From contig RFHM01000475.1 of the NCBI GenBank assembly GCA_003696865.1, positions 1 to 34,542 on the forward strand: 34,542 nucleotides of DNA, read 5' to 3'. The notes under the pieces are model-generated. The model worked only from the letters and a program-made list of their open reading frames with translations, ran no database searches and had not been told where the DNA came from. This DNA comes from Acidobacteriota bacterium. GTDB lineage: Bacteria; Acidobacteriota; Blastocatellia; HR10; J050. Of this stretch, positions 1 through 34,542 are shown one piece after another. The position numbers were made by a program, and so were the translations under genes. Positions within the stretch are counted from its first letter, which is position 1; each line of letters begins with the position of its first letter.

Positions 1-1120
1 CCTCCAATGTGGTCAACAGCATGTCGCGGCCGATCTCACTGGGAGCATAATAGAGCAGCAATTGGATCCAGAATAGCTGAAACCCGGCCGCGACCAGCCC
101 GACCAGCGCTGCCGTGAGCATGCCCAGTCGCAATCGCAGCATGGGCATCCGACTGGCTTGCTTCAGGTCGCGGAGGAGCACGGCCCTGAGGGAGATCGGA
201 ACCAGACGAAGGAGGCGATCTACTACTGGACCGCCATCGATTCGAGCTGACAACCGGGATTGGTGGCGAGGTTGGACTCCTCCCATCCACTGATCTGGTC
301 GCGCCATCACTTCCATGTCGTGACGTGTGAGGTGCGCCCACATACGTGCGGCGAGCCACAACAGCATCCCCGTCAAAAGAGCCAGTCCTCCACCCAACCA
401 AAGGCTTTCAGCCGTTCCCTTCACAATACCTTCGTTGAGTCGCGAAAGAATCCAAAGAGGGATGAGGAACAGAGTCGCCCATGCTCGATCATCAGTGACT
501 CTGAGTCCCCTCAACAGCGATGACCAGCGGGCAATTAGCACTGCGCCGCCGGACAGTAGCAAGAGGGACATCCCTATCAAAGCGACTTCTCGACGAGCAG
601 GGGGGATGATCCTCCCCCAGAGCAGCCCCGCCAGAATCCCACAGGATGCGGCTAAGCTTGCTCCTGACAGAGCAGCCAACAACATGGCCACACTCCACAG
701 CACCAATCGCGATGCCGCCCACCCGCCAGGAGGATTGACACTCCATACTCCCCAACCGGCAGTGATTGCCCATACCCCCATCACTAAGGCGAGGCGAAGG
801 GAACGGATCATGACCTCCGCCAGACGGACGGCGGCCAGATCAGCGAGGCGAACGGGCAAACTCAGGAGAAATTCTTCCTCAGTTCGAGCATCACCGAGGA
901 GCAACGTCAGTGTCGAGGTTAAAGCCCCGAGCAGTGAGACGAAAACGATCATCAGGATAGTGATATCCCCGCCTAACTTCAGGAGGCGATCGGGTTCTTC
1001 GGTAGCAAGAAACAGAGCGCTCTTCCGACCCGCTACGTAGACTACGCCCAGGACGAGCAGCATACCTCCCCCACCAACTGCTCTGGCCGTTGAGGACCGA
1101 GCCTGGGCCCGCCGCCGCAT
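1..1120 (-). CDS. Polytopic membrane protein, C-terminal end cut by the window edge; probable membrane partner of the adjacent C39-ABC ATPase
   Basis: Absent from the ORF track because it runs off the window. Hand translation of the minus strand from ATG 1120-1118 gives MRRRAQARSSTARAVGGGGMLLVLGVVYVAG... and ends ...YYAPSEIGRDMLLTTLE at position 2. I checked every tca/tta/cta triplet in 1-1120 and none falls in this frame. Several hydrophobic stretches are present (ITILMIVFVSLLGALTSTLTLLL, LVLWSVAMLLAALSGASLAASCGILAGLLW, LIGMSLLLLSGGAVLI, GLALLTGMLLWLAA, LGMLTAALVGLVAAGF). It starts 22 nt after the ATPase stop. An alternative start is ATG 1063, preceded by GGGGGAGG. Family not recognised. Confidence 0.6.
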   Translation of the reverse strand, partial: MRRRAQARSSTARAVGGGGMLLVLGVVYVAGRKSALFLATEEPDRLLKLGGDITILMIVFVSLLGALTSTLTLLLGDARTEEEFLLSLPVRLADLAAVRLAEVMIRSLRLALVMGVWAITAGWGVWSVNPPGGWAASRLVLWSVAMLLAALSGASLAASCGILAGLLWGRIIPPARREVALIGMSLLLLSGGAVLIARWSSLLRGLRVTDDRAWATLFLIPLWILSRLNEGIVKGTAESLWLGGGLALLTGMLLWLAARMWAHLTRHDMEVMARPDQWMGGVQPRHQSRLSARIDGGPVVDRLLRLVPISLRAVLLRDLKQASRMPMLRLRLGMLTAALVGLVAAGFQLFWIQLLLYYAPSEIGRDMLLTTLE

Positions 1121-1142
1121 ACGAAGGAGAGTCCGCACTGTC

Positions 1143-2615
1143 TTATTCATCATCTTTGGCCATATCGGGTTCGGGGATTCCCTCGGCCTGCGGGTCGGTG
1201 AGCTTGAGAAAGAGATCTTCCAAGCTGGCCTGGGGATGCCCGACGAGTTCTCTCAACTCGGCCAATGTCCCCACGAACAATAACGTACCTTGGTCGAGGA
1301 TGCCGACACGATCGGCGATCCGCTCGGCAATCTCCAGAACATGTGTGGTCATGAGCACAGTATGCCCACGGTCGCGCAGAACGCGTAGCTGGTCTTTCAC
1401 CAGACGTGCCGATCGAGGATCCAAACCCTGCGTCGGTTCATCCAGGAGCAGGAGCGATGGCTCGTGCAGTTGAGCGGCAATGAAGGCGATCTTCCGGCGC
1501 ATACCATGAGAGAGAGCGCCAATGCGCGTATCCATCTTATCACCCAAAGCCATCGTCTGGAGAGCATCAATGATGCGCTCTTCCAGCTGCTTCTGGTCGT
1601 CCAGCCCATAAAGTTGTCCCACGAAGAGCAAATATTCCCGGGGAGTCAGGCGCTCATAAAGGAACAGACGCTCGGGCATATAGCCGATCGAACGGCGCGA
1701 CAGCAGACGCTCGGCTTCCGAGGCGGCCCACAGATCAATTCCATGGAGGATGATCTGGCCCGAACTCGGTGGGAGAATGCCCGTCATCATTTTCACCAGC
1801 GTCGTCTTCCCAGCTCCATTAGGCCCCAGCAAACAGAAGACCTCGCCAGCATGCAACTGGAGACTCACCTGCCGCACAGCCCAAACCCGCCGTTGATAGA
1901 CACGCGACACGCGCTTCAAAATGACTGGTGGAGAAGAGGCCACGGGAGCCACCGGCGGCAACGTCTCCTTCTCCACAGAAATATCGCTCATGCTATCCGG
2001 CGAAGAGGCTGCCTCTCCATTCACTGGGCCCGGGGTTTCTCGCCCTCCCTCAGCATGGGCTCGCGAGGAAAACGGGCTTCCAACCAGAAGCGCGAATCCA
2101 TCCCACAGCCGTTGAAATCGCTGATGACTGAGTTCGATCAATCCCAGCAGAGGATCACGTACACGCACTTTGTGAGGAGTGGCCTCATCGATTACAACCC
2201 AATGCCGGTATGGCGGCACTGGCATCCCCAGCCTCCCCAGAAGGAACCGACCGAGGCGGACCCAAAGCTGATAGGGAAAGAGCCGTTCGCTCTCCAGGAT
2301 GATCACGGCTTTTAACCGCGAGGGGGTCCGACACAGAGGGACTAAATCGGCCGGTGCGTCCAGACGGAGCCCGCGCGTTTTCAACCCGTACTGCTCGAAC
2401 CACTGCGCCATATCCAGCATGCTCATCGCCCCAGACCTGAACCGATGGTTTGCCGCCTCTCCATCGTCCAACAAATTATAGTCCCTTAACACCATTTGCA
2501 CACAGGCTTGGCCGCACGAGTTGAGATTCGGCTGAAAAGTCACCCGGTCATCGGAGATGTATCGGAGACCATTCAGAAGGCAGAGAAGTTGTCGGATCAC
2601 TCGCATCTGTCCCAT
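1143..2615 (-). CDS. C39-type papain-like peptidase domain fused to an ABC nucleotide-binding domain, with no transmembrane domain
   Basis: From ORF 1143..2861. The first ~82 codons are R/W/S-rich and overlap the better-looking ORF 2707..2961, so I placed the start at ATG 2615 (or 2606). No good SD precedes either, so the start is uncertain. N-terminal C39 hallmarks: VTFQPNLNSCGQACVQMVLRDY (Gln plus catalytic Cys) and YRHWVVIDEATPHKVRVRDPLLG (His, Asp). A Pro/Ser-rich linker (ETPGPVNGEAASSPDS...LPPVAPVASSPP) follows. NBD motifs: Walker A LLGPNGAGKTT, signature-like LSHGMRRK, Walker B LLLLDEPTQGLD, H-loop MTTH. No hydrophobic TM segments. Confidence 0.85.
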   Translation of the reverse strand: MGQMRVIRQLLCLLNGLRYISDDRVTFQPNLNSCGQACVQMVLRDYNLLDDGEAANHRFRSGAMSMLDMAQWFEQYGLKTRGLRLDAPADLVPLCRTPSRLKAVIILESERLFPYQLWVRLGRFLLGRLGMPVPPYRHWVVIDEATPHKVRVRDPLLGLIELSHQRFQRLWDGFALLVGSPFSSRAHAEGGRETPGPVNGEAASSPDSMSDISVEKETLPPVAPVASSPPVILKRVSRVYQRRVWAVRQVSLQLHAGEVFCLLGPNGAGKTTLVKMMTGILPPSSGQIILHGIDLWAASEAERLLSRRSIGYMPERLFLYERLTPREYLLFVGQLYGLDDQKQLEERIIDALQTMALGDKMDTRIGALSHGMRRKIAFIAAQLHEPSLLLLDEPTQGLDPRSARLVKDQLRVLRDRGHTVLMTTHVLEIAERIADRVGILDQGTLLFVGTLAELRELVGHPQASLEDLFLKLTDPQAEGIPEPDMAKDDE

Positions 2616-2706
2616 GAGTAGACATAGGGAGATCAGGGGGATGAGTTCCCCAGGCGCCCTCCAACATCCCGAAGTTCTCCACGGAGCATACAACCTGTCT
2701 CTCGTA

Positions 2707-2961
2707 TCAGCCCGGTGGAGAATCCCCCGTCGGAATGGGGATGATGGTGACGCTTTTGATGTAGTCCAACGGACACCACACCGAGAACCCGCTCTTAGAG
2801 TCTGTCTCCACCAACAGGCCCCGTCGATGGTTGATGTCGAGGATGTTACGAGCAATTCCACAGAAGCTCAATTCGCCACGGCACCGGAGGACGATCCGGT
2901 GGCCGAGATATTTCTTTGCATTTCCGCTATGCAGTGAGCCATCGTCTGGTGTCACGTTCAT
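2707..2961 (-). CDS. Hypothetical 84-aa protein, operon member, family not recognised
   Basis: From ORF 2707..2982. I chose ATG 2961 because it forms an ATGA start/stop overlap with the PqqD-like gene (stop 2958-2960) and is preceded by GGGAGGA with a 9-nt spacer. Sequence: MNVTPDDGSLHSGNAKKYLGHRIVLRCRGELSFCGIARNILDINHRRGLLVETDSKSGFSVWCPLDYIKSVTIIPIPTGDSPPG. Composition is protein-like, unlike the overlapping frame. Confidence 0.55.
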   Translation of the reverse strand: MNVTPDDGSLHSGNAKKYLGHRIVLRCRGELSFCGIARNILDINHRRGLLVETDSKSGFSVWCPLDYIKSVTIIPIPTGDSPPG

Positions 2962-3233
2962 CGAGATTGTTCCTCCCGCCAAAGGAAATTCCTGGTAGTG
3001 ATCAATCCCACTGCCTCGAGCCTCGCCAACAAACGCTGTGTCTCAGACTCATCGATTCCCGCCTTCGACATCTGATGGATCAACTCCGTTACCGTGTACT
3101 CTTCGGCATCGATTAATACCCACAAGCGAGCCAGAGGTCCAGTGAGAAGTATCTCTCTTCGAGGCTCCGGTTGAATGACCCGGATATACCCCGACTCCTG
3201 CAACCAGAAAGTATTCCTAAGGTCTCGGAACAT
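2958..3233 (-). CDS. Stand-alone PqqD-family protein (RiPP recognition element, RRE)
   Basis: 91 aa. GYIRVIQPEPRREILLTGPLARLWVLIDAEEYTVTELIHQMSKAGIDESETQRLLARLEAVGLI follows the PqqD pattern: beta-strand segment, L-x-x-x-a-a-x-iW-x-l-iD, 't-v-x-e-l', then a helix ending '..L...GLI'. ATG at 3231-3233. Its first ~40 codons overlap the 3' end of the SPASM gene in another frame. Confidence 0.8.
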   Translation of the reverse strand: MFRDLRNTFWLQESGYIRVIQPEPRREILLTGPLARLWVLIDAEEYTVTELIHQMSKAGIDESETQRLLARLEAVGLITTRNFLWREEQSR

Positions 3234-4744
3234 CCTTCGGCAATAGCATGATTGTCCCTCCGGCCTAATCCTTTGTCGATCGCTCGGGCCAGCTTCTCAT
3301 CATCCGGACGAGAGACGTATTGGAGAAACTCTTCGTAGCAGTCGAGCATCACCGGACAGAATGGATCTCGCTCCGAGAGCCCGTTGGCCGTCGCGCGACA
3401 TCCGCCGCCACAGAAGTAGCGGTATATGCACTGTTGACAGATGGGATCGCCATCCACGGAGAAGACGGATCGATTCCAGACGCGGCCAGCAGCCCGAAGC
3501 TGTTCCAGCGATTGTTCGGGGAACTCCCCCAGCTGACATCCCTCCCGGTCAGTAAGAGCGGCACAGGGATAGCTCTTCCCTTGAGGATCGAAACTCAACA
3601 TGGTAATGCCCGCCCCACAATTGTCACGGTGAAGGTTTCGAGTGAGATTGGTCGCGTAGTTGAATGAAGCATCGAGGTACAGAGGCCGATATCGCATTCC
3701 GCGCGCGTCTTTTCGATCGGAGAGAATATTCACATAGAGACGTCGGAAATTAATGATTGCTTGGCGGAGGAAATCTGGTTTGAGGAATCCCGCCCTTTCC
3801 AGTCGTTCGTGTTGCGCAGGATGAGCCGGAGGTTTGGGATGGTTGAGATGAATGTAATCTGCCCCCAGATGATACCCTAATTTATTGAGCTCGGGAATCT
3901 GATCCACGTTGTCCGGCGTCGGCGTGAACGCCAGACCTCGAGTCACTCTCGCTCTGGTATCGTACAATCTCTTGAACACGCGAACGACGCGCGCAAACGC
4001 TCCCTTCCCCCGGATAGCATCATGCGTGGCAGCATCAATCCCGTCAATTGAGATTTGCAGATCATCGATCATCTCCACGAGATGGTCAAACACATTCTCC
4101 CCGGGCATAGTCCCATTTGAGATGACCTTGATGTGAAAGGGAGCCGTGTGGCGACATAACCGGACGAGGTCGAGGATCTGAGAGTGAAGCATGGGTTCGC
4201 CCCCAGAAAGGACAATCTGCCTGACGCCCAATCGCGCTGCTTGATCGAAGAGTTGGCGCGCCACGTCGAGAGGGAGTTCTCGCCCGGGGCGTTCCACAGG
4301 ATAATAACAGTGAGCACAACGGAGGTTGCACGTTGAAGTCACGTGTATCCAGAGTTGGAAGAGTTTCAGCTCCTCCAGCCTTCGAGGTCGCGAAGGAGAA
4401 CCAACCGCGGCCAATGGACTCTCCGATTCCTGATCAGAACCAGCAGACGCCTCACTCTCTCTCTCGACCTCCGCATAGCCTTGGCTGATGAGAACATCGA
4501 GAAACTGGAGGATCGACGGCCGCACGGCCTCGGCAGGCAATCCGTATCGGGCGACGGCCTTCGATACGATCTGCTCGGTGGTCAACGAACGCTCGCCAAG
4601 CAGGGCGAATATCCACGCTCCGACCTCTGATGTCCGTATCCAATCCGGGACTTCGGGACGCAGTAGAACGGCCGATCCATTTTCAAAGATTTTCACCACA
4701 GGATCACTCACACGACGAATTGATCCGGTGGGATCTCCGTTCAT
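3113..4744 (-). CDS. Radical SAM / SPASM-domain peptide maturase with an N-terminal PqqD-like (RRE) domain
   Basis: 543 aa. N-terminus: VVKIFENGSAVLLRPEVPDWIRTSEVGAWIFALLGERSLTTEQIVSKAVARYGLPAEAVRPSILQFLDVLISQGY (PqqD-like). Radical SAM cluster motif CNLRCAHC (CX3CX2C) and SAM-binding VLSGGEPMLH. Full SPASM signature: CGAGITMLSFDPQGKSYPC (CX12GX4C), CQQCIYRYFCGGGC (CX2CX5CX3C), and downstream FCPVMLDC. Strong SD (AGGAGGT) 5-6 nt before ATG 4744. ATGA overlap with the upstream gene. Confidence 0.9.
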   Translation of the reverse strand: MNGDPTGSIRRVSDPVVKIFENGSAVLLRPEVPDWIRTSEVGAWIFALLGERSLTTEQIVSKAVARYGLPAEAVRPSILQFLDVLISQGYAEVERESEASAGSDQESESPLAAVGSPSRPRRLEELKLFQLWIHVTSTCNLRCAHCYYPVERPGRELPLDVARQLFDQAARLGVRQIVLSGGEPMLHSQILDLVRLCRHTAPFHIKVISNGTMPGENVFDHLVEMIDDLQISIDGIDAATHDAIRGKGAFARVVRVFKRLYDTRARVTRGLAFTPTPDNVDQIPELNKLGYHLGADYIHLNHPKPPAHPAQHERLERAGFLKPDFLRQAIINFRRLYVNILSDRKDARGMRYRPLYLDASFNYATNLTRNLHRDNCGAGITMLSFDPQGKSYPCAALTDREGCQLGEFPEQSLEQLRAAGRVWNRSVFSVDGDPICQQCIYRYFCGGGCRATANGLSERDPFCPVMLDCYEEFLQYVSRPDDEKLARAIDKGLGRRDNHAIAEGCSETLGILSGCRSRGISGSFNRSLEERYFSLDLWLACGY

Positions 4745-6186
4745 TGGACACCTCCTTTGCTCAACTTGACTTGAGCATTCTCGTCGGCTTCGATCTCAGC
4801 AATGAGCCTATCGAGCTTGGCACGAAACTGTTCATGCCTTTGCCCGGTCAGGCCAACCATTTGTTTCCCTCGCCGACTTTCATGCTCAAGGAAATACAAG
4901 GCCCGTCTGAGATCATTCTTAGTGAACCGTTGAGTGTCATAGACCGGGGTCACCAAATCGTACTTTCGCCAATTTCGCGTCGTGATGGTGATACCCAACT
5001 TCTCAGCGTCTTCGAAGAGCCGCGTTCCCGGAAATGGCGTTGATATACCGATGGCTGCCGTCCCAATGCCGTGATCACGAATCGCCTGAGCAAAGAGGAT
5101 CGTCTTCTCGATCGTAGCACGTGTGTCCGCATGATGGCCAATGATGAAGGAACAGTCCACACGCAAGCCATGACGTCGCGCAACCCGGATGGCCTCAAAC
5201 GTCTGCTCCAACCGAATATGTTTGGCAATCGCATCGAGGACACCCTGATCAGCACTTTCCACTCCGATGTGGATGGATAGACAACCAGCACGGGACATGA
5301 GAGCACAGATTTCATCACTCACTCGATCCACGCGACTTTTACATGCCCAACGAGGCGGCTCGCTGCCCGGCCACGCTGTGAGGAGATAATGACAGAACGC
5401 CTCGGCCCGCTTTCGATGAACGGTGAACGTATCATCAAGGAAGACCATGCGATTGAATCCATAGCGCCGAAAATATTCGTAAGCGAGTGAAAAGACCCAC
5501 TCGGCGGAATGAAATCGATATCGCTTCCCGGACATGGCCCGTGAAGCACAGAAAACACAATCACCGGGGCAACCCGGACTGGAGACGAACATGAAACTCT
5601 CCTTATAGGACTCTTGGAGTGCAGGCACCGACTCGTAACTTGGGAAAGGAAGGAGATCGAGGTTCGTGACAAATGGACGCGTGGGATTGGAGCGTACAGC
5701 GCCATTGACATCCCGATAGGCGAGCGACTGAATGCGCTCCACAGGCAATCCTTGCGGATGCTGCAGATGTTCCAAGAGTTCGACCATCGCCGACTCGCCC
5801 TCATGACGGATGACGAAATCAATGCAATCATAAGATAGCACCTCATCGGGCCGGAAGGTGGCATGGGGGCCACCAGCAACAATACAGGTCTCAGGGAAAA
5901 GTTCACGGACAAGAGCGGCAACCTCTATACCTTCATAGAAACACTCCGTGTAAAGAGAAATGCCCACCGCCAACGGACTCCGAGACAAAGTCGCCAACCG
6001 ACGCCGGAAATCCTGTCGGGAATGATCTTCAATCATCATATCCACGACGTGCACGGTGTACCCGTGGAGCTTCAAAAATGCGGCAATATGGAGGAGTCCT
6101 ACCGGCGGATAGGGATACTTCTCCTTGAACATCTCGCGCATCGCCGATGAACTTGCTGGCTCAATGAGCATCACATCCCGATTCAT
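4741..6186 (-). CDS. B12-binding-domain radical SAM enzyme (class B radical SAM, methyltransferase-like)
   Basis: 481 aa. The N-terminal Rossmann-type cobalamin-binding region (VMLIEPASS...YPYPPVGLLHIAAFLKLHGYTVHVVD...AVGISLYT) is followed by the radical SAM motif SSPGCPGDCVFCAS (CX3CX2C). SD GAGGGA lies 5 nt before ATG 6186. Confidence 0.85.
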   Translation of the reverse strand: MNRDVMLIEPASSSAMREMFKEKYPYPPVGLLHIAAFLKLHGYTVHVVDMMIEDHSRQDFRRRLATLSRSPLAVGISLYTECFYEGIEVAALVRELFPETCIVAGGPHATFRPDEVLSYDCIDFVIRHEGESAMVELLEHLQHPQGLPVERIQSLAYRDVNGAVRSNPTRPFVTNLDLLPFPSYESVPALQESYKESFMFVSSPGCPGDCVFCASRAMSGKRYRFHSAEWVFSLAYEYFRRYGFNRMVFLDDTFTVHRKRAEAFCHYLLTAWPGSEPPRWACKSRVDRVSDEICALMSRAGCLSIHIGVESADQGVLDAIAKHIRLEQTFEAIRVARRHGLRVDCSFIIGHHADTRATIEKTILFAQAIRDHGIGTAAIGISTPFPGTRLFEDAEKLGITITTRNWRKYDLVTPVYDTQRFTKNDLRRALYFLEHESRRGKQMVGLTGQRHEQFRAKLDRLIAEIEADENAQVKLSKGGVQ

Positions 6187-6299
6187 ATGCTTCCCTCACT
6201 CATTGGGAGGAGTGCAGGACACACCCCTCCCCTTACTTCAGCTTTTAACAACAGTACGTACAGAACGGCTATGCCGGAAGAGGTGATCAGTCCCATCAT
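6183..6299 (-). CDS. Possible 38-aa micro-ORF between the precursor and the B12-rSAM gene (small hydrophobic peptide)
   Basis: Below the ORF-track length cutoff, so hand-translated codon by codon: MMGLITSSGIAVLYVLLLKAEVRGGVCPALLPMSEGSI*. Its TGA (6183-6185) overlaps the ATG (6184-6186) of the B12-rSAM gene as ATGA, the same junction type used elsewhere in this operon. There is no convincing SD. It starts 25 nt after the precursor stop. It could be fortuitous. Confidence 0.3.
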   Translation of the reverse strand: MMGLITSSGIAVLYVLLLKAEVRGGVCPALLPMSEGSI

Positions 6300-6324
6300 T
6301 TGAAGCTGACCGAGATACTCCGCA

Positions 6325-6513
6325 TCACGGTGAACCAGGAACAGCATCATCATCTATGATGTCTACAACGGCGATCACCACAGCTCCAAAGGCGCTTCCG
6401 CACTCAATCACTGCAGCAACGAAAGCCGGCACGGCCCCACCAGAAATGCCTGCCATCTCTGCTTCACTCAACTCAGTTGATGTAATCGGTGTCGGATCAA
6501 TGAAGAGATTCAT
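6325..6513 (-). CDS. RiPP precursor peptide with a double-glycine leader (62 aa)
   Basis: From ORF 6325..6519. The track's first codon is TTG. I prefer ATG 6513, which sits 7 nt downstream of GAGGAGGT (6521-6528). Leader: MNLFIDPTPITSTELSEAEMAGISGG, which matches the double-glycine consensus (hydrophobic at -4 I, -7 M and -12 L; Glu at -8; GG at -2/-1). Core: AVPAFVAAVIECGSAFGAVVIAVVDIIDDDAVPGSP. It is the first gene of an operon that also encodes a C39 peptidase, two radical SAM enzymes and RRE domains. Confidence 0.8.
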   Translation of the reverse strand: MNLFIDPTPITSTELSEAEMAGISGGAVPAFVAAVIECGSAFGAVVIAVVDIIDDDAVPGSP

Positions 6514-6550
6514 CACCAATACCTCCTCAGGAAACTCTCACTCCTCAATG

Positions 6551-6580
6551 GAGCGGCAAACTCAAAAGAATTTGCCGCTC
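6551..6580. promoter_or_regulatory. Perfect 10-bp inverted repeat with a 10-nt spacer, 38 nt upstream of the precursor start codon (operator or 5'-UTR hairpin)
   Basis: GAGCGGCAAA (6551-6560), ctcaaaagaa, TTTGCCGCTC (6571-6580). A second palindrome, ATGCAA-T-TTGCAT, lies at 6588-6600 and shares the TTTGC core. No U-tract follows on the minus-strand transcript, so it is not a classic terminator for that strand. Confidence 0.4.
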
Positions 6581-7507
6581 TGTCTTAATGCAATTTGCAT
6601 ACCGTGGAGAGAGTCGAAGGACCAGATTGGCAACTCGCTCATGAACGGAATGTTACATGGCACATGCGGAACCCGCATCAGTATGGCTCCTGGAGTCACT
6701 GGCCATATATCGTCACCAAAGAGGTTGATTATCCCCCGAAGGAACTCACCAGCTCATTGATCCACAATAAGTTACGTTATTGGCGACGTATCACCAGTAA
6801 GTGACTGAATATCGCCAGAAGCGACAGTGGAAGAGAAGCAAGCAGGAAAGTTCAACACTTCTCACACAAATACGCTCTCCCAATCCTGCAGAATTCTTTT
6901 CCTCCCCTCCCCCTCCTCACCCCGCTCCTCCGGGCAGGAATGCCCATCTGCTTCACACGCCTTCCGAGAACATCTTGACCAACCTTACCAGGATTTGATC
7001 ATCCTCTATGAGCATAACCAGCAAAGAGCATCGCTGACACAGACGCCGGTTCCCCGCAGCCCTGGCGATACCATGCCCATCGCTGGGAGCAAGTGCACGC
7101 TCATGAGCGCCCCCCGTCGTTGTTCATCGTGATCACCTCACCGGTTGGCACGCCTCAGGCTCAAACCATGTGACCCTTTGCTATTGAGCTTCTGTGAAGC
7201 GAACGAATGAATGATCAAGCTTTCCGACCATCCGTGTGGAAGGGCGGGAACCTGTGGAGAAACTCCCGCGGGAGTAGCTTGCACTTGGCGGCCATGTGGA
7301 TCTTCTTGGACCGTGCCGGATTGGTATGAAGGCTCGTCCTTTCCGTTCGGCGAAGTACAGCAACAGCCTGGAGCAATACACGGACTTTCCTTTCGCGACA
7401 AGAAGATGGCTCACAATGGGATTTCCCGCACATTTCAATCATCGTAGCCGACCTTCGTCCTTTTGCTCGTCCACCTTGTCATCGCGCCTTCCCTCTGCGT
7501 ATGATCA

Positions 7508-8443
7508 ATGTTTGCCGTTATGATGGGACGGATTTTCGTTCGACGGCTGGTGCTCGTCCTGCCGGTCATCTGGGCGGTGGTGACGCTCGTCTTCCTCCTC
7601 ATCCATATGGTACCCGGCGATCCCGTGCTCACCTATCTCGGCGAACGGGCTACGCCCGAACAAGTGGCCGAGATGCGCCACCGCTTCGGCCTGGATCGTC
7701 CCCTGTGGGAACAGTACATACACTACTGGCAACAGCTTCTCAAAGGGGATCTGGGGATCACTTTCTTCGATCGGCGCCCGGTCACGGAGAAGATTCTCGG
7801 ACGCTATCCGGCGACGATGGAGCTGGCGCTGGCTGCCCTCGTCGTCGCCATCTCCTTCTCCATTCCTCTGGGTGTGACCGCGGCCACACATCAAGGGAAG
7901 TTCGCCGATAGTATCGCATCCGTGGTCGCTCTGGTCGGCATCTCTCTCCCCAATTTCGCGCTGGGCCCGCTGATGATCCTCCTGTTCGCCGTGAAGCTGC
8001 GCTGGCTGCCCGCCTCGGGCATCGGTGGGCTCAATCACCTCGTCTTACCGGCGATCACCCTGGGCGCGGCGCTGGCCGCCATCCTCACGCGCATGGTCCG
8101 CTCCAGCGTCATCGAAGAACTCCGACAGGAATACGTCAAGACGGCTCGCGCCAAAGGACTCACCGAGCGCATCGTCATTTACAAGCACGTGCTCAAGAAT
8201 GGACTCATCCCGGTGGTGACCATCGTCGGACTCCAGTTCGGCGTGCTGTTGGGCGGAGCGATCATCACCGAACGCATCTTCAACTGGCCGGGCATCGGCA
8301 CGCTGACGATCGAGGCTATTTATGCGCGGGACTACCCTCTCGTCCAGGGGTGCATTCTGGTCATCGCGCTCACCTACGTCCTGGTCAATACGGCCACCGA
8401 TGTGGTCTACCGTCTGCTCGATCCGAGGATCAAGGTGGAATGA
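7508..8443 (+). CDS. ABC transporter permease, oligopeptide/dipeptide (DppB/OppB) family
   Basis: 311 aa. RIFVRRLVLVLPVIWAVVTLVFLLIHMVPGDPV...RFGLDRPLWEQY is a typical DppB/OppB N-terminus. The EAA-like region is VKTARAKGLTERIVIYKHVLKNGLIP. The start could instead be ATG 7520 or 7523. Confidence 0.85.
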   Translation: MFAVMMGRIFVRRLVLVLPVIWAVVTLVFLLIHMVPGDPVLTYLGERATPEQVAEMRHRFGLDRPLWEQYIHYWQQLLKGDLGITFFDRRPVTEKILGRYPATMELALAALVVAISFSIPLGVTAATHQGKFADSIASVVALVGISLPNFALGPLMILLFAVKLRWLPASGIGGLNHLVLPAITLGAALAAILTRMVRSSVIEELRQEYVKTARAKGLTERIVIYKHVLKNGLIPVVTIVGLQFGVLLGGAIITERIFNWPGIGTLTIEAIYARDYPLVQGCILVIALTYVLVNTATDVVYRLLDPRIKVE

Positions 8444-8612
8444 ATCACGTCCGGGAGAGGCGAAAGGCTCTCCGCTGGAGGCGAAAGATGAGCACCGAAA
8501 CCGGCCATCGAGAGACCAAGGGCACCAGGAGCGATTGCGGCTCCTCTTCTCCGCTCTGCCCGACATCTCGGCCACGGGAGACTGCGCCCCGACAGGGCGT
8601 CGATCACGCATC

Positions 8613-9422
8613 ATGAATCGACTGGCGAAAATTGGCTTGATCATCATCATCGTCCTGTTCATCGTGGCCATCTTCGCTCCCCAATTGGCGCCGGAGAGCA
8701 TCACGGCACAACAGCTCTCGGCTCGGTTGGAGGGACCATCCCTCGCTCATCCATTGGGGCGCGATCAATTCGGACGGGACCTCCTCTCTCGCCTCATCTT
8801 CGGCGCACGGGTCTCGATGCGCGTGGGGGTGACCGTGGTGGTCATCTGCTCGGTGATCGGCACGCTCATCGGGGCGATGGCCGGCTATTATGGCGGTTGG
8901 ATCGATCGCCTGGTCTCGGCGTTCATCTTCAACACCTTCCTCGCCTTTCCCGGCATCTTGCTGGCCATTGCCATGATCGCTTTTCTCGGACCCAGTCTCA
9001 ACAATGTCATCCTGGCCCTCTCGATCATCGGCTGGGTGAGTTATGCACGACTCATTCGAGGGCAGGTCCTCAAGGTCAAAGAACAGGATTTCGTCGTCGC
9101 CGCCCGAGCGCTGGGTTCGGGCGATCTTCGCATCGTGTGGCGGCACATCCTTCCCAATGCCATTCAACCGCTGATCGTCCAGGCCACGCTGGGCATGGCC
9201 GGAGCCGTACTGGCGGAGGCGGGATTGAGTTTTCTCGGTCTCGGCGTGCAAGAGCCGATGCCGAGCTGGGGCAAGATGCTCGATGCCGGCCGAGCCTACG
9301 TGACGATGGCGCCCCATATGGTCATCTTCCCCGGCCTGGCCATCATGATCACGGTGATGGCGTTCAACTTCGTCGGCGATGGCCTGCGGGAATGGCTCGA
9401 TCCGCAGCAGAAGAAAATTTGA
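8613..9422 (+). CDS. ABC transporter permease, DppC/OppC family
   Basis: From ORF 8322..9422. The first 97 codons are R/S-rich junk, so the start is placed at ATG 8613 (MNRLAKIGLIIIIVLFIVAIFAPQLAP...). Conserved LGRDQFGRDLLSRLIFGARVS and VVAARALGSGDLRIVWRHILPNAIQP segments. Confidence 0.85.
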   Translation: MNRLAKIGLIIIIVLFIVAIFAPQLAPESITAQQLSARLEGPSLAHPLGRDQFGRDLLSRLIFGARVSMRVGVTVVVICSVIGTLIGAMAGYYGGWIDRLVSAFIFNTFLAFPGILLAIAMIAFLGPSLNNVILALSIIGWVSYARLIRGQVLKVKEQDFVVAARALGSGDLRIVWRHILPNAIQPLIVQATLGMAGAVLAEAGLSFLGLGVQEPMPSWGKMLDAGRAYVTMAPHMVIFPGLAIMITVMAFNFVGDGLREWLDPQQKKI

Positions 9423-9462
9423 TGCCGGCCACCATTGAGCCTATAATCCTTGAGAATCACTC

Positions 9463-10461
9463 ATGGAACCAGCGATTCAGATCGAGCATCTGACCAAAAT
9501 CTTCGAGCGCCCGCTCCCTCGCTTGCGGCGTCTGCTGCGGCGGCCGGGCGAGGACCAGGTCGTAGCGTTGAATGACGTCAGTCTCACCATTCATGGAGGC
9601 GAGATCTTCGGTCTCGTGGGGCGGAATGGCGCCGGGAAGACGACGTTGGTCAAATCCATCGCTGCCCTCATCCAGCCCACGCGAGGCACGGTGCGCGTCT
9701 TCGGCCTGGACACCGTCGGTCACCCCCAAGAGGTAAAGCGTCATATTGGATTGGTGACCTCTGATGAGCGGAGCTTCTACTGGCGGCTCACCGGTTGGCA
9801 AAATTTACTTTTTTTCGCCCGACTCCATGGCATGGATGAGGCCGAGGCCCGTCGTCGCATTGAGGAATTGCTCGATCTCTTCGATCTCCGGGAGTTGAGG
9901 CATCGTCGGTTTCACGAGTACTCCACCGGCAATAAACAACGATTGGCGCTGGCTCGCGCGCTGTTGACCGATCCTCCGCTCATGCTGCTCGACGAGCCGA
10001 CGCGCAGCCTCGATCCCATCGCTGCCGATGAACTCCGGCGACTCATCCGGGAGCGAATGAACCATCTGGGTCAGAAAACCGTGTTGATGACGACGCATAA
10101 TCTGGCCGAGATCGAGCAACTCTGTGATCGCGTTGGGATTCTGAGTCAGGGGCGGTTGAAAGCCTGTGCTCCACTTCACGAACTCCAGGCACAATATGCC
10201 GTTCACGAAGAGGTGACGATTCGAGCCCGGTGTTCTCGAGGCGAAGACGGTTTGCAGGAACTTCGCGCGTCCATCCCCACGCTGTCGTGGACATCTCCAT
10301 CTCCGGGCATCATCGAGATCGTCTTCTCTCGACACGTCCAAGATGGAACGCTCACCATGGTGTTGGAAAAGCTCCTGGCCCGAGGAGCCGAGATCATGAG
10401 GTGTGAGGCGCATCGAATGGGCTTGAAAGACATCATGGAACACATCGAGCAACAGGGATGA
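9463..10461 (+). CDS. ABC transporter ATP-binding protein (ABC-2/DrrA-like exporter type)
   Basis: 332 aa. Walker A GRNGAGKTT, signature-like YSTGNKQRLALARAL, Walker B LMLLDEPTRSLD, H-loop MTTHN. Its stop overlaps the start of the next gene (10458-10461). Confidence 0.9.
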   Translation: MEPAIQIEHLTKIFERPLPRLRRLLRRPGEDQVVALNDVSLTIHGGEIFGLVGRNGAGKTTLVKSIAALIQPTRGTVRVFGLDTVGHPQEVKRHIGLVTSDERSFYWRLTGWQNLLFFARLHGMDEAEARRRIEELLDLFDLRELRHRRFHEYSTGNKQRLALARALLTDPPLMLLDEPTRSLDPIAADELRRLIRERMNHLGQKTVLMTTHNLAEIEQLCDRVGILSQGRLKACAPLHELQAQYAVHEEVTIRARCSRGEDGLQELRASIPTLSWTSPSPGIIEIVFSRHVQDGTLTMVLEKLLARGAEIMRCEAHRMGLKDIMEHIEQQG

Positions 10462-11264
10462 TGAAGCGATCGTTGAATATCATCTGGGCCTTTCTCGTCC
10501 GCGATGCCACGATGGCGTTGAGCTACCGGCTGGAATTCGGTCTGCGGGTGGCCTCGATTCTCTTCCTCGTCTCGGCGCTCTACTTCCTCTCCCAGTTGAT
10601 CGGCCACCATCCGGCGCTCGATCCTTACGGAGGGTATCTTCCCTTCGCCGCCATAGGATTGGCCGTGGTCAGCTACTTCCAGACGGGATTCAACAGCTTC
10701 GCCAATGCCATCAGGACGGAGCAATTGATGGGCACGCTGGAAGCCGTCCTCATGACGCCGACGCGCATTTCGATGATCGTCATGGGCTCCTCGGTGTGGA
10801 GTTTCCTCTGGGCGACGCTGACGGCGGTGATTTACATTGCCGCGGCCAGTCTGCTCTATGATATCGAACTGCGGGGGAATCCTCTTCTCGCTCTCGTCCT
10901 GCTCGTGTTGACGACGCTGGTGTTCGCCAGTCTGGGGGTCATCTCGGCCAGCTTCATCGTGGTGTTCAAGCGCGGCAATCCCATCGGATTTCTCGTCGGC
11001 GCCATCTCGATGTGGCTCGGTGGCGTGTTTTATCCAGTGAGCGCACTTCCCCCCTGGCTCCAGAAGGTGTCCTACCTGCTCCCCATCACCTATGGGCTCG
11101 ATGGCCTGCGCGAAATCCTGCTCCAGGGCGCGTCATTCTCGGCGGTGTGGCCGGAGCTGCTCGTGCTATCCGGCTTTGCCGCCGTCAGCGTCCCTCTGAG
11201 CCTTTATTGTTTCAACCGCGCCGTCCGGCGTGCACAACGGGAAGGGAGTTTGTTACAATACTGA
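10458..11264 (+). CDS. ABC-2 type transporter permease
   Basis: 268 aa with about six hydrophobic segments. ATGA-type overlap with the upstream ATPase. Typical ABC-2 layout (RDATMALSYRLEF..., ...LLPITYGLDGLREILL). Confidence 0.8.
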   Translation: MMKRSLNIIWAFLVRDATMALSYRLEFGLRVASILFLVSALYFLSQLIGHHPALDPYGGYLPFAAIGLAVVSYFQTGFNSFANAIRTEQLMGTLEAVLMTPTRISMIVMGSSVWSFLWATLTAVIYIAAASLLYDIELRGNPLLALVLLVLTTLVFASLGVISASFIVVFKRGNPIGFLVGAISMWLGGVFYPVSALPPWLQKVSYLLPITYGLDGLREILLQGASFSAVWPELLVLSGFAAVSVPLSLYCFNRAVRRAQREGSLLQY

Positions 11265-11332
11265 TCCCGACAGGGAACGTCCTCTCGAGGGGACGAGAGA
11301 CTTTCGAGGAACGCCGATTGGCGGGCCTCAAT

Positions 11333-11938
11333 ATGAGCGCCACTCCGATGACACAACGACCAACACCGGGCGTGAAATTCAAAGATATCACCTATGGCCT
11401 TCTCGGTTTCGTGGTCGGGTTCTCGCTCAGCTTCATCGCCACCAATGCCATCCAGCGCGAGACGGTGCTCGGCCGCGGAGCGGCCACGACGGCTCAATTG
11501 CCCTCGGACCATCCGCCCATCGATGGAGGATCGACGGGATCTTCTCGGCCCGAGGAGAGCGCCCTTCCTCCGGGTCACCCTCCTCTCTCGGAAGCCGCAT
11601 CGAGTCGCCCTCCGGCATCCATGGCGCCTCCTCCTCTGCCCTCACTCGAACCGCGTCCTGGACCGGGTCCAAAAGCCGAGGCCGTGTTCCAGGACATCCA
11701 GGTGTTGAAGGGACTCCCCCCCAAAGACGTTCAACGCATCATGGGGATCATCACCGTCTCGCTGGGAGTCGATTGCAACTATTGTCACGCTCCCGGTTCG
11801 TTCGCCAGTCCCCATCCGAAGAAAGAGACGGCCCGAAAGATGTTCCGGATGGTTCGGGAACTGAACAGGAAGTTCCTCGGTGGGAAGGTGAATTGTTACA
11901 CCTGTCATCGAGGATCGCCCAAGCCGCCGACGCAGTGA
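11333..11938 (+). CDS. Membrane-anchored c-type cytochrome resembling the photosynthetic reaction-centre cytochrome c subunit family
   Basis: From ORF 11012..11938, which overlaps the permease. I chose ATG 11333 (in frame). It has a TM anchor (ITYGLLGFVVGFSLSFIATNAI), a Pro/Ser-rich linker, then FQDIQVLKGLPPKDVQRIMGIITVSLGVDCNYCH and KVNCYTCH (two CXXCH motifs). The family call is from memory of the PF02276-type pattern. Confidence 0.65.
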   Translation: MSATPMTQRPTPGVKFKDITYGLLGFVVGFSLSFIATNAIQRETVLGRGAATTAQLPSDHPPIDGGSTGSSRPEESALPPGHPPLSEAASSRPPASMAPPPLPSLEPRPGPGPKAEAVFQDIQVLKGLPPKDVQRIMGIITVSLGVDCNYCHAPGSFASPHPKKETARKMFRMVRELNRKFLGGKVNCYTCHRGSPKPPTQ

Positions 11939-12033
11939 GGATGAGGCGACGGGTTGGGAAAGCGTGAACGAGAGAACACCCTATCATCGACCGGCTCGGC
12001 CATTGGTGCGCCTCGGCGCTCGCTTCTCTACGG

Positions 12034-13323
12034 TCAGATGCGCATACCCGGCGGGATCACAGCGTTCTGAGGAATGATGACGATCCCTTCCCGGATGTAA
12101 TACCCTTGACCGTCCAGACGATCGATGCCCGCTTCATTGAGGATCTGGGCGCCCGCGCCAATGCGCGCATTTCGATCGATGATGGCATCACGGATGACGG
12201 CACCTCGACCGATACCCAGGATAGGGCGCCCCTGCCGACGATCGGCCTCTATTTCCTCGACGGTCTGAAACCAGCTCGCTCCCATGACGATCGTCCGTTC
12301 CAAACGGGCGCCCGGCTCGATTCGCGTGCGAATCCCCACCACACATTGGTGCAGACGAGCTCCCCAGAGGATCGATCCCTCGGCGACCAGACAGTCGGTG
12401 ATCTCACACTGGCGAATCTTCGCCGGCGGAAGCCAGCGGGGCTGAGTGTAGATGGGCGAATGTGGATCGTAGAAACTGAACTTGGGCTCGGGCCCAACCA
12501 GATCCAGGTTGGCTCGGTAAAATGAACCGATCGTGCCGATCTTCTCCCAGTAGCCCGAGAATCGGTAGGCCCGGACGTCGTACATCTCCACGGCGCGCGG
12601 AATCAATTCCATCCCGAAATCGAAGAGTGGCGTCGTCTCGTCCAATAATTGACGAAGAACGGATTTTTTGAACACATAGATGTCCATCGACGCCCAATAG
12701 GCCGGCGCGTCATCTTCCAGATACCCCGACTGCATCTCGGCCAAAGCCTCTCCGCGAGGTTGCTCTCGATAGAGGCGGACGCGTCCGCGCTCGTCCAGTT
12801 GGACGATGCCGCAAGCCGATGCCTTGGCTTCCGGCACCAGCGTCACCGCCAGCGTCACATCGGCTCCCGTCTCCCAGTGATGATGGAGCACGTCTCGATA
12901 ATCCATCCGGTAGAGATGGTCTCCCGGCAAGATCAAGTAGGTATCTGCCTCCCAGGGATCGAAATGTCGCCACGCCCGTCGCACGGCGTCCGTCGTGCTC
13001 TGAAACCAGTCTCGATGTTCGAGCGTCTGTTCGGTGGGCAAGATATCGACAAAGGCGCGACTCAACCCACTGAATCGATAAGTGCGGGCAATGTGTCGGT
13101 GCAGCGACGCCGTGTTGAATTGGGTGAGAATGTAGACCTTATCCAGCTCCGAGTTGATGCAATTACTCACCGCCACGTCGATGATCCGATACTTGCCCGC
13201 CAATGGGATAGCGGGCTTGGCTCGACGGGCCGTCAGGGGAAACAGCCGAGCGCCTTGCCCGCCTCCCAAGATAATAGCGAGAACGTCCTTGGTCGATCGC
13301 TCCTCGCGCATAGATTGACTCAC
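12034..13323 (-). CDS. glgC: Glucose-1-phosphate adenylyltransferase
   Basis: 429 aa. VLAIILGGGQGARLFPLTARRAKPAIPLAGKYRIIDVAVSNCINSELDKVYILTQFNTASLHRHI closely parallels the GlgC N-terminus. The C-terminus is a left-handed beta-helix region. Confidence 0.9.
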   Translation of the reverse strand: MSQSMREERSTKDVLAIILGGGQGARLFPLTARRAKPAIPLAGKYRIIDVAVSNCINSELDKVYILTQFNTASLHRHIARTYRFSGLSRAFVDILPTEQTLEHRDWFQSTTDAVRRAWRHFDPWEADTYLILPGDHLYRMDYRDVLHHHWETGADVTLAVTLVPEAKASACGIVQLDERGRVRLYREQPRGEALAEMQSGYLEDDAPAYWASMDIYVFKKSVLRQLLDETTPLFDFGMELIPRAVEMYDVRAYRFSGYWEKIGTIGSFYRANLDLVGPEPKFSFYDPHSPIYTQPRWLPPAKIRQCEITDCLVAEGSILWGARLHQCVVGIRTRIEPGARLERTIVMGASWFQTVEEIEADRRQGRPILGIGRGAVIRDAIIDRNARIGAGAQILNEAGIDRLDGQGYYIREGIVIIPQNAVIPPGMRI

Positions 13324-13433
13324 CGGAGACGACTGATCCGAAACCGACCAGCCGAACGAATGGGATTGATGTGAACGCGACTCACCACCGTGCCTTCTCT
13401 TCGGACACCAGACAAGGCAGGCTCTCCCCGCTC

Positions 13434-14618
13434 TCAGACCTCCCTCTGTTCGTAGAGCGTCATGTACAATTGAATCTGATTGAGCAGCGTCTCTCGAGAG
13501 ATAATGCCCAACAATCGCCCATCCTCAATGACGGGGAGCTGATTGATATTCTCCGCGTTCATTTTCTCCATGACATTAATGGCCGATTCGTCGGGACGCA
13601 CCCATTTCAATTTCTCAAAAGGCGTCATCGCCGCCGCCACCGACGTGGTGTGCCACTCCGTGCGCGGGACGGCAGAAACTTCCCTGGGCGTGATGAGCCC
13701 GAAGACTCGGGAGCCCTCGGTGACCACGTAACAGCGCCGTCCCGTCCTCAGCAGGTAATCGTGGACGAAATCGGTCAACGAGATGTAAGGCGGCACGGTC
13801 GGGCATTCCCGGCTCATCAAATTGGCGGCGACGATGCCGGCCAGCGCGTCACGCAACGTCAACTGGGCGACATTGGCCTGAGCGGCATTCAGCAAGAACC
13901 ATCCGATGAAAGCAATCCACAGTCCGTTGATGAGAAACCCTTGAAAAACCTCCCAAATCCCCAGAAAGATGAATCCATAGGAAATGAGTTTCCCGATGTT
14001 GGCCGCCGTTCGCGTCGCCGAATTGAAATCGCCTTTCCGCCACCACAGAATGGAGCGCAGGACGCGCCCTCCATCCAGAGGGAATCCAGGAATCAAATTG
14101 AACAAGGCCAAGAGAACATTGATCCAGGCCAACCAGCGAAAGGCTTCGGCCAGCGGCTGATTGACGTTCCCGGCGACCGCCGAGAGAAACCAGAACAGCC
14201 CACCAATGACCAGGCTGGAGAGCGGCCCGACAATGGCAATTTGAAATTCGGCCGCTGCGGTGGCCGCCTCGCGCGAGATCTGGGAGATGCCTCCGAAGAC
14301 GAACAAGGTGATGGATCGGACCGGAATGCCCTTGGCCAGCGCCACCAGACTATGGGCCAACTCGTGCCCGATGACGGAAATGAAAAAGAGGACGCTGGTC
14401 AGTACCCCGATGGTCACATTCGTCCCCACGGACCAGTGGGGATACTGTTGCGAGTAGTAGTACACCAGAGAGACGGTGATCAATCCAAAAGCGATGAGCC
14501 ACGTCGAGTGGATCCCAATGGGGATGCCTTTGAATGTGCCTAGTCGTAACGATTGCTGCATGCGCTCTCGCTCCTGGAGGACACTCCGATTCCGCCGCCG
14601 GAATTCATCTGCTGCCAA
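13434..14618 (-). CDS. Site-2 protease family (M50) zinc metalloprotease with a C-terminal CBS pair
   Basis: 394 aa. HExxH motif (GHELAHSLVA), NLIPGFPLDGGRVL motif and multiple TM segments. The C-terminal CBS-like region is ...CPTVPPYISLTDFVHDYLLRTGRRCYVVTEGSRVFGLITPREV...INQLPVIEDGRLLGIISRETLL. The true start may be the internal ATG at 14561 (MQQSLRLG...). Confidence 0.85.
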   Translation of the reverse strand: MAADEFRRRNRSVLQERERMQQSLRLGTFKGIPIGIHSTWLIAFGLITVSLVYYYSQQYPHWSVGTNVTIGVLTSVLFFISVIGHELAHSLVALAKGIPVRSITLFVFGGISQISREAATAAAEFQIAIVGPLSSLVIGGLFWFLSAVAGNVNQPLAEAFRWLAWINVLLALFNLIPGFPLDGGRVLRSILWWRKGDFNSATRTAANIGKLISYGFIFLGIWEVFQGFLINGLWIAFIGWFLLNAAQANVAQLTLRDALAGIVAANLMSRECPTVPPYISLTDFVHDYLLRTGRRCYVVTEGSRVFGLITPREVSAVPRTEWHTTSVAAAMTPFEKLKWVRPDESAINVMEKMNAENINQLPVIEDGRLLGIISRETLLNQIQLYMTLYEQREV

Positions 14619-14952
14619 CCTGCCGGTTCACTATTCTACTATTATGGGTCCTCCCGGTCACTGAGGACGTCTCCCTTGGACATCCCGCACCAAATGTTCG
14701 TGCTCGGAGACTGTCCGTCCCCTATGAGGCGTCGCCCGGGTGGTCGCTTCATGAACGCTCATGCCATCACCGGCGCGGGCCGACCGGAGTGGGGTCCCTT
14801 CCTCAGCGATGGATGACGTTGCTCCCCGAGCGAAGACGCGATATGGAAAAACGCCGATCGTATTCCACAAAGATAACACCATATTCTGCAGCAGGAGGGT
14901 CACGCCTCCAACATAACGGTCACGCTCAATCGGATGCTGAGACTCAGGGGAT

Positions 14953-15029
14953 TGGTGGGCCCTGTAGGACTCGAACCTACAACCCGCTGATTATGAGTCA
15001 GCTGCTCTCACCGATTGAGCTAAGGGCCC
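14953..15029 (-). tRNA. tRNA with CAU anticodon, more likely tRNA-Ile2 (lysidine type) than elongator tRNA-Met
   Basis: Minus-strand sequence GGGCCCTTAGCTCAATCGGTGAGAGCAGCTGACTCATAATCAGCGGGTTGTAGGTTCGAGTCCTACAGGGCCCACCA folds as a cloverleaf. Acceptor stem GGGCCCT/AGGGCCC, D arm GCTC/GAGC, anticodon stem GCTGA/TCAGC with loop CTCATAA, T arm GTAGG-TTCGAGT-CCTAC, encoded CCA. It lacks the three G-C pairs of an initiator anticodon stem. C4-G69 and C5-G68 match the TilS determinants as I remember them. Confidence 0.9.
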
Positions 15030-15103
15030 ACATTCACTAATGTAGGCCAGGGAGTCCAACCTGTCAAGAAAGGCGTCGAGCGTGATGGCATCGGGGATGA
15101 GCG

Positions 15104-15379
15104 CTATGACTCGTAGTCGATGGTATCGACCACGCCCACGATGGTGGCATCGATCGCCGCTCCCGGTCGTCCCGTGGCGGCCACCGATGCTGACCATCCC
15201 TCCTGAACGACCAGCACGCGATCGCCCTCTCCGGCATCAACGGCATCCAGCGCCAGGATGGGGTCCCCTCGATCCGAACCATCCAGATTGATGGGCTGGA
15301 CGATCATGATCCGTGCGCCATGATACCGTTCGTTCTTTTGCGTAGCGACGACATTACCGATGACGCGGGCCAGGATCAT
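15104..15379 (-). CDS. EutN/CcmL-family bacterial microcompartment vertex (BMC-P) protein
   Basis: From ORF 15104..15400. The start is placed at ATG 15379 (MILARVIGNVVATQKNERYHGARIMIVQPINLDG...LALDAVDAGEGDRVLVVQEG...AIDATIVGVVDTID), with GGGAGGG 10 nt upstream. The pattern matches the EutN/CcmL consensus. Confidence 0.8.
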   Translation of the reverse strand: MILARVIGNVVATQKNERYHGARIMIVQPINLDGSDRGDPILALDAVDAGEGDRVLVVQEGWSASVAATGRPGAAIDATIVGVVDTIDYES

Positions 15380-15418
15380 ATCACCATCACCCTCCCTCAT
15401 CTCGTCGGGGATCTCCCC

Positions 15419-15703
15419 TCAACGAGCTTGGTCGCGCCCTTTCACGTGTACTTCATCCACAATCCCCACAATGGTGCAATCCGATGGCACGACATCAGGA
15501 AGGAAGGGATAACTCGCCTCGCGACCTCGACACCAGAAGACGATCTCTCCAGCACCCGCACCAACCGAATCGACGGCGATCATCGGTTTACCCATGGACC
15601 GGCCGTCCAAGGTGATCGGCTGAATGCATAGGAGCTTGCGCCCGACCAGCGAGTCGTTCTTCGCCGTGGCTACAACCCTTCCAATGACTCGTGCCAATCG
15701 CAT
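15419..15703 (-). CDS. EutN/CcmL-family bacterial microcompartment vertex (BMC-P) protein, second paralog
   Basis: 94 aa: [34 protein letters not shown]...[19 protein letters not shown]...[13 protein letters not shown]. Confidence 0.8.
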
Positions 15704-15770
15704 ACCAGGGCAAGTGTATCACACGATTGCAAATGTGTCAGCGATTGAGTACATTTGTTCCTCCCGAACT

Positions 15771-17375
<1,605 letters not shown>

Positions 17376-17380
17376 TCACG

Positions 17381-18847
17381 TCATTGATCCCGCAGGCTAG
17401 AACTTGAGAGAAGCGATATGGTCCTCGCGGTGCTCCCTCGCCGTCCCCGCGAATCCTTCGTTCCCACCGCCGACTCTTCTTGAACGGCCACCACGCGGAA
17501 TCCGACCGTCTCGTGCCTGGTATCCGGCGCCAGCTTGAGCCGGACGGCACAGCGCAAGGAACTCGGTCCGTAAAGCCACGCGCCGCCGCGGGCGACTTTC
17601 ATCGTCCCTTCGGGAGCTCCGCGAGGATTACGATGGTGACCACTGCGATAGAAGCTCACATCGTACCAGTCCCAACACCATTCCCACACATTTCCGGCCA
17701 TGTCATATAGCCCGTACCCGTTGGGTGGATAGCTCCCCACGGGCATCGTAGGCACGCCCAACGGAACTTGACCCTCCAGATAACAGGCTCGACCGGATGG
17801 CTCATCCTCGCCCCAGGGATACGTTTTTCCCACCAGGCCGCCCCGGGCCGCATATTCCCATTCGGCTTCCGTCGGCAATCGATACGTCCGCCCGGTCAGC
17901 GTGGCGAGCCACTGACAGTACGCCATGGCATCGTCCCAACTGACCATGACGACCGGATGGTTGGGATAGTTGACGAAATAATGATCCCACTCCTCGGGAT
18001 CGCGGGGATAGGGGTGACCGGTGGCATCACAAAATGCCTTGTACTGTGCATTGGTCACCTCCACCCGCCCGATAGCGAATCCGTCCACGTAGACCTTGTG
18101 CACCGGCTTCTCGTCCTCGCCGCCCGACTCGCTGCCCATGAGGAACCATCCACCGGGCAGTGAGATGAGTTCCGGCACGAGATACCCGTTCACCCGGACG
18201 CCGACCAACTCTCCGGTGCGCAGCAATGGGCGATCGGGACGGCCTTCGTCCAGTCGCACGATCGGGCGCCGGGCGCGTTTGACGTTCGTCGATCGAGCAT
18301 CGGGGCCAAAATCAACGTACAATTCCGTCTCCCGGCCCATTTCCACGACCACCGCTTGTGTGACGGGCTTCCGGTGGGGTAGCTTCACTGTGATCTCGTA
18401 TTTCCCTACCGGCACTTCCAGTCGATAGACCTCACGATCGTACGTCCCCAGCCCTCGGATCTCGATACGGGCATTAGCCGAACGCGATCTCACGCTCAGA
18501 TAGCCGATAGGGCGACCGAGTCTCAGGTGAAGAACGAGACGCTTATCGGGAGTAACGGTGATCGCGCGTTCCACCGGCCGGAACCATTTCTTACGCACCA
18601 GCAAGCGATGGCGTCCCGGTTCGATGCCGGTGAGGCGTAAGCCCGTCCCCCGCTCGGTCACCCCTCGCGAAACACCATCCAGGAGCACCTCTGCCCCCGC
18701 CGGATCGGTGAAGACGACGATCACGCCCCCCGATGGCGTGCGCTCACCTTGACCGGCGAGGACCACGATGAGCGAGACGACCACGACGCCGAGGGTCATG
18801 AACAGAAGGCGACCACTTCCGCTCCACATGTTCCGGTCGTTCATCAT
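17381..18847 (-). CDS. Membrane-anchored PEGA-repeat protein with a C-terminal formylglycine-generating-enzyme (FGE/SUMF1)-like domain
   Basis: 488 aa with an N-terminal TM/signal anchor (LLFMTLGVVVVSLIVVLAG). PEGA-like repeats (GGVIVVFTDPAGAEVLLDG, GYLSVRSRSANARIEI). FGE-fold motifs: GGWFLMGSE...EKPVHKVYVDGFAIGRVEVTNAQYKAF, WEYAARGG, GNVWEWCWDWY, VARGGAW. ATGA overlap with the upstream gene at 18844-18847. Confidence 0.85.
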   Translation of the reverse strand: MMNDRNMWSGSGRLLFMTLGVVVVSLIVVLAGQGERTPSGGVIVVFTDPAGAEVLLDGVSRGVTERGTGLRLTGIEPGRHRLLVRKKWFRPVERAITVTPDKRLVLHLRLGRPIGYLSVRSRSANARIEIRGLGTYDREVYRLEVPVGKYEITVKLPHRKPVTQAVVVEMGRETELYVDFGPDARSTNVKRARRPIVRLDEGRPDRPLLRTGELVGVRVNGYLVPELISLPGGWFLMGSESGGEDEKPVHKVYVDGFAIGRVEVTNAQYKAFCDATGHPYPRDPEEWDHYFVNYPNHPVVMVSWDDAMAYCQWLATLTGRTYRLPTEAEWEYAARGGLVGKTYPWGEDEPSGRACYLEGQVPLGVPTMPVGSYPPNGYGLYDMAGNVWEWCWDWYDVSFYRSGHHRNPRGAPEGTMKVARGGAWLYGPSSLRCAVRLKLAPDTRHETVGFRVVAVQEESAVGTKDSRGRRGSTARTISLLSSSSLRDQ

Positions 18848-19938
18848 CGCTGACGTCGCTTTCGGCGTAACCAGGCTTTCACCGCGGCGGCGATCTCTTG
18901 ACGAGCGGCATCGACGAGATCCTCGATGTCAGGGTCATCGGGAATGTGCCGATCGAGCATGATGTACCGATTGCGCATCTTCACTACCCGACCGGCTTCG
19001 TCCAGATAGATACGCAATTCGCCGAGTTGTTTGGTCTGCGGATCGGCATACACCAGGGAGCCGTGCTCGCCTCGATAGCGACGGCGCCATCGAGCGCGAG
19101 GGGCGATGACCACATCGATCTCGGGATTGAGATCCAACAATTTGAAGGCCGTCTCCTCCGAGACGTAGGCCAGCACGATGAGGAAATCACATTGGGCGCG
19201 CGCCTCCAGAATAGCCCGCCGAGAAGCCACCAACGGATCATCGACGCGAAAGGCAGCAGAAGGATGAGTCCGTTGCGGAGGCGGATCGGTCACGCCGACG
19301 ATGCCCACGCGCCACAGGCGTTCTCCACGCTCTCCCGGCGGGAAGCGATCGCCTCGTAACAGCTTGATGATGTACGGCGCGGGCGCTGCCCAGCGCGAGT
19401 CCACAGCCCGAACGTTGGCCGAGATGAATCCCTCCAGCACCGGATAGCGATCCAGCCAGGCGCGATACCTCTCCGGCGCGAACAGCCATTCGGCATAAGC
19501 GAGATCGCGATAGGAGAGATTCGCCGCATCGTGAGCGATTTGCTGATAGCCTTCCACTACCCACTTGTTGCGGACCATCGCTTCGGGCGTGAGCACTCCG
19601 TCGGTCGTCACCTTGTCGGCGAAGAAGTGTCCCACGTCGAGCTTGAGCACCGGAATGCCCTGGAATCGCGCCTGGAACTCGTGAATGTAGCCGGCACGCC
19701 GTGCCAGCCCCCCCGACGGGTTCGACGGTCAGCCACAAGGCTCGAGATTCCCCCCGATATCGCTGCCGTAGAACAGCACGCAGGCGAATCCATCATCCAC
19801 ACCGAACCGCTGAAGCGGCATGGACGGCCATTGCTCCCATTCTCCCCCAAGTTGGGGATGCCAGCGTCCCATCAGCAAACTGATGCCCAAGGCCATCAGG
19901 CATAATCGACGCCATCGCTGAACTCGCTTCACGCGCAT
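18844..19938 (-). CDS. Secreted UshA/5'-nucleotidase-like (degenerate metallophosphoesterase-like) protein carrying one in-frame TGA at 19729-19731; selenocysteine candidate or pseudogene
   Basis: ORFs 19729..19938 and 18844..19650 are in the same frame (both starts are 0 mod 3), and no other stop lies between them. Joined reading: MRVKRVQRWRRLCLMALGISLLMG (signal peptide)...ACVLFYGSDIGGNLEPCG-TGA-PSNPSGGLARRAGYIHEFQARFQGIPVLKLDVGHFFADK... The GGLARRA and LKLDVGH blocks resemble the 5'-nucleotidase family N-terminal layout, but the usual D-x-H and GD metal ligands are replaced. Family assignment is low confidence. Confidence 0.5.
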
Positions 19939-20055
19939 AGCTCTCCAATTCCTCGTACCAAGGATCTCCTCGTCGCATGAATGCTATCAAATACGGTCAC
20001 CCTCGATCAACCGTCATTCCCATGAACCGACGGCGACCGCTGAGCACTCATTCCC

Positions 20056-22056
20056 TCAACACTCCGGCCCGACCTCGGCGAAGCGCAATACATCCCGCTG
20101 AGGATCAATATGCTCGATCCTCACACGCACGCGCTCGCCCCATTCATGTTTGATTCCCGTCGACAGGTGACCGCGGAGAAAAAAGTCGGTCAACTCCACT
20201 ACATATCCGCCGTCGCTGGATTCGATGACGATGGCTTCGAACGTCTCCTGTCGACGCTCGTCGGCCAGATATCGAAGCACCCAGAAGCGCGTCGATTGTC
20301 GCTCGATGGCCCGCATCTCGCGCTCGGTCGATTCTGCTGTGGCCAAAACGCGTAAGAGTTCCTCTGGCTGATAAGGGAGCGGTTGATCGGCCAGATAGGC
20401 CACCAACTGCCGCTGAATGATGACATCGGCGAATCGGCGAATGGGAGAGGTGAGTTGCGTGTACACGTCCAATCCCAGACCGGCGTGCGGCTGTGGAGAG
20501 AGGGAGAGCCGAGATCGTTTCATCCCTTTGAGGACCCGACTCATCCGGATGGGATCGTATTCGATGATGTGACCGGCGAATTCGGACTCGTGCCGCGGTG
20601 GATCTTGAGTGCGAAAAATGATCGGCACTCCCTGTCGGGCGGCATGCTGGGCGGCCAATCGATTGGCCAAGATCATGAACTCGCCGACGAGCTGGCGACT
20701 GGGCGAACGAGGATCGATCACTTTCATCGCGATGCGACCATCTCTCACCCGAACCTTCAACTCGGGACGGCGGATCACGATGGCCCCTTGTTTCAATCGC
20801 TCGGCGAGCAACTGCTGAGCGATCTCATGAAGCCGTCGCACAGGCTCGGCCACCTCATCATCCGCCGGCGAGCGAAGCAATCGATCCGCTTCCGCATAGC
20901 TGAGTCGACGGGTGACGACGATCTGTCCCCGGGAGAGTTGCCAATCGACCACTCGTCCGGTGGCATCAAATGCGATCTCGAAGCTCATCGTCGGGCGCCA
21001 ATCGCCCTGATTCAGGCTGGCCAATTCATAGGCCAATCGCGGCGGGAACATCGACACGGTGCGCGTTGGCATGTAGATGGACGCGCCGCGCCGATGGGCT
21101 TCCTCGTCGAGCGGATCCCCTTTGGTCACAAAGTGGGCGACGTCGGCGATGTGCACGCCGACGATCAGACGATCGCCGTGCACCCGAACGGTCAAGGCAT
21201 CGTCGATTTCGCGCGTCTCCTCATCGTCGATGCTGAACGAGAGGAGCGAGGAGAAATCGCGACGTCCCGGCTCCGGCCGGAAGGGGGCGAGGTGCTCGGC
21301 CCGCTCCAGCACCCTACGAGGGAATCGTTCCTCGATACCCGCAATGACCAGCAGTGGATCGGCATCGGGATCCAATCGACCCGTCTTCAATAACAGCTCG
21401 AAGGCCACCTCCTTGGCCGTCGATTCCTCGCTCACCTCGTTCAACAGGTGAACGACCTCGTTGGACTTCCGGCGCAGCAAGTAATCTTCCACCTGATGAA
21501 TCAGGCTCACCATATCGGCGGGCACCTCGACGATGTCATCGGCCTGCAAGACGCCTCGCATCCAGTCGAGCGCTTGCTGGCGGAGCGCTTGTTTCTCTCG
21601 CCGCCGGCGAATGGCCAGGAGTTGCTCGGAGACGTGCTGCTCGGAGCGAGGGATGAAGATGAGGCCTTTTCGCTTGAAGTGGAGAGCATCTTTCAACAGA
21701 GCGCGGAACAGCGCCGACACCCGGACGGGATCGCGATTGGCGAAATAGTGTTCGACGAGTTCCTCGATGCGATACTCGCGAAGGTCATCGCGAACCGTTT
21801 CCCACAAGAGTTCGGTGTCCACCTCTTCCTGGATCGGTTGAATGCGAGCCCGTAACTGCTGGACGACCTCGGGGAATTCGGCAGGATCCGGCTTGGCCGC
21901 ATGCACGGTGATCACCTGATGCGCCGAGATGCGATCATGTCTGCCTCGTTCATCGATGATCTGCAACTTCTCTCCTGCGTGGCGCACGACCAAGGCGAAT
22001 CGTACGCCCCCGGCTCCGAGATATTCGATGATTCGCCCCTGGTAATCGACCATCAC
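20056..22056 (-). CDS. RNase II/RNase R-family 3'-5' exoribonuclease (RNB domain plus C-terminal S1-like domain)
   Basis: 666 aa. RNB motifs: SIDDEETREIDDALTV, VHIADVAHFV, ASIYMPTRTVSMFP, HAGLGLDVYTQLTSPIRRFADVIIQRQL. The C-terminus is an S1-like barrel (FEAIVIESSDGGYVVELTDFFLRGHL). Confidence 0.9.
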   Translation of the reverse strand: MMVDYQGRIIEYLGAGGVRFALVVRHAGEKLQIIDERGRHDRISAHQVITVHAAKPDPAEFPEVVQQLRARIQPIQEEVDTELLWETVRDDLREYRIEELVEHYFANRDPVRVSALFRALLKDALHFKRKGLIFIPRSEQHVSEQLLAIRRRREKQALRQQALDWMRGVLQADDIVEVPADMVSLIHQVEDYLLRRKSNEVVHLLNEVSEESTAKEVAFELLLKTGRLDPDADPLLVIAGIEERFPRRVLERAEHLAPFRPEPGRRDFSSLLSFSIDDEETREIDDALTVRVHGDRLIVGVHIADVAHFVTKGDPLDEEAHRRGASIYMPTRTVSMFPPRLAYELASLNQGDWRPTMSFEIAFDATGRVVDWQLSRGQIVVTRRLSYAEADRLLRSPADDEVAEPVRRLHEIAQQLLAERLKQGAIVIRRPELKVRVRDGRIAMKVIDPRSPSRQLVGEFMILANRLAAQHAARQGVPIIFRTQDPPRHESEFAGHIIEYDPIRMSRVLKGMKRSRLSLSPQPHAGLGLDVYTQLTSPIRRFADVIIQRQLVAYLADQPLPYQPEELLRVLATAESTEREMRAIERQSTRFWVLRYLADERRQETFEAIVIESSDGGYVVELTDFFLRGHLSTGIKHEWGERVRVRIEHIDPQRDVLRFAEVGPEC

Positions 22057-22275
22057 TCAACCAGGCCTATCGCCTGCCATGCCGAGCGGAAATACGGACT
22101 TCTCCCCAGTGCAAGAGGCGATTCCGAAGGACAAAAAACGATATGCGCCAACGCGCCCGACGAGCCGCAGAGAGGCTTCTCGGGATGGATGTCGCCCACC
22201 TCGCTCAGCTCTCTCTGCGCGTTCCGCATTCTGGGTTTCTTCATGCCCATCACCTCGCATCGTGCGTCTCCGACC

Positions 22276-23100
22276 TCAGGGCGTCCCATCTCGTCGCTCG
22301 GTCTTCCCCTCACCGGGCGTCCGTCCCGACTTCACGATCTCGGCCATCTGCCGCAGCGTCCGCCCGAGCGAGCGCGCGAACAGTTCGATCAGCGGTTGCG
22401 TCGCCATCTGGAATCCGGCGAGCAATCCTTGATAATAAGCTTCGGTATCGTCCTCGTCCACAATGATGGGCGGATATCCGGCACGCAGCGTATAGATGCT
22501 GGCCGCCAATCGAGTAATCCGCCCACTGGCCTTGCCGAACGGTTGAAGCTCATAGAGCCGCACGTGCACCAGCACGGCCTGCTCCACCGGATGGAGTTCG
22601 CGCACGCTATCGGCGGTGAACCACTCCATGGCCACATCCACCAGACGAGGCACCTCCCGCGGTTGAGCCGGAACATGATGAGGATAGAGGGGATTCACCT
22701 CCATGGACCGAAAGGTACCGGCCGTCTCATCGTCCTCGCCCAGGGCCAGGCGATGAAGATGTCGGAGGAGATCCGTGGTCAGTTCAATGGTGGACATGCC
22801 GTCCTGCGTCTCGGTCGAGGTGACCAGTTGGCTCACTCGCTCAACGGCTTGACGATAATTGAGCGCGAGCCGCTCTTCCGAAGTCTCCGGGGTGTCGCCC
22901 CGAAGAACCACCTCCTCGATCCGCTTCCTGGTCAGCTTGATCCCATCCAGTCGAAGGTCGTGAAAGACATGCTCGATGAGCAGCCAGGCGGCCACCTCGG
23001 CGAGGATCTCCTCATCGAGCGGCTGGAGTTCCTCGAAATCTCTCCGAGCGCGCTCCAACGCCGAAGCCCACGGAGGTTGTGATTGCAAGATGTTGAACAT
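22276..23100 (-). CDS. Fic/DOC-fold protein with a degenerate active-site motif
   Basis: 274 aa. LHPVEQAVLVHVRLYELQPFGKASGRITRLAASIYTLRAGYPPI aligns to the Fic core (hP...A...H..f..IHPFxDGNGRxxR), but the motif reads QPFGKASGRITR. That replaces His with Gln, Asp/Glu with Lys, Gly with Ala and Asn with Ser. Confidence 0.6.
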   Translation of the reverse strand: MFNILQSQPPWASALERARRDFEELQPLDEEILAEVAAWLLIEHVFHDLRLDGIKLTRKRIEEVVLRGDTPETSEERLALNYRQAVERVSQLVTSTETQDGMSTIELTTDLLRHLHRLALGEDDETAGTFRSMEVNPLYPHHVPAQPREVPRLVDVAMEWFTADSVRELHPVEQAVLVHVRLYELQPFGKASGRITRLAASIYTLRAGYPPIIVDEDDTEAYYQGLLAGFQMATQPLIELFARSLGRTLRQMAEIVKSGRTPGEGKTERRDGTP

Positions 23101-23163
23101 GGTGATGCGCGATCAATGCCCGTCGATCGATCTCGACTTTCGGCGCGTCTCGCTCCCCAACAT

Positions 23164-24045
23164 TCATTCCTCCAGCCGGAGATTCTTCAAATACCGGCGG
23201 AAATCCCGGCTGATATCCGCATGTTTGAGGGCAAACTCGACGGTGGCTTGAAGGAATCCCAGCTTATCGCCACAATCGTAGCGACGCCCTTTGAACTGAT
23301 ACCCGTAAAAGGGGCGTTTCTGGGCCAGCGCCCGCATGGCATCGGTCAGTTGGATCTCGCCCCGAATATCGGGCTGAGTGCGTTCCAGTTCCGCGAAGAT
23401 ATCCGGCGTGAGGATGTATCGTCCGATGATGGCCAGATTGGAAGGAGCCTCTTCGGGTCGGGGCTTCTCCACCATATCCGAGACGCGATAGACGCCCGGT
23501 TCCACCGGCTCGGCGCGGATCACCCCGAATCGCGAGATCTCCGGACCGTCAATCGGCATGACGCCCACCACCGGCGCCCGATAGCGCTCGAAAATATCGA
23601 TCATCTGCTTCAAACAGGGGACATCGGCGTCGATGATGTCGTCTCCCAGCAATACGGCGAAAGGTTCATCGTCGACCCAATCCCGCGCCACCAGAACGGC
23701 GTGCCCTAATCCCAACGCCTTTTTTTTTTTTTTTTAGGCGAACTGAGTCAGCTCCGAGATCCGGCGAATCTCGTCCAACTCCTTGAGCTTACCGCGCTCC
23801 TGGAGCATATGCTCCAGCTCATAGGAGATGTCGAAATGATCTTCGATGGCATTCTTCCCCCGACCTGTGATGATGATGATCTGTTCGATGCCACTGGCCA
23901 ATGTCTCCTCGACGACATACTGAATGAGCGGCTTGTCCACCAACGGGAGCATCTCCTTGGGCTGCGCCTTGGTGGCGGGCAGGAATCGCGTCCCCAGACC
24001 GGCGGCGGGAAAGACGGCTTTGCGAATCCTATTCTCACTCATCAT
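23164..24045 (-). pseudogene. galU: UTP--glucose-1-phosphate uridylyltransferase interrupted in frame by a TAA inside an A16 tract (coding strand)
   Basis: N-terminal half, ORF 23734..24045: [39 protein letters not shown]... C-terminal half, ORF 23164..23715: (L)GLGHAVLVARDWVDDEPFAVLLGDD...VEKPRPEEAPSNLAIIGRYILTPDIF...EIQLTDAM. Both halves are in the same frame (both starts are 0 mod 3). The junction reads ...LTQFA-TAA-AAA-AAA-AAA-AAA-AAG-ALGLGHAV. Confidence 0.85.
23720..23735. repeat. 16-nt homopolymer (T16 on the plus strand, A16 on the galU coding strand) flanked by the 5-bp inverted repeat CGCC(T)/(A)GGCG
   Basis: Counted directly: t at 23720, ten t at 23721-23730, five t at 23731-23735. 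It is exceptional in this GC-rich window. Confidence 0.95.
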
Positions 24046-24129
24046 ATCCTCTCATCGGTCCTCGTGCTTGACAGTCTCCATGACTTCGATTAGGTTATCC
24101 TATTTTCTAGCACACGCATCGAAGGATGA

Positions 24130-25467
<1,338 letters not shown>

Positions 25468-25516
25468 CCTCCCGAACGACCTCCTCACCGAGCCCCGAAG
25501 AAAGCCCGCCGCATCA

Positions 25517-25545
25517 TTGACCCCGACCAGCCCATCTGATACGAT
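25517..25545 (+). promoter_or_regulatory. Candidate sigma-70-type promoter upstream of the secreted-protein gene
   Basis: TTGACC (25517-25522), a 17-nt spacer, then TACGAT (25540-25545), about 117 nt upstream of ATG 25663. Pattern match only. Confidence 0.3.
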
Positions 25546-25662
25546 GACCAAGCCCGGTTCGAATACCATTCAGGGATGAGGAGCGAGATCGTGGCGACGG
25601 GTCCGAAGGCGGCCATCGTTCAACGTCTCGTTCTGTCATCTCGACTCTGAGGAGGAGAGCTT

Positions 25663-26811
25663 ATGAAGAAAGCATCCTGGTTCATCGTGATGAGTGCATT
25701 GGTCCTGGTCACTTCGGGGGTTCTCGCTCAAGGCGTCATCATCGATCAGGTGGTGACCGCTCGGCAAATCGCCGATGCCAACGGCTCGGATGTCGCCCGA
25801 CCCGATGAGGTGACGGCGACGGCCGACGGTCGCTTTGTGATCACCGATACGTCGGACAGCGCCAACGAGCGGGTTTATCTCATCGATCCCTCGACCGATC
25901 CGCCCACATTCACTCTGGTGACCGATGCCAACGCGCTGAAGGCGAAAGTAGATGCTGTCAATGGAGCCGCGCCGGCTCCCAGCACGCTCACCATTCAAGC
26001 GCTCGGCGTGGATGAAGATGGACAGATCATCATCGCCAGCGATTTCAGCGGCGATGAGATGGGATTGATCTTCCGCGTGAACCCCGAAACGGGAGAGACG
26101 AAGTTGCTGGCCGGCCTGGACGGCCCACCTCTGGAAACCTCGGTGGAAGGGATCTCCACCATCGGCGTTCGCGGACGGACCGTCTACGTGGTTCTGGAAG
26201 CCAACTTTGGCGCCATCAATGGCGATACCGTGGTCACCGTCAGCGTGGACGCTCCCGACGGCGGGCAGACGCCGGCCGAAGAACTCGTCTCCGAAGACGC
26301 CTTCCGCGAGATCGAAGGATTTCTCGATCCGCTCGCTTTCCGATTCATTGGATTCCTGCCCAACGGCCACCTCGTTCTCGCCGATAGCGCTTCCCGAGAT
26401 GCCTCTGATGATCTGCTGGAAATCGATACCACCACGGGAGCCGTCTCGTTGCTGGTGGCGGCTACGGACATCGAGGCCGATCTAGGGACCGATGATATCG
26501 GCCCCAACGGCGGAGGCGTCGATCCCGACGGGACGATCTATCTGACGAATGCGTTCGGCGTGGGAGAAACCGATGACGGCGTGATCGTCATTCGGAATGC
26601 CGGGGGCGGCACGGGCGAGGCATCCCTCCTGGCCTCCGAGAGCGAGATCATCGCTTCTCCGAACATCTTCGATATCGATGGGAATCCGCTCACCGGTCTG
26701 CGCATTCAAAACAGTGGTGCCGTATCGCCGGGACAGGGCACCATCGTGTTTGTCGATGGGCATTGCGATTGTCTCATTCGCGTCGCCGAAGTGATGCCCA
26801 ATGGATATTGA
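25663..26811 (+). CDS. Secreted hypothetical protein with repeated beta-strand-rich modules (possible beta-propeller)
   Basis: 382 aa. Signal peptide MKKASWFIVMSALVLVTSGVLAQG. SD GAGGAGGAG lies upstream. Recurrent modules (VITDTSDSANERVYLIDPST, IIIASDFSGDEMGLIFRVNPETGE, LVLADSASRDASDDLLEIDTTTGA, IYLTNAFGVGETDDGVIVI, IVFVDGHCDCLIRV). Family not recognised. Confidence 0.6.
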   Translation: MKKASWFIVMSALVLVTSGVLAQGVIIDQVVTARQIADANGSDVARPDEVTATADGRFVITDTSDSANERVYLIDPSTDPPTFTLVTDANALKAKVDAVNGAAPAPSTLTIQALGVDEDGQIIIASDFSGDEMGLIFRVNPETGETKLLAGLDGPPLETSVEGISTIGVRGRTVYVVLEANFGAINGDTVVTVSVDAPDGGQTPAEELVSEDAFREIEGFLDPLAFRFIGFLPNGHLVLADSASRDASDDLLEIDTTTGAVSLLVAATDIEADLGTDDIGPNGGGVDPDGTIYLTNAFGVGETDDGVIVIRNAGGGTGEASLLASESEIIASPNIFDIDGNPLTGLRIQNSGAVSPGQGTIVFVDGHCDCLIRVAEVMPNGY

Positions 26812-26822
26812 TGGCAACGTGG

Positions 26823-26859
26823 GGGCTACGAATGCCATTTCACCGATCATTCGTAGCCC
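26823..26859. terminator. Strong hairpin between convergent genes (likely an intrinsic terminator, mainly for the plus-strand gene)
   Basis: GGGCTACGAATG (26823-26834) and CATTCGTAGCCC (26848-26859) form a perfect 12-bp stem with a 13-nt loop, followed by T/C-rich tcgctcttcttctc. It sits 12 nt after the stop at 26811 and 22 nt before the stop of the convergent gene. Confidence 0.55.
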
Positions 26860-26880
26860 TCGCTCTTCTTCTCAACGGCC

Positions 26881-28863
26881 TCAGCGAGACGAGGAGAGGA
26901 TGAAATCCTGGCGACTCCGGGGGAGGATCTGATATCCGCTGTCGAACGGTCGGAAACGATCGAATTGCCCGACCACGCCGATGATGCTGAACGGACGGTG
27001 CGGCGTGGCCATGCCTGGGATGTCGGTATCGCGCAGCACGCGGAGGGTCAATTCTCCCGTTCCGTCGCTGATGCGGAGGTTGCCGTTTTGCCCGGGAGCC
27101 GGGATGGAACCATCCACCACCCGCACATGATCGACGCGCACCAGAAGACCCTCCATCGATTCATCGATTTCGGCTAACGTGACCGTCCGAGGGATCACAT
27201 CGTCAATCTGATCGGTGGGCGTCACACCAAACGGAGAAGGAAATGGCGCGTAGGGATACGGATTGGTGACATCGAGTTTGAGGACGCCGTTGAAGGGCAA
27301 CAATCGTCCCACGACGATGACGCGGGCGCCCACATCGACGATCACGCTCTGCGTCCGCAACTCGAAGACATTGATGCCTCCACTCTCATCCTCGACGTAG
27401 ATGTCCGTGTTGGTGCGACTGAACGAGCCGGTTCCCACCGTGACCGTGCCGATGATGCGAGCCGGATAGCCGAGAAACTCCGGCACTCCCCAGTCGTCAT
27501 TTCTGCGGAGGGAAGCAATGGGCGTTACGCCGGCAAAATACCCGCCCCGGACACTGCTCACCTGTCCCTCGCCATCCTCGGCCACGACGTCATACTGGAC
27601 CAGCGCTCCGTCAGGTTGCCCTGGAATCACCCCGATGAAATCGGTGCGAGAGACGCGTCGCAATGGGACGGAGACCTCATCACCCTCGTTGACCCGATAT
27701 CGCAACGTCGCTCCGGCAATGACGTCGCCATCATCGACAATCTGCGCCTGAACGAGATAGGATTCTCCGGCTTGAGGAACGATGGGAGACGTCTGCAGTA
27801 CGATGGACGGAGGGAAATCCGACCGAATGCCTTCCTCGGCGCCATCCACAGGGAAAGGAATGCGGGGGAGACGTCCACCGGTGACCGTGTATGTTCGTCC
27901 ATCCGTCTCGATGAGAAGCGTGCCTCGGGCCGCGACCCCTTGATGGCTCACACTGCTGCCCGGCGGACTGAACTCGGTCTGGAAGACGAATGGTGGACGA
28001 TTGGGCGTGAAATCCCCATCCGGCGGGAAGGGTCGCACGCCGTTGGTCGGCGTCGTATTGATGAAGCGATCGATGACCTGCACCGCCGGATGACCGAATG
28101 GATTATCCCGTCCGACCTGCACGATGCCCACCTCCGCTTTCAACAGGTTCAGAAACGTCGGATTACTCCCGGTTCGGCTGCCGTGGTGATTGAGCTGAAG
28201 CACATCGACATCGCCGACCAGTTGACCGACGATCGACTCCACATCGGTAGTATTATTGCCGCCGCCGGTGAGGTCGCCGGAAATGAATAGATCGAACCCT
28301 CCGTACTGGATGAGCAGCCCGATGCATGCGCTGTTATCCAATTGATCGAGTGGATCGCGGCGGCCAAAAATACCCACTCGACCACCGCTGATCAACTGTC
28401 CATTGACCACGATACAGGTCGCTCGAGCGCCGTCTCCGAGATCGATGATGGTCCCGGGACGAATTTGTCGACGCTGGGGAGCGACGGCATTTCGATATTG
28501 AAAGAAGAAGCTGTTTTGCGGCGCCGTCAGATCGCCGCTATCGTAGGCGATGGCCGGCGGGAAGGCGGCGGCCACCTCATCCAACCCGCCGATGTGGTCG
28601 CCATCATAATGAGTAGCCACCATCACATCCAGGTGATCCAGACCGAGGCTCTCCATCAAAGGGACGATGGCGGCGTCGCCCGCCCCATCCGGTCCTCCAT
28701 CGATCAACATCGTCTTTCCCGTGGGTGAAACGATGAGCGCGGCATGACCCTGACCGACATCGACGAAATAGATGCGCAACGGCACCTGTTGAGAGCGGGT
28801 GAAAGGAACGGAAAGGAAAACGCCGCCGAGAATGAGGCATCCGATGACGAGTCTTTTTGTCAT
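26881..28863 (-). CDS. Secreted metallo-beta-lactamase-fold protein (ComEC C-terminal-like) with a long C-terminal beta-rich extension
   Basis: From ORF 26881..28935. I prefer ATG 28863 (MTKRLVIGCLILGGVFLSVPF..., signal peptide). MBL-type motifs: IYFVDVGQGHAALIV, MLIDGGPDG, ATHYDGDHIGGL, LNHHGS. The ~400-aa C-terminal region was not recognised at family level. Confidence 0.7.
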   Translation of the reverse strand: MTKRLVIGCLILGGVFLSVPFTRSQQVPLRIYFVDVGQGHAALIVSPTGKTMLIDGGPDGAGDAAIVPLMESLGLDHLDVMVATHYDGDHIGGLDEVAAAFPPAIAYDSGDLTAPQNSFFFQYRNAVAPQRRQIRPGTIIDLGDGARATCIVVNGQLISGGRVGIFGRRDPLDQLDNSACIGLLIQYGGFDLFISGDLTGGGNNTTDVESIVGQLVGDVDVLQLNHHGSRTGSNPTFLNLLKAEVGIVQVGRDNPFGHPAVQVIDRFINTTPTNGVRPFPPDGDFTPNRPPFVFQTEFSPPGSSVSHQGVAARGTLLIETDGRTYTVTGGRLPRIPFPVDGAEEGIRSDFPPSIVLQTSPIVPQAGESYLVQAQIVDDGDVIAGATLRYRVNEGDEVSVPLRRVSRTDFIGVIPGQPDGALVQYDVVAEDGEGQVSSVRGGYFAGVTPIASLRRNDDWGVPEFLGYPARIIGTVTVGTGSFSRTNTDIYVEDESGGINVFELRTQSVIVDVGARVIVVGRLLPFNGVLKLDVTNPYPYAPFPSPFGVTPTDQIDDVIPRTVTLAEIDESMEGLLVRVDHVRVVDGSIPAPGQNGNLRISDGTGELTLRVLRDTDIPGMATPHRPFSIIGVVGQFDRFRPFDSGYQILPRSRQDFILSSSR

Positions 28864-29168
28864 ATTTTTTTCCAGCCCCGAGTGAAATGTCAGTGGGCAA
28901 TTATACGCCAAAGATGAACTGCGCTCCACACTCATCCGGCGATGAGTCGGTCAATGATTCCACTCGGCAATGCCGTGGCCCGCTCGGCCGCGGAAGAGTC
29001 AGTCATGGAATGCTCGCCGATTGAACGAGCGCCGCAATGGATTTTACCCATGGTTTAGTGTACACTGAAGAACTCGCTCTCACCGGATCGATCACAGTGA
29101 TCCATTTGGGCTGAGTCATCGAAGGTAGATTGAGCGATCAGGAGCGGGAATTTCACACGGAGGAAAGT

Positions 29169-30584
29169 ATGTCGAAAAAGTCACTCTCGATTTTCACGCT
29201 GGCCGTGGGACTCGTTTTTTTCAGACCGGGATTCAGCGCGGCAGAGATCACCCCGCCGGTTCTCCAGATTACCCGATACACGCTGGATAATGGGTTGACC
29301 GTTCTGCTGCACGAGGATCATTCGGCGCCGGTCATCAACCTGCAGATCTGGTATCACGTGGGCTCGAAAGACGAGCGGCCGGGTCGCACCGGGTTCGCCC
29401 ATCTATTCGAGCATATGATGTTCCAGGGATCCGAACACGTCGGTCCGGAGGAACATGGGCGATACGTACAGGATATCGGTGGTCGATACAATGCCTATAC
29501 GACCTTCGATGCGACGGTGTACTGGGAGACGTTTCCCAGCAATTACCTGGAACGCATGCTCTGGCTGGAAGCTGATCGCATGCGATCGTTGCGCATCACC
29601 GAGGAAAACTTCAAAGCCGAACGCGATGTGGTGAAAGAAGAACGGCGTTTGCGAGTAGAGAATCCGCCTTTCGGGCGCCTGCTGGAGGTCATCCTGGCGG
29701 CGACCTACAAAGTCCATCCCTATCGTCGACCTCCCATCGGCTCGATGAAAGATTTGAACGCTGCCAGCCTCGCCGACGTGCGCGAATTCCATCAGCTCTA
29801 TTACGTTCCCAATAACGCCACGCTGATCATCGCCGGCGATTTTCGTCCTCGACGAGCCATGAAATGGGTCAAACGGCATTTCGGATCCATTCCTCGCGGC
29901 AAGCCGATTCCTCGTCAGCGACCGTCCGAGCCCCCACAGAAAAGCGAACGTCGGGTCATCGAATACGATTCCAAGGCTCCTTTGCCCGCCGTCATCATCA
30001 CGTATCACGTTCCGCAGGACGGGCACCCGGACATCTACGCCCTCAATGTGGCCAGCAACATTCTCAGTGCCGGTCAGAGTTCGCGCCTCTATCGCACACT
30101 GGTATACGAGAAGCAACTGGCCATTGCGGCTGCCGGGCAAACGTTGGCTCTGGAAGATCCGGGAGTGTTCGCCTTCTTCGCTATCATGAACCAGGGACAG
30201 TCGGCCGAGCAGGGCGAACGAGCGCTGCTCCAGGAGATCGAGCGACTCAAACGGGATCTCGTCAGCCAGCAGGAGTTGGAGAAAGCCAAGAATCAGTTCG
30301 TCGCCGAGCTCGTGTTCGGGCGACAATCGGTACAGCAGAAAGCCAGCGCCATCGGGCAAGCTGCCGTCATCCTCGGCGATGCGGTGCTGGTCAACGAGCA
30401 ACTCGCACGATACCAGAAAGTCACCGCCGCCGATGTCCAGCGCGTGGCGCGAACCTATTTCACCGAGCAGAATCGCACCGTCGTCTATATGTTACCCGAA
30501 GCCCTGCGCCCCAAAGGAGATCGGACGCCTGAGCGCCAGCGGACAAAGCTCGATGGCGAAAAACGGGAGGAGCAAGAACGATGA
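29169..30584 (+). CDS. M16 (pitrilysin) family zinc peptidase, catalytically competent subunit
   Basis: From ORF 29130..30584. I chose ATG 29169, downstream of GGAGGAAAG. Signal peptide MSKKSLSIFTLAVGLVFF... Inverted zinc motif HxxEH in GFAHLFEHMMFQGS, with a downstream Glu region (EERRLRVEN). Confidence 0.9.
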   Translation: MSKKSLSIFTLAVGLVFFRPGFSAAEITPPVLQITRYTLDNGLTVLLHEDHSAPVINLQIWYHVGSKDERPGRTGFAHLFEHMMFQGSEHVGPEEHGRYVQDIGGRYNAYTTFDATVYWETFPSNYLERMLWLEADRMRSLRITEENFKAERDVVKEERRLRVENPPFGRLLEVILAATYKVHPYRRPPIGSMKDLNAASLADVREFHQLYYVPNNATLIIAGDFRPRRAMKWVKRHFGSIPRGKPIPRQRPSEPPQKSERRVIEYDSKAPLPAVIITYHVPQDGHPDIYALNVASNILSAGQSSRLYRTLVYEKQLAIAAAGQTLALEDPGVFAFFAIMNQGQSAEQGERALLQEIERLKRDLVSQQELEKAKNQFVAELVFGRQSVQQKASAIGQAAVILGDAVLVNEQLARYQKVTAADVQRVARTYFTEQNRTVVYMLPEALRPKGDRTPERQRTKLDGEKREEQER

Positions 30585-32728
30585 TACGAAGAAAAGGTCT
30601 TCTTTTTCTGACGCTCATGGCGAGCGTTCTCGGGATGCCCGGTTGGGGGTTGGCCCAGCAATCCCAGAAACCGGTCCCTCCACCACCACAACCGCCGGCA
30701 CCCATTCGATTCCCGGCATTCGAACAAAAGACGCTCCCTAATGGATTACGCGTTGTAGTGATCGAACATCACGAGCAGCCGGCAGTGAGCCTCCGATTGC
30801 TCATCAAAGCCGGAGCGATTTACGATCCGCCGGAGAAACCGGGAGTGGCTCAAGCGACGGCGGCATTGCTCGATCAGGGAACCCAGACCCGATCGGCACA
30901 AGACATCGCCCAGGCGATCGATTTTGTCGGCGGCCAGCTCAATGCCGGTGCCGGATGGGACAGCACATTCGTCAGCGCGGCGGTGACATCTGACCACCTG
31001 GATCTGGCCATGGAACTGCTGGCCGATATCGTCCTTCATCCCATTTTCAAGGATGAGGAGATCGAACGTTGGCGAAAACAAACGCTCAGCGGTCTGCGCG
31101 TTCAGATGCAAGATCCCAAGTTCCTGGCCGCCGCCGCCTTTCAGCGACTCGTCTTCGGTCAACACCCTTATGCCCGACCGATCGGAGGGACGTCGACTTC
31201 GGTTCGCGCCATTCGGCGCGAGGACATGGTCCAGTTCCATCGCGCTCACTACCGCCCCAACACGGCCATCATCGCCATCGTGGGCGACGTGCGTCCGACC
31301 GAAGCATTCGCCACGGTGGAGAAATACCTCGGCGGATGGAAGGCCGCGCCGCCGCTGCCTTTGCCTTCATTCTCCACGCCTGAACGGCGAGCGCCGCGCC
31401 TCCTCGTCATCGATAAACCCGATGCTGTACAAACGGAGATCCGCATCGGACAGGTGGGCATCGCGCGGACGGATCCCGATTATTTCGTGGCTCAGGTCTT
31501 CAATGCCATCCTTGGTGGAGGATCGGGAGGCCGATTGTTCCGGGAGATTCGAAGTCGGCGCGGATTGACCTACGGCGCCTACAGCCAATTCGCCGAGCGA
31601 CTGCAGCCTGGATATTTCTGGATCAACACGTACACCAAGACCGAATCCACCGTTGAGGCCATTGACGCCATTTTTCAAGAGATCGATCGCATCCGATCCG
31701 AATCGGTGCCCGCCGATGAACTCCAGGCCCGTAAGGCCTACATCACCGGCGCGTTTCCGCTTCAGATCGAAACGCCCGATGGCATCGCCACTCAAGTCCT
31801 CGATGCCTTGTTCTACGGTTATGGCAAAGAATATCTGGAGACCTACCGCGATCGCCTTCGCGCCGTCACCGCCGAACAGGTGATGACCTTCGCCAAGACC
31901 AGGATTCACCCCGACCGCTCGGTCATCGTTCTGGTGGGCAACGCCAAGGTCTTCGAAGCCGAGTTGAAACAGAAGTTCCCCACGATGGAAAAAATCGCCT
32001 ATGGTGATTTGGATCTGCTCCAACCCGACCTGAAGCGAAAGAAAGACGAAGCGATCGCCGGTCCGGTGAGCGACGCCGAGCGCGCCCGGGCGATGGCCAT
32101 CCTGGAAGCGACGATTCGCGTGCTGGGCGGCGATGCCTTCATTCATCAGAAATCGCAGATCACGCGAGGAACGGGGACTATCTCGCCACCGGGTGCAGCT
32201 CAGGAAATCCCGGTGCCCTCGATCGTCAACTATACCGTTCTGCCCGAGAAAATGCGCATGGAATTCGCTCTGCCTTTCGGAACCCTGGTTCAGGGATTCA
32301 ACGGTCGGATCGGCTGGATGAGCATGGCCGGGCAAGTGCGCGATCAGACCGCACAGATGAAGGAGTCCAGCAAGTACGGCTTCCAGGTGCTGCGACAGAT
32401 TCATCAGCCGGGTTATCGCGTTCGACCACTGGCCGACGCGGAGGTGGCGGGGACGCCGGCGCTGGTCGTCGCCGTCTCCGATGCCGAGGGACACACGACG
32501 GAATTCTTCATCGATCCTCACACTCATCTCGTCCTCAAAACGCGGTATCGGGTGCGAGGACAACAACTGGAAGAGACGTATGCCGAGTACCAGGCCGTAG
32601 ATGGTATTCAAGTCCCTCACCGGGTCACCGTTTTCCAAAACGGCGTTAAACTGTTCGCCTTCTCCGTTGGCGAGGTCGAAATCAATCCCGACATCGATGA
32701 ATCGCTGTTCGAGAAGCCGGAAGGCTGA
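30581..32728 (+). CDS. M16-family peptidase-like subunit lacking the HxxEH motif, with a ~250-aa C-terminal LolA-like extension
   Basis: 715 aa. ATGA overlap with the upstream M16 gene. Signal peptide MIRRKGLLFLTLMASVLGMPGWGLAQQ. M16 fold (GVAQATAALLDQGT stands in place of HxxEH). The C-terminal part (from ~DLLQPDLKRKKDE) has an ...FFIDPHTHLVLKTRY...YAEYQAVDGIQVPHRV pattern that I associate with LolA-like lipoprotein-sorting folds (low confidence). Confidence 0.8.
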   Translation: MIRRKGLLFLTLMASVLGMPGWGLAQQSQKPVPPPPQPPAPIRFPAFEQKTLPNGLRVVVIEHHEQPAVSLRLLIKAGAIYDPPEKPGVAQATAALLDQGTQTRSAQDIAQAIDFVGGQLNAGAGWDSTFVSAAVTSDHLDLAMELLADIVLHPIFKDEEIERWRKQTLSGLRVQMQDPKFLAAAAFQRLVFGQHPYARPIGGTSTSVRAIRREDMVQFHRAHYRPNTAIIAIVGDVRPTEAFATVEKYLGGWKAAPPLPLPSFSTPERRAPRLLVIDKPDAVQTEIRIGQVGIARTDPDYFVAQVFNAILGGGSGGRLFREIRSRRGLTYGAYSQFAERLQPGYFWINTYTKTESTVEAIDAIFQEIDRIRSESVPADELQARKAYITGAFPLQIETPDGIATQVLDALFYGYGKEYLETYRDRLRAVTAEQVMTFAKTRIHPDRSVIVLVGNAKVFEAELKQKFPTMEKIAYGDLDLLQPDLKRKKDEAIAGPVSDAERARAMAILEATIRVLGGDAFIHQKSQITRGTGTISPPGAAQEIPVPSIVNYTVLPEKMRMEFALPFGTLVQGFNGRIGWMSMAGQVRDQTAQMKESSKYGFQVLRQIHQPGYRVRPLADAEVAGTPALVVAVSDAEGHTTEFFIDPHTHLVLKTRYRVRGQQLEETYAEYQAVDGIQVPHRVTVFQNGVKLFAFSVGEVEINPDIDESLFEKPEG

Positions 32729-33091
32729 TGTTCGGATCATCCCGCCGAGGCGCTCAGATCACTCCTCATCGACTCGATCTCCGGCGCCTCGGCAAGACAC
32801 AACCGGGCATCGGCTTTTCGACGAGATTGCCCTCGAACCTCAAGCTCCGATGGATGGAAGGAGCGCCAATGACAAAACCAGGAGTGGTTCGTCCATGAAT
32901 CTCCCGTCAAAGGCATCCTCGATGGCATCGCCTGTGGAGATGTGCCTGCGGCGAACCATGGAGCGCGGCGACGAGTAGTCGTCGCGCTGGATGAGGCGTC
33001 GGGCGAGCGATGCATCGCCCGACAACGACCCCCTTTCACAATGGGAGATTGAACGAAGGCGGCGGCTTCGATTAAACTTGGTGCTGAGACG

Positions 33092-34171
33092 ATGAGGAAG
33101 GCGACGATCGCATTCCTGTTAGTGTGTTGCTTCGGTCTCACCCTCGATCGCGGGTTGGGTCAGGATGCATCCGGGCCCCTCAGCAAGTCGGAACTCCTTC
33201 GGCTCCTCGATCGCGCGCGCCACCGAGAGATCACTCAAGCGGAGATCGCCGCCATCGTCGAACGCCGTGGTCTCAAGTTCATCGTCGATGATCGGATGCT
33301 GGATGAGTTCCGACGGGCGGGCGCTCGTTCCTTCCTGCTCGGAGCCATTAAACGCGCCAGCCGAGCGACAGCGCGCCGGCGTCTTTCCTCCCCCGATGCA
33401 CCTCCCCCTACCATTCCGCCCAAAGCAACTCCGGAAGAGATCCGGGCGCCCGCATCTCGCCGAGATTCTCTCATCGAGCGCGCGCGATATCACGCCCTCC
33501 AATACGTCAGAGAGCTTCCCAACTTCGTCGTCACTCAAATCGTCACCCGTTATGTTCGAACTCCAGGGATGGCGGACTGGCAACGGCAGGATCAGTTGGA
33601 GATTGAACTCACCTATCGAACGGACAGTGGCGAGTCGTTCAAGCTCCTGCGCATCAATGGAGCGCCGACTACGCTCTCATATGAAGAATTGGGTGGCTCA
33701 ACGTCCACGGGAGAACTCGGCTCACTGCTCGCCGGAGTGTTCGCTCCTCAATCCCACGCCACATTCAAGGAAGTGGGACGCGAGACATTTCGCGGGCGAT
33801 CCACGGTCGTCTATGATTTCCGCGTCCTCACCCGCTATTCCAAGAGCCACATCACTGACAAGAATAGTGGCCGAACCATCGTCTCGGGATTTCAAGGGAG
33901 TTTATGGATCGATGTAGAGACGCAACGAGTGCTTCGGCTGGAACTCTCCCACGATGACATCCCGCCCGGATTCCCTATCACATTGGCCGAAAATGCCGTG
34001 GAATACGACTGGGTCACGATCGCCGGCGAGCGCTATCTCTTGCCCGTTCGCGCCGAAGTGCTCCTCGGACGAGACGGCGAGCGCTACTACACCCGCAACG
34101 TCATCGAGTTCCGCCACTACCGCAAATTCGAAGCCGAACTCCAAGTCATCCCTGAGAATTCGCCACCGTAA
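33092..34171 (+). CDS. Secreted hypothetical protein; the C-terminal half may be LolA-like
   Basis: 359 aa. Signal peptide MRKATIAFLLVCCFGLTLDRGLGQ. The C-terminal pattern (RSTVVYDFRV...GSLWIDVETQRVLRLEL...VEYDWVTIAGERYLLPVRAEVL) resembles the tail of the preceding M16-like protein. Confidence 0.55.
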   Translation: MRKATIAFLLVCCFGLTLDRGLGQDASGPLSKSELLRLLDRARHREITQAEIAAIVERRGLKFIVDDRMLDEFRRAGARSFLLGAIKRASRATARRRLSSPDAPPPTIPPKATPEEIRAPASRRDSLIERARYHALQYVRELPNFVVTQIVTRYVRTPGMADWQRQDQLEIELTYRTDSGESFKLLRINGAPTTLSYEELGGSTSTGELGSLLAGVFAPQSHATFKEVGRETFRGRSTVVYDFRVLTRYSKSHITDKNSGRTIVSGFQGSLWIDVETQRVLRLELSHDDIPPGFPITLAENAVEYDWVTIAGERYLLPVRAEVLLGRDGERYYTRNVIEFRHYRKFEAELQVIPENSPP

Positions 34172-34174
34172 TCC

Positions 34175-34542
34175 TCATTGGAATGGTCTGATCAGCCCTC
34201 CGAACAAGGCACCTAATAGAGCGAAGGCAATCATATAGATGAGCCACCCAATGAGACACACGCCTACGGCCCGTCCCGTGCTCGTGTAATCGAGCGCCTG
34301 CCTGACGGCAATGACCATGGCGATGAGCATCCACACGCCGGCGATGAGATGAATCAGTGCTCCCAATATAGGGATGAATCCGAAGACGCGAATGACGCCG
34401 GGAGCGCTGGAGAACCCAATGGTGCGAAGCAATTGCCCATGATCGGCCTGCGTTTGCGGCTCGGGCAACAAGCGCGTGCCCACAAAGTAGGTGATATACG
34501 CCCAGATGAACCACCCAATCAGGGCGATCACCGCTCCACCGA
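34175..34542 (-). CDS. Yip1-domain-like integral membrane protein, N-terminus probably beyond the window
   Basis: From ORF 34175..34531. The track's first codon is GTG, and the frame stays open to the window end. Hydrophobic segments: IALIGWFIWAYITYFVG, VFGFIPILGALIHLIAGVWMLIAMVIAV, VGVCLIGWLIYMIAFALLGALFGG. Family call is low confidence. Confidence 0.5.
   Translation of the reverse strand, partial: GGAVIALIGWFIWAYITYFVGTRLLPEPQTQADHGQLLRTIGFSSAPGVIRVFGFIPILGALIHLIAGVWMLIAMVIAVRQALDYTSTGRAVGVCLIGWLIYMIAFALLGALFGGLIRPFQ

Follow-up and report, generated by a model that had tools for sequence, protein, structure and literature searches.

The question raised by this locus is what kind of peptide is made by a dense cluster of radical SAM and transport genes, and whether that peptide belongs to any named class of RiPP. 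The window (the whole 34,542-nucleotide stretch analyzed here) comes from an uncultured, soil-type Acidobacteriota bacterium related to the Blastocatellia. Positions 1 to 6513 form a tight co-directional operon on the minus strand, as the ORF coordinates bear out, and the cluster is real and complete-looking. It very probably encodes an exported, modified RiPP.

Layout of the operon and its precursor

The features, in order of transcription, are as follows.

6522..6528, minus strand: Shine-Dalgarno sequence GAGGAGG, read from the sequence, 8 nt upstream of the precursor ATG at 6513
6325..6513, minus strand: precursor peptide gene, 62 aa, leader MNLFIDPTPITSTELSEAEMAGISGG, core AVPAFVAAVIECGSAFGAVVIAVVDIIDDDAVPGSP (ORF layout, homologous precursors)
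6205..6231, minus strand: putative 11-bp GC-rich hairpin in the precursor/B12 intergenic spacer (low confidence)
4741..6186, minus strand: B12-binding radical SAM enzyme, 481 aa (Pfam B12-binding and Radical_SAM)
3113..4744, minus strand: RRE(PqqD)-radical SAM-SPASM enzyme, 543 aa (Pfam PqqD, Radical_SAM and Fer4_12)
2958..3233, minus strand: stand-alone PqqD-like protein, 91 aa (PqqD matches in family members)
2707..2961, minus strand: predicted Sm/SH3-like beta-barrel protein, 84 aa (AlphaFold model, Foldseek)
1143..2693, minus strand: fusion of a C39 cysteine peptidase and a DrrA-type ABC ATPase (Pfam; the open frame reaches 2861)
1..1120, minus strand: membrane protein, N-terminal 373 aa, cut by the window end (open frame past position 1)

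The 62-aa ORF that the earlier note placed at the head of the operon does lead it, behind its Shine-Dalgarno sequence, and most of the junctions described there held. The ATGA overlaps at 4741-4744 and 2958-2961 and the 22-nt gap at 1121-1142 are real, as is the longer overlap of the SPASM gene with the 91-aa ORF (3113-3233), which exists because the SPASM protein of the window ends in about 35 residues missing from all homologues. A third ATGA, at 6183-6186, couples the B12 gene to a micro-ORF and not to a firm gene; this micro-ORF (38/56 aa, 6183-6353), listed earlier as a possible 38-aa gene, has no counterpart in loci L001, L004 or L007 and is probably spurious. The gap of about 90 nt reported ahead of the C39 gene is probably only 13 nt long, with translation of that gene probably starting at an in-frame TTG at 2693, since the resulting 516 aa fits the 504 to 512 aa of homologues. 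The hairpin at 6205-6231 may, with low confidence, be an attenuator or processing site; the whole spacer has a folding z-score of only -1.2.

A check proposed in the earlier note, conservation of the short ORF beside the enzymes in related genomes, found it in distant relatives. Homologous precursors adjoin the enzymes as single copies in L001, L007, L009, L010, L014, and L096, as two copies in L004, and as three in L013. Residues F4, P7, G26, and A27 are invariant (alignment A6), and D6, P9, C38, and G43 are kept in at least 90% of sequences. With dN/dS at about 0.1 to 0.2 and synonymous sites saturated, the precursor evolves under purifying selection. Its leader, hydrophobic at -4, -7, and -12 with Glu at -8, has the double-glycine consensus pattern that the earlier note recognized; the GG-leader bacteriocin model TIGR03949 gave weak, sub-threshold matches (18.3 and 14.8 bits, cut-off 21.5), and the NHLP/Nif11 leader models of NCBIfam gave none. 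A single Cys followed by G-x-x-[FL]-G occurs in 10 of the 11 distinct precursors, and the precursor of the L007/L008 lineage (10 contigs) has no Cys. Cores consist mostly of Val, Ile, Thr, Ala, and Gly, with TVGT in the L010, L013, and L014 precursors and AVGG in that of L009; the window's own core lacks a TVG-type repeat.

Modifying enzymes, accessory proteins, and export

Pfam confirmed both of the radical SAM enzymes previously read from the operon. The B12 enzyme matched B12-binding (2.6e-19) and Radical_SAM (3.8e-21), with no RRE domain in the Pfam search, and is 37 to 74% identical to its operon counterparts at related loci. All of its NCBIfam matches fell far under the family cut-offs; ApyD was the best (167 bits, cut-off 750), with BchE (155 bits), HpnJ (153 bits), and AprD4 scoring nearly as high. 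The best solved relatives of the enzyme are 9ccb, AprD4, OxsB, TokK, and CysS. The window also encodes a B12-dependent methylmalonyl-CoA mutase, so the organism uses cobalamin. The B12 step is probably a C-methylation; the precursor alignment offered no target residue conserved family-wide beyond richness in Val, Ile, Thr, and Ala.

The second enzyme matched PqqD over residues 25-89 (9.6e-9), Radical_SAM (2e-24), and Fer4_12, and both its CX3CX2C motif (C139/C143/C146) and its seven SPASM cysteines are invariant in the family. Maturases that form thioethers are its nearest relatives among curated families (StsB, 125 bits, cut-off 625) and among solved structures (CteB, 5wgg, 8.8e-32). In NCBIfam, PapB scored 77 bits (cut-off 340) and SCIFF 66 bits (cut-off 425); looser relatives of the module adjoin multi-Cys precursors. 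In the L007/L008 lineage the enzyme retains all cluster ligands and is apparently intact beside a precursor without Cys, and therefore the SPASM reaction may not need Cys. We assign a Cys thioether to this step tentatively, at somewhat under even confidence.

Two small proteins separate these enzymes from the export genes. The earlier identification of the 91-aa ORF as a PqqD protein stands for its relatives and not for the protein itself: Pfam gave no match to the window sequence, and four of eight aligned family members matched PqqD (best 4.9e-5). In L016, L028, L029, and L097 a PqqD-like gene immediately precedes the one for the B12 enzyme, and the 91-aa protein is presumed to be the leader-binding partner of the RRE-less B12 enzyme. 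The 84-aa protein, overlooked in the first reading, has no sequence match in Pfam, NCBIfam, or PDB. Its AlphaFold model (pLDDT 81.5, one helix and five strands) resembles an Sm/SH3-like beta-barrel, with the best Foldseek E-value of 0.011 to Sm/LSm/Tudor-like barrels. Though the family is rare (53 representatives in 1.84 billion proteins), the gene is present in all related operons, directly downstream of the B12 gene in L009, L014, L016, L028, L029, and L097, and its product is the most family-specific element and a companion of the B12 enzyme.

The C39-NBD protein was likewise correctly read, with Peptidase_C39 at 5.8e-12, ABC_tran at 1.6e-29, and invariant catalytic residues (Q110/C116/H220/D236). 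Its ATPase scored 215 bits against TIGR01188 drrA, and L007 and L009 encode the peptidase and ATPase halves separately. A canonical C39-TMD-NBD exporter is ruled out, as Pfam finds the C39 domain fused to the ATPase without ABC_membrane. The membrane protein claimed for the end of the operon is supported by the open frame running from about 1120 past position 1 and by homologues that end related operons: its identity to the proteins encoded at that final position in L001, L004, and L006 is 35 to 37%. These homologues have about 550 aa and roughly 10 to 12 helices in a hydropathy scan. Neither Pfam nor PDB gave a match to the protein, which has no recognizable transporter domain and is presumed to be the permease partner of the DrrA-type ATPase.

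Conservation and comparison with named classes

About 10 independent metagenomic or MAG loci (L001-L004, L006, L007, L009, L010, L013, L014, and L096), from sources including KSB1, Firmicutes, and Acidobacteriota MAGs, carry this set of genes together with a homologous precursor, at SPASM identities from 63% down to 29%. Across phyla the precursor, both radical SAM genes, both small-protein genes, and the C39/ABC genes stay together, even in L009 and L014, where gene order is shuffled. The SPASM subfamily forms about nine clusters in 5.8 billion proteins. In NCBIfam release 20 (June 2026), no protein of the operon reached a family cut-off, including those of the sactipeptide, ranthipeptide/SCIFF, NHLP/Nif11 proteusin-type, ApyD, and mycofactocin models, and three operon proteins have no Pfam family. 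Because no named RiPP maturase cut-off was reached, the operon remains unassignable to a named class, as originally stated.

Each part of the operon nonetheless has known counterparts. Sactipeptide and ranthipeptide maturases (StsB, CteB, PapB, and SkfB) share the N-terminal RRE, radical SAM domain, and seven-Cys SPASM domain, and their precursors likewise have conserved Cys and a leader cut by a dedicated protease/transporter. The window differs in its scores far under the cut-offs, a single Cys that one lineage lacks, an extremely hydrophobic core, a C39-ATPase without a transmembrane domain, an obligatory B12-radical SAM enzyme, and two small accessory proteins. Proteusins (polytheonamide and landornamide) also combine B12-radical SAM C-methylation with a second radical SAM step on Val/Ile-rich peptides expected to act on membranes. 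However, the window leader is a short double-glycine leader rather than NHLP/Nif11, the other radical SAM enzyme is an RRE-bearing SPASM protein rather than a PoyD-type epimerase, and TIGR03975, the model for NHLP-associated B12 methyltransferases, gave only 69 bits (cut-off 282). PCATs of class II bacteriocins and lanthipeptides share the Gln/Cys/His/Asp C39 domain, the -4/-7/-8/-12 leader, and cleavage coupled to export, whereas here the C39 domain adjoins a DrrA/ABC-2-type ATPase in a single polypeptide or, in L007 and L009, has its own gene, and the membrane part is a separate protein of no known family.

Two further systems resemble single steps. TvgB, a radical SAM-SPASM enzyme, makes cyclopropylglycine from Val/Ile on the TVGG repeats of TvgA, in a cluster that has an Fe/2OG enzyme but lacks a B12 enzyme (PMC9062424). 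A SPASM enzyme, Val next to Gly, and a small hydrophobic peptide are common to both; compared by description only, the window family lacks the repeat architecture and the window core the motif. ApyD, whose model gave the B12 enzyme its top curated score, is a peptide C-methyltransferase with a fused, required RRE; it acts on the C-beta of Tyr, and its cluster includes P450 and MNIO enzymes (PMC10635010; PMC11002830), but the window operon lacks these partners and the target residues.

Proposed pathway and alternatives

In the pathway we propose, two RRE/PqqD-like domains, one fused to the SPASM enzyme and the other the free 91-aa protein serving the B12 enzyme, would dock on the N-terminal F-[IV]-D-P-x-P-[IV] motif of a two-part leader. 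The B12 enzyme with the 84-aa protein would methylate unactivated sp3 carbons of the Val/Ile/Ala-rich core, and the SPASM enzyme would close one thioether ring by bonding the sulfur of C38 (the Cys of C-G-x-x-[FL]-G) to a carbon in a nearby residue. The C39 domain would then cleave after the GG of EMAGISGG, before A, and the DrrA-type ATPase and 12-helix membrane protein would export the product and may protect the producer as well. All of this chemistry is inferred from the genes, and the chain in its entirety has slightly better than even prospects.

A distinctly less probable reading keeps the same operon logic and has the SPASM enzyme act independently of Cys on beta-branched residues, by Val/Ile L-to-D epimerization (YydG-like) or by gamma-gamma carbon bonding to cyclopropylglycine (TvgB-like), the conserved Cys then serving another purpose. 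It would accommodate the Cys-free L007/L008 precursor beside complete SPASM ligands and the Val/Ile/Thr/Ala/Gly-dominated cores. YydG, the radical SAM epimerase of epipeptides, was matched at 7e-11 in the comparison with solved structures, but over the shared radical SAM core only, and the top-scoring relatives form thioethers. The TVGT and AVGG motifs resemble the TvgB target (PMC9062424), yet the window core has no such repeat, TvgB and PoyD were compared by description only, and the Cys present in nearly all precursors keeps a fixed spacing to Gly.

That the B12 enzyme instead performs a non-methylating reaction (a rearrangement, cyclization, or dehydration like those of BchE, HpnJ, OxsB, and AprD4), with the Sm-like protein as a possible substrate chaperone, seems unlikely. 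BchE and HpnJ score nearly as high as ApyD, all far below cut-off, the nearest solved structures include AprD4 and OxsB, and to our knowledge an obligatory 84-aa partner is unprecedented among characterized peptide C-methyltransferases. However, the methyltransferases TokK and CysS are also among the solved relatives, and all B12-radical SAM enzymes that we know to be characterized on ribosomal peptides (PoyB/C, bottromycin methyltransferases, TmoD, ApyD, and Mmp10) are methyltransferases. Very improbable is an unmodified class II-type double-glycine bacteriocin or signaling peptide lying incidentally beside radical SAM genes that act elsewhere. The textbook leader would suit it, as would a core like hydrophobic GxxxG-type class IIb bacteriocins and the sub-threshold TIGR03949 matches, but the genes are translationally coupled, the set stays intact across phyla despite divergence and shuffling, the SPASM enzyme has a fused RRE, and the extra conserved N-terminal leader motif would be superfluous for a C39 peptidase.

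If epimerization and B12-dependent methylation were both true, the operon would make a miniature polytheonamide-like, D/L-patterned, C-methylated membrane peptide from non-proteusin enzymes. As to the proposed pathway of methylation and thioether formation, its product is most likely a small, hydrophobic, membrane-active, bacteriocin-like peptide, and the family is a very rare one, unnamed in curated databases and assembled from well-known RiPP parts.

Gene content, conservation, and surroundings

When 5.8 billion protein clusters were searched with the SPASM enzyme of this operon, nine clusters matched at E < 1e-60 (29 to 63% identity), and beyond these nine the scores fell to those of generic SPASM enzymes. 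Four more MAGs came from a scan of 185,579 species genomes; they belong to candidate division KSB1, Firmicutes UBA5509, Acidobacteriota, and an unclassified bacterium. All contigs long enough to judge carried the same gene set, with the number of short precursor genes varying from one to three; the genes conserved beside the precursors encode a B12-radical SAM enzyme, the SPASM enzyme, an RRE-like protein, an Sm-like protein, a C39 peptidase, an ABC ATPase, and a large membrane protein. In two related loci (L009 and L014) the gene order is shuffled and the set is retained. This is a real, rare, and conserved RiPP operon outside the named classes, and, judging from curated libraries, it may be undescribed. 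In the window, its genes are as follows.

6325-6513, minus strand: 62-aa precursor ORF, with its ATG at 6513
4741-6186, minus strand: 481-aa ORF, B12-radical SAM enzyme
3113-4744, minus strand: 543-aa ORF, RRE-radical SAM-SPASM enzyme
2958-3233, minus strand: 91-aa ORF
2707-2961, minus strand: 84-aa ORF, counted from its ATG
1143-2861, minus strand: C39-ABC open frame, likely start TTG 2693
1120 (ATG) to past position 1, minus strand: membrane-protein open frame

Most of the junctions claimed in the earlier note were recovered, including ATGA overlaps at 4741-4744 and 2958-2961, a 121-nt overlap at 3113-3233, and a 22-nt gap ahead of the membrane protein gene. The Shine-Dalgarno sequence of the precursor ORF is GAGGAGG, with an 8-nt spacer to the ATG. 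A third ATGA, at 6183-6186, is also present and has the B12 gene on one side, but its other partner is an unsupported micro-ORF (38 or 56 aa). We do not count this micro-ORF (6183-6353) as a gene: it bears no resemblance to the precursor and lacks an equivalent in the matching spacers of three related loci (L001, L004, and L007), where all frames are interrupted. The 121-nt overlap results from about 35 extra C-terminal residues in the SPASM protein that occur in no homologue, apparently added when an ancestral stop codon was lost; the matching overlap in homologues spans only 7 to 47 nt. For the C39 gene, TTG 2693 is the most likely start; it lies 13 nt past the preceding stop codon and yields a protein of 516 aa, compared to 504 to 512 aa in homologues. 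Between the precursor and B12 genes lies an 11-bp GC-rich hairpin (GGGGAGGGGUG...CACUCCUCCC, 6205-6231, minus strand), a possible attenuator or site of mRNA processing that would set the ratio of precursor to enzyme. Against shuffled sequences, the spacer as a whole shows no significant gain in folding.

The G+C content of the operon (0.51 to 0.565) and of the gene-poor stretch of about 1 kb upstream (6520-7500; 0.507) is lower than that of the rest of the window (7500-34542; 0.58 to 0.62), and no flanking synteny was found between the window and related loci L001, L004, and L006. Low operon G+C content and flanks without shared synteny fit horizontal acquisition, which suggests that the operon may be an accessory cluster gained in this way. 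Comparison of the gene-poor stretch (6514-7520) with the upstream regions of five related loci (L001, L007, L010, L013, and L014) by tblastx and blastn revealed nothing conserved, an Rfam search returned no family, and a search for promoters and terminators gave no convincing candidate. Neighboring genes in the window have housekeeping functions, the mutase listed below among them. The seryl-tRNA synthetase of the window is 74 to 81% identical to proteins from Acidobacteriota/Blastocatellia MAGs. Two further features are as follows.

14956-15029, minus strand: tRNA gene
15624-17375, plus strand: cobalamin-dependent methylmalonyl-CoA mutase

The mutase shows that B12 is used by this organism, which fits with the B12-radical SAM enzyme being active.

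Precursors, enzymes, and accessory proteins

Eleven distinct precursors could be aligned, and these share a motif at the N terminus (F-[IV]-D-P-x-P-[IV]), then a spacer, and then a G-G, A-G, or V-G site ahead of an invariant Ala. The core is rich in Val, Ile, Ala, and Thr, and in 10 of the 11 precursors it has a single Cys, with G/A-x-x-[FL]-G after it. The exception is the L007/L008 lineage (10 contigs; precursor gene at L007:2348-2503), where the core AVPAILLAVGVSVAVSVVISIVIA lacks Cys although the SPASM enzyme has lost none of its cluster ligands. In the window, the precursor ends in ...VPGSP and its 26-aa leader has Ile at −4, Met at −7, Glu at −8, and Leu at −12, the classical double-glycine pattern of C39 substrates, in keeping with the leader type read from the sequence in the earlier note. 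Precursors of close relatives are saturated at synonymous sites (pS, 0.5 to 0.87) while pN is 0.08 to 0.34, and dN/dS is about 0.1 to 0.2 where computable, showing that the precursor ORF is a real gene under constraint. Conservation of the short ORF next to the enzymes had been named beforehand as a test, and precursors are kept beside the enzymes at about 10 loci; together with the PqqD domain fused to the SPASM enzyme, this is the arrangement by which RiPP clusters are recognized. A metagenome scan for close precursor relatives found none, none of the NCBIfam precursor models matched at cut-off, and NHLP/Nif11 models produced no match at E ≤ 0.1 against nine precursors.

Domain searches agreed with the predicted roles of both radical SAM enzymes and of the C39-ABC protein. 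The B12 enzyme has an N-terminal B12-binding domain (Pfam, 2.6e-19) and a Radical_SAM domain (3.8e-21), with no RRE of its own. The SPASM enzyme has an N-terminal PqqD-type RRE (residues 25 to 89), the CX3CX2C motif (C139/C143/C146), and seven further Cys residues in a SPASM pattern that do not vary across an alignment of 10 sequences. In the C39-ABC protein, a C39 peptidase (Gln110/Cys116/His220/Asp236, all invariant) is joined to a DrrA-like ABC ATPase (TIGR01188 [drrA], 215 bits), with no ABC_membrane match and no transmembrane domain. Peptidase and ATPase are separate genes in two relatives, L009 and L007, the latter of the L007/L008 lineage. The membrane protein matched no Pfam family or solved structure; its homologues are about 550 aa, with 10 to 12 predicted helices.

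The two small proteins are less well characterized. The 91-aa protein, previously called PqqD-like, has no Pfam match itself, but four of eight aligned relatives match PqqD (best, 4.9e-5), so the call holds at the level of the family and the protein is a free RRE-like protein. Searches of Pfam, NCBIfam, and PDB profiles with the 84-aa protein returned nothing. Its AlphaFold model, predicted from a 5-sequence alignment (pLDDT, 81.5), has one helix followed by a five-stranded barrel, and Foldseek returned only Sm/LSm/Tudor-type barrels, at non-significant scores (E ≥ 0.011). A profile search found 53 representatives in 1.84 billion proteins, a few of them spurious, such as P0117, a long multi-repeat PASTA-like protein judged to be a low-complexity match. 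Another matched protein, P0153 (384 aa), contains the fold as four tandem repeats (…GDVYIIQTDSFGRCAIWAP…), an arrangement more suggestive of an SH3-like binding module than of an enzyme. A metagenome scan for the 84-aa protein yielded only four short, uninformative contigs.

Relation to named classes and looser relatives

No protein in the operon reached the cut-off of any NCBIfam model (release June 2026), including sactipeptide, ranthipeptide/SCIFF, NHLP/Nif11-associated, mycofactocin, PQQ, dynobactin, WgkB, and ApyD models, in agreement with the view in the earlier note that the operon cannot be assigned to a named RiPP class. Like sactipeptide maturases, the SPASM enzyme has a domain for auxiliary Fe-S clusters, but it scored 125 bits against the StsB model (NF045574; cut-off, 625), and other sactisynthase models were also below cut-off. 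Sactipeptide cores have donor Cys residues that form Cys-S to C-alpha thioethers; here 10 of the 11 precursors have one conserved Cys, which may form such a bond, and L007 has none. Ranthipeptide/SCIFF systems differ in both maturase (PapB, 77 versus 340 bits; SCIFF maturase, 66 versus 425) and core, which has a single Cys rather than being Cys-rich. In contrast to proteusins, the leader is of the short double-glycine type and not NHLP/Nif11, the second radical SAM enzyme, with its complete SPASM domain, is not of the non-SPASM PoyD type, and the B12 C-methyltransferase model TIGR03975 gave 69 bits (cut-off, 282). The B12-binding domain and radical SAM core would suit a class B (cobalamin-dependent) radical SAM methyltransferase, although the non-methylating enzymes BchE, HpnJ, and AprD4 score similarly. 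Invariant catalytic residues and a GG-leader substrate are shared with canonical PCATs, whereas the DrrA-like ATPase lacks ABC_membrane in the same polypeptide and the separate membrane protein belongs to no family.

Poly-cyclopropylglycine peptides, in which the SPASM enzyme TvgB forms cyclopropylglycine on TVGG repeats (PMC9062424), contain T-V-G-G or T-I-G-S-V-S repeats that are absent from the window core; isolated copies of TVGT or AVGG are confined to L009, L010, L013, and L014. Daptides are defined by an invariant C-terminal Thr and genes for an aminotransferase, an alcohol dehydrogenase, and a methyltransferase (PMC11002830), while the window precursor ends in Pro and the operon has none of these three genes. 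The cluster would work like a sactipeptide or ranthipeptide system with proteusin-like methylation and PCAT-like processing, yet it fails the membership tests of each family. It is unusual in pairing B12 and SPASM enzymes on a short GG-leader peptide, in having an Sm-like accessory protein and an unclassifiable permease, and in its fusion of C39 to the ATPase with no membrane domain.

Some cultured Clostridia (Petralouisia muris, Lachnotalea glycerini, Vallitalea maricola, and Alkaliphilus hydrothermalis) have looser relatives of the core module. The core of free RRE, B12-radical SAM, Sm-like, and RRE-SPASM proteins is retained at three loci of a sister family, found in V. maricola, the mouse-gut isolate P. 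muris, and a metagenome contig.

L016:6874-15051: sister-family locus
L029:3029-12267: sister-family locus
L097:358-7695: sister-family locus

Sister-family precursors are Cys-rich, with a hydrophobic Gly/Val/Ala-rich tail and an invariant C-terminal Thr, and the clusters also encode a CPBP protease, a PLP aminotransferase, and a second large radical SAM enzyme, plus a methyltransferase in L029. The C-terminal Thr, aminotransferase, and methyltransferase recall daptide tail chemistry (PMC11002830), and the sister family may be a hybrid class. A larger relative in A. hydrothermalis DSM 25890 (L028:7090-16726) encodes two B12-radical SAM enzymes, two SPASM enzymes, a single Sm-like protein, and a different precursor with two Cys (…ADLCGVNCDWGFGLG…). 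Its neighbors are a histidine kinase and an AgrB-like membrane protein, and it may be controlled by quorum sensing. SPASM relatives at a greater distance (28% identity; L098:3543-13967 and L099) lie in a different cluster with a YcaO protein, methyltransferase, CPBP protease, free RRE-like protein, LytTR two-component system, and canonical ABC_membrane exporter, and no B12 enzyme.

Predicted chemistry and significance

The operon very probably makes an exported, modified ribosomal peptide. Leader recognition by the RRE would likely involve the extra N-terminal motif as a docking site, since the C39 peptidase has no need of this motif. The 91-aa and 84-aa proteins would serve the B12 step, because the B12 enzyme lacks an RRE and in L016, L028, L029, and L097 a PqqD-like gene lies directly upstream of the B12 gene and an Sm-like gene directly downstream. 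C39 would then cleave after GG, and ABC export would end the pathway. An unmodified class II bacteriocin with incidental radical SAM neighbors is very unlikely, given the co-conservation of the gene set.

To our knowledge, every B12-radical SAM enzyme characterized on ribosomal peptides is a C-methyltransferase (e.g., ApyD and TmoD), and for this reason C-methylation of the aliphatic core is the default prediction and the probable outcome. The reaction may instead be non-methylating, as for this enzyme the scores of BchE, HpnJ, and AprD4 come close to that of ApyD. For the SPASM enzyme, whose closest curated relative is StsB and closest solved relative CteB (8.8e-32), a single thioether ring would be the most economical prediction, since both relatives form thioethers and Cys is the only conserved polar feature of the core; we put a Cys thioether at slightly under an even chance. 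Because of the Cys-less L007/L008 lineage and the Val/Ile/Thr-Gly core motifs, Cys-independent chemistry stays alive for this enzyme, either epimerization, as by YydG, or cyclopropylglycine formation, as by TvgB. The cyclopropane idea belongs here and was rejected for the B12 enzyme, since TvgB is a SPASM enzyme and not a B12 enzyme (PMC9062424).

A broader reading, which we consider improbable, is that free RRE, B12-radical SAM, 84-aa Sm/SH3-like, and RRE-SPASM proteins form an unrecognized peptide-modifying machine with at least one step new to RiPPs, either Cys-independent SPASM chemistry on Val/Ile or a B12 reaction requiring an Sm-like partner, and thus define a new class of hypermodified membrane peptides extending from Acidobacteriota to gut Clostridia.

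RiPP genome mining regularly turns up unassigned families made of such parts. The operon overturns no concept and is of moderate interest, with no conceptual surprise, but it is a good candidate for heterologous expression, for which a compact family of seven genes is well suited. If the predictions are correct, the family would provide a new radical SAM RiPP scaffold, a very hydrophobic, C-methylated, singly cross-linked peptide, as well as a new type of accessory protein, an Sm-like partner for a B12-radical SAM enzyme, and a new export arrangement in which an ABC-2-type ATPase is fused to C39. If the SPASM step is Cys-independent, it would represent new enzymology.

Follow-up and report, generated by a model that had tools for sequence, protein, structure and literature searches.

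A minus-strand ORF in an Acidobacteriota contig as a likely precursor of a radical-SAM RiPP with a double-glycine-type leader

In polytheonamide biosynthesis, a radical SAM epimerase works together with B12 C-methyltransferases, and in the epipeptides (YydF/EpeX with YydG/EpeE), a small peptide is accompanied by a SPASM-type enzyme acting on Val/Ile and by a dedicated ABC transporter. Among the B12-radical SAM enzymes, ApyD is a Tyr C-beta methyltransferase, which was studied by co-expression in E. coli with a btu plasmid for cobalamin uptake and added cobalamin, and chemistry besides methylation also occurs (PMC10635010). We analyzed a stretch of 34,542 nucleotides from an Acidobacteriota bacterium (hereafter, the window), in which a short ORF lies upstream of genes for two radical SAM enzymes. 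We consider it very likely that this ORF encodes a RiPP precursor that carries a double-glycine-type leader and is modified by radical SAM enzymes. The precursor family is rare and apparently undescribed, the latter assessment resting on the silence of databases. We give an even chance to the broader reading that the family represents an undescribed RiPP class, in which transmembrane-like peptides of ~30–40 residues would undergo a new radical-SAM modification centered on C-(G/A/S)-x-x-(F/L)-G together with B12-dependent alkylation, assisted by two RREs and an Sm-like accessory protein and exported by a non-canonical C39/ABC-2-type system.

The ORF is read from the minus strand, and the translation of the reverse complement of window positions 6325–6513 is MNLFIDPTPITSTELSEAEMAGISGGAVPAFVAAVIECGSAFGAVVIAVVDIIDDDAVPGSP, followed by a stop; read on the plus strand, this span has stops throughout. 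The initial annotation of the window had described the same peptide and left its strand unstated; the translation agrees with that description. The gene and the two parts of its product are as follows.

6325–6513, minus strand: precursor peptide gene, 62 codons plus a TGA stop at 6325–6327; identified from its translation, homologues at the same operon position and third-position bias.
6436–6513, minus strand: leader, residues 1–26, MNLFIDPTPITSTELSEAEMAGISGG, with the motif F-(I/V)-D-P-x-P-(I/V) at residues 4–10 and a double-glycine-type site.
6328–6435, minus strand: core, residues 27–62 (36 aa), AVPAFVAAVIECGSAFGAVVIAVVDIIDDDAVPGSP, with the Cys codon at 6400–6402 inside C-G-S-A-F-G.

The leader carries G-1, G-2, I-4, M-7, E-8, S-11 and L-12, and our recount reproduced the positions that had been annotated initially (GG at -2/-1, I-4, M-7, E-8 and L-12). 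The leader motif of this precursor is F-I-D-P-T-P-I-T. In 20 aligned sequences, F4, D6, P7, P9, E19 and G26 were invariant or nearly so; Gly at position -1 was invariant, and position -2 was occupied by G, A or V. The closest relatives have an AG site and some have VG instead of GG. Leaders processed by C39 peptidases have GG, or else GA, GS or AG, at -2/-1, hydrophobic residues at -4, -7 and -12, and Glu at -8. The leader positions together with the conserved G-1 support the earlier assignment of a double-glycine-type leader to this peptide.

The core contains Cys12, Asp at positions 25, 28, 29 and 30, and AVP at positions 1–3 and again at 31–33. Its length, Cys12, the four Asp residues and the AVP placements had been annotated correctly, and the counts of Val and Ala were corrected to eight each from nine each. 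The first 24 core residues have a GRAVY value of 2.18, neither Trp nor Tyr is present, and Phe is the sole aromatic residue; the core also contains the GxxxG-type (small-xxx-small) motif GSAFG. Across the family, the core motif is (V/I)(I/V)-x-C-(G/A/S)-x-x-(F/L)-G, within which Cys is conserved most strongly of all core residues (44 of 46 sequences). Of the core features that the initial annotation had suggested checking by alignment, Cys12 was retained in nearly all sequences, and the Asp cluster and the second AVP were not. The Asp cluster was absent in P0031, P0040, P0042 and P0044, so that a family-wide ranthionine link to the Asp tail, as had been proposed, is unlikely; likewise, the DAVPGSP tail was missing from nearly all relatives, and only P0029 has a comparable end (...DIAVPD). 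On the basis of conservation, we rejected both the Asp-tail ranthionine and the second AVP as a processing or cyclization site.

The two enzyme genes follow the precursor gene on the same strand; both kinds of enzyme had been mentioned initially, and Pfam domains confirmed both, including an RRE on the SPASM enzyme.

4741–6186, minus strand: B12-binding radical SAM enzyme, 481 aa, with Pfam B12-binding and Radical_SAM domains; conserved in the family.
3113–4744, minus strand: radical SAM/SPASM peptide maturase, 543 aa, with an N-terminal PqqD-type RRE at residues 25–89.

The SPASM maturase contains CX3CX2C (C139/C143/C146) and seven SPASM cysteines (C376, C394, C436, C439, C445, C449 and C463), as expected of a sactipeptide-type maturase with two auxiliary Fe-S cluster motifs; all of these cluster ligands were conserved across the family members compared. 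Against solved structures, the profile of the SPASM family matched CteB best (5wgg; 110.8 bits over the full length), followed by PqqE and SkfB, whereas YydG matched over the radical SAM core alone (40 bits). The StsB sactisynthase model (NF045574) was the best NCBIfam match for all nine family SPASM enzymes (best E = 8e-40), and the window enzyme scored 125 bits against a cut-off of 625. Scores against the PapB and SCIFF models were 77 bits (cut-off 340) and 66 bits (cut-off 425), respectively, and further matches included PqqE, WgkB, DynA and SuiB. Judged by its sequence, the SPASM enzyme is closer to maturases that form thioethers (CteB, StsB and SkfB) than to the epimerase YydG, and it fits no curated family. 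The B12 enzyme likewise lay below every NCBIfam cut-off; its best models (ApyD, BchE and HpnJ) were all far from theirs, with ApyD highest at 167 of 750 bits. The RiPP C-methyltransferase model TIGR03975 gave 69 of 282 bits, and the nearest PDB entries were AprD4, 9ccb and TokK. Since both enzymes fall far below curated cut-offs, their reactions cannot be read from homology. C-methylation of one or more core carbons by the B12 enzyme is a reading that we hold with about equal belief and doubt.

Because Cys is so conserved in the core and the nearest characterized relatives of the SPASM enzyme form thioethers, a Cys-based link, as had been proposed initially, is reasonable. Counted from Cys, position +4 is F/L in 42 of 44 sequences, and position +5 is G/A in 39 of 44. 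We tentatively propose a thioether from Cys12 to a nearby residue, with Phe16 or Gly17 as the best-conserved candidates. However, two precursors lack Cys (P0043 in locus L009 and P0065 in locus L101), and in both of their loci the two enzymes are retained, with every cluster ligand in place. The SPASM reaction thus cannot depend on Cys throughout the family, and a modification other than a classical sactionine may be involved.

These Cys-less members are also what an epimerization reading would explain, in which the SPASM enzyme converts several Val/Ile/Ala residues from L to D and the B12 enzyme methylates, giving a beta-helical or otherwise membrane-inserting peptide that acts like a polytheonamide/proteusin or an epipeptide, with Cys as a structural, hydrogen-transfer or recognition element instead of a crosslink partner. 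Such a product would suit cores in which, across the family, Val, Ile, Thr, Ala and Gly predominate, and a B12-radical SAM enzyme that is always present, a combination resembling the enzyme pairing of polytheonamide biosynthesis. We nevertheless regard epimerization as unlikely: YydG/EpeE, the SPASM epimerase compared, was a weak match beside the 111-bit, full-length match of CteB, a Cys held in a fixed motif in nearly every sequence is unexplained by simple epimerization, and no NHLP/Nif11-type leader was detected by NCBIfam or Pfam in the window peptide or 20 relatives.

Slightly less probable still is a SPASM reaction that forms a crosslink other than a thioether and causes no epimerization, for example a C-C or C-O bond at the Phe/Leu four residues after Cys, or, in the Cys-less clade, an ether derived from Ser. 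The conserved residues at +4 and +5 would fit such a bond, as would the presence of PqqE, which forms a C-C bond, and of WgkB, DynA and SuiB among the enzyme matches, and the Cys-less clade is Ser-rich. Meanwhile, thioether enzymes head the list of matches, no core residue is more conserved than Cys itself, and the window core offers Phe as its only aromatic residue, all of which argue against this crosslink. A thioether at Cys12 is our preferred, if tentative, reading of the SPASM reaction.

Four further genes complete the operon as far as it lies within the window.

2958–3233, minus strand: separate RRE-like protein, 91 aa, conserved in the family.
2707–2982, minus strand: conserved small protein with a predicted Sm-like barrel; start codon uncertain in the window, 68–91 aa in relatives.
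1143–2861, minus strand: C39 peptidase domain fused to a DrrA-type ABC ATPase; longest ORF, 572 codons.
1–1153, minus strand: large multi-pass membrane protein, partial, running off the left end of the window.

Pfam PqqD matched two of eight members of the separate RRE-like family (E = 2.5e-4). The AF2 model (pLDDT 74) resembled the lasso-peptide RRE TbiB1 best (TM 0.68–0.72, rmsd 2.2 Å) and also the RRE of CteB; comparison of this family with the RRE of the SPASM enzyme by hhalign was insignificant, and the fold comparison was more informative. The Sm-like protein aligned with six relatives at 36–55% identity and matched no Pfam family; its AF2 model (pLDDT 66) gave Sm/LSm proteins as the top Foldseek matches (E ~0.014, TM ~0.5).

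The C39 domain that had been mentioned initially was confirmed by Pfam Peptidase_C39 (PF03412; 46 bits against a cut-off of 22) and by Q110, C116, H220 and D236, catalytic residues that were invariant in seven relatives. The same polypeptide matched ABC_tran and TIGR01188 drrA (215 bits). Its true start is probably near a TTG at ~2693, because the upstream part of the ORF overlaps the small-protein gene and the relatives are 504–512 aa long. A canonical PCAT architecture, with C39, transmembrane domain and ATPase in one polypeptide, was not found: the protein has no ABC_membrane domain, the membrane protein is separate, and in other clades the C39 domain stands alone. The large membrane protein is presumably the permease; it is 37% identical to a 550-aa protein at the same position in locus L001, and the family (480–555 aa) has no Pfam family on record. 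PADLOC defense models matched neither the small proteins nor the membrane protein.

We found 46 distinct homologous short ORFs in public data; at 50% identity, the precursor family amounts to 29 representatives among 1.84 billion proteins. In all loci inspected, the relatives adjoin the same enzyme genes as the window precursor. The common gene set comprises the B12-radical SAM enzyme, the RRE-radical SAM/SPASM enzyme, the separate RRE protein, the Sm-like small protein, the C39 peptidase, the DrrA-type ABC ATPase and the large membrane protein. The full set lay beside the precursor in the loci long enough to judge (L001, L005–L012, L015–L018 and L099–L101); L013, L014 and L102, in which the sequence ends early, were consistent as far as present. 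Linkage of the precursor to both radical SAM enzymes and two RREs held down to 30% enzyme identity. Scans with the precursor alignment found no relative in species-representative genomes, nor did a close-clade precursor alignment in JGI metagenomes. Scanning the species-representative genomes with the SPASM-enzyme alignment gave 80 loci of no more than 27–37% identity, none with the leader motif, indicating that these are other SPASM families.

The conserved linkage bears directly on the reading of the peptide as an unmodified class II (IIb-like) double-glycine bacteriocin whose radical SAM neighbors are unrelated. Tandem precursor copies in two loci (L001 and L002) and the GSAFG motif would suit a bacteriocin of this kind, and the window peptide scored 18.3 bits against TIGR03949 (lactobin A/cerein 7B). 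This score is under the cut-off of 21.5 and was obtained for one of 20 family members, the window peptide only, so that membership in TIGR03949 was rejected. With both radical SAM enzymes and two RREs linked to the precursor in every locus and an N-terminal leader motif typical of RRE-dependent pathways, we consider an unmodified bacteriocin highly improbable. Membership in the ATP-grasp target RiPPs (TIGR04497) was also rejected, as the match reached 20.4 of 32 bits, covered the leader region only and was restricted to one of 20 members; no locus contains an ATP-grasp gene.

The precursor ORF is a genuine gene under selection. In nucleotide comparisons with three relatives, the differences at codon positions 1/2/3 were 13/5/36, 14/4/32 and 12/4/36, indicating purifying selection in the minus-strand frame. 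The ATG at 6513 agrees with the N-termini of relatives (M-x-F/L-F-I/V-D-P) and follows a ribosome-binding site. Two short elements flank the gene.

6522–6526, minus strand: ribosome-binding site GGAGG (read 6526–6522), 8 nt 5' of the ATG at 6513.
6205–6231, minus strand: hairpin of 11 bp, GGGAGGGGTGT-GTCCT-GCACTCCTCCC, within the 138 nt that separate the precursor gene from the first enzyme gene.

A 134-codon plus-strand ORF (6356–6760) covers the same DNA, with a similar one in L001, but the idea that the precursor is a chance ORF or the shadow of this frame has a negligible probability and is refuted by the codon-position bias and the conserved gene order, to which the correctly placed ribosome-binding site and the existence of a conserved family for the peptide and none for the plus-strand ORF can be added. 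Purifying selection, homologues and conserved neighbors instead make the plus-strand ORF the shadow of the precursor gene. The hairpin could possibly be a transcript-processing or attenuation element, a weak suggestion; the entire 138-nt spacer folded no better than shuffles (z = -1.3). A promoter/terminator scan gave no excess over chance expectation, and an Rfam search of 6000–7600 gave no credible match. The ~1-kb upstream spacer showed no DNA or protein similarity to related loci, except for an identical sequence in L003.

We propose the following pathway for a radical-SAM RiPP. The minus strand would yield a 62-aa peptide, the leader motif of which would be held by the SPASM-fused RRE and by the separate RRE protein; the latter is probably the partner of the B12 enzyme, in which an RRE is lacking. 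The SPASM enzyme would act on the core motif, with a thioether between the Cys12 sulfur and a carbon of a nearby residue as the most likely outcome, and the B12 enzyme would C-methylate the Val/Ile/Ala-rich core at one or several unactivated carbons. The membrane-anchored C39 domain, in which the catalytic residues are seen, would cut after Gly26 at the site seen in the leader, and the DrrA-type ATPase and the large membrane protein would export a hydrophobic peptide of ~36 residues with an acidic tail. Given its hydrophobicity and small-xxx-small motif, this product is probably membrane-active and bacteriocin-like. Every chemical step of the pathway is inferred.

If this reading is true, the window holds a member of a small, widely scattered RiPP family in which curated models cover no part, be it the precursor, either of the radical SAM enzymes or either of the small accessory proteins. 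Two radical SAM chemistries would be paired on a very hydrophobic substrate, and such pairing has given unusual membrane-active natural products. Cys-containing and Cys-less substrates, with enzymes that are about equally related, constitute a natural experiment that could reveal switching of the SPASM reaction type, and the fusion of C39 to a DrrA-type ATPase would be a non-standard coupling of leader removal to export. The family is a genome-mining lead rather than a conceptual surprise, as uncharacterized radical SAM RiPP families are numerous.

Compared with known systems, the family shares with sactipeptides (streptosactin/StsB, subtilosin/AlbA and SKF/SkfB) a SPASM maturase with an N-terminal RRE and the full seven-Cys motif, StsB and SkfB among the best matches of that enzyme, and a conserved donor-like Cys in the first half of the core. 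It differs in a score far under the StsB cut-off, in having one Cys, or none in two clade members, in an extremely hydrophobic, transmembrane-like core, and in an obligatory B12-radical SAM partner, a second RRE and an Sm-like protein. Ranthipeptides/SCIFF (CteB and PapB) are approached through CteB, the best solved-structure match over radical SAM and SPASM domains, the RRE of which also resembles the model of the separate RRE; however, in place of the six-Cys SCIFF pattern or Cys-X3-Asp repeats there is one Cys, the Asp/Thr acceptor pattern is not conserved, and the PapB and SCIFF models score far under their cut-offs. With proteusins (polytheonamides, aeronamide and landornamide), the family has in common a long Val/Ile/Thr/Ala/Gly-rich core, a B12-radical SAM enzyme beside a second radical SAM enzyme and an expected membrane-active product, whereas its leader is of the short double-glycine type with F-V-D-P-x-P in place of NHLP/Nif11, its second enzyme is of the SPASM type and most similar to thioether synthases, its core has a conserved Cys motif, and a C39 peptidase and an ABC system serve processing and export. 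Epipeptides also combine a small peptide, a SPASM-type enzyme and an ABC transporter, but the match between YydG and the family profile is confined to the radical SAM core, epipeptide clusters have no B12 enzyme, and leader and core are unrelated. Double-glycine bacteriocins processed by PCAT/AMS systems (ComA, LagD and LahT type) share the leader pattern from L-12 to G-1 and a C39 domain with conserved Gln/Cys/His/Asp in the operon; here, in contrast, the site is AG or VG in relatives, C39 is fused to, or in other clades separate from, a DrrA/ABC-2-type ATPase without a transmembrane domain, and the membrane protein is a separate polypeptide without a Pfam family.

Translation of the reverse complement of 6325-6513 gave MNLFIDPTPITSTELSEAEMAGISGG-AVPAFVAAVIECGSAFGAVVIAVVDIIDDDAVPGSP-stop, exactly the peptide proposed in the initial annotation; the plus strand of this interval contains stops throughout. 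Therefore, the precursor gene was placed on the minus strand (ATG 6513 to TGA 6327-6325). GGAGG lies at 6526-6522 (-), 8 nt before the ATG, and a TTG two codons upstream of the ATG was ruled out as the start because it is excessively close to GGAGG. The leader positions described earlier (G-1, G-2, I-4, M-7, E-8 and L-12) were all found, as were the 36-residue core, its Cys at 12, Asp at 25 and 28-30, and AVP at 1-3 and 31-33; the composition of 9 Val and 9 Ala was corrected to 8 of each upon recounting. The first 24 core residues are transmembrane-like, with a Kyte-Doolittle mean of 2.18. The ~1 kb upstream of the gene (6514-7500) contained no convincing gene, matched nothing in Rfam and did not resemble the corresponding regions of related loci.

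The enzyme, accessory and export genes all lie downstream of the precursor on the minus strand, as follows:

6186-4741, minus strand: B12-binding radical SAM enzyme (domain matches)
4744-3113, minus strand: radical SAM/SPASM enzyme with an N-terminal PqqD-type RRE, CX3CX2C and seven SPASM cysteines
3233-2958, minus strand: separate 91-aa RRE-like protein (AF2 model, partial Pfam PqqD support)
2982-2707, minus strand: conserved small protein with an Sm-like barrel, 68-91 aa (AF2 model, Foldseek)
2861-1143 (longest ORF), minus strand: C39 peptidase domain fused to a DrrA-type ABC ATPase
1153-1, minus strand: large membrane protein, partial

Two RRE folds are encoded in the operon, both of its radical SAM enzymes retain all their ligands, and the catalytic set of the C39 domain is complete, with Q110, C116, H220 and D236 invariant. 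The AF2 model of the 91-aa protein (pLDDT 74) matched best the lasso-peptide RRE TbiB1 (TM about 0.7, rmsd 2.2 A), with the CteB RRE also among its best fold matches, and Pfam PqqD matched 2 of the 8 members of its family. The small protein was modelled as a five-stranded barrel (pLDDT 66), for which the best Foldseek matches were Sm/LSm proteins, although these were weak; it matched no Pfam family. The C39 domain is joined directly to the DrrA/ABC-2-type ATPase without a transmembrane domain. Translation of this gene probably begins close to the TTG at ~2693, since its longest ORF (from GTG 2861) overlaps that of the small protein and the proteins of relatives have 504-512 aa. The 138-nt spacer between the precursor and B12 enzyme genes contains an 11-bp GC-rich hairpin at 6205-6231 (-) that is not followed by a T-run, and the spacer folding was not significantly more stable than that of shuffles (z = -1.3).

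Searching 5.8 billion proteins by word index returned a sole relative, the precursor P0002 (67% identity), on whose contigs two tandem 55-aa precursor copies are followed by a gene set as in the window. Such near-identical tandem genes were seen in the closest related loci, L001 (155-600) and L002 (1773-2218), and the window has one copy. Eight divergent precursors were gathered through homologues of the SPASM enzyme and their contigs, a subsequent profile search yielded 20 precursor clusters, and 29 precursor representatives were recovered at E <= 1e-3 when 1.84 billion representatives were scanned in full with an HMM. In total, the family comprised 46 distinct peptides, whose names on record were uninformative ('hypothetical protein' only). 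Against three relatives, nucleotide differences at codon positions 1/2/3 were 13/5/36, 14/4/32 and 12/4/36, a comparison indicating that the minus-strand precursor frame is under purifying selection; this pattern excluded a spurious ORF at 6513..6325. The precursor gene is overlapped on the plus strand by a 134-codon antisense ORF (6356-6760), with a similar one in L001; because the codon-position pattern favours the minus frame, this ORF was rejected as a gene and regarded as an antisense shadow.

The same gene set adjoined the precursor in every sufficiently long locus, even where enzyme identity fell to about 30%; Firmicutes-like MAG contigs from fermentation metagenomes (L015-L018) carried it as well. 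In some clades the two radical SAM genes stood in the opposite order and C39 (167-218 aa) was encoded apart from the ATPase (244-261 aa). The small-protein gene stood between the RRE-protein and C39 genes in most family loci, and the membrane protein was 37% identical to its L001 counterpart. The C-terminus of the window SPASM enzyme is ~40 residues longer than in relatives (543 vs about 503 aa), and its gene overlaps that of the RRE protein by 121 nt (3113-3233 (-)), compared with roughly 10-50 nt in relatives.

In the 20-sequence precursor alignment, P7 and G26 were invariant and F4, D6, P9, E19 and C38 nearly so. The leader holds two conserved elements, an N-terminal F-(V/I)-D-P-x-P-(I/V)-(T/S) motif and a cleavage site with a final Gly, at which -2 is G, A or V. 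The clade of the window matches the classical double-glycine pattern (L-12, S-11, E-8, M-7, hydrophobic -4), and longer-leader clades carry two additional residues between the E-M pair and GG. The selected gene, the conserved leader motif and the double-glycine-type site are established parts of the system. Anchoring all 46 sequences at the core Cys gave the motif (V/I)(I/V)-x-C-(G/A/S/N)-x-x-(F/L)-(G/A)-x-x-(V/T)-(I/V); Cys was present in 44 of the 46, of which 42 had Phe or Leu at +4 and 39 had Gly or Ala at +5. Of the features stressed in the initial annotation, several were not conserved across relatives. The Asp cluster is absent from four precursors (P0031, P0040, P0042 and P0044), and the DAVPGSP tail with the second AVP occurs in the window peptide only; close relatives end in ...IIHD or ...VIDD, and one relative alone (P0029) ends in ...DIAVPD. 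The core N-terminal A-(V/I/L)-P-A is common among relatives, not universal.

We consider the peptide very probably a genuine precursor of a radical-SAM RiPP with a double-glycine-type leader. The RREs would bind the F-I-D-P-T-P-I-T leader segment, and the SPASM enzyme would modify the Cys motif, most plausibly by linking Cys12 to a nearby carbon as a thioether, for which Phe16 and Gly17 are conserved acceptor candidates; this thioether is a tentative assignment, somewhat short of an even chance. All scores of the SPASM enzyme against NCBIfam were below cut-off; the best model, StsB sactisynthase (125 of 625 bits), was also the best NCBIfam match for all nine family SPASM enzymes. Against PDB, the SPASM family profile ranked the thioether synthase CteB first (110.8 bits, whole radical SAM and SPASM region), followed by PqqE, SkfB, anSME and SuiB, and the match to the SPASM epimerase YydG/EpeE was confined to the radical SAM core and scored only 40 bits.

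Two precursors lack Cys, P0043 (L009-L012) and P0065 (L101-L102), with cores AVPAILLAVGVSVAVSVVISIVIA and VFFWPAVLVSVAVSAGVSVAVSVGTR rich in V-S-V-A-V-S. Both adjoin the two radical SAM enzymes, with all ten cluster-ligand cysteines intact; these enzymes are 36-37% identical to that of the window, about as close as the enzymes of Cys-containing clades. Therefore, either the SPASM reaction of the family is Cys-independent or the donor has switched in that clade, e.g., to Ser; these precursors may represent a natural switch of substrate chemistry. They keep alive an epimerase reading, polytheonamide-like or epipeptide-like, which we judge unlikely, and likewise a crosslink of a different kind than thioether, which is less likely still. 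That the precursor yields an unmodified class IIb bacteriocin is made very unlikely by its linkage to the radical SAM enzymes and by TIGR03949, which matched a single one of 20 members, at 18.3 bits vs a cut-off of 21.5.

For the radical-SAM RiPP, the B12 enzyme might C-methylate aliphatic side chains, at about even chances. It could not be assigned by NCBIfam, where ApyD, BchE and HpnJ scored 153-167 bits vs cut-offs of 480-750; ApyD is a Tyr C-beta methyltransferase (PMC10635010), and the nearest structures were AprD4, 9ccb, TokK, OxsB and CysS. The C39 domain would cut after Gly26, and the product, a bacteriocin-like peptide that is hydrophobic with an acidic tail, would be exported by the ATPase and membrane protein.

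Outside the cluster, the window consists of housekeeping genes (methylmalonyl-CoA mutase, seryl-tRNA synthetase, RNase II/R and GlgC). Two oligopeptide-permease genes (7508-9422) are followed by a second ABC system (332-aa ATPase and 268-aa ABC-2 permease, 9463-11264 (+)), which is on the opposite strand to the precursor at a distance of about 3 kb and could be a self-protection transporter or unrelated; an oligopeptide ATPase gene also adjoins the L001 cluster. Two neighbouring M16 (insulinase-type) peptidase genes (484 and 715 aa, 29130-32728 (+)), far from the cluster, are probably unrelated to it. A 488-aa protein (17381-18847 (-)) combines PEGA, carboxypeptidase-regulatory-like and FGE-sulfatase (formylglycine-generating-enzyme-like) domains.

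The precursor family is a rare one that no curated model matches, and membership in the curated families tested was not found. The silence of NCBIfam, Pfam and PDB suggests that it is undescribed, and we regard it as a good genome-mining lead. As in sactipeptides and ranthipeptides, an RRE-dependent SPASM enzyme is predicted to mature the peptide; the added B12-radical SAM step is similar to that of proteusins, and the leader is of the type found in double-glycine-leader RiPPs. In contrast to the canonical peptidase-containing ABC transporter, the window system attaches C39 to an ABC-2/DrrA-type ATPase and has a separate gene for the membrane protein.
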